Origin: Planctomycetota bacterium
GTDB taxonomy: Bacteria > Planctomycetota > UBA1135 > GCA-002686595
Direction: 5' to 3'
NCBI GenBank assembly: GCA_047639615.1
Contig: JBLIOL010000001.1
Location: 1-55,164 of the forward strand
Length of the DNA: 55,164 nucleotides
In this document: piece after piece, positions 1 through 55,164 of the stretch
Numbering within the stretch: the stretch's first letter is position 1
Layout of the letters: each line of letters starts with the position of its first letter
Translations under genes and position numbers: made by a program
Notes under the pieces: generated by a model
Told to the model about the DNA's origin: nothing
Databases searched by the model: none
What the model saw: only the letters and a program-made list of their open reading frames with translations

Positions 1-993
1 ATCTACGACTCCAGCATGGGCCTGCCGAGCAACCCCGCGGCGTGGTCAGAGCAAAACCTCTCCGTGGCGCGCGGCCAAATGGGTGCAGCCACAGCTGGAG
101 ATCATGCAGTCTTCGCAGGTGGATTCACCGGCACCGCAGCTAGCGACGCGGTCGACATCTACGATGACGTCAGCGGAACATGGCTCGTCGGTCCCCCCCT
201 CGCGCAACCCCGCGTGGTCCATAGCGGTGGCGTTGGGGTGGGCTCCAAAGCCTACTTCGCCGGCGGATTCGTGGGCCAGAACGTCGCCTCTGACATGATC
301 GAAATCTACGACGCTCAGACTGGAGTCTGGTCTATGGAGACGCTATCGACTCCGCGCGCGTTGATGGGCGTAGCGGCAGTCGGCAATACGGTCCTGTTCG
401 CCGGAGGCACTTCGTCGATTGGTCCCCACGCTACCGTCGATGTGTTCAACCACGGAACCCAGACATGGGGTCCCACCCAACTCCTCTCGGAGGGACGCTT
501 CGCCATGGGAGCTACCGGCCTCGGAGGCAAGGCCCTCTTCGCTGGTGGCGCGACCGACGGCGGGCCAAGCACGCTCGTCGACATCTACGAGCCCGTCGGC
601 GTGAACTTCTGCACGCCGATTGCAAACTCCACAGGCCTCGCCTCCGCCATCACGGTCTCAGGTAGCGACAGCGTGCAAACGAACAACCTCGTCCTCAGCG
701 CCAACTCCTTACCCGCCGGTCAATTCGGTCTCTTCTACCACGGCGACGCTCAAGCCCAGGTTCCTCTAGGCAATGGCATCCGATGCGTGGGCGGCTCCGT
801 CATCCGCATCCTTCCGCCGGCCCAAGCGGACGCAAGCGGGAACCTCGTGGTGGCTCTGGACAACTCCACCGCCGGCGGCCAAGGCATCACCATGGGAGTG
901 ACGCGCCACTTCCAGGCCTGGTACCGAGACCCCGCCGGCGGACCCGCTGGCTTCAACTTCTCGGATGGGATCTCGGTCACCTTCACCCAGTGA
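1..993 (+). CDS. Kelch-repeat protein, 5'-partial (continues upstream of window), ending in the shared FQAWYRD C-terminal module
   Basis: Frame is open from nt 1 (IYDSS precedes the ATG at 16) and aligns with the middle of the paralog at 1497..2981. Repeated 'FAGG..G....VDIYD....W' Kelch-like units. C-terminal 'CTPIANSTG...FQAWYRDP..GFNFSDGISVTF'. Confidence 0.85.
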   Translation: MYDSSMGLPSNPAAWSEQNLSVARGQMGAATAGDHAVFAGGFTGTAASDAVDIYDDVSGTWLVGPPLAQPRVVHSGGVGVGSKAYFAGGFVGQNVASDMIEIYDAQTGVWSMETLSTPRALMGVAAVGNTVLFAGGTSSIGPHATVDVFNHGTQTWGPTQLLSEGRFAMGATGLGGKALFAGGATDGGPSTLVDIYEPVGVNFCTPIANSTGLASAITVSGSDSVQTNNLVLSANSLPAGQFGLFYHGDAQAQVPLGNGIRCVGGSVIRILPPAQADASGNLVVALDNSTAGGQGITMGVTRHFQAWYRDPAGGPAGFNFSDGISVTFTQ

Positions 994-1045
994 TTTAGTT
1001 CCCTCAGCCGTCGCACCGACTACTGGCCGCGTCTGAAACACAAGC

Positions 1046-1090
1046 AACGCCTCGCTGTCCAAGATGGATAGCGAGGCGTTGATTCTTGTA
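1046..1090 (+). terminator. Hairpin downstream of the first Kelch gene (candidate intrinsic terminator)
   Basis: Perfect 11-bp inverted repeat AACGCCTCGCT / AGCGAGGCGTT (1046-1056 / 1070-1080) with a 13-nt loop, followed by the T-containing GATTCTTGT. The U-tract is weak. Confidence 0.45.
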
Positions 1091-1473
1091 CGGGTGCTCT
1101 CAGGAACTAGACCCTAGGCAGGCATGTCGCACTGACTGCAATAGAGACCTTTGGAGCCCGAGCAATCAGCGCAGATGGCGAACCACCTCGGCCATTTAGG
1201 TCTCTGCCTCGTACTGAGCTACGACGTGCGCTGGGCAGCGAACTGAGGAGTGTCCGCGTAGACTAGGCTCAACGATCCTATTGAGGCTGCCGCATCTCCT
1301 GCCAACCGCACCACCAGTGCGCTCGTAACTGTCCGGGGGAGCCATCAAAGGACAAATCGTCACTGATTCGGAAAGTAGTCAGATTCCCTTGCTGGCTTTG
1401 GCCACCCGATTGGAAATTGAGTATTAGCCGCCCGCAAGACAGCACCAGAGCCGGCCCGCGCCCAGTTCGCACG

Positions 1474-1485
1474 CCCCCCCCCCCC
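1474..1485 (+). repeat. Homopolymeric poly-C tract (12 C) 11 nt upstream of the ATG at 1497
   Basis: Read directly, ...gcacg CCCCCCCCCCCC aaggcaacccc ATG. Confirmed by the GGGG runs in two antisense ORF translations covering the tract. Confidence 0.95.
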
Positions 1486-1496
1486 AAGGCAACCCC

Positions 1497-2981
1497 ATGC
1501 TTCGCATTCACTCGCTCCTCTCCAGCCTGGCACTCCTAGCGCTCGCCCAGAGTCCCGCCCAGGCGCAGTGGACCCAGAGCTTCCTCTCAACCGCCCGGCG
1601 AGACATAGCCTCCGTGCAAGTCAACGGCCTGGCGCTCTTTGCAGGCGGTAGAAACGGAACCGGCCTCTATGCAACGGTCGACGCCTACCACAACGCCTCC
1701 AGCGCCTGGGTCTCCATCGGGAACCTCAGCGTTGCCAGAACCGAGCTCGCTAGCACTGCCCTGGGCAACCTAGCCTTCTTCGCCGGCGGAGCCACCAGCA
1801 CGACGACATCCACGGATGTCATCGACATCTACGATGCCTTCACGAATACATGGGCCACCTACAATCTATCCCAGGCGAGATTCGCCCTCTCCGCGATCAC
1901 CGTCGGTAACAAGGTAATCTTCGCGGGCGGCGCCACGGGTGGCCCAATGACGGCAGTGAGCAGCGACAGGGTGGACATCTACGACTCCACCGTTGGCCCG
2001 CCCAACGATCCCCTCGCGTGGTCGCAGAAAACCCTCAGCCAAGCGCGCGGCAACATCGGCGCAGCTACCGCGGGTAGCCAAGGAGTATTCGCTGGTGGCT
2101 TCACCGGCACCACCGCCACCGCCACGGTCGACATCTACGATGACATCAGCGGAACATGGTTTCTCGGACCCTCCCTCTCAACACCGCGCGAAAACTATGG
2201 CAGTACTATTGGGGTGGGCTCCAAGGCCTACATCGCTGGCGGAAGAGTCAACCCTGGTGTGGTCACTGACATCCTTGAGATCTACGACGCCGATACAGGA
2301 GCCTGGACATTGGAGTCGCTGTCGATCGCGCGTTACAGGATGGGCGTAGTCGCGATCAGCAACACGATCCTCTTCGCCGGAGGCGCCGAAACCTCGGTCT
2401 CCGGGCCCCTGACCTTTAATGTCGTCGACGTATTCAACCACGGCACCCAGACCTGGCAGCCCCAGCAGAACCTCTCGCAAGCGCGCTACGCACTTGGTGC
2501 CTCCGGCTTTGGTGACAAGCTCCTCTTCGCGGGTGGCGAAACCGGCTCAGGCAAGACCATCGTCGTCGACATCTACGAGCCCGTCGGCGTGAACTACTGC
2601 ACGCCGACCGCGAACTCCACCGGCAACGCCTCCGCGATGCTCGCCTCAGGGAGCAACAGCCTGCAGGCGAACAATCTCGTCCTCAGCGCCGATTCCCTAC
2701 CCGTCGGTCAATTCGGCATCTTCTACCACGGCGACGCCCAAGCCCAGCTCCCCCTGGGCGATGGCATTCGATGCGTTGGCGGTTCCATCATCCGCATCCT
2801 GCCGCCGGCCCTAGTGGGCCCGAACGGGAACCTAGTGGTGGCTCTCGACTACGCGACCGCAGGCGGCCAAGGCATCGCCTCCGGAGTCACCCGCCACTTC
2901 CAAGCCTGGTACCGGGACCCGACCGGTGGATCTGCCGGCTTCAACTTCTCGGACGGCATCAGCATCACCTTCACTCCATGA
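1497..2981 (+). CDS. Secreted Kelch-repeat protein with shared FQAWYRD C-terminal module (full-length paralog of 1..993)
   Basis: N-terminal signal peptide (LLSSLALLALAQSPAQAQ). Multiple 'FAGG...VDIYD..T..W' repeats. C-terminal 'CTPTANSTG...FQAWYRDP..GFNFSDGISITF'. Confidence 0.9.
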   Translation: MLRIHSLLSSLALLALAQSPAQAQWTQSFLSTARRDIASVQVNGLALFAGGRNGTGLYATVDAYHNASSAWVSIGNLSVARTELASTALGNLAFFAGGATSTTTSTDVIDIYDAFTNTWATYNLSQARFALSAITVGNKVIFAGGATGGPMTAVSSDRVDIYDSTVGPPNDPLAWSQKTLSQARGNIGAATAGSQGVFAGGFTGTTATATVDIYDDISGTWFLGPSLSTPRENYGSTIGVGSKAYIAGGRVNPGVVTDILEIYDADTGAWTLESLSIARYRMGVVAISNTILFAGGAETSVSGPLTFNVVDVFNHGTQTWQPQQNLSQARYALGASGFGDKLLFAGGETGSGKTIVVDIYEPVGVNYCTPTANSTGNASAMLASGSNSLQANNLVLSADSLPVGQFGIFYHGDAQAQLPLGDGIRCVGGSIIRILPPALVGPNGNLVVALDYATAGGQGIASGVTRHFQAWYRDPTGGSAGFNFSDGISITFTP

Positions 2982-3100
2982 GCTGATCAGCACTGAGGCC
3001 GAAGCCATCGTCCCACTGATCGATTGGCTAAGTTGAAGTGCTCGAAGCCTCGATGCTAGGCGATGTAATCTGGCGTGCTCGTTCACCCGACCACGACCAC

Positions 3101-3943
3101 ATGCACCGCCTAGCTCCGCTCGTCCTCTGCTGCTTCCTGTTTGCTTGCTCCACGCAGAAGGGCTCTAGCTTTCACTTTGATGGAGTCTGGAGCCTACGGG
3201 CAGGCGTCTCGAGCCAGGCTCAAGCGACAGCCGCCCTCGGCCGCGATCCCGATCTCAGCGTCACGGGCGACGGTCGCCAGCTGCTCGAGTGGGAACGCTC
3301 AGGGCGCGGCTTCATGGCGGGCATGGCCTTCGACATGCGTAAGGTGGTCCTTGAGTTCGACGAACAAGGAAGCTTGCTGCGGCCCGTGACCATTCTCGGC
3401 TGGGATCGCAAGTCCCCGGGCTTGCACTTCGGATTGGAGCAAGCCCTGCGCCTGGACCGTGAATTCGAGAGTCTGCGAGTGTCCATCCCCCACCTGGCCG
3501 ATGGTTGGGGCTGGTTTGGATTGCCCGTACTCATGCTGAGCGAAACCGCTGACGGCGGTACCTGGCTGCGCTGGGGCAATCTCCGCAACAGCACCGAGGG
3601 CACAGCCGAGGTCTACCTGACCTTCGCTGCCGATGGACTGCCGCTCACCTACCGCATCGTCTTCGGTGGAGGCGTGCTCTTTGGCTCCGCGCCGAGTTCG
3701 GCTGAGCTGCAGCGTCTCGCGCAAGAACATGCCCCTCTCCAACAGGTGCTTGAGGCGACCCAAGCACTACCGCGTTGGATCCAACGCAACGCGGATGGGA
3801 GCCTCCTGGTCAGTTGGAGCAACGGGTACCTAGGCGGATTCACGCAACGGCGACTGGCCTTCGACTCCCAAGGCCTGAGCGTGGATTCCAGTAGCGATCG
3901 CCCTCTCGATCGCTGGCCAACCCCGGTCCCCGGACAGCTCTAG
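3101..3943 (+). CDS. Hypothetical lipoprotein
   Basis: Internal ATG at 3101 gives MHRLAPLVLCCFLFAC-S with a lipobox-like LFAC. No recognisable domain. The ORF-track start at 3038 is probably too far upstream. Confidence 0.55.
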   Translation: MHRLAPLVLCCFLFACSTQKGSSFHFDGVWSLRAGVSSQAQATAALGRDPDLSVTGDGRQLLEWERSGRGFMAGMAFDMRKVVLEFDEQGSLLRPVTILGWDRKSPGLHFGLEQALRLDREFESLRVSIPHLADGWGWFGLPVLMLSETADGGTWLRWGNLRNSTEGTAEVYLTFAADGLPLTYRIVFGGGVLFGSAPSSAELQRLAQEHAPLQQVLEATQALPRWIQRNADGSLLVSWSNGYLGGFTQRRLAFDSQGLSVDSSSDRPLDRWPTPVPGQL

Positions 3944-3989
3944 ACGAGTCCGCCCTGCGTGACCGCGTTATCCGCACCCTCGGCTTGCA

Positions 3990-5171
3990 TCACTTAGGGC
4001 GTGTTTCCCTGAGGATCGCCTGCTCGAGCTCATCCGGATCCAGGCCCCAGGGTCCGGGCAAGCCCTGGTACGCCACGCGGCCATCCCGGCCTACTAGCAC
4101 CAGCCGATCAGGCCAAGCCTGGTAGGCGCGGCTCACGGCGTCGTCCACGTCATCCACTAGGTTGGGCAAGTCCACCATGTCGATCGCTCGCATGCAAACC
4201 TCGGCCACAGCGCGGCGCTCGCCCAAGTGCATGGGGTCTTCGACTTTAGGTGCGGACTCGCCGGTGAGCGGCACGGGTGAATCGATGGCGTGCGCCTCGC
4301 GGATGTAGACCACGAAGAACTGCACCTCGTCCCCATACTCAGCCCACAACTCACGCAGCCGACCGGCTGCCTTGCGAAAGGGAGGTCAGGTGTAGCTACC
4401 AAAAATCAGCGCCACCGGCTGATCACCCACGAATGACGACAGAGTCACAGGCGCGCCACCCCCGAGACTCTGCAGGGTGAAGTCGGGCGCCACGCGGCCC
4501 TCGAGCGGACGCTGAGCGACCTCGAGCTCCAACACCTCATCCCCTTGGGCAATCCTCCAGGGCTTGCCATCGGACCGGCTCCTGAAGAAGTCCAGGAGTT
4601 CCGAGCGCGCGATCCAACCATCCAAGTCGGAGTCGATGCCACCCAAGAGCCCTAACCAGGGATCGATACCTCTTAGCAGAGCCAGAGCCTGGCGGGATTG
4701 GGGTCCGGTCTCGGCCGGGGCCAATTGCCCCATGCCACAGCGGAACTCGCCCTCCCCAATGCGGTCGTCGCCATCGGTGTCATAGGCAGCGAAAGCACTG
4801 CGCAGCTCATCCGCTTCGATACGACCTCGATCGCCATCGGTCTGAAGGAACTGAGCCACCAACAGCGCTGCCCGTTCCGCTCGTTTCCGACTCCCGCCCC
4901 GAGGGGTGGCCAAGAAATCGCCAGCGCTGACAACGCCGTCCCGGTTGCGATCAAGCCGTGCGAAGGCTCTCGGAGTGCGGTCGTATTCCTGCGCTGAAAT
5001 CTCGCCATCAGAATCCACGTCATGGCGCTCGAGCAGATACTCCAAAGCGCTAGCGTGAACGCCCGCCTCCGAAGCCGGTACTGAGCTAGGGCCTGTAGGC
5101 AGTGACGAGGCGCCGCCGCAGGCAAGCAGGGAATAGCCTACGCAGGGGACTAAAAAGCGAAGCGGGATCAT
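3990..5171 (-). CDS. EF-hand / iodothyronine-deiodinase-like (thioredoxin-fold) lipoprotein with in-frame TGA (probable selenocysteine) at 4386..4388
   Basis: ORF 4386..5204 ends ...VALIFGSYT-TGA. The same frame continues PPFRKAAGRLRELWAEYGDEVQFFVVYIREAHA..., which is ORF 3990..4349. The join recreates the deiodinase motif FGSxT-U/C-PPF and the downstream VYIxEAH motif. Four EF-hand loops (DVDSDGEISAQE, DRNRDGVVSAGD, DTDGDDRIGEGE, DSDLDGWIARSE). Lipobox LLAC after the ATG at 5171. Confidence 0.7.
4355..4370 (-). promoter_or_regulatory. SECIS-like stem-loop downstream of the in-frame TGA
   Basis: mRNA reads UGA-CCUCCCUUUCGCAAG-GCAGCC-GGUC-GGCUGC. This is a perfect 6-bp stem with a GGUC tetraloop starting 15 nt after the UGA. 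The loop G/U lie about 21-23 nt from the UGA. Confidence 0.6.
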
Positions 5172-5407
5172 ATTGAAGGGAGGGTGACCCGAGTCGCAAC
5201 TCACTCGCGAGAACTACTCCGCCAGACGTCGACACGTGACGCATAGAAGTAGCTCGGACCGCGCGAGAGTTCGGGTCGTGCGCTTTGTATCCAAGCATCG
5301 GACGGAAGGTGACCGAATCCGAGCAGAAGGATTCCCTTCTGACTAAATACCTAAGCGTGGAACATGCACCTGCCCCGATGCGAGGCAGTTTGCGTACGCG
5401 TGCGCGC

Positions 5408-5992
5408 TTAACTCGCGTCGACAGCCAAGTCGCGCGTCTCACCCACTTCAAGGGATTCAAGCAGAAGCTCACCCGCGACCTCATCCAACCGAGCACCACC
5501 TCTGCGCACTTCGATCCTGTGCTCCACCTGAAACATCCGGCGGCTCACGTGCAGGATGATCTTCAAGTCGATTACTCGCACACCGGGCAGAGCTTTCTCA
5601 AGCGCAGGCAATGGTTGCTCTACCGTATCTTCGAGAAAGTCGGCCACGCAGGCGTACTCGACCCAAGTATCCCCTTCGCCGACCTTCTCGAACATCGAAC
5701 CGAGATGCGAATATCCCAATCGCCCGAGCAGGTCTACGTCGGCGTCCAACTGCTCGCGCCAAGGCGACCCGATTCGCAAGCGCCGCGAGAAATCCGTCAG
5801 CACCAAGTTCGCCATTCGAGACTCCAACTCCGGGCGCATCTGCTCGAGCTCGTTTGCCATCACGACGAGTTGCTCCTCCATCTCCCCCCTGCAGGTGCGG
5901 TCAGCAAGGAACAACGCGAGGGCCAGCAGCATGGCCGCACTCCCCGCTACAACGAGGAGCCGAGCCGTTCCGACTGAACGTTCGTGATACAC
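5408..5992 (-). CDS. Hypothetical membrane-anchored protein
   Basis: N-terminal hydrophobic helix (LLVVAGSAAMLLALALFLA) followed by a charged helical region. Lower GC3 and more TTG codons than neighbours. Competes with an antisense ORF at 5285..5977. Confidence 0.45.
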   Translation of the reverse strand: MYHERSVGTARLLVVAGSAAMLLALALFLADRTCRGEMEEQLVVMANELEQMRPELESRMANLVLTDFSRRLRIGSPWREQLDADVDLLGRLGYSHLGSMFEKVGEGDTWVEYACVADFLEDTVEQPLPALEKALPGVRVIDLKIILHVSRRMFQVEHRIEVRRGGARLDEVAGELLLESLEVGETRDLAVDAS

Positions 5993-6115
5993 AACTGTCA
6001 GTATGGGCAGAATCCCAATTTCCGGGGCCTAGTTCCGCGCTCAGGGTGAAACCCCAACGGCCTGTAGCGCAGCGCGCCGCGCTTGCCCCTGTTCGAGACG
6101 GGCTCTACAACTGGA

Positions 6116-7072
6116 ATGGACTACCCTCTCAGCATGTCCAAGCACGCTGACCCGGTGACTCCCGAGCGCTTCTACCCCATCGGAACCCCAGGCCAAGCCT
6201 GGACCGACGCCGAGAAAGCTCAGTGGTACGAGAGCCGCTCCATCGAGCGCAGCTACCAAGAGGAAGTACTGAGCAAGCTGCAGAGCCTCGACGAGTCTCT
6301 TGAAGCCGTGCAATACGGCGCCCTAACCCTCAACCCCGAGCGCTATCCCCTGTTCGCAGTCAAGAGCGCCCGGCCCCTCCCCGATGCCCCCTGGGTCCTG
6401 ATCACCGGCGGTGTCCACGGCTACGAGACCAGCGGCGTGCAAGGCGCCCTGGCCTTCCTCGCCGAACAAGCACCCGCCTACACGAAGCAGCTCAATCTGC
6501 TGGTCGCGCCCTGCGTAAGCCCCTGGGGCTACGAGGTCATCAACCGCTGGAACCCCAGCGCCATCGACCCCAACCGCTCCTTCGTAGCGGACAGCCCCTG
6601 CGAAGAGTCCGCCGCCCTCACCAAGCTGGTCCAAGACCTGGGCGCGAACTTCCTAGTCCACGTAGACCTGCACGAAACCACCGACAGCGACGAGGACGAG
6701 TTCCGCCCGGCCAAGGCAGCCCGCGATGGCGAGCCGAACGAACCCGGCCTGATCCCCGACGGCTTCTACACCGTTGGAGACAGCGAGAACCCCCAGGCAG
6801 AATTCCAAGCCGCCATCGTCGCCGGCGTAGAGCAGGTCACTCACATCGCGCCCCCGGACGCCAACGGCGAGATCATCGGAGCCAAGATCACCCAACCCGG
6901 AGTGATCAACTACCCCTGCAAGGAGCTAGGCCTGTGCGCCGGCCTAACCGACGCAACCTACACGACCACCACCGAGGTCTACCCGGATAGCCCGAAGGTC
7001 ACAGACGAGCTCTGCAACAAGGCTCAACAGGCCGCGCTCCAAGCCGCTCTAACCCACGCCCTCAAGCAGTGA
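6116..7072 (+). CDS. M14-family zinc carboxypeptidase-like protein (AstE/AspA / DUF2817-like)
   Basis: Zinc-ligand motifs GGVHGYETSG (HxxE) and VDLHETT. Start is uncertain: TTG 6083, ATG 6116 or ATG 6134. Confidence 0.7.
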   Translation: MDYPLSMSKHADPVTPERFYPIGTPGQAWTDAEKAQWYESRSIERSYQEEVLSKLQSLDESLEAVQYGALTLNPERYPLFAVKSARPLPDAPWVLITGGVHGYETSGVQGALAFLAEQAPAYTKQLNLLVAPCVSPWGYEVINRWNPSAIDPNRSFVADSPCEESAALTKLVQDLGANFLVHVDLHETTDSDEDEFRPAKAARDGEPNEPGLIPDGFYTVGDSENPQAEFQAAIVAGVEQVTHIAPPDANGEIIGAKITQPGVINYPCKELGLCAGLTDATYTTTTEVYPDSPKVTDELCNKAQQAALQAALTHALKQ

Positions 7073-7107
7073 GTTAGACACGAGGCCCTCTGCGCGGCAT
7101 GCACGCC

Positions 7108-7851
7108 CTATTGGAACTGCAGCACGTTCGAGAGGTTCGAGGTGGAGCCGTCGCGATACCAGCACTGGAAGTAGAACGTGCTCCCGCCAATCGTCCCGCC
7201 AGGCGGTGAAGGCAGCGCATCGGTCACGTCGTAGCCCGAGCCCACGACCGACGTGCCTGAGAGGTTTTGAAAGACGCCCTGCCCGTCGAATTGACCCAGC
7301 GAGTTGAGCATCCCACCGGCGGTAGGCGAGTAGCGGCCGATGGGCGCTCCCAGGCACAAGTCGCCGTTGCCGACGGAGAGACCTGGGTCCATGACCGTTT
7401 GAGACACGAGGAAGTAGCCAAATTCCATGGGCGGTCCATCCGTGGCCTCCAAGTGCAAGATTCCCGGACCGCTTGAGGTCGACTGCACAAGCGTGACCCG
7501 CCCCCCGGCCGAGTTGATGTTCCCCGGGTCGCAGTGCAGCAGGAAGTGATCGGGCTCGTACTCGACAACGTACGTATCGGGCGACGTGGTCCAGTCGGGC
7601 AGGTCGACCCAAGGACCGCTGTTGAACATGGACGCCACGTTGGCCGAACCAAAATCGTTCGGCTGGTCAATAACCCAGTTGGTGAACCCAAGCGGCTCTT
7701 CCGTCAGCCAACGCCACCCGCCGCCCGGCTCCGAGTAGTCCGGTGCCGACATGTCCTGGTAGAGCCCGATCCAGGTCGAAACATCGAAGTCGATCGTGAG
7801 CAGAAAGTCGAGCTCCGCTTGATCGGTGATCGTCACCAAGTGCCCAGGCAT
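7108..7851 (-). CDS. C-type lectin domain fragment plus shared FQ.WYRD C-terminal module; apparently 5'-truncated, no signal peptide
   Basis: Starts inside a CTLD (GHLVTITDQAELDFL...WIGL...WRW....FTNW...QPND...W.D). The N-terminal third of the lectin fold and any signal peptide are missing. C-terminus 'HCDPGNINSAGG...YFQCWYRDGSTSNLSNVLQF'. The upstream frame runs straight into the tRNA-flank repeat. Confidence 0.55.
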   Translation of the reverse strand: MPGHLVTITDQAELDFLLTIDFDVSTWIGLYQDMSAPDYSEPGGGWRWLTEEPLGFTNWVIDQPNDFGSANVASMFNSGPWVDLPDWTTSPDTYVVEYEPDHFLLHCDPGNINSAGGRVTLVQSTSSGPGILHLEATDGPPMEFGYFLVSQTVMDPGLSVGNGDLCLGAPIGRYSPTAGGMLNSLGQFDGQGVFQNLSGTSVVGSGYDVTDALPSPPGGTIGGSTFYFQCWYRDGSTSNLSNVLQFQ

Positions 7852-7902
7852 ACCGTTGTAGCTATAGCTATCCGCTCCCCCCCGCTCTCTCTCCGCCCCC
7901 CG

Positions 7903-8130
7903 CGGGGCCCCCGCTCCTCCGCGTCAGCAGCAGAGCCAGAAACACATCCTGCCCCCCGCCTCAAAAAACAAGAAGAGCCCGCACCAAAGGCGCGACCTCT
8001 TCCGTGTAAGTGCTAGCGGGGCCCCCGCTCCTCCGCGTCAGCGGCGGAGCCAGAAATATATCCTGCCCTCAGTCGCTAAAAACAGGAAGAGGTCGCGCCA
8101 AAGGCGCGACCTCTTCCGTGTAAGTGGTAG
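7903..8130. repeat. Tandem direct repeat, 2 x 114 bp, covering the 3' flank (terminator) and the last ~11 nt of tRNA-fMet
   Basis: Copy A 7903..8016 and copy B 8017..8130 align without gaps, with 14 mismatches by hand count. The A/B junction carries TGCTAGCGGGG versus the true tRNA 3' end TGGTAGCGGGG. Confidence 0.85.
8075..8117 (-). terminator. Rho-independent terminator of tRNA-fMet
   Basis: On the minus strand, GGAAGAGGTCGCGCC-TTT-GGCGCGACCTCTTCC (15-bp perfect stem) followed by CTGTTTTTAGCG. A degenerate copy lies in repeat copy A (about 7965..8005). Confidence 0.8.
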
Positions 8131-8201
8131 CGGGGGCAGGATTCGAACCTGCGACCTCCGGGTTATGAGCCCGACGAGCTGCCAGACTGCTCCACCCCGC
8201 G
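8125..8201 (-). tRNA. Initiator tRNA-Met (anticodon CAU), CCA encoded
   Basis: 77-nt cloverleaf CGCGGGG-TG-GAGC-AGTCTGGCA-GCTC-G-TCGGG-CTCATAA-CCCGG-AGGTC-GCAGG-TTCGAAT-CCTGC-CCCCGCT-ACCA. C1:U72 mismatch and three consecutive G:C pairs closing the anticodon stem are initiator hallmarks. Close to E. coli tRNA-fMet. Confidence 0.93.
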
Positions 8202-8275
8202 AACCATTTGCGTCGGCAGCGAGCAGTTTGCTGTCGACGGGGGGGAGTATGCCACCGGATCTGCCGTTGGCAAGC

Positions 8276-11119
8276 TTAGCCGCCGACTTTTTCCGGGTCC
8301 TTTGAATTCGTGGGCGCTGATTCCCGATCAGGCTCCACTTCCACCGGCGTCTTGGGGCGCTGAGCCCGGCGCAAACGGGCTGCTTGAGCCTCCTGAGCCA
8401 GCAATAGAGCACCCGGAGCATCCCCGAGCAGGTCCCCCCACAGACTGCCCTCGCCGGGCGCCGGCAGCTCCCCCGCCGCGAGCTGGGCCTCGGTCGGCAG
8501 CCCCTCGAAAGCCTTGACGACCTCCTCGAGCGCAGCCCAGCGGCCCTGGTTGGTGGCGGCTTGCGCGGACTTGGACCAGGCCAAGAGATGTTCGCTGCGC
8601 GCGGCTTGGGGCAGGTTGCGCCAAGCGCTGTGATGGAGGAGCCGACGCCAGAGCAAAGGCTGCTGCACGTGCTGCGCCAGCCGCTCCAAGTCCGTGACGT
8701 CCAACAACTGATCCGCGGCCCGATGTAAGTCCTCGTCCTCCACACTCATCAAGGCGCGCGCAAGCACGCGCGCATCGCGATCCAGTAGCTTGCCCGGTTC
8801 ACCCGCCAAGGGCGCGCCCGCGGCGAGCCGCTGCAGGAAGCGCAAGCGTTCGCGATGCACGAGCACCTTCAAACGCGCGGTCGTACCCTCGCCTGGCAAG
8901 GCGCGCGCGAAGGCCGCCAAGATAACTCCGCGCTGCTGCTCCGCACCCTCGCGCGCCACGCGCAGTCGCGCCTCCAAGAGCGACCACTCGGCGCTCTCCG
9001 TCTCGCTGGTGAGGGCCGGCAAATGACGCTCGAGCAGCGCTGCCGCCAACCAACCCGCTGTCTCTCCAAACGCCAAACGCGACTGCCCGCGCAACAGCTC
9101 CGCGCTCCAGCGCAGGACCTGACGGTGATCTTCTAAATCAAAGCCCGCCACCTGCGCCTGCTCAAGACCGGCGACGATGTGCAGGGCCGAATCCAAACGC
9201 ATGGCCAAAGCCGCGGGTGCTTCCGTCGCGCCCTCAGCTAGGGGCCCAGGCAAGACCGCCATCCAGCGAGCCGCGCGCATGCGCTGCTTGCCATCGGATC
9301 CGGAGAGCGTCAGTACAAGCTCGCCCAGGGCCACCGAGCGCTCGCGCTCCGCCCGGCGCAGGTCCCCCACCCCAGCGCGCTGCAAGAATTGATCGAGCGC
9401 GTCCGCGCCCGGCTGCCCGCGCAGCTGCCGCTCCACCAATTGGATCATGGCGGTCTGCAGATCGACCAAGGTCTCACCTACGGCCGCAGTCAGCAGCGCT
9501 TCCACCAACTGCGCGTTGCCGGTGCTGCGCTGGGAGCGCGCCTCCACCAGCAAGGGATCGGTGCCGAGGAAGCGCACCGAGCGTCGGCGCAACTCCGCAT
9601 CCCCCGCCACCAAGTCCGTACCTAGGCAAGCGAGCAAGCGCCCACGCGACTCCGCGCCAACGGACTCACCCGGCGCCAGCAGCGCCTTCTCCGTGAGCGA
9701 GTACACCGCCACGCGCAGGGCACTCGGCAAGGCACCCGCCTCCAGCAGGTCCAAGCACGTAGCAAGCTCCGCCGGCCCAGGACTGAGCCGGCCCAAGGCC
9801 GCCACAACCGCAAAGCGCACCGCGTCCGACTCCTCGCCCTCGCCCAAGAGGTCGCGCACCAAGGACGCACTGCCCTGCAGGAAGTCCTCCTCCCCACGCG
9901 CACCCGCGCGCTCGGCCAAGCGACTCCAAACATTCTGGGCCAGAATCAGATCATCCCCGTCCACCGGCGCGCCGCGACTGAGCAACTTGACTAGCACCTT
10001 CGACGCGAGCTGCACATCATCCACCAGCACCTCACTAGGAGCACCCTGCGCCGCCTGCGCCGCCGGCAAGCGCTCCAAGGCAGCGATCAACACCGGCGCC
10101 AAGTAAGGCGTGGCGTCTGCGAGTCGTTTGTGCAAAGCCAGTCGCAAGGACGCGCTGATAGGCGCCTCGGGACCGGCCGCCTGGGCCAGTTCAATCAGCG
10201 CCGAGAGCACCGCGTGCAAGGCCTTGGCCTCCGGCTCCACAGCGACGCGATCCAGCAAACTCGCCGCGACCTCATCGCGACCTTGTTCCTGTGCACCGAT
10301 GGCGCGCAGCAAGCGCTGGGCTGCCAGAATTCGAAGCTCCGGATCCGGCCCATCGAAGAGCTCCTGAGCCACCTTCGGATCCATCTCGAGCAAGCGCAAG
10401 CGCAGCTCGCGGGCGGTGTCGCTGGCTTGCACGAAGGCGGCGCGTACGGCCAAGGCCTCCGGCCCCATTTCCGTGGGCAGCGGCCCGGCGCTCTCGCCGT
10501 CAAGGACCCAGCGACCGAGGAAGGTCCGCAAGGACGCCCGCGCGCTGAGCTCCACCAAGCCTAGTGGACTGTGTTCGAGGAAAGGCAGCAGGCTCGGCGC
10601 CAAGTGCACCAGATCCAGCTCAGCCGCCACCACCATGGAGGCCGCGCGCAAATCCTGACTGGTATCCGGGCGCAGCTCGGGACCGGTGCCTAGCTCCAGG
10701 TGCCACTCCAAACGCCGCAGCCAGGGCTGCTCCTGTTCGCTGCCCAGGGCCATGTCCGACCGCAGCGCCTGCAGGGCAGCAGCCCGCGTCGCCTCGCGCT
10801 GCTGCTGGCGCGCGCCCGTAAGCCCCGGCGGCAGGGGCCGCCCCGCCTGCAGAATCAAGGCGTCCCGCCCAAGCACAGGATGCGCCATCAGTAGCACCCC
10901 AGCGGCCTCGGCCAGCTCTTCAGCAGTCAGAGCCTCCAAGGTACGCAGCACCGGACGCAGGCGCCTTCCAGCAGCCGCCTCGGCCTGGGTCTCCGGAAAG
11001 AGCGAGTCCGAATAGGAGCCGCCCGCTCCAAAGTGGGCCTCCACCAGCCCAGACATCGACAACGCAGCCAATACGAGGCACAGGACGAGACGCGCACCCT
11101 CTCCCAAGAGGGGTTGCAT
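8276..11119 (-). CDS. Large secreted/membrane-anchored alpha-helical (HEAT/ARM-like) repeat protein, function unknown
   Basis: Long uninterrupted ORF. The ATG at 11119 gives MQPLLGEGARLVLCLVLAALSMSGLVEA, which is signal-like. Ala/Leu/Arg/Glu-rich helical repeats throughout. Confidence 0.7.
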   Translation of the reverse strand: MQPLLGEGARLVLCLVLAALSMSGLVEAHFGAGGSYSDSLFPETQAEAAAGRRLRPVLRTLEALTAEELAEAAGVLLMAHPVLGRDALILQAGRPLPPGLTGARQQQREATRAAALQALRSDMALGSEQEQPWLRRLEWHLELGTGPELRPDTSQDLRAASMVVAAELDLVHLAPSLLPFLEHSPLGLVELSARASLRTFLGRWVLDGESAGPLPTEMGPEALAVRAAFVQASDTARELRLRLLEMDPKVAQELFDGPDPELRILAAQRLLRAIGAQEQGRDEVAASLLDRVAVEPEAKALHAVLSALIELAQAAGPEAPISASLRLALHKRLADATPYLAPVLIAALERLPAAQAAQGAPSEVLVDDVQLASKVLVKLLSRGAPVDGDDLILAQNVWSRLAERAGARGEEDFLQGSASLVRDLLGEGEESDAVRFAVVAALGRLSPGPAELATCLDLLEAGALPSALRVAVYSLTEKALLAPGESVGAESRGRLLACLGTDLVAGDAELRRRSVRFLGTDPLLVEARSQRSTGNAQLVEALLTAAVGETLVDLQTAMIQLVERQLRGQPGADALDQFLQRAGVGDLRRAERERSVALGELVLTLSGSDGKQRMRAARWMAVLPGPLAEGATEAPAALAMRLDSALHIVAGLEQAQVAGFDLEDHRQVLRWSAELLRGQSRLAFGETAGWLAAALLERHLPALTSETESAEWSLLEARLRVAREGAEQQRGVILAAFARALPGEGTTARLKVLVHRERLRFLQRLAAGAPLAGEPGKLLDRDARVLARALMSVEDEDLHRAADQLLDVTDLERLAQHVQQPLLWRRLLHHSAWRNLPQAARSEHLLAWSKSAQAATNQGRWAALEEVVKAFEGLPTEAQLAAGELPAPGEGSLWGDLLGDAPGALLLAQEAQAARLRRAQRPKTPVEVEPDRESAPTNSKDPEKVGG

Positions 11120-11246
11120 TCGCGGCCACTCGGGCCTTCTCGTCGGCGTTCTCACTACACTTCCTATCGTACCGAGGCGCCCGCCGATCACGTGTCCGAG
11201 TGCGCTTTCTGTCCGCTCCGAGACGCATGACGCCCCATCCGCGAGA

Positions 11247-11804
11247 TCACTCCGCCAGCAAGGCCTGCAGCTCGAGCAGCACTTGGTCCGGATCTAGGTC
11301 ATCCACATCGAGCACGTGCTGAGCCACTTCCGCATACAGGGCCCTACGCTGATCGGCCACCGCCGCCATCTCCTCCGCCGGCGGCGCACCGGTCAGACTG
11401 GGCCGCAGAGTGCCGTCCGCTATCAAGCGTTCAGCCAGGCGATCCGGCTCGGCCCGCAGCCAGACACAAATCGAACGCTGGCGCAGGAGCTCACGCGAGC
11501 CCGCGTCCAACACCGCCCCACCGCCCGTGGCCAGCACCCCGAAGCTAGGCGTCTCCTGGCCCAACAGCTGCGCCAAAGCGCGCGCCTCCAAACCCCGAAA
11601 GGCCGGCTCCCCCAGCTCCTCGAAGAGCTCCCCCGCCGTGCGCCCGAAACCTGCCTGCGCAAGCTCAACCAACGCATCATCCAAGTCCACGAACCCCACA
11701 CCCAGGGCCTTAGCCAAAGCTCGTCCACTGGTGCTCTTGCCCGAGCAGCGCTGCCCCACAAGCGTCACCGGCAGGCTCACGGGTAAGCCAGACCCGCCGC
11801 TCAT
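11247..11804 (-). CDS. aroK: Shikimate kinase
   Basis: P-loop GQRCSGKSTSGRALA, then DLDD and ATGGGAV motifs. ATGA start/stop overlap with the upstream gene. Confidence 0.85.
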   Translation of the reverse strand: MSGGSGLPVSLPVTLVGQRCSGKSTSGRALAKALGVGFVDLDDALVELAQAGFGRTAGELFEELGEPAFRGLEARALAQLLGQETPSFGVLATGGGAVLDAGSRELLRQRSICVWLRAEPDRLAERLIADGTLRPSLTGAPPAEEMAAVADQRRALYAEVAQHVLDVDDLDPDQVLLELQALLAE

Positions 11805-13345
11805 TCGCCGCCCCCCGGCCGCGCCCTGCGCGCCAGCACGCCTTCCAAAGCCGCGCGCATCAGAGGCTCATCCGGCGCCTGGTGCGTGAACAGTTCAAAC
11901 TGCTCCTTGGCCTGGCGCACGAACCACTCCGCACCGGGCACCGCCGTACAACCCCTTGCCGCCGCGGCCGCCAAGAGCGGCGTGCGAATCGGGCTGTACA
12001 CCGCGTCGAGTACCAGGCTCCCCGCATGGATCCACTCCTCCGGAATCGGCAGCTCGCCATCCGTCGGGCTGCCCGCCGTACCCACCGGCGTGCAATGCAC
12101 CAGCACATCCCAAGCGTGCTCCGGAATGCTCTCCCAGGGAATCATCTCGAGACTGAGCTCATCGGCCAAAGCACGCGCCCTCTCTGGATCACGTGCCGCG
12201 ATCACCGGCCGCGTATCACACTCGATCAAGGCGCCCAGAGCCGCCCGCGCCGCACCGCCCGCACCGAGCACCAGCGGCTTCGAAGCAGCGACCGCCACCG
12301 GTCGACCAGGCTCCGAACTGTGCACATGGAAAGCGCGCTCCAGCGTCTCGCGCACCGCGCCCACGTCCGTGTTGAACCCGCGCCAACCCTTGCGGTCGCG
12401 CACGAGCGTGTTGCAAGCGCCGTTGCGCTGGCTGCGATCATCGACCTCGTAGGCCGCCGCGAAGGCCGCCTCCTTAAAGGGCGCAGTGACCGAGAAGCCG
12501 CGGAAGTTCTCGTCATCCGCAAGCTCCAAGAAACGTTCAAGATTCGCCGGCTCAAGCGCCACATACACCGCGTCCAAATGCGCGTGCTTGAGCGCCATGC
12601 CCTGCACAAAGGGCGAGACCGAGTGCCCGATGGGATTACCCACCACACCTAGCACCGCAGTCTCGGGCGAGAAGCCACCCGGAGGCGCCAAGCCCACCAA
12701 TTCATCGATACGCAGCTGCCCCGGCGCGGTCGGCTCCATAGCTCCTACACCGGGCAACTCCGCCGCTGCCGCGTAGGTGAAAGGTGATCCAAAAATCGGC
12801 GCCAACACGCGCGTGAATGCACCCGCCGGCCCCGAGCAGAACGCGATCAAGCCCCCACGCGCCTGGCGCAGGTGCTGCATCATGCGCAGGCCATCTTCCG
12901 TGCAACGCGCATGGGTCACGAGCTTGACCGCATCGCCTTCATACAGCACCGCTCGAATCTCTTCGTCCAGCGCCGCGATGTCCATGGGCGTGCACTCGAG
13001 CTCATGCCGCGACACGATGCGATGGCACGGCGCTTCCACCTCGCCCAGCTCCAAGGACAAGGTCCAGTCGATGTCCACAAAGCGCGCACCCGCCCGCGCC
13101 GCCGACTGCAACAAATCGCAGCGCTCATCCAAGCTGCCGCGGAAGGTCCCAAAGGCCTCGGCCCCGTGCACGGTCACAATCACCGGCACCGGACACTCTT
13201 TCATGAACGCTCGCAAGCGCTCCTCCCCCGGATGCGGAATGCGATCCAGCCGCAACTCCACCAAGTCAGCCAAGGGCGCCTGCTGCAAAGCGCGCCGCGC
13301 CAACAAATCGAAATCACCAGCGAGTAAGGAAACGACGGTAGCCAT
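11801..13345 (-). CDS. aroDE: Bifunctional type I 3-dehydroquinate dehydratase / shikimate 5-dehydrogenase
   Basis: N-terminal half: VELRLD, SRHE (His), VKLV (Lys), APGQL, which are type I DHQase features. C-terminal half: GVVGNPIGHSVSPFVQ, FRGFSVTAPFKE, NTDVGA, LGAGGAARA, which are shikimate dehydrogenase features. Confidence 0.85.
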   Translation of the reverse strand: MATVVSLLAGDFDLLARRALQQAPLADLVELRLDRIPHPGEERLRAFMKECPVPVIVTVHGAEAFGTFRGSLDERCDLLQSAARAGARFVDIDWTLSLELGEVEAPCHRIVSRHELECTPMDIAALDEEIRAVLYEGDAVKLVTHARCTEDGLRMMQHLRQARGGLIAFCSGPAGAFTRVLAPIFGSPFTYAAAAELPGVGAMEPTAPGQLRIDELVGLAPPGGFSPETAVLGVVGNPIGHSVSPFVQGMALKHAHLDAVYVALEPANLERFLELADDENFRGFSVTAPFKEAAFAAAYEVDDRSQRNGACNTLVRDRKGWRGFNTDVGAVRETLERAFHVHSSEPGRPVAVAASKPLVLGAGGAARAALGALIECDTRPVIAARDPERARALADELSLEMIPWESIPEHAWDVLVHCTPVGTAGSPTDGELPIPEEWIHAGSLVLDAVYSPIRTPLLAAAAARGCTAVPGAEWFVRQAKEQFELFTHQAPDEPLMRAALEGVLARRARPGGGE

Positions 13346-13401
13346 GGCTGAAGACTGTACGCATGCCAGGCCCGATTGGAACCTCCGCTACGCCGGACTC
13401 C

Positions 13402-14214
13402 TCACTCTTCGGCCAGGAGACCCTCTAGGGTCTTACGCACTAGGTCCTGCAGTTCGCGCGCCTCGGGACCAGCAACTTCACGGTGGGCTTCCACCGTGTC
13501 CCAATCGCCGCGGGCGATCGGGCCGGAGAGTGCCTCGCGGGGCTCCTTGGAATGCAGGTTGACCGCCACGCTAGTGAGCAAGCTGGAAAGGCCACGGCGT
13601 GCCACGTCTGCCTCCAAGCCAAGCTTCAGCAGCTCGGCGCGCGAGCGATGCAGGAGCGCGACGGCTCCCTGGGCCAAGAGTGCCGCAGCTGCGTGATAGC
13701 GCAGGCGTTGGTCCTGGGCCAACTCGATCGCCTGGGCGCCGATGCTGTGCACTAGGGACTGCGCCCTCTCGCGCGCAAGCGCGCTGCCGGAGATGCTGCA
13801 CAGGGCGCCTTGCCAGAGGGGCACGGGCGTGTCCGGATGCATGGCGAGCAAGGGGTGCAAGACCCCGGTCTCCCAGCCTGCGTCCGCTAAGGGTTGCAAG
13901 GGTTCGACTCCCAGGGCGCCGGCCAAGTGCAGGGCAACGGGCGCTTGCTCTCCGGAACCATGAGCGTACTCAGCAAGCTGTGCTGCCACTTTGCCGACGG
14001 CCGGATCGGGCACGGCCAAGAGCACCGTCTGCGCTTGGGCCAGCTGCTCGAGGGTGCGCGTGGAGGCACGCGGACCAAGTAAGTCCACACAGGCTTCGGC
14101 ACGTTCAGGCTGGCGCGCCCAGACCCAGACCTCGCAGTCCTCATTACTAGCGATCAGGGCGCGGGCGATGGCATGGCTCGCACCTCCCGTTCCCGTGATT
14201 CCAATGCTCGTCAC
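13402..14214 (-). CDS. Rossmann-fold oxidoreductase with DUF2520-like C-terminal domain
   Basis: N-terminal IGITGTGGASHAIARAL dinucleotide-binding motif. C-terminal 'LSGPIARGDWDTVEAH', typical of DUF2520 proteins. GTGA overlap with spoVG. Confidence 0.6.
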   Translation of the reverse strand: MTSIGITGTGGASHAIARALIASNEDCEVWVWARQPERAEACVDLLGPRASTRTLEQLAQAQTVLLAVPDPAVGKVAAQLAEYAHGSGEQAPVALHLAGALGVEPLQPLADAGWETGVLHPLLAMHPDTPVPLWQGALCSISGSALARERAQSLVHSIGAQAIELAQDQRLRYHAAAALLAQGAVALLHRSRAELLKLGLEADVARRGLSSLLTSVAVNLHSKEPREALSGPIARGDWDTVEAHREVAGPEARELQDLVRKTLEGLLAEE

Positions 14215-14657
14215 GGCCGCGGCTCCTCGCCCACACTCAGGTAGTCGTAGTCGAGATCATCGAACTCCACCGCCCGATAGCCGTCCTGCTTGGAGCGCTC
14301 GAGCTCCACGCTGTAGGCACCGAGCACCGCCCCCTGCACAAACTCGCGCGCACGTTGGTGGATCGGATGCGCGATGTCCGCGTAGAAGCGCTTGCGCCCG
14401 CTCGTCTGGCCGCGGCCATCGGCCAGGCGTGCACCGCAATCGCCGCAGTAGCGCGAACGCAGGGAATTCTTGTGCGAGCAACGCAGACAGCGGTCGCAGA
14501 GCTTGCGACTGGGCATGGCCACGAACAGGCCATTGGGTCCCTCGATGATCTTGATGTCGCGCACCACGAGCGTGTCATCGATGGTGATGCTCGCGAAGCC
14601 CAGGAGCTTGTCCATGGGACGCGGCAACAGTTTGACTCGGATCTCGGTCAGGTTCAT
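14211..14657 (-). CDS. spoVG: SpoVG-family protein with inserted CxxC...CxxC zinc ribbon
   Basis: MNLTEIRVKL...LLGFASITIDDTLVVRDIKIIEGPNGLFVAMPSRK...ADIAHPI matches the SpoVG core. About 35 aa (LCDRCLRCSHKNSLRSRYCGDCGARL...) are inserted where Bacillus SpoVG has TPDGEFR. Confidence 0.85.
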   Translation of the reverse strand: MNLTEIRVKLLPRPMDKLLGFASITIDDTLVVRDIKIIEGPNGLFVAMPSRKLCDRCLRCSHKNSLRSRYCGDCGARLADGRGQTSGRKRFYADIAHPIHQRAREFVQGAVLGAYSVELERSKQDGYRAVEFDDLDYDYLSVGEEPRP

Positions 14658-14712
14658 AGGCTGGCTAACACTGGTGTAAGCAATGCCGGGACCTGATTCC
14701 AACCCTCGCTTC

Positions 14713-15606
14713 TCAGGCGAACGGTCCGTGCCAGATCAGGCGAGCCTGCGGGAAGGCTGAGCGGGCCTTGGCGGCTAGCGGCTCAGCCTCTGCGGCATCG
14801 GCGCAGAGGGCGAAGAAGCTGCTACCGCTGCCGCTGAGGCAAAAGCGGCGTCCGTCCAGCTGCTCGAGGCCTGCGGACCAGGATTCGAGGCCCGGAATGG
14901 CCGCTAGAGCCGCTTGTTCGAGATCATTGCTCAGGGCAGCGCGGGCCGCCGCCGGCTCCAGGGCCGCAAAGTCCGCAGGATCCGACAGAGCTGCGGACCG
15001 CGGGGCCCCAAGCGCCCCAAAGACCGGCCCCGTGGCCGCCCGCAGATCAGGCGTCACCAGCACCGCGCACCAGCCCTTAGGCAAGCCAGCAAGCCGTTCC
15101 ACGCGCTCGCCGCGGCCGCGGCAACGTCCGTGCAAGCTAGGTCGAGCCGCGTCAAAGAAGACCGTGTCCGACCCCACGCTCGCGAGCCACTCCGAGCGCC
15201 AGCTGGCGCCCAAGTCGCACTCCAGGAGCTCCTCCAAGAGGTGCAAGGCCGTGGCCGCATCCGAGCTGCCGCCCCCCAGGCCGGCTTGGCTGGGCACGTG
15301 CTTGTCGAGCCGTAGCTCCAGGCCATTCGGCACGGCAATGCCCAGTTCCTCGGCGCGCGCAAGTCCTGCAAGCAAGGCCCCCACCGCAAGATTGCGCTCG
15401 TCCGTCGGCACATCCGCACTGCCCGCCGGACCGCCAACGCTGCAGCTGACTCCTGCACCAGGGGCGACACTCAGCTCCAACCGATCCGCCAGGCCGATGC
15501 CCACCATGACCGTGTCGAGCTCATGGAATCCGTCAGCGCGTTTCCCAAGCACGGCCAAGTGCAGGTTGAGTTTCGCCGGCGCGCTGCCACTTACGACTCG
15601 CTTCAC
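14713..15606 (-). CDS. ispE: 4-diphosphocytidyl-2-C-methyl-D-erythritol kinase
   Basis: APAKLNLHLAVLGKRADGFHELDTVM N-terminus and GHMP kinase motif PSQAGLGGGSSDAA. Confidence 0.88.
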   Translation of the reverse strand: MKRVVSGSAPAKLNLHLAVLGKRADGFHELDTVMVGIGLADRLELSVAPGAGVSCSVGGPAGSADVPTDERNLAVGALLAGLARAEELGIAVPNGLELRLDKHVPSQAGLGGGSSDAATALHLLEELLECDLGASWRSEWLASVGSDTVFFDAARPSLHGRCRGRGERVERLAGLPKGWCAVLVTPDLRAATGPVFGALGAPRSAALSDPADFAALEPAAARAALSNDLEQAALAAIPGLESWSAGLEQLDGRRFCLSGSGSSFFALCADAAEAEPLAAKARSAFPQARLIWHGPFA

Positions 15607-16481
15607 GACAGCTGCAGGTTGTCGATCAAGCGCACGGGCCCGTTACTGCCCTCCGCCTGGGCCGCGACCAAGGCCACCGCTTCGGTAAGGGCGCCCCCGG
15701 GTTCCTCGAGGGTCCAGTGCCCAGGATTGCGCACGGCTGCGTATTCCACATCGAGCTTGGAATCACGGAGGACCGCATGCATACAGCGCGAGAGCACTCC
15801 CGCGTGACGTTCCCCCTGCTGCCAAAGTTCCTTGGCAGCAAATAGGGCCCGCGAGATAAAAAGCCCCTGCTCATGGCCGGCCTCGCCGAGCCGCGCATTG
15901 CGCGAGGAGAGCGCAATCCCCGACTCTTCGCGCACCGTCGGCATGACGACGACCTCAGGCCCGCCGCGCCGCTCGGCCACATCGCTCACCACCAAGCACT
16001 GCTGAAAGTCCTTGGCGCCGAAGTACGCGCGCGTTGGTTCGACCACTTCAAACAAGCGCCCAACGATGGTGGCTACGCCCTCCAAGTGACCGGGCCGATA
16101 CTCGCCTTCGAGGCCCAGCGCACCCATTCCCGGATCGAGCATGGACTCAGCGACGAGGCCTCCACTCCCGTTCAATTGCCCCGGAAAGAACTCCTCAAGC
16201 GTGCCACCAAAAGCCATGGCGCAGCCGACGCCGGCGAGTTTGCTCGCGTCCCCTTCCAAGTCGCGCGGGTAACGCTCCAGGTCGGTGGGGTCATTGAACT
16301 GCAAGGGGTTCACAAAAATGCTCACGCACACCTGATCGTTGTCCTTGACCGCCTGCTCCACCAGGGCCAAGTGACCCACGTGCAAGTACCCCATGGTGGG
16401 CACGAATCCAAGGCTCTCCCCACGCGCACGCACCGCACGACACCAGGCCATGGCAGCGCTCACGTCAGGGATACTCTGCAT
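15603..16481 (-). CDS. panC: Pantoate--beta-alanine ligase
   Basis: GFVPTMGYLHVGHLALV (HxGH) and a typical PanC body. 4-nt overlap with ispE. Confidence 0.9.
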   Translation of the reverse strand: MQSIPDVSAAMAWCRAVRARGESLGFVPTMGYLHVGHLALVEQAVKDNDQVCVSIFVNPLQFNDPTDLERYPRDLEGDASKLAGVGCAMAFGGTLEEFFPGQLNGSGGLVAESMLDPGMGALGLEGEYRPGHLEGVATIVGRLFEVVEPTRAYFGAKDFQQCLVVSDVAERRGGPEVVVMPTVREESGIALSSRNARLGEAGHEQGLFISRALFAAKELWQQGERHAGVLSRCMHAVLRDSKLDVEYAAVRNPGHWTLEEPGGALTEAVALVAAQAEGSNGPVRLIDNLQLS

Positions 16482-16483
16482 AC

Positions 16484-16990
16484 CTACGCGCCGCTCTCGT
16501 TGGCGGCGCCAGCGGGCTCGAGCAGGGCGATCGCTTCGGCCGGCGTACGGCCCGAGGCGAGCACGTGTTCCGGGCGCAGCTGGTGCAGAGGCCCGAGTAC
16601 GAAAAGCCTCGATTCCATGCGCGGATGCGGCAATTGGAGCCTTTCCTCGTCGAACACGAGGTCCCCGAGAAAGAGTAGATCCAGGTCCAAGGTACGCGGT
16701 CCACAGAGCTCCTCCTGGCTGCGATCGCGGCCGAAGTGGGTCTCGATAGCATGCAGGGCATCGAGTAATTCCAAGGGCTCCAGGGCGCTCTCCACCAGGG
16801 CGACTCCGTTCAGGAATTCCGGCTGCCCCGCAGGCCCACCCTGGGGTGCGCTCGGCTCCCAGGCCGTGCGCTTGAGCACCACCACACCGGGGATTTTTTC
16901 GACTCGCGCCAGGGCGCCCTTGAGGGTCCGCGCTCGATCACCAAGATTGGCTCCGAAAGCGATCGCCCCCGTGCGACGTTGGGTGCTCAC
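16484..16990 (-). CDS. folK: 2-amino-4-hydroxy-6-hydroxymethyldihydropteridine diphosphokinase (HPPK)
   Basis: AIAFGANLGD..., RTLDLDLLF and HPRM..RLFVLGPL motifs. GTG at 16988-16990 is preceded by AAGGAGG 4 nt upstream and overlaps the pssA stop (GTGA). The longer ORF-track extension to 17278 overlaps pssA and is rejected. Confidence 0.8.
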   Translation of the reverse strand: MSTQRRTGAIAFGANLGDRARTLKGALARVEKIPGVVVLKRTAWEPSAPQGGPAGQPEFLNGVALVESALEPLELLDALHAIETHFGRDRSQEELCGPRTLDLDLLFLGDLVFDEERLQLPHPRMESRLFVLGPLHQLRPEHVLASGRTPAEAIALLEPAGAANESGA

Positions 16991-17838
16991 GCGGCCTCCT
17001 TGTGCGACTCGGGCGCAGTGCGTTTTGTCTTGGCGCGTAGGCCCGTCAGAAGGCCGTGAAGTACGTAGGCGTAGGCTGCCACGAAGAGCACCGGCACGGG
17101 TGCCAGATACAAGGCCAAGAAGAGGAAGACCAACTTGACCAGGGCCGGAAAACCGCCCGAGCGCGAGATCACTCCGAAGCCGTGGGCGTAGGTCACACGG
17201 CTGACCATCAACAGACCCAGGCCTGCCAACAGGAACAGCACGGCCGGCTGCAGCACACTCGTGAGCGTCATGCGCCATTCCTCGGGAATCACCGCCAGCC
17301 CCTTACCCACCGCGGTCGCATCCGCGCCACTGCCTTCGATGCCGCCGCCCAGGGAGAAGCTCATCAGGATGGTGATGACCAAGGTGCCCGCCGCCGCCGG
17401 CGAGGGCAGGCCGGTGAAGGTGCGGTGGTGCTCCTCCCCGTGTTCGTTGCCCACGTTGAAGCGCGCCAGGCGCAGCACCGCCATGAGGGTGAAGGCCGCG
17501 GCCGCGAAGAAGTTCAGCCGCGGATGGAAGAGTCCGTGGGACTCGAGCAAGGCCTTGCCGAGCATGGCAGGGGCCACGCCGAAGGTGATCGCGTCGGCGA
17601 AGGAGTCCAGCTGCGCGCCGAAATCGCTGAAGCTATGGGTGAGCCGCGCCACCTTGCCGTCCAAGGCATCCAGGATCAGGGCAAAGAGCACCAACCAACA
17701 GGCCTGCTCGAAGAGCTGATGGAATCCCGGGGCGCCGGCCCCGAGGGCTAACGCATCGATGGCCTTAGAGATGGCGAGGAGCCCACACCCGGCATTGGCC
17801 AGGGTGAGCATGTTGGGTACGAGCGCGACGTGCTTCAC
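16987..17838 (-). CDS. pssA: CDP-diacylglycerol--serine O-phosphatidyltransferase (CDP-alcohol phosphatidyltransferase family)
   Basis: Signature DALDGKVARLTHSFSDFGAQLDSFADAITFGVAPA and multiple TM helices. Confidence 0.85.
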   Translation of the reverse strand: MKHVALVPNMLTLANAGCGLLAISKAIDALALGAGAPGFHQLFEQACWLVLFALILDALDGKVARLTHSFSDFGAQLDSFADAITFGVAPAMLGKALLESHGLFHPRLNFFAAAAFTLMAVLRLARFNVGNEHGEEHHRTFTGLPSPAAAGTLVITILMSFSLGGGIEGSGADATAVGKGLAVIPEEWRMTLTSVLQPAVLFLLAGLGLLMVSRVTYAHGFGVISRSGGFPALVKLVFLFLALYLAPVPVLFVAAYAYVLHGLLTGLRAKTKRTAPESHKEAA

Positions 17839-17852
17839 GGGGTGAATCCTCG

Positions 17853-17870
17853 GGCCTGGCCGGCCAGGCC
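17853..17870. promoter_or_regulatory. 18-bp perfect palindrome in the pssA/eno divergent intergenic region
   Basis: GGCCTGGCCGGCCAGGCC read directly, 15 nt upstream of the pssA start. Operator-like symmetry; function not shown. Confidence 0.35.
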
Positions 17871-17892
17871 TCCACGGAAATCCGAGGTCTGA

Positions 17893-19654
<1,762 letters not shown>

Positions 19655-19658
<4 letters not shown>

Positions 19659-21706
19659 GCAAACTCAGCATCTGGCTGCTTGCCCTCGCCCTGGCGGGCA
19701 CAGCCTTCGCTGAAGACCCGCCCGATGGTGGCGAAGGCGCCCTGCGCAACGACACCTTCCTGGTGACGGACAAGGCCGCCGAAGCGCAACTCGCGCGCGG
19801 CGACAGGGCGCTCTCCGCCGCCCGCGCACGCTCGGCCGGCATGCCCGCCGAAGCGCTCGACGCCTGGCGAGCCGCCATCGAAAACAGCAGCGCCAACGCC
19901 GCGGTCGCCGCCCTGGCCAGCGCCCCCACCGGCATCGATTGGCCCGACCCGAGCGATACCCTCGAGCGCCGTACGGAAGCCGTCAGTGTCGCGCTCTTGC
20001 GCCGCCTGAGCGCCCTCAGCCCCGGCGAGCGCGCCGCCTGGCACGGCCGCTTCGGCCCGCTCGCCAGCCAAGAACTGGCCGCCGCCCCCTTCCGCACCGC
20101 CGCACTAGCGCGCTTGGAACGGGTCTACCCCGGCACCCGCGCCGCCGCCGTCGCGGCCCTACGGCTCGCTGACGTAGCCCTCGAGAGCGGCAACCAGGCC
20201 CGCGCCGCCAGCTACCTCGGTCGCGCCGCGATCCACGGCGGCCTGGCCCCCAGCCTCGGCCAGCAATGGCAAGCCCACTTGGACAGCCGCCTCGGGCGCC
20301 TGCCGCAACCAGCTGCGGCTCCCGGCACTCCAACCAGCGCCCCCAAATGGCGCAGCGTGCGCTCCCAGCGCCTGGAGGCCCGCCAGGGCTCCGTGCTCCC
20401 CGGCCGGCGCCCCCCGCGTGGTGTTGGGCTCATGCCCGGAGCCAGCCTGGGCCCCGACGGCGACATCCTGATCCAAACCGCCCGGGCCCTGATCTGGCTC
20501 GACGCGGCTGCCCTGAGCACCGCGCGTGGGGGCAAAACCCAGCTATCCCCCTACGAGGACTGGCTGCAGCTGCCCGCTGAGCGCACCTTCGTGCCGCCGG
20601 CCGCCGGCGGCTGGCCCATGGTGCCCCTGCAATGGGGCTCCGAATTCGTGGTCGTGGTCGCTCGCGGCATCCCCGCCCGCTTGCGCGGAGACTTGACCAT
20701 CCCCGCTCGCGGCAACCACCTGGTAGCCGCCACCCGCGGCGATCTGGGCCAGATCGAAGTGCGCTGGAGCCTCTCAGGCCCGGGCCTCCTGCGGCCTGGA
20801 ATCCCGGTACGACTGGCCTCGGAAGTGCTCGGTCCGGGCATTTGGGAGTTCCAACCGGGCCCGGTGCATGTGGGCGACCTGCTGGTGGTCCTCGCCAGAG
20901 GCCTAGAGAGCGGAAATGAGCCAAAAGTCACCGAATCCGGGCCAGAAAGCGCCGGCTTGCTACGACTTGTGGCCCTCGACTGGCAAAGCGGCGAGCTGGT
21001 CTGGAGCATCGACCTAGCGCGCACCTCGGACCTATTCGGCTCCCAGGGCGAGGCCGTGGGCCTCGGAACCCAGACCCAGCAAGCCAGCATGCCCCTGGCC
21101 AGCGCCGGCAGCCACGTGCTGATCGGCACCCACGCGGGCGCTCTGGCCTGCGTCGATGCCAGCGATGGCCGCCTCGAGTGGCAATTCCGCAATCAGCGCC
21201 GGCGCCCGGACGAGAGCAGCTGGCCGGGCTCCCGAGCCCCGCTCCTGGATGGCCCCAGGGCCTGGTTCACCCCGGCGGATTCGGACTTTCTCTACGCCTT
21301 GCCCGCCGGCCCGGCCCCCCTTGAGGGCCCCTTTCTGCAGGCGCGCCCCCTGGCCCGCGGACAGCGCGAAGTGCTCGCCTCAGCCGGCCCCGGCGGCCTG
21401 GTTTTCCTGGGCCGCGACGGTCGCCACCGGGCCCTGCTGCGCCGGAATAGGAGCGGAATCGAGCAGGCCTGCCTGTATCTAGGCGCCGAGGAGCGCTTTC
21501 GAGGCGCGCCAGCCAGCACTGGTGGCCAATTACTGATCGCCACGGATCGCTCCTTCATGGCCTTCCGCGAGAGCGATCTGCTGCTGGAATCCAGCCTGCC
21601 CCTACTGGATCTGGGAGCAACTATCGGCGGTACCGTCGTGCCCATTCCGGGCGGCGCCGTAGTGGTCGGCGCGGACACCCTTTGGGTGCTCGCGTCACAG
21701 CCCTAA
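19655..21706 (+). CDS. Secreted PQQ-like beta-propeller repeat protein
   Basis: TTG start overlapping the previous stop (TTGA). Signal peptide LSIWLLALALAGTAFA. 'GALACVDASDGRLEWQF'-type PQQ/BamB-like repeats. Confidence 0.7.
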
Positions 21707-21903
21707 TCGCGCCTAAAAACGGCCGCTCGGAACGTGCGAGTTCTGTAGCACTCGCCAGACGCATTAGAAGGCTTCCGTATATATGGCCCAGCCATGTAGG
21801 TCGGTCCCCTCAGGGGGTGTAGATTCGTGCCCGAGCGGTCGATTGCAGTGTGAGGTCTCGCCTCCCCATCGACCCGAAATCCCGGACACATCGATATACC
21901 AAC

Positions 21904-22926
<1,023 letters not shown>

Positions 22927-22933
22927 CGCATTC

Positions 22934-23857
22934 ATGCCCGCACGTACCGGCGTAATCGACCCCGAGGTCCTGGACAGGCTAAACGGCTTGTCCTTGGTGG
23001 CACGCAAGGTGGTGGAAGGCTACATGGCCGGCCACCACACCTCGCCCCACCGCGGTAGCTCCGTGGAGTTCCGTCAGCACCGGCCGTACACGCCGGGCGA
23101 TGAGCTGCGCAGCATCGACTGGAAGGTCTTCGCGCGCTCCGACCGCCTGGTGGTCAAGGAGTACGTGGAGGAGACGCACCTCTCCCTGACCCTGATGCTC
23201 GACGCATCCGAGTCCATGGCCTACGGGTCGATCGAGGGTGAGCACGGCATCCGCACCAAGTTCGACTACGCGCGCTGGTGCGCTGCAGCCCTCGCGCACC
23301 TGACCCTCGGTCAGCGCGACACGGCGGGCCTGGTGATCTTCGACGAGAAGGAACGCGTCAAGGTCCCGCCGGCCAACGGTGCTCCCCAAGAGGCCGCGAT
23401 CCTGCAAGCCCTGTCGGAGGCGCGGCCCACCGGCCTCACCGCCGTGGGCGACGTGCTCGGCTGGCTCGGTAGCCGCCTAGCACACCGCGGCCTGACCGCG
23501 ATCTTCTCGGACTTCTTCGACGACCTCACGACCATCCGGCGCGGCCTCGAACAACTGGTGCACGGCGGTCATGAACCGATCCTGTTCCAGGTGCTCGACC
23601 CCGCCGAATTGAACTTCGATTTCAACGCACTGCTCAGGCTCGACGGGCTCGAAGGCACCGGCATTCATAAGATCGACCCCAAGGCCATCCGCGAGGCATA
23701 CCGCGCGGAGATCCAGGCCCACAACGAGCAGCTGGCAAAGGCCGCTCGACACCTCTCACTCGACTACGTGGTGATGACCACGGACGAGCCCCTCGACGCA
23801 GTCATTGCTGCGTACCTGGCCCGGCGTACCGCGCGGGCCCGTGGAGGCAGCCGCTGA
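22934..23857 (+). CDS. DUF58 (VWA-like) protein, MoxR partner
   Basis: HRGSSVEFRQHRPYTPGDELRSIDWKVFARSDRLVVKEY, then LMLDASESM. This is the typical DUF58 core, 7 nt after moxR. Confidence 0.88.
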   Translation: MPARTGVIDPEVLDRLNGLSLVARKVVEGYMAGHHTSPHRGSSVEFRQHRPYTPGDELRSIDWKVFARSDRLVVKEYVEETHLSLTLMLDASESMAYGSIEGEHGIRTKFDYARWCAAALAHLTLGQRDTAGLVIFDEKERVKVPPANGAPQEAAILQALSEARPTGLTAVGDVLGWLGSRLAHRGLTAIFSDFFDDLTTIRRGLEQLVHGGHEPILFQVLDPAELNFDFNALLRLDGLEGTGIHKIDPKAIREAYRAEIQAHNEQLAKAARHLSLDYVVMTTDEPLDAVIAAYLARRTARARGGSR

Positions 23858-23872
23858 TGGAGAACCCCCAGC

Positions 23873-26131
23873 ATGCTTGAAGGCTTCGTCCACCCGGCCT
23901 TCGCGGGACTCACGGCCCTGGCCGCAGTCCCGCTGATCATCCACCTGCTCAACCGCCAGCGCCACCGGCCTGTGCAGTGGGCAGCCATGCGTTTCGTTCT
24001 GGCCGCCTACAAGAAGACGCGCCGCCGCGTGCAGCTGGAGAACCTGCTGCTGTTGCTGCTGCGCATGGGGGCCGTGGCGCTCTTGGCCCTGGCCATCGCG
24101 CGTCCCTTCGCCGCCGGCGACGGCGCCTTGGGCAAGCTTACCGAGGCGCGCCGCGACCTCATCCTGGTGCTGGATGGCTCCGCCTCCACCGGTTACACCC
24201 AGGGCATCGAGACCGTCTTCGAGCGCATCGTGAAGCGCGCCACCGAACTGGTGGAAGAGCTCGAGGGTGACGGCGCCAACCGCGTCTACGTGATCCTCGC
24301 CGGCGACCGTCCGCGACTCCTATCCTGGCCTAGCCCGGAGAAGGCGGCCAGCGTCCTAGGCACCTTGAGCGCGCCCCTCGACGAGGGGATGGACCTAGCC
24401 GCGGCCCTCGCTGAAGTACGCCGCCTCGCGGAAGACGAAGCCGCCGGCGCCGTGCGCAGCAGCCTCGATGTGCGCCTGCTAACCGACCTGCAACGCAACG
24501 CCTTCCTCAACGCTGCGGGAGCCCTCGACGCGCAGCAGACAACGAGCGCGGACGAGCTCAGCGCCGCGGGCCTGATCGATCAACTGGATGCCCTGCAAGC
24601 CATGGACATCCAAGTGCAGGTGGAGGACCTAGGCCCCGGCGTCTTGAACCCCGCCAACCTAGGCATCGTGGATGTGGCCCTGGTAGGCGACGCCATGGAC
24701 AACGGTCCCCTGCAGGTCAATGTCACGGTCGCTAACTACGGCACCTCGCGCGCCAATGCGGTGCGCGTCGGCTTCAGCCTCGATGGCAATCGTTACCCCA
24801 GTCGGCGCGTGGACGTGCCCGCACAAGGTACCGGTGAAGCCGTCTTCCACTTGCCCAGCGGCTTGCAAGGAGCGCAGGCCCTGGAAGCCACCCTCGAGGG
24901 CGACCGCTTGACCGCGGACGACACGCGCGCCTCGGTGCTGCTGCTACCGGACCCCGTACGCGTTTTGCTGGTGAACGGCACCCCCAGCGATCGCTTCGAA
25001 GACGACGCTGTGGGCTTCCTTGAGATCGCCTTGGCGGCACCCGAGTTCGGCGCTGCGGAGGACACGCACCTGACCAAGGTCAGCCCCTTCGACGTACGCG
25101 TGGTAACGCCCTCAGCCCTGGTATCCGGTGAGGTCCTGCTCGCCGAGCAGGACGTGATCTGGTTGGCCAACACACCGCCCCTGGCGCAGAGCGTCCTCAC
25201 CGCCCTCGAAGAGCGCGTGGCCGCAGGCGCCTCGCTGATCATCTCTATGGGCGATCGCGTGGGCGACGCCGGCAGAGATGGCCGCGGACTATTCCGCGCC
25301 GACGGCACGGGCTTATTGCCCGCCGAACTAGGCCGCCGTGTCGCCGCACAGAGTCGCGAGAGCTTCTTCCAGGTGGGCGAATTCGACGGCATGCACCCCG
25401 CTCTGCAGTTCTACAACGATGAAGCCCTGCAGCGCCTGCTGACGCAAGTGCCCTTCCACGAGTTCGTCCTGGCACGACCTCTGACCGGCTCCCGCGTACT
25501 GGCGAGCCTCAATGACAGCGCCTCCAGCCCGCTGCTGATCGAGCGCCACTTCGCCGCTGGCAAGGTGCTCGTCTGGACCTCGACCATGCACCCGGATTGG
25601 ACGCCCTTCCCCGCCCTGGGCAAGACCTTCATTCCCTTCGTCTTGGAGCTCGTGCGCTACGCGGGTGGCGCCAAGGTGCTTGACCGTGACATTGCGCCGG
25701 GCGCTCCCCTGCGCATTGAGCTAGCCGACTTCCCGCGCTCACCGTCCCTGGTCAGGCCCGACGAGACCCGACGCGGCCTCGACGGCGCGCCCGAAAGCAC
25801 CCCCGCAGGCGCGTGGCTCTTGCCGCCCCTCGGCGAGGGCGACACGCGCCGCGCGGGCCTCTACAAAATCAGCGTGGAGTCCGGTGCCGAGCACCCCTTC
25901 GCAGTGCAACTGGATCCCGCCGAAGGCAACCTCGAACGCATGGGCCAAGCCGAGCTCGCCGGCTTGCATCCGGCCCTGATCCCATTCCGCCCCGCCGACG
26001 CTGGCGATGACTCCGGCTCCCCCGCCGGCCGCGGCGAAATTTGGCGCTGGCTGGCCATGCTCTGCCTGGCTGCCCTGGTGACCGAATCACTCTTCGGCGC
26101 CTGGCTTGGTCGCAAGCGGAGGTCCGCATGA
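23873..26131 (+). CDS. BatA-type membrane protein (aerotolerance-regulator N-terminal two-TM domain plus VWA-like domain)
   Basis: N-terminus LTALAAVPLIIHLLNRQR...LLLLLLRMGAVALLALAIARP, then LVLDGSASTGY (DxSxS-like). C-terminal TM WRWLAMLCLAALVTESLF. Confidence 0.8.
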   Translation: MLEGFVHPAFAGLTALAAVPLIIHLLNRQRHRPVQWAAMRFVLAAYKKTRRRVQLENLLLLLLRMGAVALLALAIARPFAAGDGALGKLTEARRDLILVLDGSASTGYTQGIETVFERIVKRATELVEELEGDGANRVYVILAGDRPRLLSWPSPEKAASVLGTLSAPLDEGMDLAAALAEVRRLAEDEAAGAVRSSLDVRLLTDLQRNAFLNAAGALDAQQTTSADELSAAGLIDQLDALQAMDIQVQVEDLGPGVLNPANLGIVDVALVGDAMDNGPLQVNVTVANYGTSRANAVRVGFSLDGNRYPSRRVDVPAQGTGEAVFHLPSGLQGAQALEATLEGDRLTADDTRASVLLLPDPVRVLLVNGTPSDRFEDDAVGFLEIALAAPEFGAAEDTHLTKVSPFDVRVVTPSALVSGEVLLAEQDVIWLANTPPLAQSVLTALEERVAAGASLIISMGDRVGDAGRDGRGLFRADGTGLLPAELGRRVAAQSRESFFQVGEFDGMHPALQFYNDEALQRLLTQVPFHEFVLARPLTGSRVLASLNDSASSPLLIERHFAAGKVLVWTSTMHPDWTPFPALGKTFIPFVLELVRYAGGAKVLDRDIAPGAPLRIELADFPRSPSLVRPDETRRGLDGAPESTPAGAWLLPPLGEGDTRRAGLYKISVESGAEHPFAVQLDPAEGNLERMGQAELAGLHPALIPFRPADAGDDSGSPAGRGEIWRWLAMLCLAALVTESLFGAWLGRKRRSA

Positions 26132-28569
26132 TGCTCGGCCTACTATCAGCAATGACTTCCTTGCAGGCACCCATGGCTTGGATCCAAGACTCCACCGCCC
26201 TGCGTATCGCCGCCGATGCCACCCGCGAGAGCTGGCGCTTCCTGGAAGCGCCGAAGCTTTGGATCGTGGTCATGTTGGTGCTGCCGATCACGGCCCTGGT
26301 GGCCTACCTGGCCTACCGGCGCGAGCCCCTCAGTCGCGGCCGGCGCTGGAGCCTCTCCAGCCTGCGCTTCCTGAGCCTCTTGGTCTTGCTCTTCGTGCTG
26401 GCGCGCCCCGTGCGCGTGCAGTCGCAGGAGCGCGTGGAAGGTGCCGAGGTGATGGTGCTGCTGGATAGCTCCGCCAGCATGAGTCGCAAGGACGCCTACC
26501 GCGGCAACGACGAAGCGCGCGCCGCCCTGCAGCTACTCAGCGGTCAAGACCCAGCCGACCAGAGCCGCATGGACCTGGCACTGACCGTGCTGGAGAAGCG
26601 CCTGCTGCCCTTGCTCGAAAGCAAGGCTTACACCCCGCGCATCTTCCGCTTCGACGATTCCCTTACGCCCCTACCGGACCTGGAAGATGTCAGCGCCCGC
26701 GGCCACGGCACGCACCTGGGCGACGGCCTAGCCCAGGGCCTCGCGTCCCAACGCGCGCGGCACCTGACCCACGTGGTGGTGATCAGCGACGGACGTTCGA
26801 ACGGCGGCACCCCCGCTCTGGATGCCGGCGCCGCCGCGCGCGCCGCCGGAGTCCCCGTACACACCATCGTGATCGGCGACACGCGCCCGGAACACAACGC
26901 GGTGCTCGAGCTATTGGACGCCCCTAGCAGTGTGCTCGAAGGCGATGAAGTCACGGTGATCGTACGCGTAACCGGACGCGGCATCACGAACCGCCCGCAG
27001 GCGCGCGTGGTGCTCGAAGAGTTGGACCCCAGCGGCCAAGCTCGGCCCCTGGCCGAGGAGTACGTGGAACTGCAAGCCGACGGCGAGCGCGTGGTGCTCG
27101 TCGCGCCTTCGGACCTAAACGCCTCCACCAACGAGAACGGTGAGCGCCGCTTCCGCGTGTCCGTGGAGGCGCTTCCGGAAGAGCACATGCTCGACGACAA
27201 CAGCGTCAGCCTGCGCGTCACGGTCACTCCCGAGCGCATTCGCGTGCTCTACATCGACGGCTATCCGCGCTACGAGTATCGCCAGCTGCACTACATGCTG
27301 AAGCGCGCCGACGAGCGCATCGCAGCGCAGATGTTCCTGATGTCGGCCACCCCGGACTTCCCCCAGGAAGTCACCCAAGGCCTGACACCTCTGAAGCGTG
27401 TGCCCACGGGCCGGCGCGAGCTGCTCGACAACTACGACGTGATCCTGTTGGGCGATGTGGACCCCTATCAGATCTCCGAGGACCCGGCCCAGGGCGAAGA
27501 GTTCGTGGCCAGCCTGTTCGAGTTCGTGGAACGCGGCGGCGGCCTCGGCATCATCGCCGGCGAGTACGACAACCCGGGCAAGCTAGCCGGTACGGAGTTC
27601 GCCAAGCTGCTGCCCGTGCGCCTGGACCCCACCGGCGCCCTGGCCTTCGACGTACCCACCGACGAAGCCACCTGGCCGCGCCTGGAGAATCCCGCCGCGC
27701 CCCACGAGATCATGCGCTTGCATCCCGACCTGGATGTGAACCGGCGCCTGTGGGAAGAGCGCGGTGGCCTGCAGGGCTTCCTCTGGTACTTCCCCACCCT
27801 GGGCGCCAAGCCCGGTGCACAGGTGCTCATGCGGCACCCCACGGCTTCGCTCTCGGGTGCCGAAGAGCGCGACCCCCTACTGGTGCTCGGCTACTACCCC
27901 GCCGGCCGCACCATGTTCCTCGCACACGACGAGACCTTCCGCTGGAAGTACCGTTTCGAGGAGCGCTATCACCAGCGCTTCTGGCGCAACGCGATCCGCT
28001 GGTTGGCCCTCGGCCGACTCAAGAGCGGCGACCGGCGCTACTCCCTCGAGCCCCTGCGGCGCACCTCCACCCTGGACGAACAGGTCACCTTGGAGGCACG
28101 CATCCTGGACGAGGACTATCAGCCCAGCCCGGACCCTACCCAGGAAGCCTGGTTGGAGCCCGATGGCGGCGAGCGCGAACCGGTGGAACTCCTGGCGGTG
28201 GAAGGCCGGCCGGGACTCTTCCGTGCCTCCTTCCAAGCCAGTAGGCCAGGCAGCTACCGCGCCTGGATCGAGGCCGGCGGCAAGCGCTTGACCACCACCG
28301 AGTACGAAGTGGTCTTGCCGAGCGCCGAGAACGCCGACCCGACCCCGGATCCCGAGAGCATGGCCGCCCTGGCCAGCCTGACCGGCGGCATCGCCGTCAG
28401 CGCCACGGACCTCACGGCTCTCGAAGAAGCCCTGCCCGGGGGCGAGGAACGCCGCGAACCGCTGACTTCCTCCTTGGAGGACGCCTGGGACCATTGGGGC
28501 GTGCTGTTGCTCGCTCTGGGCATTCTGTCCATCGAATGGATCCTCCGGAAGCGCTACGAGCTGGTCTAG
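26128..28569 (+). CDS. VWA-domain membrane protein (BatB-like) with C-terminal TM anchor
   Basis: ATGA overlap with the previous gene. TM helices near the N-terminus. MIDAS VMVLLDSSASMSRKD. 'YDVILLGDVD' segment. C-terminal WGVLLLALGILSIEWIL. Confidence 0.8.
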   Translation: MMLGLLSAMTSLQAPMAWIQDSTALRIAADATRESWRFLEAPKLWIVVMLVLPITALVAYLAYRREPLSRGRRWSLSSLRFLSLLVLLFVLARPVRVQSQERVEGAEVMVLLDSSASMSRKDAYRGNDEARAALQLLSGQDPADQSRMDLALTVLEKRLLPLLESKAYTPRIFRFDDSLTPLPDLEDVSARGHGTHLGDGLAQGLASQRARHLTHVVVISDGRSNGGTPALDAGAAARAAGVPVHTIVIGDTRPEHNAVLELLDAPSSVLEGDEVTVIVRVTGRGITNRPQARVVLEELDPSGQARPLAEEYVELQADGERVVLVAPSDLNASTNENGERRFRVSVEALPEEHMLDDNSVSLRVTVTPERIRVLYIDGYPRYEYRQLHYMLKRADERIAAQMFLMSATPDFPQEVTQGLTPLKRVPTGRRELLDNYDVILLGDVDPYQISEDPAQGEEFVASLFEFVERGGGLGIIAGEYDNPGKLAGTEFAKLLPVRLDPTGALAFDVPTDEATWPRLENPAAPHEIMRLHPDLDVNRRLWEERGGLQGFLWYFPTLGAKPGAQVLMRHPTASLSGAEERDPLLVLGYYPAGRTMFLAHDETFRWKYRFEERYHQRFWRNAIRWLALGRLKSGDRRYSLEPLRRTSTLDEQVTLEARILDEDYQPSPDPTQEAWLEPDGGEREPVELLAVEGRPGLFRASFQASRPGSYRAWIEAGGKRLTTTEYEVVLPSAENADPTPDPESMAALASLTGGIAVSATDLTALEEALPGGEERREPLTSSLEDAWDHWGVLLLALGILSIEWILRKRYELV

Positions 28570-28582
28570 CACCCCATAATTC

Positions 28583-31500
28583 ATGCGCATCGCCCGCCTC
28601 CTAACCCCTTTGACCCTCGGTCTGCTCTGCGCTAGCGCACGGGCGGTGGCAGCGCCTGTTACGCCCCAGGAGTTCCAGGCGGAGGAGGTCTTAGCCTTTC
28701 AGATCTACGACACCCAGGCTGCTCGTGCGATCCAGGAGGAAGCGCTTGAGCACTTCGAGGCGGGCCGCCTGCGCGAAGGCCTGGCACAGCTGCAGCTCCT
28801 GATCGAGAGTCACCGCGGCGCCGTGCTCGCGGCCGAGCACCCGCGCGCCGAGGGCGCGCCGCGCAAGTCCGTGGGCAAGGTGCACGCCGGAGCCAGCTAC
28901 TGGGCCTACAGCCAACTCTTCGATGTGACCGAAGAGGCCGCCGAGCTCTACCGCGAACGCTACGAAGGCCGCGCACAGAAAGCGCTCGAGCACGCCATCG
29001 CCCGCGGCGATGTGGCCGAGCTCGTCTCCCTCTCCACGCGCTGGCCTCTGACACGCGCCGCCGAGCGCGCTTGGTGGGCTATCGGCGACCTGGAGACCGA
29101 ATCCAGTCGCCCCGAAGAAGGACGCGTGGCCTGGAGTCGCGCCGTGGCCTTGGCCCTCGGCAATCCCAAGGCCGCACCGCGCGATGCGGGCGCTTGGATC
29201 GAAGCCCTGGCCTCCATTGAAGCGAGTGCCCCAGGCAGCGCGCGCTTGCCCGGCATCCAAACCCGCATCCGTCTGGTGCTCGAGCAACTGAGCACGATCG
29301 ATGAGGCCCCCAAGCCCGACCCGAGCGACCCGAGCGACACGAGCGCAGTCAGCAAGTGGGCCACGGCCCTAGGCGGCGCCGACGATCTGGGCCGCCCCTT
29401 CTCGGATCAGACCGAGTCATGGCCGCGGGGCTTCGAATTGCCCCTGCACCCTTTCCGCTCGGGGAACTACGCGCTCTATCCCGCACGCAGCGGCGACACG
29501 GTGTTCATCAACACCTCGCGCCAAGTGCTGGCCGTGGAAGCCTTCACCGGAGATGAAATCTGGGGCAGCTCCCCACGCGATCTGGGCTGGGAGACGAGGG
29601 CCTCCGTGAACTCAGAGTTCACCCGCGGCATCGACACCAAGTCCAACCTGCAAGCCCCCGCAGCGACACTCGACACCGTGGTCGCCGCCCTGCAGGTGCC
29701 CTTCCTGTTCATGTCCTCGGACAGCTTCAAGGATCTGGAGATCATCACCCCCATCCCGGAGCGCCGCTTGATGGCGTTCGATGCGAAGACAGGTGATGTG
29801 CTCTGGGCCAACATGCCGCCCGAGGACTGGGATGGCGAGAGCGGCGACTACGCTGCGCGCGTGAACGTGGTGGGCCCGCCGGTGATCATCGGCAATCGCG
29901 TACTGGTGCCGACCGCGCGCATGCGCGGCCGCATCGAATTCCACGTGGGCTGCTTCGACCTCGATACGGGCGCCACGCTCTGGTACACGCCACTGATTAC
30001 CGGTCAGCGCGAGCTCAACATGTTCGGCCGCGAAGAGGTCGAGTTCTGCGCACCGCCGGTGGTGATCGCGGGCGATCGCGTGGTGGTCCAAACCCAGCTG
30101 GGCACGGTGGCCTGCCTGGACCTCTTCACGGGCAACGTGCTCTGGCAGAGCCTCTACCCGCAGCTATCGATCACCGAGCCCAACTACTACCGCTCGGGCA
30201 GCATGGCCAGCGTCTGGCGCAACGCGCCCCCGGCCGTTACCGAACACACGGTGGTATCCACTCCGGTGGACTCGCGCTACCTGATGGGCTTCGACCTGGA
30301 GTCCGGATCGGTGCTCTGGCAGCTGGACTACAGCGGCCTGAGCGACGCCATGAACGCCGGCCGCTCGCGCAATCCTCTGCAATATCTGATCGGCGCCGAC
30401 GAGGAGCACGTAATCCTGGCCGGTCGGCGCGTCGCGAGCTTCCGCACAGCTACCGGCAGCTTGACCAACGCGCCGCCGACCATGCTGCACTGGAGCTGGC
30501 CCGCCGATGAACCCTTGTCTTCCAACCAGCCCCGAGCGGTGATGGACGAGGAGCGCATTTTCGTCCCGCGCGAGTCGACCCTGGTGGCCGTAGATCGCGC
30601 TACCGGACGACTGGAAACTGAGTTCGATTGGGAAGGCCACCGCGGCAACCTGATGCTCTCGGATGGACAGCTCTTCTCCCTCGGCCCGCGCCAGCTGTGG
30701 GGCTTCTTCGAGTGGGACGCCATGCTTACGCGGGCCAAGGCCAAGCTGGCAAAAGCCCCCACCGATGAGCGCACCATGGTGAGCTACGCGCGCCTGCTCA
30801 TGCAGCGCGGTGTCTCCGCCAGACGCAATGGCGGCAGCAATGAATTGCTCGCCTCCCTACGCTCCCTGAGGCAATCGCGCCAGGTGCTGGACACCTTCCT
30901 GGACGGCGCCAAACCCAGCTCCGAGGTTCAGAAGACGATCTACTCGGTGCTGCATGAACAAGCCACCAGCCAGCGCCTAGGCGCCGACGGCCGCGCGGCC
31001 CTGGGCTCCCTCAAGGAGGCGCTCACCCTGGCCACCACCTCGCGTCAACGCCTGGACACTCTGATGGTGACCCAAGCTCTACTTCGCGATCGCGACGAAC
31101 CCCGCCGGCGTTTGGTGCTGACTCAATTGGTGGACGACTTCGCCGCCATCGAGACCGTCTTCCAAATACTCGACCAAGGCTGGGTAGCTGGCGACGGCTC
31201 CTGGAAGGGCCGCCTCGAGCCGGCCGCGGTTTCCTTGGCCCAGGACAAGGACATCCCCATGACCCTGATGCCCATCGGGCTATGGGGTCTGATCGAACGT
31301 GCGGAGAGCCGCGGCATGGATCGTTCGGCTAGCGCCAAGGCCGCAACCTTCGCGGACCTGCACCGCATTCTGGCCGACTACCCGGACGAACCCTTCCGCG
31401 GCGACCTAGCCCTGACCTGGGCCTCCGAGCGCATCGGCGAGCACCTAACGGCGGGCAACGGCCTGGGCTACGAGCGCTTCTCCAAGGAGTCGGAGGAACT

Positions 31501-33217
31501 GCTAGCGGTCGCCACCCGCGATGCCGACCTGGACGCCCTGGCTCAAGTCACCGAGCTCTACCCCCACTCACCCGCGGCCGCGCGCGCCAACGACACGCGC
31601 ATCGAGATCTGCCTCGAGCGCGGCGACACCGCTCTGGTGGCGAGCATCGTGCTCGGCGAGCTAGGCGACGATTGGACCACCGACAAGGCGACCACGCGCC
31701 AGGTGAGCAACCTGGTTCGCCTGGCGGAAGTGGTCGGCGAGAGCGGCAACCTCGAGTTGCGTGCGGGCTTGGCGCAGCGCCTGGCGGAGTACCACGGCCA
31801 ACTGCGCGTGGACTCCCTGACCCTCGGCCAGCGCAGCGTCAAGCAGCTGGCTCAGACCTGGCAGGACGAACGCCACGCGATCGAGCTCAGTCCCCCGCCC
31901 GTGGTCTTCGGGCCCAACCCGCTATACACGGAGAGCCTCAAGGAGGGCTTGGAGTTCCTCGGCCACGTGCGCCCGCGGGATGACTCGCAGCGCACCTTCT
32001 CAATCTTCGTCGGGCGTCGTCAGCACAGCATCAGTCAGCACCTCTACGCCTTCCACAAGGACTCGAGCGAACCGATCTGGTCCGTCCGTAGCCTCGGCGC
32101 GGCCTACACAGGCCCCTATCCCCAACACATCCGGCCCAGCAATGGACTGGTACACGTGGCCGGCGTTGAGCGTCTGGCTACCTTGGATGCCACCGATGGC
32201 CGGGAGCTTTGGCGCTGGTCCTTGGATGGCAGCAGCAATATCAAACACATCCACACCAGTGGCGGCGTGGTCATCGCGGTCATCGAGCGCCCCAGGTCCC
32301 AGAACCGCACGGCTCGCACCATGGTGGCTTTGGATGCTGTTACGGGAGCGGAGCTCTGGCGCCTGGGCGGTATCGATGGATCCTTCAACCAGCGTCCTGT
32401 CGTCGGTGATGGCTACGTGGTGTTGCTGCCGCGCAACCAAGGCTCCGCCGAGACCGTCGACCTCTACACAGGTTGCCGCGTCTCGCGTTTCAACGTAGGG
32501 CGCATCCACACCTTCGACGCGCGCGCGGCCTGGATCGAAGAGGGTCAGTTGATCCTGCCCAGCTTCATCCGCGCACCGCGCCAACAGGAAAACCGCGTCC
32601 AGGGCTTCGAGCTCAGCACCGGCGAAGTCGCCTGGCAAGCAGAGATTCCCGCGGGCTACGAGATCCACCGCGTACTGCACCACGCCGGCAAGACGCTGCT
32701 ACAGCTCAACTCGGAGACCGAGGACGACGAGACGGCGCCCTCCCTCTTCCGCTTGAACGTGCGCCTGGGATCCTTGGATCAGAATCCCTTAGCGGAACTG
32801 TCCGCCGGCGCCGAATTCATCGGACTGGCTCGCTACGACGCCGCCGAATTGCAAAGCCCGGTGCTACTCGCCTTCGTGCGCGGCGCCAGTGGCGGTGATC
32901 GGCTGCAGGCTGTCGACGTGCGTTTCGGCCGGCGCTGGAACGTGCCCTTGCCTGAGGGCTTTCGCGCTACCTACGCCACGGACCTCCCCCATCCGGTCAG
33001 TTCCGAAAGCACCCTAGCCCTAGCCCTCTCGGGCGAGCCCAAGCCGCGCGGCTCCCGCAGCCAAATCGGCGTGCTGTTCTTCGACCGCAAGACCGGCCAG
33101 ACCACCGGCAAGTGGATGATCCCAACCGAATTCGTGCGACTGGGCGATCTCCAGCTGCATGGCCTCCATACGACTCTCCTCGTGAGCGGACTGCACAAGA
33201 CGGAGCTCCTCAAATGA
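28583..33217 (+). CDS. Giant (1544 aa) secreted PQQ-like beta-propeller / helical-repeat protein
   Basis: Signal peptide LLTPLTLGLLCASARAVAAP. Many 'G.V.A.D..TG..LW' repeats (e.g. LMAFDAKTGDVLWAN, VACLDLFTGNVLWQS, LVAVDRATGRLETEF, MVALDAVTGAELWRL). Central helical region. Confidence 0.8.
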   Translation: MRIARLLTPLTLGLLCASARAVAAPVTPQEFQAEEVLAFQIYDTQAARAIQEEALEHFEAGRLREGLAQLQLLIESHRGAVLAAEHPRAEGAPRKSVGKVHAGASYWAYSQLFDVTEEAAELYRERYEGRAQKALEHAIARGDVAELVSLSTRWPLTRAAERAWWAIGDLETESSRPEEGRVAWSRAVALALGNPKAAPRDAGAWIEALASIEASAPGSARLPGIQTRIRLVLEQLSTIDEAPKPDPSDPSDTSAVSKWATALGGADDLGRPFSDQTESWPRGFELPLHPFRSGNYALYPARSGDTVFINTSRQVLAVEAFTGDEIWGSSPRDLGWETRASVNSEFTRGIDTKSNLQAPAATLDTVVAALQVPFLFMSSDSFKDLEIITPIPERRLMAFDAKTGDVLWANMPPEDWDGESGDYAARVNVVGPPVIIGNRVLVPTARMRGRIEFHVGCFDLDTGATLWYTPLITGQRELNMFGREEVEFCAPPVVIAGDRVVVQTQLGTVACLDLFTGNVLWQSLYPQLSITEPNYYRSGSMASVWRNAPPAVTEHTVVSTPVDSRYLMGFDLESGSVLWQLDYSGLSDAMNAGRSRNPLQYLIGADEEHVILAGRRVASFRTATGSLTNAPPTMLHWSWPADEPLSSNQPRAVMDEERIFVPRESTLVAVDRATGRLETEFDWEGHRGNLMLSDGQLFSLGPRQLWGFFEWDAMLTRAKAKLAKAPTDERTMVSYARLLMQRGVSARRNGGSNELLASLRSLRQSRQVLDTFLDGAKPSSEVQKTIYSVLHEQATSQRLGADGRAALGSLKEALTLATTSRQRLDTLMVTQALLRDRDEPRRRLVLTQLVDDFAAIETVFQILDQGWVAGDGSWKGRLEPAAVSLAQDKDIPMTLMPIGLWGLIERAESRGMDRSASAKAATFADLHRILADYPDEPFRGDLALTWASERIGEHLTAGNGLGYERFSKESEELLAVATRDADLDALAQVTELYPHSPAAARANDTRIEICLERGDTALVASIVLGELGDDWTTDKATTRQVSNLVRLAEVVGESGNLELRAGLAQRLAEYHGQLRVDSLTLGQRSVKQLAQTWQDERHAIELSPPPVVFGPNPLYTESLKEGLEFLGHVRPRDDSQRTFSIFVGRRQHSISQHLYAFHKDSSEPIWSVRSLGAAYTGPYPQHIRPSNGLVHVAGVERLATLDATDGRELWRWSLDGSSNIKHIHTSGGVVIAVIERPRSQNRTARTMVALDAVTGAELWRLGGIDGSFNQRPVVGDGYVVLLPRNQGSAETVDLYTGCRVSRFNVGRIHTFDARAAWIEEGQLILPSFIRAPRQQENRVQGFELSTGEVAWQAEIPAGYEIHRVLHHAGKTLLQLNSETEDDETAPSLFRLNVRLGSLDQNPLAELSAGAEFIGLARYDAAELQSPVLLAFVRGASGGDRLQAVDVRFGRRWNVPLPEGFRATYATDLPHPVSSESTLALALSGEPKPRGSRSQIGVLFFDRKTGQTTGKWMIPTEFVRLGDLQLHGLHTTLLVSGLHKTELLK

Positions 33218-34350
33218 TCAAGACCCGAAGCCCTAAATTGGCCGTTAGCCTGGCCCTTGGCGCGCTGCTCTTGTGCGCGCCGCTGCAGGCCCAACGCACA
33301 CCTTCCTTGGATGAGCAACGTCCCCTGGTGGAGATCACCAAGGAACAGGAAGAGGCCGTCAAGCGTGGCCTGCGCTGGCTCGCCGACCACCAACAGGAGA
33401 ACGGATCCTGGTTGGCCGACGTGGGCTACAAGCTCAACGATAACTACCGCTGGACCGCCCAGGACAAGCCCCACGTGGGCGTGACAGCCTTGGCGGGCAT
33501 GGCCTTCCTGGCCGGCGGCCACCTACCGGGCCGTGGCGAGTACGCCAAGACCGTGGATCGCTGCCTGGATTTCGTGCTCTCCTGCGTGAACGACGACGGC
33601 TACATCACCTTCGCCGGCACGCGCATGTACAGCCATGCCTTCGCCACCCTCTTCCTGGCGGAGATCTACGGCATGACCCACCGCGAGGACGTGCGCGAGC
33701 GCCTGCAACGCGCCGTGGACTTCATCGTCAAGAGCCAGAACGACCAAGGCGGCTGGCGCTACGTGCCTTTGGCGCGGGCCTCCGACATGTCCATCGTGGT
33801 CTGCCAAGTATTGGCCCTGCGCGCCGCGCGCAACATCGGCATTCGCGTCTCGAAGACCACCATCGACCGCGCCATCGAGTACGTGGTCGACTCCGCAGTG
33901 ACCGAGGGCAGCCAGCGCAGCATGCGCGGCTATCGCTCGGACACGATCGGCACCTTTCACTACCAGCGGGACGACAAGTCACGCTCCAACTTCGCCCTGA
34001 CCGCAGCGGGCGTCACGGCCTTGCACGGTCTGGGCGTGTACTCCTCGGAGCTGATCGAGGCCGGCGTGCGCTCGCTCCAGCAAGGGGTAGACCGCTTCAA
34101 CCAGACCCGCGGTAACCAGGGGCACTACTTCTTCTGGTACGGCCACTACTACGGTGTGCAAGCCATGTACACCGTCGGCGGGCACCACTGGCAGCGCTAC
34201 TTCACCTCCCTGCGTAGCTTCCTGTTGAAGCTCCAGAAGTCCGATGGATCCTGGCCCAATCGCGAGGGTCCCGGCGTGGCCTTCGGCACAGCCATGGGCT
34301 GCCTAATCCTCGAGATTCCGTACAGCTACCTGCCCATTTTTCAGCGCTAA
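33214..34350 (+). CDS. Secreted prenyltransferase / squalene-cyclase-repeat (alpha/alpha toroid) protein
   Basis: ATGA overlap with the upstream gene. Signal peptide LAVSLALGALLLCAPLQAQ. Repeats QQENGSW, QNDQGGWRY, QKSDGSWPN. Ends ...IPYSYLPIFQR. Confidence 0.75.
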   Translation: MIKTRSPKLAVSLALGALLLCAPLQAQRTPSLDEQRPLVEITKEQEEAVKRGLRWLADHQQENGSWLADVGYKLNDNYRWTAQDKPHVGVTALAGMAFLAGGHLPGRGEYAKTVDRCLDFVLSCVNDDGYITFAGTRMYSHAFATLFLAEIYGMTHREDVRERLQRAVDFIVKSQNDQGGWRYVPLARASDMSIVVCQVLALRAARNIGIRVSKTTIDRAIEYVVDSAVTEGSQRSMRGYRSDTIGTFHYQRDDKSRSNFALTAAGVTALHGLGVYSSELIEAGVRSLQQGVDRFNQTRGNQGHYFFWYGHYYGVQAMYTVGGHHWQRYFTSLRSFLLKLQKSDGSWPNREGPGVAFGTAMGCLILEIPYSYLPIFQR

Positions 34351-36696
34351 ATGTCGTCCCCCTCCACACCCCGCATCGACGCCCTCCTCGGCCGCCTGCG
34401 CGGCGCCCTGCGCCGCCAGGTCTGGTTGCATGGCATGGGTACCGTGATCGCCGCGGGATTTGGCTGGTTACTGTTCACCTTCCTGGCGGACCGCTTCCTG
34501 CACGTGCCCGCGCCCGTGCGCATGGTGCACTCAGCCCTCACGATCGGCCTGCCCGTGTTCTTCCTGTGGCGCGAATTTGCGCGCCCCATGGGTCACATCC
34601 CCGATCGCCGTGGCTTGGCAGTGCTTGCCGGCCGCGCCGCACCCGAAGCGCGCGACCTGATCGTCAGCGCTGTGCAGTTGGCACCCAAGCAAGGCCAGCG
34701 CGCCGGCAGCGGCTCGGATGAACTGGTCGAACGCGTAGTGAACGAGGCCGAGCAGGCGGCACAGGCGGTGGATTTGGGTAGCGTACTAGCTCCCAAGGGC
34801 CCGCGCCGGCGTGCCTGGCTCGGCGCCTGCGCCGTGGTCACCTGCGGCCTAGCCCTCGGCGCCCAGCCCGCCATGACGCGCATTTTCATTGCGCGCGCGC
34901 TCGGCTCCAACATGTCTTGGCCTCGGCGCACGAACCTCACGGTGGAGATCCCCCTGGCCGGTGATCGCGCCCAGGTAGAGGTGCGAGGCGACGAAATTTT
35001 CGTGCGCGTCGCGCGCGGTAGCGACGTACCCGTGCTCGTTCGCGCCGAAGGTGTGGTGCCCTCCGAAGTGGTGCTGCGTTTCAGCGATGGCTACGAGAGC
35101 GTGCTCTCCTCGGGCGGCTCGACCAAGTTCCACGACTCCCTGCGCGCGGTGCAAGAAAACCTCTCCTTCACCGTCATCGGCGGAGATGACACGGACGGTG
35201 TGCCCATCGTGCACCTGCAGGTCTTGCAGCCGCCGGAGGTCATCGACCTGGCCTTCGACATCACGCCCCCGGCCTACACCGGCTTGCCCCATGAAGTGGT
35301 CTTCCGTACGGAAGCGGTGGTGCTCGAAGGATCCAACGTGCGCGTACACGTGCGACCCGATCCCGCGGACAGCCACGGCGAGGCCCTGCTCTTCCCCGCG
35401 GACGAGCGCCTACCCATGGTGGCCATGCCATTCCCCATAAACCCGGACACCGCCCAGGAGTTCGGCTCTACGGACGAGCTCGAAGCGGCCGGTCTATCCT
35501 TCGAGTTGGTGGCCACCAACTCCCTGCGCTTCAGCCTCGATCTGTTGGACGAGGGCGGCTTGCCCAATCCCGATCCGGGTCTGTTTAGCATTCAGGTCAA
35601 TCCCGATCGCAAACCCGAGCTAACCCTGATTGCCCCCGCCCGGGCCGAAATGGATGTGGTCCTCGGTGGCACCGTCCCCCTGTGGCTGCGACTGGGCGAC
35701 GACTTCGGCCTGGCCAACGCCAGTTGGGATGTGCGCTCCCCGCAGGATCCCGAAAGCCAGATAAATGGCGGCGAGCTCGCGCTCCAAGACATGCCCGCAG
35801 CAGCACCCGGCCAAGGCAACCAGCGCCTGCGTGACGAGCGCATGGCCGGCACCCTGCTGGAGGTGTCGGAGCTCGACCCCGAAACGCCCCTGACCGAAGG
35901 CCGCGTGCTGATCCTGCAGGCCGGGGCCATGGACAAGCGCGAGCCCATTGCCAACACAGCCCATTCCGCACCCGTGCGACTGCGGGTTGTCAGCGGCGAC
36001 GAGTTCCAACGCCGGCTCAAGGAAAACCTTGCCCGCGCCGGGGAGCGCGCCACTGCGCTTACCAAGCTGGCCGACGACCTGGTCAAGCAGCTGGACGCAC
36101 TTACCCAGTCCTACGACGAAACGGATACAGCAGACACTGAAGCGACCGAGAGCGACTTCGGCGACGCGGAGCAGCTGGGCTACAGCGCGCGCCGCCTAGG
36201 CGGCGACACCCACGTGCTCGCACGAGACCTTGCCAGCCTGACTGAAGGCCTGATCTACAGCCGCCTCGACCCGCGCAGTGGTGCGCTCCTGCAGGCCCTG
36301 GTGGATCCCTCCCGGCATTCTGCAGAGCGCGTATTCCAGCCGAGTTCCTGGCTGGCGATCACCGACGACTACGCCGAAGGCCGTCTGGGCCAAGCAGACC
36401 TAGCCGGCGACCTAGTGTCCCTGGTAGGCCTCTCTCTGGTGGTCTCCGAGCGCCACGTGCCCCAGGTGACTGAGGCTCTCTTGGAAGCTAGTACCAGTGG
36501 CACCCAGCCGGAAGAGCGGCAAGCGGCCGCCAAAGCCCTCGTCGCCGCCCGCCTGGCGCAAGCCGACCTCGAGGCCTTGCTGACCAACCTTGGCGAGTGG
36601 GACAACTTCCAGTCGGTGCTCAACCTGGTCCGCGACATTCTCAACCGCCAGACCAACTTGAACCAACGCTCACGTTCGTACGCAGAGGATAACTAA
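34351..36696 (+). CDS. Two-TM membrane protein with large extracytoplasmic domain (function unknown)
   Basis: Starts immediately after the previous stop (TAA-ATG). N-terminal hydrophobic pair (GTVIAAGFGWLLFTFLADRF / SALTIGLPVFFLW). Long ORF with good GC3. Confidence 0.7.
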   Translation: MSSPSTPRIDALLGRLRGALRRQVWLHGMGTVIAAGFGWLLFTFLADRFLHVPAPVRMVHSALTIGLPVFFLWREFARPMGHIPDRRGLAVLAGRAAPEARDLIVSAVQLAPKQGQRAGSGSDELVERVVNEAEQAAQAVDLGSVLAPKGPRRRAWLGACAVVTCGLALGAQPAMTRIFIARALGSNMSWPRRTNLTVEIPLAGDRAQVEVRGDEIFVRVARGSDVPVLVRAEGVVPSEVVLRFSDGYESVLSSGGSTKFHDSLRAVQENLSFTVIGGDDTDGVPIVHLQVLQPPEVIDLAFDITPPAYTGLPHEVVFRTEAVVLEGSNVRVHVRPDPADSHGEALLFPADERLPMVAMPFPINPDTAQEFGSTDELEAAGLSFELVATNSLRFSLDLLDEGGLPNPDPGLFSIQVNPDRKPELTLIAPARAEMDVVLGGTVPLWLRLGDDFGLANASWDVRSPQDPESQINGGELALQDMPAAAPGQGNQRLRDERMAGTLLEVSELDPETPLTEGRVLILQAGAMDKREPIANTAHSAPVRLRVVSGDEFQRRLKENLARAGERATALTKLADDLVKQLDALTQSYDETDTADTEATESDFGDAEQLGYSARRLGGDTHVLARDLASLTEGLIYSRLDPRSGALLQALVDPSRHSAERVFQPSSWLAITDDYAEGRLGQADLAGDLVSLVGLSLVVSERHVPQVTEALLEASTSGTQPEERQAAAKALVAARLAQADLEALLTNLGEWDNFQSVLNLVRDILNRQTNLNQRSRSYAEDN

Positions 36697-39560
36697 TGCA
36701 GCTACGCCCCATCCACATGCTTCTGGGTCTCGCCGTCCTGCTCGGCCTCTCCACCCCAGCCCGGGCCGCGGCCTCGGTGCAAGACGACGGTGCCGGCATC
36801 ACGCGCGCAGAAGCTGCTCTAGCTGAGGAGCAGGCACTCATCGCGCGCCAACTGCGCCGCGTACGCGAGGTGATGAAATCCCTGGCAGACATCCGTGAAA
36901 AGGAAGGCCGCATACACGCGGCCAAGCTGCTGCGGGATGCCCTCGAAGAGCTAGACCGCCGCGACCTGCAGGACGGAGGTACGACCCTAGAGGAACTGAT
37001 GGACGCCTCGCGAGATGATCTCCGCGGCGGGCGCAGCATGGCTGCCCTCGAGCCCCAGGAACAAACCCTGCGCCGTGTGGTACGTCTGATGAACGTACTC
37101 CTCGACCGCAAGAACCTGGACGACTTGGACGAGAGCCTCAAGTCACTCAAGGAGATCAAGGCCCAGCTACAAGCCCTCAAAGACGAGGAGCGCAGCATCA
37201 TCGAGGACACCGAAGAGCTGCGTGAGGACTCCAAGAACGACGCGCAGAAGGATCTCGAGTCCGCCCTGGAAAGCGCCCTACAGGAGCAGCGCAAACTGCT
37301 GGCCGATGCAGAGAAGCAGGCGCGCAGTTCAGGCCTCTTCGACCTGGAACAACTCAAGAACCAGCTGGACGCCTTGGTCTCCGATCAAGAGCTTGGCTCC
37401 AAGACCTTCTCGGCTTGGTCGCCGAAGAGCACCCAGGAGCTCGAGGTAGCCCGCCCCGACCTGACCCAAGCACGCGCCTCGGAAGCGGAAGCGAAACGCC
37501 TGCGCGACGCGGCCGAAACCCTGCGCGAAGCCGCAGAGGAAGCGCGCGCCATGCAAGGCAGCGCCGCCCCCGATGAAGCCGCCGACGCCCTCTCCAAGGC
37601 CGCCTCCCGCGAGCAACGCAACGCCCAGGTGGCGCCCGACGAGAGTGCCAAGGAAGCTGCTAGGCAGGCGGCTGACGCACTCACCGAGAGCGCCAAGGAA
37701 ATGGCTGCCGCCAGCGACCAGAGCAGCCGCGAGAGCGCTGCTCAAAACGCCGAAGCCCGCGCCAGCGAACTCGAAGCAGCCGCCGCCGAAGCCGCTGCGC
37801 GCGCCGCCGCTGCGCGTGCCGCCGCGAAGGAAACAATCGACCCCATCGCTGGTACGCCCTCCATGTCCGGCGCCGCCGCAGAGCGCGTGCAGGAAGCCCT
37901 GGACGCAGCCCAAGCCCAAAGCGGCGAGGAGGGCGCGCGCCAATCCACCGAGGAGGCCCTGCGCAAGCTCGACGAAGCCACGGATGCCGAGGCACGACTC
38001 TCCCAGGCCCTTGAAGCGAGCCAAGCCGAAGGAGCCAAGCGCGCGCAAGCCATCGCCGAAGGCCTCGAGCGCGCCGGTGAAGCTGGCCAAAGCCCCGCCG
38101 CCAAGAAGGCTGGTGAAGCTCTTGAGCAAGCCGCCGAGGCAATGGCCGAGGCTGAGAAGGCCGCCCGAAACCTGGATGCGAAGGACGCCGCAGAACAGGC
38201 CCAAGCCGCGTCGGAAGCCCTAGCCAAAGCGCAAGCCGCCATGGAGCAAGCCATGGCCGAGCAGCAGGCCAGCGCAAGCTCCGACGCCGCGAGCGAACGC
38301 AAGGCCACGGCCGAAGCGCAAGCCGCTCTCGCCGAGCAAGTCGCCGCGGCCCAGTCCCAGGCGAGCCAGGGCAGCATGTCGCCCGAGGCACAAGCGGGTG
38401 TGGAGCAGGCCATGCAAAAAGCACAAGAGGCTATGGAGAAGGCCGCCGAGCAACTGCAGAGCCCCGGCGAGAGCCGCGCCGCCAGCAAATCCCAGAGCGA
38501 AGCCATCGAAGCTCTGGACGAGGCCCTGGACCAAGCCCAAGCCGGCGTCGAACCCCAGGGCCAAGCCGGTGAGGACAAGGCGCAAGAGTTGGCCGAGCGC
38601 CAGCGCAAGGTGGAAGAGGAGCTGCTCGACCTCGCCCGTCGCAACGCCGAACGCGAAGGCGCACTCTCCGACGCCGACATCAAGTCCGCCGCCGAGTCCG
38701 CCTCCGAAGCCGCCGAGTCCCTGGAGCAAGCTGGCGGATCGCCGCCGCCTCAATCCCAGGAAGAGAACGACCCGAAGAAGGACCTGTCGGAAGCCGTCGA
38801 GGAAGAGCGCGAGACCGAGCGCAAGATCGACGAGGCACTGGCCGAGCTGGAAGAAGAGGAGCAGCAGTACCAGGAGTTGCGCCAGGAGGAACTGCTCTTC
38901 CAAATCGCCGAAGAGGTGGAGGCCATGCTCGTCCCCCATCGCGAACAGATGGCCGCTACTTCCGAGCTCGACGCCAGCCGCGAAGGCACGCGCGTGACGC
39001 GCGCCCTGCGCGTGCGTCTGCGCGGCATCGCCCGTGAAGAAGAAGCGATCCTCGCCCGCGCCACCAAGGTGGCCGACGCCCTCGAAGGCGAAGGCGTGAT
39101 CGTGTTCCACGAGATCGTGCGCAATGTGGAAGCCGACCTGGTGCGCATCGTGCGCAGCCTGGGCGAGAGCTACAGCTCCGGCGACCGCGTGCAAGCCTTG
39201 CAGGAGGACGTGCTCACCAGCCTCGAATGGCTCGAGGCGGCCCTGCGTCAAGAGCTGGAAGACCGCGAGCAACAGGAGTCCGAGCCGCCCCCGCCGTCGG
39301 AGGGTGAGCCCCAGGAACCGCCCCTGGTTCCGGACGTGGCCGAGCTCAAGCTCCTGCGCCAACTCGAGACCGAAGTGCTCGCCCGCATCCAGCAATTCGT
39401 GGACCTACACCCCGAATTGCGAGATCCCGAGATTCAGCCCAACCCGCTGGTCCTGGAGGACATCTCACGTCTCGCTTACAGACATCGTCGCGTAGCCGAG
39501 CTATTTAGCATGTTTCGGGAACGCCTAGGCATCCCCAGTGCGGAAGACGCACCGGACTGA
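36696..39560 (+). CDS. Secreted 954-aa Ala/Glu/Gln-rich coiled-coil protein
   Basis: TAATG overlap with the previous gene. Signal peptide LLGLAVLLGLSTPARAAA. Several hundred residues of A/E/Q/K low-complexity helix. More ordinary C-terminal ~250 aa. Confidence 0.75.
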   Translation: MQLRPIHMLLGLAVLLGLSTPARAAASVQDDGAGITRAEAALAEEQALIARQLRRVREVMKSLADIREKEGRIHAAKLLRDALEELDRRDLQDGGTTLEELMDASRDDLRGGRSMAALEPQEQTLRRVVRLMNVLLDRKNLDDLDESLKSLKEIKAQLQALKDEERSIIEDTEELREDSKNDAQKDLESALESALQEQRKLLADAEKQARSSGLFDLEQLKNQLDALVSDQELGSKTFSAWSPKSTQELEVARPDLTQARASEAEAKRLRDAAETLREAAEEARAMQGSAAPDEAADALSKAASREQRNAQVAPDESAKEAARQAADALTESAKEMAAASDQSSRESAAQNAEARASELEAAAAEAAARAAAARAAAKETIDPIAGTPSMSGAAAERVQEALDAAQAQSGEEGARQSTEEALRKLDEATDAEARLSQALEASQAEGAKRAQAIAEGLERAGEAGQSPAAKKAGEALEQAAEAMAEAEKAARNLDAKDAAEQAQAASEALAKAQAAMEQAMAEQQASASSDAASERKATAEAQAALAEQVAAAQSQASQGSMSPEAQAGVEQAMQKAQEAMEKAAEQLQSPGESRAASKSQSEAIEALDEALDQAQAGVEPQGQAGEDKAQELAERQRKVEEELLDLARRNAEREGALSDADIKSAAESASEAAESLEQAGGSPPPQSQEENDPKKDLSEAVEEERETERKIDEALAELEEEEQQYQELRQEELLFQIAEEVEAMLVPHREQMAATSELDASREGTRVTRALRVRLRGIAREEEAILARATKVADALEGEGVIVFHEIVRNVEADLVRIVRSLGESYSSGDRVQALQEDVLTSLEWLEAALRQELEDREQQESEPPPPSEGEPQEPPLVPDVAELKLLRQLETEVLARIQQFVDLHPELRDPEIQPNPLVLEDISRLAYRHRRVAELFSMFRERLGIPSAEDAPD

Positions 39561-39645
39561 TGCCCCTAAGGATTACTCTGTCGCTTATCTTCGGAACCCT
39601 CAGCAGTCGATCTGCCAACTGATGCAGACCCAAGGAAACCAACCT

Positions 39646-40080
39646 ATGACTCAGCCGAAATCTCACCTCGCCAGGACCATCACCGTCCTAGCCGCCAGCG
39701 CCTTGCTAATCCAAGCCGCGGTGCAGGGAGCTGGTATCCAAGACCCCGCCAAGCTGGACGAGATCAATCCCTTCCGCGAAGAGGCCACGGGGGAAAGCGC
39801 TCAGGAAGAAATGACGCGCCTATTCCAAGAGGTCGAGCAGTCCATGAACCGCATGGGCTCGCTGCTCATGGACGCGAGCAAGGGCGAGACCGGCAAGCTC
39901 ACAGAGGTCGGCGAGTCCGGCATCGATGAGCTCTTGCGCAACGCCGACCCCTCCTCCAGTTCCAGTTCCGGCGGCGCACTCGCCGACCTGCTGAATGCCA
40001 CCGGCACCGAAGGCCAGTCGGTGCTCAGCGGCATCGATCGCATTCTGGAGATCGCCCAAAGCCAGGGCGACGGCACCTGA
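39646..40080 (+). CDS. Small secreted protein (possibly the N-terminal part of a longer protein continuing through the TGA at 40078)
   Basis: ATG at 39646 preceded by AAGGAAA. Signal peptide TITVLAASALLIQAAVQGAG. Ends GDGT-TGA, and the next ORF is in the same frame 9 nt later. Confidence 0.6.
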   Translation: MTQPKSHLARTITVLAASALLIQAAVQGAGIQDPAKLDEINPFREEATGESAQEEMTRLFQEVEQSMNRMGSLLMDASKGETGKLTEVGESGIDELLRNADPSSSSSSGGALADLLNATGTEGQSVLSGIDRILEIAQSQGDGT

Positions 40081-40089
40081 AGCGGCACC

Positions 40090-40461
40090 ATGCAGGGCGG
40101 TCCGCCCAGCGAAGGTAAAGGTGAAGGTCAGAAGCCTCACGAGTCCGGCAAGAAGAAAGACCAGAGTGAGTCCGAGCCCAAGGAAGGCGAGGACGGCAAG
40201 AAGCCAGGCGAGAAGCCCCAGGGCGAAAAGCCCGACGGCAACCAGGCATCCACGCCTAATCCCCAGGACAACAAGCAAGGCGAAGCTCCCGAGCAGCCCG
40301 TGCAAGACGAGCGCGGGGCCAGCCCCGTGATCGACGTCTGGGGTGAGCTACCCATTCACCTGCGCGACATCTTCCGCGCCGAAGGTGGCGTGGACGTGCC
40401 CGCTCAGTACCGCGACTGGATCGACTCCTACTACCGGCGCCTCAACCGCCGCAGTCAGTAA
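40090..40461 (+). CDS. Lys/Glu/Pro-rich protein with conserved-looking C-terminal 'WGELP...YRDWIDSYYRRL' motif
   Basis: Good ORF but no signal peptide of its own. In frame with 39646..40080 across a single TGA. Low-complexity linker followed by an ordered ~45-aa tail. Confidence 0.55.
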   Translation: MQGGPPSEGKGEGQKPHESGKKKDQSESEPKEGEDGKKPGEKPQGEKPDGNQASTPNPQDNKQGEAPEQPVQDERGASPVIDVWGELPIHLRDIFRAEGGVDVPAQYRDWIDSYYRRLNRRSQ

Positions 40462-40471
40462 CAAGCGGCCC

Positions 40472-41677
40472 ATGGTGACCCTACGTGTGGCCGCCATGGG
40501 CCGATACTTTGTCTTGGCCCTAGCTCTAGCTCTGCAGGGCTACGCAGACGGACGTGCGAGCGACGGTCCGCCGCGGGCGATTCGCACGGCGCAGAAGATC
40601 ACCAGCGTCAGCAGCGCACGACAGGAGCCCGAGAGCGAGGGCCAAAGCCTGCCCGCGACACGGCCCGACCCCACGGAACTCGCCCTCGAACGCGGACTCG
40701 AGTTCCTGGCCAGCCAGCAGTCCCGCACGGGCACCGGCGCCCTGCCCTGCACCCACGGCGCCGAATTCGCCCCCGTCGGCGTCACCGCCCTCGGTGCACT
40801 GGCCTGGATGGGCGGCGGCTCGAGCCTGACCCGCGGCCCCTACAGTCCGCAGCTCAAGCTAGCGGTCAAGTACCTGCTGGATCATCAACTGCAAGAGGGT
40901 CCCGCCGCCGGCTACATCACCGACAGTGCCGACCAACGCTCCCAAACCCACGGCCACGGCCTAGCGACCCTGGCCCTGACCCAGGCCTACGCCCAGTCGC
41001 CGCGCTCACCCCAGGGCGCGCGCCTGCAGAAGGCCATCAGCGCTGCCGTAGTCCGCATCGAAGCCAGCCAGGGCATCGACGGCGGCTGGTTCTACGATCC
41101 GCACCCGACCACCGAGCAAGAGGGCTCCGTGACCGTCTGCTTGGTCTGGGCCCTACGCGGCGCACGCAACGCAGGCTTCAAGGTCGACGCGGCCGTGATC
41201 GCGAAGGCCATCACCTACGTGAAGTCTCTGCAGGCGAAGAACGGGGGCTTCCGCTACTCCCATAGCATGCCCACCACCTCCGTGGCTCTAACCGCGGCAA
41301 GCCTCTCTACCCTGCACGCCACCGGCATCTACGAGGGCGCCGTAGTCGAGGACGGCTACGGCTACATCTGGCGCGAGCTCAGCGCACGGGATCTGGACAG
41401 CGGCCAAATCGATCAACCGATCTTCCCCTTCTACGAGCGCATGTACCTATCGCAAGCCCTCTGGCAGCACCGGGACACGAAGATCTTCTGGACCTGGGCC
41501 ACGCCCGAACAACAACGCGTACTGCGCGCGCAGCACGCCGACGGCTCCTGGGAAGACAGGCGCCTCAGCGCCGGCGGCGATCCCGTGGTCGCGCGTTACG
41601 GTGGCGCCTATGCGACCGCCGTGAACTGCCTATTCCTGGCGGTACCCCGGGGCTCGCTCCCGGTCTTCACGCGCTGA
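40472..41677 (+). CDS. Secreted prenyltransferase / squalene-cyclase-repeat (alpha/alpha toroid) protein, paralog of 33214..34350
   Basis: ATG 40472 (or 40496) gives YFVLALALALQGYADG, which is signal-like. Repeats QGIDGGWFYD, AKNGGFRYS, HADGSWED. Ends ...PRGSLPVFTR, like its paralog. Confidence 0.75.
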   Translation: MVTLRVAAMGRYFVLALALALQGYADGRASDGPPRAIRTAQKITSVSSARQEPESEGQSLPATRPDPTELALERGLEFLASQQSRTGTGALPCTHGAEFAPVGVTALGALAWMGGGSSLTRGPYSPQLKLAVKYLLDHQLQEGPAAGYITDSADQRSQTHGHGLATLALTQAYAQSPRSPQGARLQKAISAAVVRIEASQGIDGGWFYDPHPTTEQEGSVTVCLVWALRGARNAGFKVDAAVIAKAITYVKSLQAKNGGFRYSHSMPTTSVALTAASLSTLHATGIYEGAVVEDGYGYIWRELSARDLDSGQIDQPIFPFYERMYLSQALWQHRDTKIFWTWATPEQQRVLRAQHADGSWEDRRLSAGGDPVVARYGGAYATAVNCLFLAVPRGSLPVFTR

Positions 41678-42556
41678 GACGCGCGTCGCTTCCGCCCCAC
41701 GAGCGCTGGGCGTGAGCATCACCACGGACAGGGAATCGACCCCGTTCTGTTCCGCCGCCGTGATCTTGGCCTGCAGTTCGAGGTTGGCTTCGAAGATAGC
41801 GGACATCAGCGCACCCTTGCGCTCGGCCTGCTCCTCGTGTTCGCCGAGGCCCTGGACCTCGTCGTAGATGGAGGCGACCCCGTCCTCCTCTTGCACACCG
41901 CGAGAGGCACGCGCTAGTGCACCTTCCGTACGCTTCAACTCGGCCACCAGCTTCGTCACCCGGCGTCCCAGCACTTCCGTCTCCGAACGGTGCTGGTCGA
42001 TCAGCACCTGACGCGAACGGGCGCGCTCCTGACGCAGCTCGCCCACGGCCAAACGAATCACACGCAGCTCGAGCTCGTCCGCCAGATTGGAGCGCAGGTC
42101 GGCGGCGCGGAAGAGATGCTGCAGACGCTGGGTCAGGCGCCCATCCTCCTCGCCCTCGACCCCCGGCTCCTGCGCGAGTGCGGCCTCCTCTTGACGCAGA
42201 TTCCGACGCCGTACGCGCAGGTCGCGCTTGAGTCGCTCGAGAGCGGACCCGGCTTGAGCCTCGGTAGGCTTCACATCAGCCACCTGTCCGGAAGCCCCAG
42301 CCTGCTCGCCTTGCAACAGACTCATGAACTCCAGGCGTGCGTCCTGGGAGAACTCCAGATCGTCTTCCCCGGGCTCACCCACCGTGCGCTTCAGCAGGGT
42401 GCGGTTGACGGCCTTCTCGATCAGCGCAGCCATATGGCTCAGGCTGATGGAGCGCACGGCTCGCACGCCGCGAGCCTGCATCTCTTCAGGAGTGGTCGGA
42501 CGCGCCCAACGGCGCACGACCTCTGTCAGTTCTTCACCTACGGGGGGCTTATCCAT
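41630..42556 (-). CDS. Hypothetical cytoplasmic coiled-coil protein
   Basis: Good GC3 and a long heptad-like charged region. No signal peptide. Its 3' end overlaps the convergent gene by 48 nt. Start is ATG 42556, or further upstream at 42577. Confidence 0.55.
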   Translation of the reverse strand: MDKPPVGEELTEVVRRWARPTTPEEMQARGVRAVRSISLSHMAALIEKAVNRTLLKRTVGEPGEDDLEFSQDARLEFMSLLQGEQAGASGQVADVKPTEAQAGSALERLKRDLRVRRRNLRQEEAALAQEPGVEGEEDGRLTQRLQHLFRAADLRSNLADELELRVIRLAVGELRQERARSRQVLIDQHRSETEVLGRRVTKLVAELKRTEGALARASRGVQEEDGVASIYDEVQGLGEHEEQAERKGALMSAIFEANLELQAKITAAEQNGVDSLSVVMLTPSARGAEATRVSAREDRERAPGYRQE

Positions 42557-42676
42557 GGAATCGGGCCAAGAGCCCAACCATCAGAGTAAGCCAAGCCGGG
42601 CGATTTGCCCAGTTGCCCATGCCGTAAGACGCGTGCACAGCCCTCAATTTGCTTGAGGGCCGCGCTTCACACGCGA

Positions 42677-43021
42677 TTAGTTCCCCGTGGAGAACGGCGA
42701 ACGCCAGCCGCTTACTTCTTTCTGGGAGCCCTCGGGCTGGGTGTAGACGTAGGCCGTGCCCTTGCGGCTGCGCAGGTCGTGGATCCAGAAAAAGTACGGG
42801 TTCACGAAGAGCACGTCCCCCACGCCAGCCACCAGCCCGACGATCGGATACACCGGCAGGATGTCCTGGAGCAGTGCGCCGTGGACCCATGCGTCCTGGG
42901 AGTACTTCTGATTGACGTGGTTGTCCCAGCTGCGTGCCATGCGGTTCGGGCCCGAGCGGCAGGAGGACAGGGCGAGCAGGCCGGCGAGGGCCAAGCCCGT
43001 GAGGAGAGACTTGCGTTTCAT
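42677..43021 (-). CDS. Small lipoprotein (DUF3332-like)
   Basis: MKRKSLLTGLALAGLLALSSC lipobox. 'WDNHVN...PVYPIVGLVAGVGDVLFVNPYFFW' resembles DUF3332 lipoproteins, from memory only. Confidence 0.6.
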   Translation of the reverse strand: MKRKSLLTGLALAGLLALSSCRSGPNRMARSWDNHVNQKYSQDAWVHGALLQDILPVYPIVGLVAGVGDVLFVNPYFFWIHDLRSRKGTAYVYTQPEGSQKEVSGWRSPFSTGN

Positions 43022-43070
43022 GGGTGCTGTCGATGCAAGGGGGTCGGAAGCGATAGGCCCACCCTAACAC

Positions 43071-43110
43071 GCGAGCGAGGGGGCTGGATAAATCCAGCCC
43101 CCTCGCTCGC
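43071..43110 (-). terminator. Long perfect hairpin 20 nt downstream of the 43130..44761 stop
   Basis: GCGAGCGAGGGGGCTGGA-TAAA-TCCAGCCCCCTCGCTCGC, an 18-bp perfect stem. No clear U-tract, so terminator or RNA-stability function is inferred only. Confidence 0.5.
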
Positions 43111-43129
43111 AGACTCACTCGAACAGGAA

Positions 43130-44761
43130 TTAGTTGTTCGAGGCGACGCTCAGGGTGCCATGAACCGATTGGTGTCCCTGGCTCTGGCGCTTGGCGATCA
43201 GCTCGCTAAGCACACCAGAGAGGTCCGGGATGCCGCGGAGAGCTGCGGAGATGGTGAACTCGGAGACGCCATGGTTCATGCCCAAGGACAGGGTCGTCCC
43301 GCTCAGGAGCTCGAACATGGCGGCAGCTTCGTCGCGGTCGTTGCCGCGCAGGTTCGGGAGCACGAAGCTACCCATGCGCCCCATGTGCACGCCGACCAAG
43401 CTGGTGCGGCCGTTCTCCATAGCAGCGATCAGATCGCTGAAGCCCTCGTCCTGCATGATGCCGCTTCCGGAGTGCTCGGCTTCCACAGCGGCCTCGAGGG
43501 CACGCTGACTGGTAGCGACGATCAGCTCGGACTGGTGCGGCAGCACGAAGAGCGGCATGCCGTTCATGGAGAAGCGCGTGCCCTCATGACCGGAGACCTG
43601 AATAGCTGCCGGAGCCGGACCCTTTGAGGCCAGCGAAGCAACGGACAGAAGCGTGCCCCAGAGCTGGGAGCTGCGCTCCACATTGTTGACGCGCAGGCAG
43701 AGGCCGACGTCGGGGATCGGGCTGCCTTGGTCGCCCATGGGCAGTGCGAAGGCGGAGACCTGAGCCAGGTTGCCGAAGAGCTCGCGCCCGAGGTCCATGG
43801 CGGAGACGCGGCCGGGCTCACCGGCGGGGATCTCACCAACAGGGTTCAGAGAGAGTGCGATGAATGCGGCGGCACCGGCGGGCACGCTGGAGAGAGTCTC
43901 GGCGGAGAGGCTCGGCATGCCGAGCAGGTCGAAGGCCAGGTTGTGGTGATCTTCATCCAGGTCGAGCATCAGATCCACGCCGATGCCTTCGCCGGTGAGG
44001 GAGATGCGGCCGGCCAGAGCGCGGGTGCTCTCCGGGTCGAGCATGTCCATGACAGCGGCGGCGCCCGGATCCTGGCTGGCGACCATGGTCAGACCCATCA
44101 TGATCTGAGGCATGATCGGCTCCACGTTCACGCAGAAGTAGAGCAGGCTGCCGTTGCGCAGGGCCAGGCTCTTCTCAAGGCCGTCGGTGCCGAGCAGACC
44201 GGAGTCCTTGTCCCCAGAAGCTTGGCGCTCCAGAGCGTCGGAGATCAGGTTGGGAGAGGTTGCAGCGATCACCAACTGGTCGGTCAAAGTGACCCAGAGC
44301 TGGTTCTCGATGATGTAGGTGGGATGTCCGCCGATGTCTTCGGTGGAGGGACCACCGGCCGGAACGACGGTCTCGAGCAGACCGCGGATGATGTCGAGAT
44401 TGCCCGGATCCAGAATCGCAATGCCGCCGGGAGGGCCGCCGGCCATGTTGAGCGAGGTCACGGCCACGGCAGCGCCGCTCAAGCCGAGCAACTCGTTGAC
44501 GAGCAGCGGGCTGATGGCCAGACGGCGATCTCCGAGCTGAATGCCATCACCCATCAGGCCCAACTTCTGAAGCAACACGCCGACGCGCTCACCGGGAGCA
44601 TCGAGCTCCGCGTAGAAGATCGAGTCCTCAGGCATCAGGCGCGCCAAGTCGCCGGCATCCATGTCGGCTTGGGGCGCAGCCATGACCAGGGGGGCACTGG
44701 CGAGAACGAGGGCGGGCGAGAGCAGAGCCCAGGAACGCCTGGAGAGGGAGCGAGAGAACAT
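43130..44761 (-). CDS. Hypothetical secreted protein
   Basis: Signal peptide SWALLSPALVLASAPLVMAAPQ. 543-aa ORF with coding-like composition, whereas the antisense ORF has His/Gly/Gln/Asp-rich artefact composition. Confidence 0.7.
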   Translation of the reverse strand: MFSRSLSRRSWALLSPALVLASAPLVMAAPQADMDAGDLARLMPEDSIFYAELDAPGERVGVLLQKLGLMGDGIQLGDRRLAISPLLVNELLGLSGAAVAVTSLNMAGGPPGGIAILDPGNLDIIRGLLETVVPAGGPSTEDIGGHPTYIIENQLWVTLTDQLVIAATSPNLISDALERQASGDKDSGLLGTDGLEKSLALRNGSLLYFCVNVEPIMPQIMMGLTMVASQDPGAAAVMDMLDPESTRALAGRISLTGEGIGVDLMLDLDEDHHNLAFDLLGMPSLSAETLSSVPAGAAAFIALSLNPVGEIPAGEPGRVSAMDLGRELFGNLAQVSAFALPMGDQGSPIPDVGLCLRVNNVERSSQLWGTLLSVASLASKGPAPAAIQVSGHEGTRFSMNGMPLFVLPHQSELIVATSQRALEAAVEAEHSGSGIMQDEGFSDLIAAMENGRTSLVGVHMGRMGSFVLPNLRGNDRDEAAAMFELLSGTTLSLGMNHGVSEFTISAALRGIPDLSGVLSELIAKRQSQGHQSVHGTLSVASNN

Positions 44762-44893
44762 GTGGAACCTTGGTGGCCTGTCGTTGAGTCAAAGGGAAGC
44801 AGCCCCCCACAGGGGCCTGTTGCTCGATTCGGTGGCACCGAATGACTATTCGCGGTGCTTCAGGGTTTTCTCCGCCCCCCTCGAGGGGCCACC

Positions 44894-46846
44894 ATGGCTA
44901 GCGGATCCCAAGCCAGCCCCATGCAGCACCTACTAAGAACCCCCGCGCTCCGCACCGCCGCAGGTATTTTGGTCGCCTTCGTAGCTCCAGGCGCCAGCGC
45001 TCAAGAGCCCGCGGCGCCTCCCACTGAGTCCCACATCGGTACTCACGTAGCAACCCTGCACGGACTCGAGACGCCCATCGCCACGGCCTTTGGCCCAACG
45101 GGCAAGCTGTATGTGCTGGAGGAGGTCGGCGATCGCGTGAGCATCTTCGGCCCGGACCTCGCGCCCCTCGGCACCCTCGGCGAAGGCCAACTACGCTCGC
45201 CCCAGGGCATCGCCGTGCACGCGGACGGCAGCGTCTTCGTCAGCGACGGCGCCCGCAGCCAAGTCCTGCGCTTTCCTGTATCCGGCGGACCGCCCACCGT
45301 GATCGGCGACTTCGGGGCACTGCCCGGCCAAATGAATCAGCCGCGCGGCCTAGCGCTGCACGGCGACTTGCTCGCCGTAGCCGACACGGGTGGCGGTCGG
45401 GTAGCCCTATACGGAGTAGATGGTGAGTCGCGCGGCGTCATCGCCACTCCCGAACTCAATCGGCCGGTGGACGTGGCCTTCGACGAGCAAGGACAACTGG
45501 CCGTGCTCGACGGAGAGCGGGTACTGCTCTTTGACAAGGATGGCACGCACCTTCAGAGCTTCGGTGCCTGGGGCGCGTTTCCAGGATTGCTATCAAGCCC
45601 GCGCGGTCTGGCACGCTTCGGCGAGCGCATCTACGTCTGCGACACCGAGAATCACCGCGTGCAGGTCTTCGACGCGGAGGGCGGAGCGCTCTACAGTTGG
45701 GGCCTGCACGCCATTCGCCCGCGCGAGGGCAAGGGCAAGCTGCACTATCCCTCCCACGTAGCGCTCAATGCAAGCGGCACCCGCGCCGCCCTACCGGAGC
45801 CCTTGGATGGCCGTGTACAGATCTTCGAACGCGCACCCGGTCCCGAGCCCGAGCCGGATCCTCTGCGCAGCCTACGCGGCAAACCCAGCGCGCACCTCGG
45901 CCAGGACTGGCGCGTCAGCGCCAACCTCATGGCGGCCGTGGAGCCTGAATCTAGGCGCGTGCTCGTGTTCGACCTGCGCCTGATCGAAGGCAAGGACAAC
46001 CCCGTGCAGATCACCACCATCGGTGGCTACGGCCAGGGCCTCGGCTTCTTCGAACGGCCTACTGGCCTTTGGCTCGATGGCCCAGGACGACAACTCTGGA
46101 TCTGCGATGCAGCCCAAGCCAGCCTGACCGAGGTGCACCTGGACCTAGCACCGGATGCCGCACTCGCCGTCAACCCGCTCATGCCCCAGGTCATCCGCAG
46201 CATCGACCTCGCGCGACTGAGCGGCGGTCCACTGCCACGTCCCTTCCCCATCACGCCGCGCGCCGTCGAGAAGCACCCCGATGGGCGTCTCTTCGTGCTC
46301 TGCGAACGCAACCGCGAGGTGCTCGTGCTCAGCCCCAGCTTCGAACCACTGACAGCCTTCGGTGCCGGTGGCGAGGAGCCCCTCATGCGCCCGGTTCAGC
46401 TCGCCTTGTCCCCCGATGGCGAGCAACTCTGGATCGTGGATGAGCTCGCCGGCAAGGTGCGCGCCTTCTCTACGCAGCCGGACAGCATCGGCGTCGAGGC
46501 TGCGAATTTTGACGCAGAAGACGCCCTCGTGCGCCCCTTCGGCATCGCCTTCGGCCCCGCTAACGAGCTGCTCGTCAGCGATCGTGCCAGCAGCCGCATC
46601 CACATCCACGCCGCGGACGGCAGCCATCGCAGCCTCGGCGCACCCGGCATCCGCCACGACGAATTCCTGGCCCCGCGCGCCCTAGGTTTCGATGCATCGG
46701 GCAAGCTCTACGTACTCGACCACGGAAACCACCGCGGCATGGTGCTCGACCCGGCGGGCGCCTTCCACTACGCCTTCGGTCCGCGGCTGTACACGAAACC
46801 CGCGCGCCTGCCCCACACCTACAAGCCAGAGGACTACGCGGAATGA
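44894..46846 (+). CDS. Secreted NHL-repeat beta-propeller protein
   Basis: Repeated 'P.GIA....G.+.V.D..N.R+..F' units (PQGIAVHADGSVFVSDGARSQVLRF, PRGLARFGERIYVCDTENHRVQVFD, PRALGFDASGKLYVLDHGNHRGMVLD). Confidence 0.85.
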   Translation: MASGSQASPMQHLLRTPALRTAAGILVAFVAPGASAQEPAAPPTESHIGTHVATLHGLETPIATAFGPTGKLYVLEEVGDRVSIFGPDLAPLGTLGEGQLRSPQGIAVHADGSVFVSDGARSQVLRFPVSGGPPTVIGDFGALPGQMNQPRGLALHGDLLAVADTGGGRVALYGVDGESRGVIATPELNRPVDVAFDEQGQLAVLDGERVLLFDKDGTHLQSFGAWGAFPGLLSSPRGLARFGERIYVCDTENHRVQVFDAEGGALYSWGLHAIRPREGKGKLHYPSHVALNASGTRAALPEPLDGRVQIFERAPGPEPEPDPLRSLRGKPSAHLGQDWRVSANLMAAVEPESRRVLVFDLRLIEGKDNPVQITTIGGYGQGLGFFERPTGLWLDGPGRQLWICDAAQASLTEVHLDLAPDAALAVNPLMPQVIRSIDLARLSGGPLPRPFPITPRAVEKHPDGRLFVLCERNREVLVLSPSFEPLTAFGAGGEEPLMRPVQLALSPDGEQLWIVDELAGKVRAFSTQPDSIGVEAANFDAEDALVRPFGIAFGPANELLVSDRASSRIHIHAADGSHRSLGAPGIRHDEFLAPRALGFDASGKLYVLDHGNHRGMVLDPAGAFHYAFGPRLYTKPARLPHTYKPEDYAE

Positions 46847-47274
46847 GAGCCCTAGTCCACCTGAGCATTCTCGCGCTGCTGGCCGGCTGCGGTGCGGACG
46901 CCTCGGCTCCCGCACCGAACACGACGCAAGGCACCCTCACGAGCCAGACCGACTCCAACGCCGGAAGCTTCCAACTGCATTGGGACCCAGCCGCCCAGGC
47001 TCCGCCCCTCAACGAGGAGTACGACCTACTCTTTGCCCTGCGCAACACGGACGGAACGCCCTTGGACATCCCGGTGCGCGACCTGAACTTGGATGCGCGC
47101 ATGCCACACCACGGGCACGGCATGAATCAGGATCCGCTGATCGAACGCACGGGCGCTGGTGTCTACACCGCCCGTGGCCTGCGCCTGCATATGACCGGCC
47201 ACTGGGAGGTCTACCTGGACGTGCGCCAGGGCGCCCTCACCGAGCGCGCCGAGTTCACCCTGGAGCTGCAGTAG
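46843..47274 (+). CDS. Small lipoprotein with His/Met-rich motif (YtkA/FixH-like fold suspected)
   Basis: ATGA overlap with the NHL gene. Lipobox LLAGC. 'LDARMPHHGHGMNQDP...GVYTARGLRLHMTGHWEVYLDV'. Confidence 0.7.
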   Translation: MRALVHLSILALLAGCGADASAPAPNTTQGTLTSQTDSNAGSFQLHWDPAAQAPPLNEEYDLLFALRNTDGTPLDIPVRDLNLDARMPHHGHGMNQDPLIERTGAGVYTARGLRLHMTGHWEVYLDVRQGALTERAEFTLELQ

Positions 47275-48542
47275 TGCACGTCCGCAGCCACGCCGCATGG
47301 GTCGCCGCGTGGCTGACCCTGGCCGCCTGCGGCACCCAAGCAACGCCACCCGAGAGCCACGCCCTCGACCCGGCACCGGACACATCCCTCAGCGCGCACG
47401 GCGTGAGCTTCAACGCCAATCAACTGCGCGCCCTCGCGCGACTTACGCCCCTGGGCCCGCCTCCCGCGGACCCCACCAACCGCTGGGCGGACGACCCTGC
47501 CGCTGCCCAATTCGGCCAGTTCCTATTCTTCGAGCCAGGCCTCTCCGCAAACGGCAAAGTCTCCTGCGCTAGCTGCCACCCACCCGAACACGGCTTCTCC
47601 GGCGAGGTCGCACTGGCTGAAGGCCTCGAGCTGGGCACGCGCCACGCGCCCAGCATTCTCGGCGCAGGCCATCAGCGCTGGCTCGGCTGGGGTGGGCGCT
47701 GGGACAGCCTCTGGTTCCAAGCCCTCGGCCCCCTGGAGAACCCCGCCGAAATGGGCACTACCCGCGGCCAGGTGATCGAATTCCTGCGCGCGGACGAACG
47801 CCTAAGCGCTGCCTTCTCGCAGCTTTTCGGCCCGCTTCCGGAGCTCTCGGATGAGCCAGGCGTGGAGCGCGCCTTCGCCCAAGTGGGCAAGGCCATCGCC
47901 GCCTACGAGCGCCGCTTGAACCGCGCCGATGCGCCCTTCGATCGCTTCGCCGCCGCCCTCTTACAGCGCGCCGGTAGCGACCCCGCCGACCTGCAATTGC
48001 TCAGCGCCGAGGCCACCCGCGGCCTCTCTATATTCCTGGGGCGCGGTCGCTGCGTGCTGTGTCACGCGGGGCCGAACTTCTCGGACGGCGAGTTTCACAA
48101 CACAGGCGTACCCCCCGGTCCCGCCGGCAGCTTGGACGACCCCGGCCGGCACCAAGGCGCACCTCTCGTGCGCGACTCCATCTTCAATGCGGCCGGTGCA
48201 CACAGCGATGAGCGCGAAGGCACCGCCGCCTTGCGCGTGCGCGGGCTACGCACCGGGTCGGAAACCTGGGGCGAATTCCGTACGCCCAGTCTGCGCAACC
48301 TCGCCGCGCGTGGACCTTTCATGCACCAGGGGCAACTGACTACCCTGGCCGACGTGGTGCTCTTCTACGACACCCTCGAGGGCTCCGTCGGACGCAGCCA
48401 CCACCAGGAACTGATCCTGGTTCCGCTCGAATTGGGAGCACAAGGCCGGGCCGACCTGTTGGCCTTCCTGCAGAGCCTCGAGGGCTTGCCCCTGGATCCC
48501 GCGTTGATACAGGCACCCGCGGATCCGCTGCTGGCACGTTAG
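47274..48542 (+). CDS. Di-haem cytochrome c peroxidase / MauG-family lipoprotein
   Basis: GTG start overlapping the previous TAG (TAGTG), giving WVAAWLTLAACG (lipobox). Two CxxCH motifs (CASCH, CVLCH). 'FHNTG', 'FRTPSLRN' and 'PFMHQG' are typical of the family. Confidence 0.85.
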   Translation: MHVRSHAAWVAAWLTLAACGTQATPPESHALDPAPDTSLSAHGVSFNANQLRALARLTPLGPPPADPTNRWADDPAAAQFGQFLFFEPGLSANGKVSCASCHPPEHGFSGEVALAEGLELGTRHAPSILGAGHQRWLGWGGRWDSLWFQALGPLENPAEMGTTRGQVIEFLRADERLSAAFSQLFGPLPELSDEPGVERAFAQVGKAIAAYERRLNRADAPFDRFAAALLQRAGSDPADLQLLSAEATRGLSIFLGRGRCVLCHAGPNFSDGEFHNTGVPPGPAGSLDDPGRHQGAPLVRDSIFNAAGAHSDEREGTAALRVRGLRTGSETWGEFRTPSLRNLAARGPFMHQGQLTTLADVVLFYDTLEGSVGRSHHQELILVPLELGAQGRADLLAFLQSLEGLPLDPALIQAPADPLLAR

Positions 48543-48765
48543 CTGGAACAATCCGCCCGCGGGTCGCGTCCTATCCTGGCTGGAGGCTGCCCCCCCCTCC
48601 GATGCGGCATCCGCCGGTTCCTAGCATCCCTGCCTGAAGCTCCAAGACGAGCCTCAGCCTGCTCTGCAACCGCCCCCGGCCCACTTCAGGGGGGTACTAT
48701 TCCATACAGAATACGGCCTCAGGTGCTCCCCAGAGCCTGCCAGGATCCCTTCCCAACCATCACTC

Positions 48766-51324
48766 ATGTCGATTATCTCTCTTCCGGCTAATGGCTGGCG
48801 CACGTTGGCACTCTGCCTGCTTGCCAGCCCCCTCCTTGCTGCGGCCCACGACGACGATCCGAAGATCCTCGATCGCGAGCGCGCCAACGCCGGTCCCGGC
48901 TTCCGCACCTCACTGAGCAGCGGCATGGCGCCCGTGCCCGTGGGCCAGTTCAGCTCCAACGCTGGCTTCCCAGCCAGCGGCGTGTCGCTCCTATCCTGGA
49001 TTCCCCTGGGCCAAATCGACGGCGCGGCCAGCGGCAACGACTGCTGGGGCTACACCTCCCCCTCCGGCAATGAGTACGCCATCATCGGAACGAGCGACGG
49101 CACGGCCTTCTTCGACATCTCGAACCCGGGCAACCCGAACCAGGTGGGCTACATCAGCGGCCCGAACAGCCTCTGGCGCGACATCAAGACCTACGGCACC
49201 CACGCCTACATCGTCAGCGAAGGCGGCGGCGGCATTCAGGTCGTCAACCTAGGCAACATCGACGCGGGCCAGGTCACCTCAGCCGGCACGGTCAGCACAG
49301 GTGGTTCCACCTCGAGCCACAACGTGGCGATCAACACCGACTCCGGTTTCCTCTACCGCCTGGGCGGTGGCAACAACACCGGCCTACGCATCTACGACCT
49401 GAACGTAAGCCCCACCAACCCGCCCTTCGTGGGCGACTGGCTCGATCGCTACGTGCACGACGCACAGATCGTCAGCTACACCAGCGGTCCCTTCGCTGGC
49501 AAAGAGGTCGCCTTCTGCTGCTCGGGCTTCGGTAACGGAAGCACCAGCACCGGCCTGACCATCGTCGACGTCACCAACAAGAACAACCCGGTCGTGCTCG
49601 ACCAGGTCTTCTACCCGAACCCGGCCTACTCCCACCAAGGTTGGCTCTCCGGCGACCGCCAGCGCTTCTACCTGGGTGACGAGCTCGACGAAGACGGCAG
49701 CCTGCCCACCACCACCTGGGTCATCAACGTCGCCGACATCAACAACGCCTTCGTGGAGACCTCCTTCACCAACGGCAACAACTCGATCGGCCACAACATG
49801 TACGAGAAGAATGGTCTTCTCTACCAAGCCAACTACACCAGTGGCCTGCGCATCTTCGACATCGCAGCCAACCCGACCAACCCGCCCGAGGTGGCCTTCT
49901 TCGACACTCGCCCGAGCGATGACAACGACAGCTTCAACGGACTCTGGAGCTGCTACCCCTACTTCGATAGCGGCGTAGTCATCGGTAGCGACCTCGAGAG
50001 CGGGCTCTTCATCTGGTACGCAGGCGATCCTCAGCTGGACGTGCAAATCGTCGGCGGCGCTCCGGACCTACTCGACCCCAATGGCGCGGTGCTAGATATC
50101 ACCATCACCCCGGCAGGCACTGCCAGTGTTGTCCCCGGCAGCGAGACCCTTTGGTACGACATGGGCGCCGGCTTCGTCTCCACGCCCTTGGTGAGCAACG
50201 GTGGCGCGAGCTACGACGGCATCTTCCCGGCCATCATGTGCTCCACCTCCGTCAGCTGGTACATCTCCGCCGAGTCCAACAGTGGCCTCGTCTGGACGGC
50301 TCCGGGCGGTGCTCCCGCCGCGGTCTTCACCTCCGTCACGGCCAGCAGCCTCGACGTGCTTGTGACCTACGACATGCAAGCTGCTGATGGCTGGGTAGGC
50401 GGCGCCGCAGGCGACAACGCCAGCACCGGCATCTGGGAACGCGGCAACCCCAACGGTACCGCAGCCCAGCCGGAAGACGACCACAGCCCCATTGGCCTTC
50501 GCTGCTGGTTCACCGGCCAAGCCAACCCGGGCGATAGCGTGGGCACCAACGATGTGGACGGTGGCACGACCACCCTCCTCAGCCCGGTCATCGACCTGAG
50601 CAGCCTGACCGATCCCCTGATCACCTACTGGCGTTGGTACTCCAACACAGCTGGCGGTGCACCCAACGCGGACATCTTCCAGATCGACATCAGCGACAAC
50701 GGTGGTAGCACCTGGAGCAGCGTCGAAGTGGTCGGACCCTCCGGCCCCGGCACCTCCGGTGGTTGGATCGAGCACTCCTTCAACGTGGCCGACTTCGTCA
50801 GCGCCACCGGCACGGTGCAAATGCGCTTCCGCGCATCGGACCTGGGTACGGGCTCTATCGTGGAAGCCGCCATCGACGACCTGCGCGTCGCTGGCGTGAA
50901 CTGCGGCCCGCCGCTCTTCACTCGCTACTGCGACCCGGCCGTTACCAACTCCGGCTTGATCCCCGGCATGATGGATGCCACCGGCAGTGCTGTCGTAGCC
51001 AACAACAACCTGACCGTGCGGGCCTACCAGCTGCCGGTCAATCAGTTCGGCATCTTCATCACCTCCATGACCCAGGCCAACATCCCCATGGCCGGCGGTA
51101 GCATCGGAACCCTGTGCGTGGGTGGCAACATCGGTCGCTTCGGCGCCCAGCAAATCACCTCCCCCGGTGAGATGAGCCTGACCCTGAATCTGGGCAACTT
51201 GCCCCTGAACCCGAACCAAGCCGCCATGCCGGGCGACACGTTCCACTTCCAGGCCTGGTACCGCGACCTCAACCCCACCGCGGGGTCGAACTTCACGGAC
51301 GGCATCTCGATCCTATTCCAGTAA
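48766..51324 (+). CDS. Secreted choice-of-anchor-B / LVIVD-type beta-propeller protein with MAM/jelly-roll-like domain and shared FQAWYRD C-terminal module
   Basis: Signal peptide LALCLLASPLLAAA. 'NDCWGYTSPSGNEYAIIGTSDGTAFFDISNP...WRDIKTY..YAYIVSE'. Later 'DVDGGTTTLLSPVIDLS...IVEAAIDDLRV'. C-terminal 'YCDPAVTNSG...FHFQAWYRD...NFTDGISILFQ'. Confidence 0.85.
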   Translation: MSIISLPANGWRTLALCLLASPLLAAAHDDDPKILDRERANAGPGFRTSLSSGMAPVPVGQFSSNAGFPASGVSLLSWIPLGQIDGAASGNDCWGYTSPSGNEYAIIGTSDGTAFFDISNPGNPNQVGYISGPNSLWRDIKTYGTHAYIVSEGGGGIQVVNLGNIDAGQVTSAGTVSTGGSTSSHNVAINTDSGFLYRLGGGNNTGLRIYDLNVSPTNPPFVGDWLDRYVHDAQIVSYTSGPFAGKEVAFCCSGFGNGSTSTGLTIVDVTNKNNPVVLDQVFYPNPAYSHQGWLSGDRQRFYLGDELDEDGSLPTTTWVINVADINNAFVETSFTNGNNSIGHNMYEKNGLLYQANYTSGLRIFDIAANPTNPPEVAFFDTRPSDDNDSFNGLWSCYPYFDSGVVIGSDLESGLFIWYAGDPQLDVQIVGGAPDLLDPNGAVLDITITPAGTASVVPGSETLWYDMGAGFVSTPLVSNGGASYDGIFPAIMCSTSVSWYISAESNSGLVWTAPGGAPAAVFTSVTASSLDVLVTYDMQAADGWVGGAAGDNASTGIWERGNPNGTAAQPEDDHSPIGLRCWFTGQANPGDSVGTNDVDGGTTTLLSPVIDLSSLTDPLITYWRWYSNTAGGAPNADIFQIDISDNGGSTWSSVEVVGPSGPGTSGGWIEHSFNVADFVSATGTVQMRFRASDLGTGSIVEAAIDDLRVAGVNCGPPLFTRYCDPAVTNSGLIPGMMDATGSAVVANNNLTVRAYQLPVNQFGIFITSMTQANIPMAGGSIGTLCVGGNIGRFGAQQITSPGEMSLTLNLGNLPLNPNQAAMPGDTFHFQAWYRDLNPTAGSNFTDGISILFQ

Positions 51325-51348
51325 GAATCGGAACTCGACCTAAGCACC

Positions 51349-51380
51349 GGGTGCTCTTCCCTTCGCGGGGGAGAGCACCC
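51349..51380. terminator. Hairpin between convergent genes (possible bidirectional terminator)
   Basis: GGGTGCTCT...AGAGCACCC, a 9-bp stem with extra inner C/G pairs, between the stops at 51324 and 51395. No U-tract. Confidence 0.4.
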
Positions 51381-51394
51381 GTCTCGCTAGCTAG

Positions 51395-53209
51395 TCAGTC
51401 CCGCGCTAGGCGCAACTCAAGCGAGGCAAGCGCCGTCGCCGCAGCCTCGCACACAAGCGGTGATTGATCCTGGTCGACAGCCCGCGCGAGCGCCTTGCGG
51501 ACCGGGTCGGTACCTTCCCAGGCCACCTCTCCCCGCTCGCTGCTGACGCTACCCAGGCTCCCGAGTACCCGCGCAGCCTCCGCTCGTACGCGGAAGTTGG
51601 CCGAGCTATCGCGCGTAGTCCAAGCCAAGGACTCGATCGCGCGCAACTCGCGCACGCCCTCGAAGAGTTTCCACAGACGCGCCCGGTCCGCCACCATGGG
51701 CAATCGCGCGGTGCCTTCCACGAGGGCGCTCCAACTTCCAAGGGCGCGCACGGCGCCAGCTATTTGCGCTGCCGCTCCCAGGTCCCCCTCGATCCCGAGA
51801 GCCTTCACCAAAGCGGCGCCACCCTCCTCCAAGCCACGCATGGCGATAGCCCTAGCTGCCGATTGGCGCACGCCCGGGTGCGAGTCCTCCATCAGGAGCA
51901 GCAACTGATCCGGGTCATCCAATTCGCCTGGCCAAGTGCTGAGCGAATCCAAGGCGGCTACACGCATACTCGGATCCACGCTCGCCGCAGCGAGCTCGAG
52001 CAACAGGCGCGCGCGCACAACCAGCCGCTGATCCGACGATGCACGCCAAGCGTCCAGAGCCCAAACCACATGCAGCCGGCCGAGATCCGTGCCTAGGGAA
52101 CCCATCCAAGGCCGAAAGTTCATGCCCGGTGCTTCGGAGAAGCGCAACTGCGCGGTCGCGATCGCCGGCCGCAGAGCATCCAAACGTTCAACGCCTGCGC
52201 TGGTATCCGCGAACCAAGCCTGCGCGGCCCGCCGCCGGCCCATACTGGCCGAGTCCAAGTCCGCCACGCCAAGGGCATCAGCCGCCTCCTGCGCAGGCGC
52301 CGGATCCGGTGCAGATCGGTTCCACTCAGCGCGCCCTGCCTGCAGCAGGAACAACGCCGCCCTGTCCTCAGCCAGGCCCACGGTATCGGGCCAGATCGAT
52401 CCATCCTCCAACTTCAACCATGCGGAGTCATCCAAGGTCACCGCCTTAGTTCCCCGTTGAATGACCTCGTAGCTGCGCAACTCCGCCTCGCCCGGCTGCA
52501 GCCAAATTTGCCGCCCGCGAGAGCGCTCGGGCCAAGCCGCATCCAAGAGTTGCAGCCCTTGCGCCCAAGTCGGCAGCGCCTGGTAGGAGGGCCTGGGAAA
52601 CAACTCGACACCCGGCAGGATCTGCACAGGCCCGTTCTGTGTGAGCAGAAAGAGGCCCCCACGCTCCGACTCCAGCACTGCGCTGATGCCGGTGTACTCC
52701 GCGCCCAGGTCGCTCCAAGCCTCGCTGCCACCGCGCCAGGCGTGGAGGCCCTGCTCGCCAAGTAACAGCCAATCGCCTAGACCCCGCGCGCCTGTATGCG
52801 AGTGACTCAGGTCCAGATGCACACCGACCGGCAAGCCGACCACTCGCGAGGCATGCGCGCCCGCGCCCGCAGCGCGGGGCAGACTCCAAAGCGCAGACTC
52901 ACCGAGCAGCATGACCACGCCCGGTCCAAGCGCCAGGTCCGTGCAGATCTCCGGCAAGCTCCAGCGCAACAGCTCCTGAACCTCGCCCCTCGTCGCCTGC
53001 CAACGCACCAATTCCGGGGGCTGCTCCGCATCCGCCTGCACCAGGCACCATCCGGCATCAGCCGACTGCGCCTCGAAGCCGGTAACCGGGCCCCATGCCG
53101 CGGGCACCGTCAGCAGATCCACCTTCACACGCGGGCTCTGCACAATCGTCTCAACGTCCTGCACCGGGAACAGGGCCAGGGCCCCCATCATCAAGCTGAT
53201 TCGCATCAC
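51395..53209 (-). CDS. Secreted protein with C-terminal HEAT (PBS-lyase-type) repeats
   Basis: Signal-like MMRISLMMGALALFPV. C-terminal repeats such as 'DSHPGVRQSAARAIAMRG', 'ANFRVRAEAARVLGSLG', 'SPLVCEAAATALASL'. Confidence 0.7.
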   Translation of the reverse strand: MMRISLMMGALALFPVQDVETIVQSPRVKVDLLTVPAAWGPVTGFEAQSADAGWCLVQADAEQPPELVRWQATRGEVQELLRWSLPEICTDLALGPGVVMLLGESALWSLPRAAGAGAHASRVVGLPVGVHLDLSHSHTGARGLGDWLLLGEQGLHAWRGGSEAWSDLGAEYTGISAVLESERGGLFLLTQNGPVQILPGVELFPRPSYQALPTWAQGLQLLDAAWPERSRGRQIWLQPGEAELRSYEVIQRGTKAVTLDDSAWLKLEDGSIWPDTVGLAEDRAALFLLQAGRAEWNRSAPDPAPAQEAADALGVADLDSASMGRRRAAQAWFADTSAGVERLDALRPAIATAQLRFSEAPGMNFRPWMGSLGTDLGRLHVVWALDAWRASSDQRLVVRARLLLELAAASVDPSMRVAALDSLSTWPGELDDPDQLLLLMEDSHPGVRQSAARAIAMRGLEEGGAALVKALGIEGDLGAAAQIAGAVRALGSWSALVEGTARLPMVADRARLWKLFEGVRELRAIESLAWTTRDSSANFRVRAEAARVLGSLGSVSSERGEVAWEGTDPVRKALARAVDQDQSPLVCEAAATALASLELRLARD

Positions 53210-53243
53210 CCCACGATAGCGTCCCCAGCCCCACCCGGGCAGC

Positions 53244-55061
53244 TCACCAGCTGACTACATCACGCACGGTCACCACCATGGGCGTGAAGGGCGGCAGATT
53301 GTCCACGGAGTTGAAGGCCGGATCGTAAGCCCAGTTGCGCCCGGGCGCCGTGTAACGATTGCCCCCATACATCCACGCACCCGTGGCGTTGACGCTCTCC
53401 CAGGTGTTCACGAAGGAGCCCGTGATGTTGCACGGGACACCCGTCCAACGCTCGTGAAAGCGCGGCAGGTTCTCGAAGCCACCGCCATAGGTACTGGCCG
53501 TACTGCTCTGGTTACCAGTGATCATGGCCATGTTGTAGGTAGTCTCCGTGGCGGAGGGCAGGCCGCTCGCGGTCTTGCTCCCATCCCATGCATTGGAGAG
53601 CAGGTTGACCCCATCGGCGATCACCGCTGCCCCCTTCTTGTTGGTGATGTTGAAGTCCCCGTGCACGTAGGCCGAACCATCGGTCACCACAGTCAGCTTG
53701 TCCTGCAACTCCGCGCCGCCATTGAGCAGAACGCCCTTGCAGTCGGTGCCCTCGCCCATGCCGTAGTGACTGGCATAGAGCAACCCGTTGACCGGAAAGA
53801 GCCCCGATGCGTTGAGTGCTTCTATGTCGATCTCGACCACCGGTGTGTGCTCATTGGAGCCACCTGACTGGCGCAGGTCGGCAATGGAATCCAGGTCCAC
53901 CACCCCCGCCGCAATCAGCGCCGAGGTCACGCTCGTACCATCCGGCATAGTGTCGACGCCGCCCTCGAGGAAGGCCTCGAAGCTACCCGTGTCCGCGTCA
54001 ACCAGGATCGTCAGCCCCGCATTGTCATGGTAGTAGCCCTTGGCGTGCGTCCCGAGACCCGCCCCTACGAATACGCCCACACCATCGGCACCGAGCACGT
54101 AATCACCGCCATCCTGCGCATCGAACTTCGACACCGAGCCAACCCCAGGAGCGTTGGCCTGGGAGACATCGTGGGCGCCGGTCAGCACCGTCGACCCCAT
54201 GCCCAGCCCATAGCTATCCGCTTGATTCCAGAGTTCGAGCGCTCCCGCCGCGAAGGGCAGTATGTCCAAGGCCCCATCGAAGAAGCCATCCCCATCGGCG
54301 TCGTAGCCCTCCGTGAAGAGACTGTCGTAGCCGGAGCTACTACCAGCCCCCAAGCTCGCGAGCTGTCCCTGGTTGAGCATGTCCACGAAGACCGAAGGCT
54401 CCGAAGGATCGAAGGGATTCGAGACCCATTCGCGAATGCGCACATTGCCCGTGTTGGTGGACCCGTTCTTACGCGAACGATAGATCTCCCCCACCGCGCG
54501 CACGTAGTTCGTGTCCATGCTCAAGGTCCCGCCGCTACCCAAGTACATATCCGCATTGGTGTGCACACGCCCACCGAGAGTCATGCTCGGTCCGGGCGAA
54601 ATCTCCAGGTCATCGTCGTAGAAGACCGCGAACTGAAAGACCGGCGTGGACTCGGTGCCCACCAGGCGGTGCGCGCTGATCGGCACGCCACCCATCTCCG
54701 CCACTGAGCGGATCTCGTAGATCTTGTGCACGGTCTGAATACCTGCCGCGTCCACCAGCGTCTGCTCACCCGCTGGAGCATCGATCACGAAGTCCACCTG
54801 CAGCCCATCGATCAGCACGCTGCCAGCAGCCGGCACGCTCGACCAGTTGGCCACCGCATCCGTAATCTCCTTCTTGGCAGCCTCCGCTGCCCCCTGCGCC
54901 AGATAGCGCGCCTCCACCTGGGAGGTGCGCAATCCCGAGCGCTTGTTACTAACCCCCGCCATGGTGAACATCACAGTCACCATGCCGGCAGCCACAAAGG
55001 CCCCAAAGACCGCGTACAGGAGCGCCACCCCCCGGCGCTCCTCCCTTGCTTGCATGTACAT
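53244..55061 (-). CDS. Large PilX-N-terminal-type (minor-pilin-like) protein
   Basis: N-terminus ERRGVALLYAVFGAFVAAGMVTVMFTMAG...QVEARYLAQGAAEAA resembles the PilX_N anchor. 'PVFQFAVFYDDDLEISPGPSMTLGGRVHTNADMY' is a motif I associate with large PilX-like proteins. Start is ATG 55061 or 55055. Confidence 0.6.
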   Translation of the reverse strand: MYMQAREERRGVALLYAVFGAFVAAGMVTVMFTMAGVSNKRSGLRTSQVEARYLAQGAAEAAKKEITDAVANWSSVPAAGSVLIDGLQVDFVIDAPAGEQTLVDAAGIQTVHKIYEIRSVAEMGGVPISAHRLVGTESTPVFQFAVFYDDDLEISPGPSMTLGGRVHTNADMYLGSGGTLSMDTNYVRAVGEIYRSRKNGSTNTGNVRIREWVSNPFDPSEPSVFVDMLNQGQLASLGAGSSSGYDSLFTEGYDADGDGFFDGALDILPFAAGALELWNQADSYGLGMGSTVLTGAHDVSQANAPGVGSVSKFDAQDGGDYVLGADGVGVFVGAGLGTHAKGYYHDNAGLTILVDADTGSFEAFLEGGVDTMPDGTSVTSALIAAGVVDLDSIADLRQSGGSNEHTPVVEIDIEALNASGLFPVNGLLYASHYGMGEGTDCKGVLLNGGAELQDKLTVVTDGSAYVHGDFNITNKKGAAVIADGVNLLSNAWDGSKTASGLPSATETTYNMAMITGNQSSTASTYGGGFENLPRFHERWTGVPCNITGSFVNTWESVNATGAWMYGGNRYTAPGRNWAYDPAFNSVDNLPPFTPMVVTVRDVVSW

Positions 55062-55164
55062 TCTCAAAGCATCAACTCCCCGTTACGGGGCCCCACTACA
55101 AATTGAACGGCGTACCGAAAGAGCACGCCCTCCGAAGTCCTGCGCCTGAAGTACACCGCGATAC

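Follow-up and report, generated by a model that had tools for sequence, protein, structure and literature searches.

Here, we report a gene on the minus strand of DNA from an uncultured Planctomycetota bacterium (positions 5171..3990) that very probably encodes, as a single unit, a selenoprotein of 393 residues belonging to the deiodinase-like family of prokaryotes. Sequence comparison indicates that its internal TGA (4386..4388) almost certainly encodes selenocysteine (Sec) in the active site of this bacterial protein related to the thyroid-hormone deiodinases. The assignment to Planctomycetota fits the enolase encoded in the window, whose named homologues (76-84% identity) come nearly all from Planctomycetota MAGs. 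Positions refer to the window, i.e., the whole 55,164-nucleotide stretch of DNA that was analyzed.

The "deiodinase-like protein" has been a recognized prokaryotic selenoprotein family since its description from the Sargasso Sea (Zhang, Fomenko & Gladyshev 2005; PMC1088965). It was found again in GOS in 2008 and is listed in reviews of 2022 and 2026. An earlier note on this DNA described the family as known from metagenome surveys and functionally uncharacterized, which is accurate (PMC1088965, PMC2398784, PMC13188914). Since the family was already both known and uncharacterized, the finding is less novel than that note implied, and its contribution to this already established selenoprotein family is incremental. 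The window gene resembles the family of 2005 in its PF00837 homology, its in-frame UGA/Cys pair, and a bacterial-type SECIS just downstream; it differs from the motif given in the reviews (UxxC), its clade having U-P-P-F. The published accounts consulted mention no EF-hand N-terminal domain, lipoprotein signal, Planctomycetota, or sel-gene linkage (0 occurrences of "EF-hand" or "Planctomycet"), and the conserved GGUC element of the Planctomycetota clade was not found in them.

The minus-strand open reading frame at 5204..4389 ends ...GDQPVALIFGSYT and is followed by TGA (4388..4386), past which the frame continues as PPFRKAAGRLRELWAEYGDEVQFFVVYIREAHAIDS... for 131 codons, until the terminal TGA (3992..3990). 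The split that the earlier note had described for the ORF caller (4386..5204 and 3990..4349) was reproduced, and translation bore out its reading of the TGA as in frame, with no further stop before 3990. Of the extent it had given for the locus (3990-5204), the 3990 end stood; at the upstream end, the likely start is ATG 5171 rather than GTG 5204, in agreement with the gene caller (P0001, 261 amino acids). With a start at ATG 5171, the N terminus becomes a predicted lipoprotein-type signal peptide. The resulting coding sequence (3990..5171, minus strand) has 393 codons and only one internal TGA, the predicted Sec codon, which is codon 262 and lies in the motif FGSYT-U-PPF. Both deiodinase motifs previously reported, FGSYT-TGA-PPF at the junction and YIREAH after it, were found, and they aligned column for column with mouse Dio3 (FGSCTCPPF, in which U is replaced by C, and YIEEAH). 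Coincidence is far from sufficient to account for this, given the Pfam T4_deiodinase match across the junction (E=2.4e-21) and the recurrence of the TGA in 80 homologous loci.

Gene callers and public annotation list the two halves of the locus as separate products, as they would for two genes or for a pseudogene in which a Cys-type gene had been split by a nonsense mutation; only a 261-residue EF-hand protein would then be made, and the downstream part would be decaying or separately initiated. However, the downstream frame is intact and is under purifying selection equal to that on the upstream frame (dN/dS, 0.16 to 0.38 both upstream and downstream of the TGA), and the break would cut a thioredoxin fold at its active site. 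The retention of TGA in homologous loci of several phyla, a covarying hairpin after the TGA, and the sel genes that adjoin the gene in relatives (all given below) also count against a split, while the failure to see Sec machinery in the window counts for it. Taken together, these points make a split very improbable, and the earlier reading of the locus as one selenoprotein gene is supported by the Sec/Cys pair, the selection, and the hairpin.

In alignment A1, all eight Cys-form homologues place a Cys, without variation, at the TGA position; Cys is the residue that had been expected opposite the TGA. Cys forms with the otherwise identical motif FGSYTCPPF were P0002-P0004 and P0007-P0010. Fourteen database homologues stop exactly at ...LIFGSYT; all eight loci fetched via seven of these shortened homologues have TGA at the same codon, followed by about 130 in-frame residues matching Pfam T4_deiodinase. 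Among the 76 closest loci in which the motif could be located (GTDB species representatives), 72 have TGA at the site; the search pattern sits downstream of the site and so gave neither codon an advantage. Overall, 80 homologous loci have TGA and 4 have TGC or TGT, those with TGA representing several phyla.

These comparisons also bear on the suggestion that faulty sequencing or assembly turned a TGC or TGT into TGA in an ordinary Cys-type deiodinase-like gene. A change of one base would suffice, and the Cys forms with FGSYTCPPF are genes of just that kind. Such an error, which the earlier note had proposed to exclude from raw reads, was checked indirectly: a second assembly (Logan SRR28416755), whose source samples may be related or even the same, shows 100% identity across 2786 bp that take in the TGA, and about 80 homologues have TGA at the same codon. 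The window also carries two features of the Sec forms, namely, the SECIS hairpin and, encoded by it, the AGRL peptide, which is missing from every Cys form of the clade. An error is therefore scarcely credible, and the TGA is taken below as genuine.

A bacterial SECIS had been anticipated near the TGA (4330..4390), and a core hairpin was found there (GCAGCC-GGUC-GGCUGC; 6-bp stem, 4-nt loop; 4355..4370, minus strand) by centroid folding, RNAalifold, and covariation. Its stem begins 16 nt and its loop 22 nt after the UGA, and the codons that it covers specify A-A-G-R-L. Exactly this helix was predicted independently by RNAalifold from 41 distinct sequences. In addition, 95.5% of cells are paired and there are compensatory changes at four of the six pairs (for example, CAGCC/GGCUG to CAGCU/AGCUG); the observed value was reached in 0 of 500 shuffles. 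The loop GGUC is invariant in 41/41 sequences, synonymous sites included. The folding energy is -10.2 kcal/mol for the hairpin alone, -11.8 kcal/mol in context, and -15.2 kcal/mol for the UGA plus 42 nt.

The published bSECIS model (PMC13188914) limits the apical loop to 3-9 nt and the upper stem to 4-16 bp, has G in the first two loop positions with the pattern G[G|U], prescribes the spacing from the UGA, and sets the minimum free energy at <= -7.5 kcal/mol. The hairpin at 4355..4370 agrees with all four constraints of the model, its spacing being 21 nt (a 15-nt spacer and the 6 nt of the stem). Like bacterial SECIS elements, it is a hairpin within the coding region that lies at the set distance from the UGA, and its small apical loop starts G-G-U. 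The E. coli fdhF archetype presumably has the same apical loop, GGUC; the two stems are unrelated in sequence, and the core helix in the window is without the bulged U. Three of the four Cys-form loci have no hairpin at the corresponding position, and distant members of the same protein family have other hairpins, with loops of 3-5 nt. A possible extended SECIS with a lower stem (UUCGC/GUGAG, plus an AAG bulge; 4350..4378, minus strand) appears in the minimum free energy fold of the UGA plus 42 nt only in the window. As a conserved element this lower stem was rejected: it folds in the window (-15.2 kcal/mol) but is missing from the consensus fold, which gives it no support, and so it is tentative. 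An Rfam scan of the window matched a tRNA-Met only, with nothing over the hairpin.

In the proposed decoding step, the hairpin 16 nt past the UGA would recruit SelB with Sec-tRNA(Sec) to a ribosome whose A site is occupied by the UGA, the involvement of SelB being the presumed part. UGA codon 262 would thus be read as selenocysteine, a step that is strongly supported, and translation would end at the terminal TGA, which has no such hairpin.

Genes of the Sec machinery were sought in the window and in relatives. ARAGORN found a tRNA-Met only, and no tRNA-Sec, in the 55-kb window; tblastn of the window with SelA and SelB of two relatives (L004 and L005) gave no match; and Pfam scans of about 45 window ORFs detected no Sec machinery. 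In four relatives (L004, L005, L011, and L013), tRNA-Sec, selA, and selB adjoin the gene, and these sel-linked relatives have 58-62% identity to the window protein over the thioredoxin-fold domain. In L013, selD is adjacent too, and selD, selA, and selB all score above the NCBIfam equivalog cut-offs. A scan of the window for other selenoprotein genes yielded 60 candidates in which a TGA joins two ORFs; only the gene reported here had a plausible motif and looked coding on either side of the TGA, and the others were rejected.

That the machinery was not seen in the available 55 kb would fit translation of the UGA as something other than Sec (Cys carried on tRNA(Sec), or near-cognate read-through by Trp or Arg) in an organism that had lost, or never possessed, the full Sec machinery. 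We consider this highly unlikely, given that the SECIS is intact, with a core identical to that of relatives that have selC, selA, selB, and selD next door, and that the closest relatives all retain the TGA. TGA is the stop of 16 of the 20 Pfam-supported genes in the window, and because it is thus the commonest true stop there, general suppression is unlikely. An alternative genetic code (UGA as Trp or Gly) was rejected on the same count of 16/20 well-supported genes and on the Cys that homologues have at the site. Selenocysteine remains the preferred residue at position 262.

The predicted protein has three parts. A predicted signal peptide with a candidate lipobox was read from the sequence at the N terminus (MIPLRFLVPCVGYSLLA followed by C18; 5118..5171, minus strand). 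The N terminus, MIPLRFLVPCVGYSLLAC, is a loose fit to the lipobox, with Leu at position -2, and a regular-expression check found lipobox-like motifs before Cys in many homologues (e.g., LTGC, LSGC, LAGC, and VTGC), with the classical form L[AST]GC in many of them; the protein is predicted to be exported and lipid anchored through Cys18. Next is an EF-hand region (4599..5021, minus strand) with four canonical 12-residue Ca loops (DxDxDG), starting at residues 51 (DVDSDGEISAQE), 74 (DRNRDGVVSAGD), 131 (DTDGDDRIGEGE), and 180 (DSDLDGWIARSE). Pfam EF-hand models matched it above their cut-offs (EF-hand_6, 50.6 versus 25; EF-hand_7, 50.5 versus 30; EF-hand_1, 44.7 versus 25.4), from which we infer that this four-EF-hand N-terminal domain binds Ca2+. 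The third part is a deiodinase-like thioredoxin-fold domain (residues 216-385; 4017..4526, minus strand), with a PF00837 (T4_deiodinase) match that spans the TGA junction (76.5 bits versus a cut-off of 27; E=2.4e-21). Besides Cys326, which is conserved in the family, the domain appears to keep the catalytic set of the deiodinase/peroxiredoxin type (Ser259, Thr261, Sec262, Glu292, and His294).

Deiodinases were the top matches by both sequence and fold. A PDB profile search returned Dio3 (4TR3; E=5e-31) and Dio2 (9H48; 1.4e-28), with the next match at 4.5e-9, and a Foldseek search with the modeled structure of P0002, a Cys homologue (pLDDT, 84.5), ranked 4TR3 and 9H48 first and second, with target-normalized TM-scores of 0.77-0.79. 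The window protein is like vertebrate DIO1-3 in the FGSxT-U-PPF motif, the Glu/His pair of YIxEAH, and a C-terminal P(D/E)RLY...G.GP block, and both are membrane tethered (as predicted for the window protein). The tethers differ, a predicted lipid anchor against an N-terminal transmembrane helix in DIO1-3, as do the SECIS elements, a coding-region hairpin against a 3'-UTR element; the EF-hand domain is extra in the window protein. The next-best structural matches were thioredoxin-fold proteins acting outside the cytoplasm, both lipoproteins and anchored reductases (Etrx2, ResA, and DsbE/TlpA-like; target-normalized TM-score, 0.8-0.86), which are exported and membrane tethered. They use CxxC, whereas the window protein has a single Sec in T-U-P-P-F and a distant Cys, and it has the deiodinase-specific insertion, unlike these proteins.

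Related proteins are covered by the NCBIfam hypothetical-equivalog model NF038285 ("deiodinase_rel"), comprising Cys forms in Gemmataceae, Schlesneria, and others that share a homologous C-terminal domain and whose N-terminal region also has EF-hand-like loops. The window protein scored 202.4 bits against this model, below the cut-off of 250, and matched model positions 176-341 only. True members score about 458-500 bits over their full length; in the members observed, the active-site Cys lies in FGNFTC[GAS]P[FY]. Judged by its sequence, the window protein belongs to a sister subfamily of NF038285, with no NCBIfam model of its own.

Residues that we take to be the thyroxine-binding pair of Dio3 (His219 and Arg275) and its resolving Cys (Cys239) correspond in the window protein to Pro (in EDP), Pro (in GLPGP), and Leu, respectively. 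Because the thyroxine-binding residues are not conserved, the window protein is probably not a thyronine deiodinase. In the catalytic cycle that we propose, the selenolate would attack a periplasmic oxidant or electrophile, for which peroxides, sulfenic or disulfide species, and halogens are candidates; the oxidized Se would be resolved as a selenenyl-sulfide by Cys326, a role suggested by its conservation; and the selenenyl-sulfide would then be reduced by an extracytoplasmic thiol system, with Ca2+ binding stabilizing or gating the enzyme. We attach roughly an even chance to this cycle. Eukaryotic SELENON, which has been linked to both calcium and redox biology, resides in the ER lumen and joins one EF-hand to a thioredoxin-like domain with Sec. 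The window protein may be analogous to it in pairing a Ca-binding EF-hand with a Sec redox domain in an oxidizing extracytoplasmic compartment, the catalytic domains not being homologous.

A different function, with no bearing on the Sec assignment, would be true reductive dehalogenation of halogenated aromatics (iodo- or bromo-phenolics and halotyrosines, from algae or sediments) through the Se...halogen chemistry of deiodinases, in place of a peroxidase or thiol-type oxidoreductase activity. Deiodinases are the only characterized relatives and lead both the sequence and the fold searches, the window protein has kept the active-site motif and the Glu/His relay, and its closest relatives strongly favor Sec over Cys, as deiodinases do. 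Against this are the Pro residues of the window clade at the positions of His219 and Arg275, the lack of dehalogenation-related neighbors in a clustering of 85 loci, and the generic redox role suggested by the family's describers (PMC1088965). We regard dehalogenation as unlikely on balance and keep to the redox cycle above. The clustering (all-against-all, with ORFs within 6 kb) found no conserved operon partner across the 85 loci, apart from the sel genes in 4 loci and a small cluster in 8; no synteny of the window with named MAG loci was found.

Sec genes are generally near fdhA in Proteobacteria (PMC4807772). The Planctomycetota lipoproteins that combine EF-hands with a deiodinase-like domain might be calcium-gated periplasmic selenoenzymes (SELENON-like or dehalogenases) and, in a large uncultured clade, might also serve as the "anchor" selenoprotein that keeps the Sec-decoding trait. 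An anchor role would explain why tRNA-Sec, selA, selB, and selD lie directly beside the gene in relatives, much as Sec genes lie near fdhA, and we offer the whole as a speculative idea that is more probably wrong than right. The clade offers several experimental handles: the predicted export and lipid anchor, four Ca loops, a candidate resolving Cys, the loss of thyronine-binding residues, a very well-defined GGUC SECIS, and the sel-gene linkage.

Gene callers and public annotation divide such genes into two products, a hypothetical protein with EF-hands and a fragment of a deiodinase. Recognition of the Sec codon corrects the annotation of the window gene, as well as that of Planctomycetota MAGs numbering at least in the dozens; the NCBI name for the N-terminal half of P0022 is "hypothetical protein."

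The reading of an in-frame TGA as a selenocysteine (Sec) site within a single selenoprotein gene, put forward in the earlier note, was supported by a Sec/Cys pair, recurrence, selection downstream of the site, and a SECIS element. Our analysis shows or strongly supports that the locus is a single gene, that its TGA and the Cys of homologues form a Sec/Cys pair, that a bacterial SECIS (bSECIS) with covariation follows, and that sel genes are linked to the gene in relatives. Read directly on the minus strand, the ORF ends in ...GDQPVALIFGSYT, followed by TGA (4388..4386), past which the frame stays open (PPFRKAAGRLRELWAEYGDEVQFFVVYIREAHAIDS...) over 131 codons until the terminal TGA (3992..3990). 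Both pieces of the split locus described earlier (4386..5204 and 3990..4349) were present in the mechanical ORF list, and the minus-strand reading confirmed that the in-frame TGA joins them, with no further stop until the terminal one. The start is probably the ATG at 5171, which the gene caller also used for its N-terminal product (P0001, 261 aa), giving a 393-codon gene in which the TGA is codon 262. The joined protein (U written as C) gave a Pfam T4_deiodinase match that spans the junction (76.5 bits; cut-off, 27; residues 216 to 385) and was also above cut-off for several Pfam EF-hand models.

A search of 5.8 billion proteins recovered 14 homologues ending exactly at ...LIFGSYT, together with full-length homologues carrying FGSYTCPPF or FGNFTC[GAS]P[FY]. 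In a 16-sequence protein alignment, the Cys forms have an invariant Cys column opposite the TGA, as the earlier note had anticipated. DNA was retrieved for seven truncated homologues (eight loci), and all eight had TGA at the codon equivalent to 262, then ~130 in-frame codons with a T4_deiodinase match. Scanning GTDB (one genome per species) yielded at least 597 relatives; 76 of the best 80 loci had a locatable motif, with TGA in 72, TGC in 3, and TGT in 1. Because these loci are those most similar to the Sec-form query, the ratio holds for relatives near the window gene rather than for the family at large. The search was not biased toward TGA, as the pattern recovering TGA forms (F..VYIREAH) matches sequence 3' of the site. 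Downstream of the TGA, dN/dS was 0.16 to 0.38 against seven homologues, indistinguishable from the 53 codons upstream. A genetic code in which UGA is sense was excluded because TGA terminates 16 of the 20 Pfam-supported genes in the window. Against a sequencing error, a Logan assembly contig (SRR28416755; 5366 bp) was 100% identical to window:3386-6171 over 2786 bp, TGA included, although this run may share its source with the window; an identical 2.8-kb stretch in a separate run-level assembly indicates that one organism, or one sample, was sequenced at least twice.

The bacterial SECIS looked for downstream of the TGA was found as a hairpin, GCAGCC-GGUC-GGCUGC (4370..4355), starting 16 nt after the UGA. 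Folding the local sequence gives this hairpin as the centroid (−11.8 kcal/mol in context, −10.2 alone). It conforms to all four constraints of the bSECIS model, namely, a loop of 3 to 9 nt with a stem of 4 to 16 bp, G in loop positions 1 and 2, a UGA-to-loop distance of 16 to 37 nt, and a minimum free energy of ≤−7.5 kcal/mol (PMC13188914). In a nucleotide alignment of 41 distinct sequences, covering the TGA and the 57 nt after it without gaps, the GGUC loop was invariant (even at the synonymous third base of its Gly codon), RNAalifold returned exactly this helix and no other, and 95.5% of cells were paired. Compensatory double changes occurred at four of the six pairs, e.g., the closing pair changes from U-A to G-C, and in Latescibacteria sequences a C-G pair becomes U-A (CAGCU-GGUC-AGCUG). 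None of 500 shuffles matched the observed values, and pairing fell to 4 to 52% in all slid registers. The hairpin sequence forces the peptide [SA]-A-G-R-L, which is missing from all Cys forms of the same clade; three of four Cys-form loci lack a hairpin at this position. Distant Sec forms (Gaiellales/Thermoleophilia, Chloroflexota, Deltaproteobacteria, Acidobacteriota, and others) carry other hairpins at the same offset (loci L046-L088, e.g., L046:10112-10160, L057:10130-10178, and L066:10181-10229), with stems of ~6 to 7 bp and loops of 3 to 5 nt (GGU, GUC, GCU, or CGUGA, not the GGUC tetraloop). Across the wider family, the structure is kept and the sequence is not.

The only tRNA gene in the window was tRNA-Met, with no tRNA-Sec; tblastn found no selA or selB in the window, and no sel genes were found among the ~45 window ORFs scanned. 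At four related loci (L004:6001-12147, L005:6001-11786, L011:1293-5456, and L013:3371-8633), whose proteins share 58 to 62% identity with the window protein over the thioredoxin-fold domain, the deiodinase-like gene and tRNA-Sec converge, and selA and selB come after the tRNA gene. At L013, selD comes next as well (NCBIfam matches: selA, TIGR00474, 542 bits, cut-off 268; selB, TIGR00475, 369 bits, cut-off 242; selD, TIGR00476, 346 bits, cut-off 125). At a fifth locus (L015:4101-7153), tRNA-Sec lies 2.4 kb from the gene, ahead of the contig end. Several Planctomycetota-type relatives have Sec-decoding genes right beside this single selenoprotein gene. The ORFs flanking the window gene (window:3038-3943, plus strand; 5408-5992, minus strand) have no Pfam match. 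Homologues of the two were not found beside the gene in any of 88 related loci, and no conserved neighbour around deiodinase-like loci gave a functional hint; the gene appears to stand alone, without a conserved operon.

Residues 1 to 18 (MIPLRFLVPCVGYSLLAC) resemble a lipoprotein signal by motif, and a classical L[AST]GC lipobox is seen in many homologues. Four canonical EF-hand loops start at residues 51, 74, 131, and 180; such loops occur in 43 of 81 TGA forms, essentially the Planctomycetota clade, and distant clades have short N termini (60 to 100 residues), with no EF-hand domain in the distant Sec forms. Eukaryotic SELENON, which combines an EF-hand with a Sec redox domain, would be an architectural analogue. 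One close relative (P0015, 451 aa; L010:1219-~2700) extends ~320 residues beyond the deiodinase domain after the TGA, has no Pfam annotation beyond PF00837, and may be a three-domain variant.

A PDB profile search with the C-terminal domain matched mouse Dio3 (4TR3; E = 5e-31) and Dio2 (9H48; 1.4e-28), with the next match at 4.5e-9. The AlphaFold model of a Cys homologue (P0002; mean pLDDT, 84.5; pTM, 0.78) was structurally closest to Dio3 and Dio2, then to extracytoplasmic thioredoxin-fold reductases, e.g., Etrx2 and ResA. The window protein shares Ser259, Thr261, Sec262, Glu292, His294, and a C-terminal PDRL...GPxG block with deiodinases but has Pro at the positions of both Dio3 His219 and Arg275, presumably thyroxine binding, and Leu in place of the resolving Cys239; the family has its own near-invariant Cys326 (...VAxxC...). 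Genuine reductive dehalogenation, of non-thyronine organohalogens, seems unlikely. A peroxidase or oxidoreductase-type role is better favoured, at roughly even chances. SelB would bind the GGUC hairpin and deliver Sec-tRNA(Sec) at codon 262. The protein made would be exported and lipid anchored, and its EF-hands would bind Ca2+. The selenolate may react as a redox centre with an oxidant or electrophile, with Cys326 resolving oxidised selenium as a selenenyl-sulfide that an extracytoplasmic thiol system could reduce.

The window gene adds a member to an established family of prokaryotic selenoproteins, the "deiodinase-like protein," which dates back to the Sargasso Sea analysis. That study reported four sequences with Sec, along with homologues that have Cys and a SECIS of bacterial type, and proposed "a redox function" (PMC1088965); the GOS study counted 22 Sec members and 21 homologues with Cys (PMC2398784), and reviews from 2022 and 2026 list the family (PMC9312934, PMC13188914). 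Both reviews tabulate its motif as "UxxC," unlike the U-P-P-F, with no Cys at +3, of the window clade and vertebrate DIOs; either another subfamily exists or the review tables are imprecise. The window protein is not a member of NCBIfam NF038285, scoring below its cut-off (202 versus 250 bits, C-terminal half only); that model captures a Cys-type sister subfamily whose members score 458 to 500 bits. The EF-hand/lipoprotein architecture, concentration in Planctomycetota, selC-selA-selB-selD adjacency, and invariant GGUC SECIS were not found in the published accounts of the family that were consulted, and the novelty of the window gene is modest. Public gene calls give an "EF-hand" or "hypothetical" protein ending ...LIFGSYT plus a separate short T4_deiodinase fragment (P0005, P0013, P0016, P0018, P0019, P0021-P0026, and P0029-P0031; e.g., NCBI GY715_08320); systematic splitting of these selenoprotein genes is a recurrent annotation error database-wide.

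The window (G+C content, 65.9%) carries chromosomal housekeeping genes. Its enolase shared 76 to 87% identity with many proteins from MAGs, and almost all of those that carry a name are labelled "Planctomycetota bacterium." The deiodinase-like gene likewise had its closest relatives, among the matches listed, in Planctomycetota MAGs. No Pfam match (E ≤ 1e-3 or 1e-4) was found for five large ORFs of 607 to 971 residues (window:8276-11191 and 53244-55067, minus strand; 34351-36696, 36696-39560, and 48766-51324, plus strand). A MoxR (AAA_3)/DUF58/BatA-VWA/VWA string (window:21850-33217, plus strand) resembles a "Bat aerotolerance" operon; after it comes a gene for a 1544-residue protein carrying PQQ/BamB-like beta-propeller repeats. 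Shikimate kinase precedes a fused type I 3-dehydroquinase/shikimate dehydrogenase (aroD-aroE, 514 residues; window:11247-13345, minus strand), and two proteins (window 33112-34350 and 40343-41677) are prenyltransferase/squalene-hopene-cyclase-like alpha-toroids. An NHL-repeat protein (window:44855-46846) lies just upstream of a di-haem cytochrome c peroxidase (CCP_MauG) homologue (window:46692-48542, plus strand), a further predicted periplasmic peroxide-handling enzyme.

Follow-up and report, generated by a model that had tools for sequence, protein, structure and literature searches.

Four genes in a 55,164-nt planctomycetal contig (the window, by which we mean the whole stretch of DNA analysed) end in the same module of 130–145 amino acids. 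This module belongs to a large, confidently folded family without a name in Pfam or NCBIfam. We put at about even odds (probability roughly 0.5) that it is an autonomous docking or anchoring domain, shared across the Saltatorellus clade, which would hold its passengers at the cell surface via a putative envelope partner. The label 'anchoring or docking domain' appears to suit the module better than 'sorting signal'.

The way in which bacteria build their surfaces depends on terminal address domains such as LPXTG, PEP-CTERM, the T9SS CTD, dockerins and SLH, and each earlier discovery of such a domain exposed dedicated machinery. In a deep-branching planctomycetal clade, a large part of the exported proteins bears the present module. 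Members of this clade are known for shape-shifting, cell fusion and aggregation. Were the module the tag of a clade-specific surface pathway, the putative receptor would bring order to dozens or even hundreds of adhesin-like proteins on these unusually plastic, shape-shifting, fusing cells. With a Pfam or NCBIfam model of the module, thousands of entries from marine metagenomes now called 'hypothetical proteins' would gain an annotation. Because the module is present in S. ferox Poly30, a strain in culture, the hypothesis is directly testable.

Four copies of the module in the window

A reading of the window made from its sequence only (the sequence-only reading) had proposed that four genes share their extreme C-terminal domain. 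The list of open reading frames contains all four, and alignment shows the shared ends (Table 1). Every copy was recovered by a profile of 38 database sequences that included none from the window; the next best window segment scored E 2.7, and an HMM of the four copies found no further ones in any of the six window frames. The sequence-only reading had begun the domain at nt 610, 2598, 7533 (minus strand) and 50929, each exactly at the codon for the first conserved Cys. It had ended the domain, also correctly, at the last codon ahead of each stop. The bounds used here reach 3–4 residues upstream of that Cys.

Table 1. Module copies, passengers and related features of the window (positions in nt; E-values of modules are against the non-window profile)
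Feature	Position	Strand	Remarks
Copy 1 gene, Kelch-repeat protein	1-993	+	5' end cut by window edge; Kelch Pfam matches
Module copy 1	601..990	+	C-terminal domain of the Kelch-repeat protein; E 1.2e-43; subtype '...RCVGG...FNFSDG...FTQ'
Copy 2 passenger	1497..2588	+	Sec signal peptide, then Kelch beta-propeller; ORF 1497..2981; Kelch_6, Kelch_1 and Kelch_KLHDC2 matches
Copy 2 signal peptide	about 1497-1568	+	MLRIHSLLSSLALLALAQSPAQAQ, read from the sequence
Module copy 2	2589..2978	+	E 4e-43; template of the second AlphaFold model
Copy 3 gene	7108-7851	-	No signal peptide
Module copy 3	7111..7545	-	From alignment; E 4.1e-21
Copy 3 passenger	7600..7845	-	5'-truncated C-type lectin domain; PF00059 E 7.4e-6
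Copy 4 passenger	48766..50916	+	Signal peptide, choice-of-anchor B domain, variable middle, conserved region
Copy 4 signal peptide	about 48766-48846	+	
Choice-of-anchor B domain	48958-50013	+	aa 65-416 of the copy 4 protein
Module copy 4	50917..51321	+	E 3.5e-50; subtype '...GxLCxGG.IGR...SNFTDG...FQ'; template of the first AlphaFold model
Gene by copy 4	53244-55067	-	

By pairwise BLASTP, the modules of copies 1 and 2 were 79% identical, copy 4 was 38–41% identical to both of them (E 1e-16 to 1e-19), and copy 3 matched copy 4 at 30% identity (E 7e-5). Copy 3 gave no significant pairwise match to copies 1 and 2 and is connected to them via the profile only. It is the most divergent of the four, with an insertion of ∼17 residues after the IGR motif.

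The four proteins had been described as otherwise unrelated. Because copies 1 and 2 belong to tandem paralogues (68% identical overall), the unrelated passenger types number three, not four. The labels Kelch and C-type-lectin fragment were upheld by the Pfam matches. Three signal peptides had been claimed, of which only those of copies 2 and 4 are visible. The copy 1 gene is cut by the window edge, so its N-terminus is out of sight; its protein, read from nt 1, aligns with the copy 2 protein from residue 161. For copy 3, the Lectin_C match begins at profile position 17 of 107, and an identical 247-aa call of the gene is present in two other assemblies. This gene is immediately preceded by a tRNA-Met and tandem repeats.

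The copy 4 protein matched the choice-of-anchor B model TIGR04312 over profile positions 7–361 of 364 (E 2e-92, 310.3 bits, cutoff 100), and LVIVD was its sole Pfam match. The conserved region at aa ∼561–716 is the part previously called MAM-like, a label for which Pfam gave no MAM match. This architecture is common to 118 of 120 orthologues; in the other two the module is missing, and their C-termini are unrelated and unannotated. Mean identity among the orthologues is 41% in the module and 58–62% in the passenger domains. The module thus evolves faster than its passengers, which would also fit a disposable tag. A search for remote choice-of-anchor B homologues with another anchor gave same-architecture orthologues only.

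Conserved residues and predicted fold

The hand-made consensus of the sequence-only reading proved correct, as did its two conserved Cys. These are conserved at 98% and 100% in a 42-sequence alignment and invariant in 125 representatives, and a disulfide bond, putatively Cys5–Cys67, probably stabilises the module. Polar and aromatic residues are invariant as well: N11, S12, R74, Q112, W114, R116, D117 and N125, in copy 4 numbering. Many of the top-conserved positions are of this kind (N, S, R, Q, W, R, D, N) and not hydrophobic residues of the core, a pattern that would fit a shared partner.

AlphaFold predicted nine beta-strands for copy 4 (pLDDT 96.2, pTM 0.90) and an all-beta structure for copy 2 (pLDDT 93.0, pTM 0.87), so that both subtypes are confidently modelled as beta-sandwiches. 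The best PDB fold matches of the two models in Foldseek were generic Ig/FN3-like sandwiches with E ≥3e-3 and TM ≤0.53. Nothing was found at E <0.001 when both models were compared with PDB and one with BFVD, and a T9SS CTD structure was absent from the top 50 matches. Profiles of 4 and of 42 sequences reached a best E of 0.22 against PDB sequences. Structure prediction, which had been proposed as a check, thus gives a beta-sandwich for which the solved structures offer no specific relative.

The module was left uncovered by Pfam-A and NCBIfam 20.0 in the four window proteins at E ≤1, and by Pfam and NCBIfam in the 125 representatives at E ≤1e-3. Literature on the motif strings, on Planctomycetes sorting signals and on Saltatorellus yielded no account of the domain. 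Together with the PDB-sequence comparison, these negatives agree with the earlier statement that the sequence matches none of the named sorting or anchoring domains known to its author.

Size and range of the family

Clustered at 50% identity, the matches from database searches form at least 18,789 clusters, of which 4,491 score E ≤1e-30. Among all named matches, the module is confined to Planctomycetota of the Saltatorellus clade, including the cultured S. ferox Poly30, where one example is the gene at CP036434.1:5,651,798-5,654,383, in a complete genome and with conserved synteny. The clade consists of diderm, aggregate-forming bacteria that live on marine surfaces, and their envelope has been described (bioRxiv 10.1101/817700). 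At least 44 copies in 20 loci were counted in one metagenome-assembled genome (MAG), and many loci have 2–5 module genes per 10 kb. The suggested check of copy number and taxonomic range therefore returned dozens per genome and a single clade. A match in a 'Glaciecola' MAG (L060) was rejected as a sign of wider range, since its GC content of 58.5% is like that of the planctomycetal loci and points to mis-binning.

Position, export and architectures

The module lies at the extreme C-terminus, with a tail of 0–5 residues, in 120/120, 150/150 and 118/120 database proteins, and likewise in 130/137 genomic copies. Counting intact copies only, about 97% are C-terminal, and most have 0–2 residues beyond the last strand of the module. 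An internal position in most homologues, which had been named as grounds for refutation, is therefore absent. Each protein has one module, never in tandem and never internal. Signal peptides were found in 95 of 136 representatives that start with Met.

The claim that the module always sits at the very C-terminus holds for nearly all homologues and fails for two architectures in which it stands at the mature N-terminus. In three proteins (L028, L040 and L051), the signal peptide is followed directly by the module and then by PKD and CxxCH; in another (L002), a PETase-like hydrolase follows. The module is intact in all four, with all invariant residues. Complete genes for a signal peptide and the module only were also found (P0017, P0071 and P0019), and such a protein is encoded by a large phage, known from IMG/VR contig UViG_3300027996_001813 and its relatives. 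The intact modules behind signal peptides and the module-only genes argue that the module is autonomous.

Passengers include Kelch and FG-GAP propellers, lectins, LamG, choice-of-anchor domains (in the sense of bioRxiv 10.1101/2023.03.06.531300) and a few hydrolases. Among the 125 representatives, NCBIfam identified choice-of-anchor R, the NxxGxxAF choice-of-anchor repeat, HAF and a T9SS-dependent M6-like family, and Pfam added GBD_T9SS_assoc, SBBP, DUF4394 and PPC. Several of these families bear PEP-CTERM, T9SS or LPXTG tags elsewhere. NCBIfam detected no other named tag in the module proteins among these representatives, and a crude screen of about 0.8 Mb of clade DNA revealed essentially no PEP-CTERM or LPXTG tails.

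Neighbouring genes

To look for partner genes, all open reading frames of 79 loci and the window were clustered after removal of antisense shadow frames. The dedicated sortase or secretion gene that the sequence-only reading had envisaged was not found next to module genes in this set, nor was a partner gene. The commonest neighbour family, kinase-WD40, occurred in 10 of the 79 loci. Other recurrent neighbours, none in more than 10 loci, were sulfatase, ABC ATPase, FG-GAP/ASPIC and PolA. Module-only genes sit among housekeeping genes. The gene by copy 4 (Table 1) has an orthologue in Poly30 at the head of a cluster that includes a prepilin-type gene; we rejected a pseudopilin link as evidence, as the adjacency is limited to one syntenic locus.

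Comparison with known address domains

The module had been likened to sorting or anchoring domains such as T9SS CTDs and PEP-CTERM. The likeness stands insofar as the module behaves like a common address on exported proteins. The PEP-CTERM comparison fails because the module has neither a hydrophobic helix nor a basic tail: the maximum Kyte-Doolittle value of a 19-residue window is 0.76–1.26 in the four window copies, and their last 8 residues contain no Lys or Arg. Nor did the four window proteins match PEP-CTERM (TIGR02595 / PF07589) in Pfam or NCBIfam. The PEP-CTERM/exosortase and LPXTG/sortase tags share the module's position on choice-of-anchor B and R, HAF and DUF4394 proteins, but they are short and made up of three parts (motif, transmembrane helix, basic tail), whereas the module is a folded domain.

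The resemblance to the T9SS CTD of Bacteroidota (Por_Secre_tail, TIGR04183 / PF18962) is broader. Both lie at the extreme C-terminus of proteins exported by Sec, the CTD as a beta-sandwich and the module as a predicted one, with one per protein, tens per genome, low identity and a few conserved motifs, and both are found on a wide variety of passengers, among them GBD_T9SS_assoc, SBBP and choice-of-anchor families. Yet the module has no sequence match to TIGR04183 / PF18962 and no CTD among its top fold matches, is longer (130–145 aa), and has two invariant Cys that hint at a disulfide. Moreover, some modules stand at the mature N-terminus, and others form a secreted protein by themselves. These N-terminal modules and the module-only genes, bacterial and phage, weaken the case for an obligate C-terminal signal of the T9SS type. 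T9SS machinery (PorV, Sov, PorU and others) was absent from the window and the 79 loci, and we know of no T9SS in Planctomycetota.

For a docking role, the dockerin–cohesin pair would be the closest functional analogy. Dockerins, like the module, are single terminal units at either end of many unrelated secreted proteins; they bind a common scaffold non-covalently, and the module would work likewise. A dockerin, however, is a duplicated calcium-binding helical motif of ∼70 aa, in contrast to a beta-sandwich of ∼130 aa. Pfam gave no dockerin match (PF00404), and a cohesin-like partner was not found. SLH and other non-covalent cell-wall-binding domains are also terminal and autonomous, and like the module they may be N- or C-terminal; they tether diverse exoproteins to an envelope polymer. 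SLH (PF00395) has no sequence or fold similarity to the module and usually comes in triplets, whereas the module is always single. The PPC domain (PF04151) is another small C-terminal beta-sandwich of secreted proteins, whose role, in secretion or binding, is debated. It does not match the module, and it lies upstream of the module in 2 of 125 proteins; because the two co-occur in the same proteins, they are distinct units. No Pfam match to carbohydrate-binding module (CBM) or lectin families covers the module, the PPC and Lectin_C matches lying in passengers.

Possible roles of the module

In the docking reading, passengers would be exported by the Sec pathway, as the presence of signal peptides suggests. 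The module would then fold in the oxidising periplasm or outside the cell, to judge from its two invariant Cys, and N11, S12, R74, Q112, W114, R116, D117 and N125 would bind one common putative envelope partner. Candidate partners are a surface glycan and a scaffold or outer-membrane protein. Such binding would keep a wide range of passengers at the cell surface. Although the module nearly always comes last in the protein, its function would not need a free C-terminus. Three observations run counter to docking: the near-exclusive C-terminal position is stricter than expected of a simple binding domain, the module evolves faster than the passenger domains, and no partner gene family recurs beside module genes in the 79 loci. 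We consider it possible, though only tentatively, that the module serves as address tag in an undescribed, Saltatorellus-specific pathway of surface sorting or attachment with a putative envelope receptor, analogous in function to the T9SS CTD or to dockerin–cohesin; a phage may then have acquired the free module in order to use that receptor or to block it.

The strict position would fit a cleavable C-terminal secretion signal analogous to the T9SS CTD, which a putative outer-membrane translocon or sortase of the clade would recognise and which would be removed or swapped for a covalent anchor after transit. Much is consistent with this: tails of mostly 0–2 residues, one module per protein after a Sec signal peptide, dozens per genome, a beta-sandwich fold in T9SS CTDs and a predicted one in the module, and passengers from families that are T9SS or PEP-CTERM cargo elsewhere. 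The module also diverges faster than its passengers and keeps short invariant motifs, as sorting tags do. We nevertheless regard such a signal as unlikely, given that two architectures have an intact module at the mature N-terminus, that secreted proteins consisting of the tag only, in bacteria and phage, would have nothing to export, and that candidate machinery is missing near the module genes of the 79 loci. Neither a T9SS-CTD sequence model nor a CTD structure among the top 50 Foldseek matches speaks for it. Free secreted modules and placement at either end would also fit a lectin- or CBM-like domain, whose ligand would be external (marine polysaccharide particles, other cells or prey) and not the cell's own envelope. 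A predicted beta-sandwich with conserved Trp, Arg, Asp and Asn, fusion to at least one hydrolase (the PETase-like protein), and the aggregating habit of the clade on marine surfaces (bioRxiv 10.1101/817700) agree with this idea. But most passengers are binding or propeller domains rather than enzymes, the module is never tandem or internal, unlike most CBMs, and no CBM or lectin family matches it in sequence or fold. Its restriction to one clade and its replacement of anchor tags in choice-of-anchor families point instead to a cell-specific partner, and on balance an external ligand is unlikely.

Generic Ig/FN3-like sandwiches often serve as spacers or self-association units, so the module might be a structural domain, dimerising or stalk-forming, with no common external partner. 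This is very unlikely: spacers are usually tandem and internal and seldom retain invariant polar residues when thousands of unrelated proteins are compared, and module-only proteins would be purposeless. A resemblance due to chance, to low complexity at 66% GC or to errors of assembly can be regarded as already refuted by E-values down to 1e-50 with an independent profile, 18,789 homologous clusters, conserved synteny in the complete genome of the cultured strain and confident fold predictions. Some metagenomic matches are nonetheless chimeric or frameshifted (L042, L047, L062 and P0064).

Four ORFs of the window share a C-terminal domain

Four ORFs in the window (55,164 nt, 65.9% GC) share one C-terminal domain, here called the module. 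Alignment of the copies showed 23 invariant columns over the last 130–145 residues, among them two cysteines, QFG.F, G..C.G, FQ.WYRD and a final aromatic residue. An independent profile, built from 38 database sequences only, recovered the four copies (E 3.5e-50, 1.2e-43, 4e-43 and 4.1e-21); the next best window segment scored E 2.7, and an HMM of the four copies found no fifth in any frame. The coordinates proposed in the sequence-only reading run, for each copy, from the first conserved cysteine to the last sense codon. The shared domain is real, and it is currently unnamed.

Kelch propellers precede the module in copies 1 and 2. In copy 3, the preceding part is a C-type lectin domain without a signal peptide and without its first ∼16 profile positions. 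In copy 4, the module follows a genuine choice-of-anchor B domain (TIGR04312, E 2e-92); the copy-4 protein, earlier described as MAM-like, had no MAM match in Pfam. Three signal peptides had been claimed, yet they are visible only in copies 2 and 4, because the window edge truncates copy 1, with nt 1 aligning to copy 2 residue 161. Copies 1 and 2 are tandem paralogues (window 1–2981; 68% identity overall), more alike in the module (79%) than in the propeller (about 60%).

Positions of module genes and associated features
Feature	Sequence	Position	Strand	Remarks
Copy 1 ORF	window	16..993	+	open frame from nt 1
Copy 2 ORF	window	1497..2981	+	
Copy 3 ORF	window	7108..7851	-	
Tandem ∼110-bp segments	window	about 8124-8016, 8013-7905	-	region 7900-8201
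tRNA-Met(CAT) gene	window	8125-8201	-	upstream of copy-3 gene
MauG-type peroxidase	window	46692-48542		mechanical ORF
143-aa ORF	window	46843-47274		
Copy 4 ORF	window	48766..51324	+	
Copy 4 sequon motif 1	window	about 50947-50955		module positions 11-13
Copy 4 sequon motif 2	window	about 51289-51297		module positions 125-127
HEAT-repeat gene	window	51395-53209		
607-aa protein gene	window	53244-55067	-	
Non-terminal module genes (three MAGs)	L028, L040, L051	300-1397, 4875-5972, 4923-5972		SP - module - PKD - C-terminal CxxCH domain
Non-terminal module gene	L002	7015-9621	-	SP - Cys-rich variant module - PETase-like alpha/beta hydrolase
Phage module gene	L086	7941-8381	+	
Poly30 region with homologue of 607-aa protein gene	L082	12724-15807		

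The module family is large and clade-restricted

Searching 1.84 billion cluster representatives exhaustively with HMMER yielded 18,789 proteins at E ≤ 1e-3; of these, 11,154 passed E ≤ 1e-10 and 4,491 passed E ≤ 1e-30. Species-representative genomes contained at least 591 matches to a single peptide pattern, 569 of them confirmed. Of the best 79 loci, all come from uncultured Planctomycetota MAGs except for one 'Glaciecola' contig, which we rejected as a true range extension because its GC content (58.5%) indicates mis-binning. Many loci carry 2–5 module genes per 10 kb, and at least 44 copies across 20 loci were counted in MAG Bpl_4. Two proteins of Saltatorellus ferox Poly30 (CP036434.1) are among the copy-4 orthologues. 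Synteny between the Poly30 locus and the window (NHL – YtkA – CCP_MauG – choice-of-anchor B + module) places the window in the Saltatorellus clade. Members of this deep-branching clade (about 70% GC) are diderm, have peptidoglycan, type IV pili and flagella, and are noted for their shape-shifting and for fusing with one another (bioRxiv 10.1101/817700; PMC11032199).

Some metagenomic 'proteins' (P0064, P0082 and P0107; L042:5404-6102, L047:7383-7757 and L062:7702-8433) are frameshifted or fuse a portion of the module with unrelated fragments, such as a pantoate ligase N-terminus, a TamB C-terminus or a protein kinase segment. They probably represent assembly chimeras or pseudogenes and call for caution in any automated architecture census.

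Position of the module and its passengers

The module lay 0–5 residues from the stop in 120 of 120 short hits and ended at the last or second-to-last residue in 150 of 150 top representatives. It was C-terminal in 118 of 120 choice-of-anchor B orthologues and in 130 of 137 copies from genomic loci. There is one module per protein across the family, and a Sec-type signal peptide starts most complete proteins. The passengers, i.e. the parts preceding the module, are diverse and mainly of binding or propeller type. Many had no Pfam match; others matched FG-GAP, Laminin_G_3, Kelch, GBD_T9SS_assoc, SBBP, DUF4394, PPC, BNR or Lectin_C in Pfam, and HAF repeats, choice-of-anchor R, the NxxGxxAF choice-of-anchor repeat, DNRLRE or a 'T9SS-dependent' M6-like family in NCBIfam. 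The NCBIfam scan found no named sorting tag in module proteins. By definition, 'choice-of-anchor' families comprise surface proteins that occur with LPXTG, PEP-CTERM or T9SS anchors as alternatives (bioRxiv 10.1101/2023.03.06.531300), so the module occupies the expected anchor site. In a crude screen of about 0.8 Mb of clade DNA, PEP-CTERM and LPXTG tails were essentially absent.

Seven of the 137 genomic copies are non-terminal. Three are frameshifted or chimeric; the four real ones belong to rare architectures (Table), in which the module sits at the mature N-terminus with all invariant residues intact. Complete genes encoding only a signal peptide and module occur amid housekeeping genes (P0017, P0071, P0019). 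Three large viral contigs (L086–L088; IMG/VR UViGs; 77–126 kb) also encode such a protein, of 146 aa (63–65 bits), amid a deoxyribonucleotidase gene and PHROG-supported phage genes for HNH endonuclease, SSB and tRNA nucleotidyltransferase. GC content of these contigs (47%) is far below that of bacterial module loci (56–74%). Phages might use this protein to bind the envelope partner of their host, or to block it. These N-terminal, stand-alone and phage occurrences show that the module is an autonomous unit, needing neither a free C-terminus nor a passenger.

Fold and conservation

No Pfam-A or NCBIfam 20.0 model matched the module in window proteins (E ≤ 1) or in 125 diverse family members, and precomputed Pfam labels of module-only proteins were empty. 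Against PDB sequences, the module profiles reached a best E of only 0.22, and full-text literature searches found no published description. These negatives bear out the earlier claim of an unnamed domain. AlphaFold2 models of copy 4 (pLDDT 96.2, pTM 0.90) and copy 2 (pLDDT 93.0, pTM 0.87) are all-beta, with nine to ten strands in the same order. Foldseek searches with these models gave generic Ig/FN3-like sandwiches only (best E 3e-3, TM ≤ 0.53), and T9SS CTD was absent from the top 50 matches. The module is not a helix-type tag, as it has neither a hydrophobic segment nor a basic tail. Overall, these sequence and fold searches related this very large, clade-restricted family to no known surface address or anchor.

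Among 116 copy-4 orthologues, mean pairwise identity was 62% for the choice-of-anchor B domain, 58% for the region before the module, 43% for the linker, 41% for the module and 36% for the signal-peptide region. Yet C5, N11, S12, G64, C67, R74, G106, F111, Q112, W114, R116, D117 and N125 (copy-4 numbering) are 95–100% conserved across unrelated proteins. In the AlphaFold2 model of copy 4, one hairpin carries W114-R116-D117, where strand 8 ends, and N125, where strand 9 begins. A fast-evolving scaffold with an invariant polar/aromatic set suggests that the modules recognize a single common ligand or partner.

The tandem Kelch genes reverse this between-genome pattern; the greater likeness of their modules could reflect gene conversion, or co-evolution of one genome's modules with one partner. 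The conserved motifs N-S-[TS]-G and S-N-[FL]-[TS]-D, present in 105 and 122 of 126 full genomic modules, respectively, are N-x-S/T sequons. Structural Asx/ST turns, a metal or sugar site, and N-glycosylation sites are all possible explanations for them.

Possible roles of the module

The module behaves like a surface address or anchor. Our preferred reading, with a probability of about 0.5, is that it docks or anchors proteins by binding a common component of the clade's own envelope. The strict C-terminal position would also fit a cleaved, T9SS-CTD-type secretion signal, but the N-terminal and stand-alone modules weaken this idea, and we regard it as unlikely. Stand-alone proteins are what one would expect of a lectin for external ligands. 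Such a role is equally unlikely, being at odds with the rule of one terminal module per protein, with passengers that are not enzymes, with the restriction to one clade and with the anchor replacement in choice-of-anchor families. A purely structural role is very improbable, and the odds of a chance or artefactual resemblance are negligible. The module hypothesis is testable in a cultured strain.

Genomic surroundings

Clustering of the 79 loci revealed no partner gene, only generic families and locus-specific synteny, and the window contains no secretion or sortase genes. Ser/Thr kinase-WD40 proteins were the most recurrent non-module neighbors (10 of 79 loci, e.g. L043:3-3914). Expansion of these proteins has been reported for this part of Planctomycetota (PMC11032199), and they are probably unrelated to the module. 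The remaining window is ordinary chromosome, with shikimate pathway genes, enolase, panC, folK, a MoxR/DUF58/BatA/VWA cluster, PQQ and NHL propellers, and a MauG-type peroxidase. The mechanical ORF of this peroxidase is over-extended 5', with a CCP_MauG match from residue 270 only, and overlaps a separate 143-aa ORF in the position of the Poly30 YtkA-family gene between NHL and CCP_MauG. Near copy 4, a 607-aa protein with an N-terminal hydrophobic segment is 54% identical to the product of a Poly30 gene heading a cluster that contains a prepilin-type (N_methyl) gene. This adjacency to the module gene is kept at this one locus only, and in the window an additional HEAT-repeat gene lies between the two.

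The tRNA-Met gene is followed by two tandem ∼110-bp segments, each starting with the tRNA's last bases and holding a terminator-like hairpin, and directly after them comes the 5'-truncated lectin+module gene (copy 3). The arrangement resembles the scar of an att-type duplication or rearrangement, which may explain the truncation. The same 247-aa lectin+module gene call is found in two other assemblies (L080, L081).
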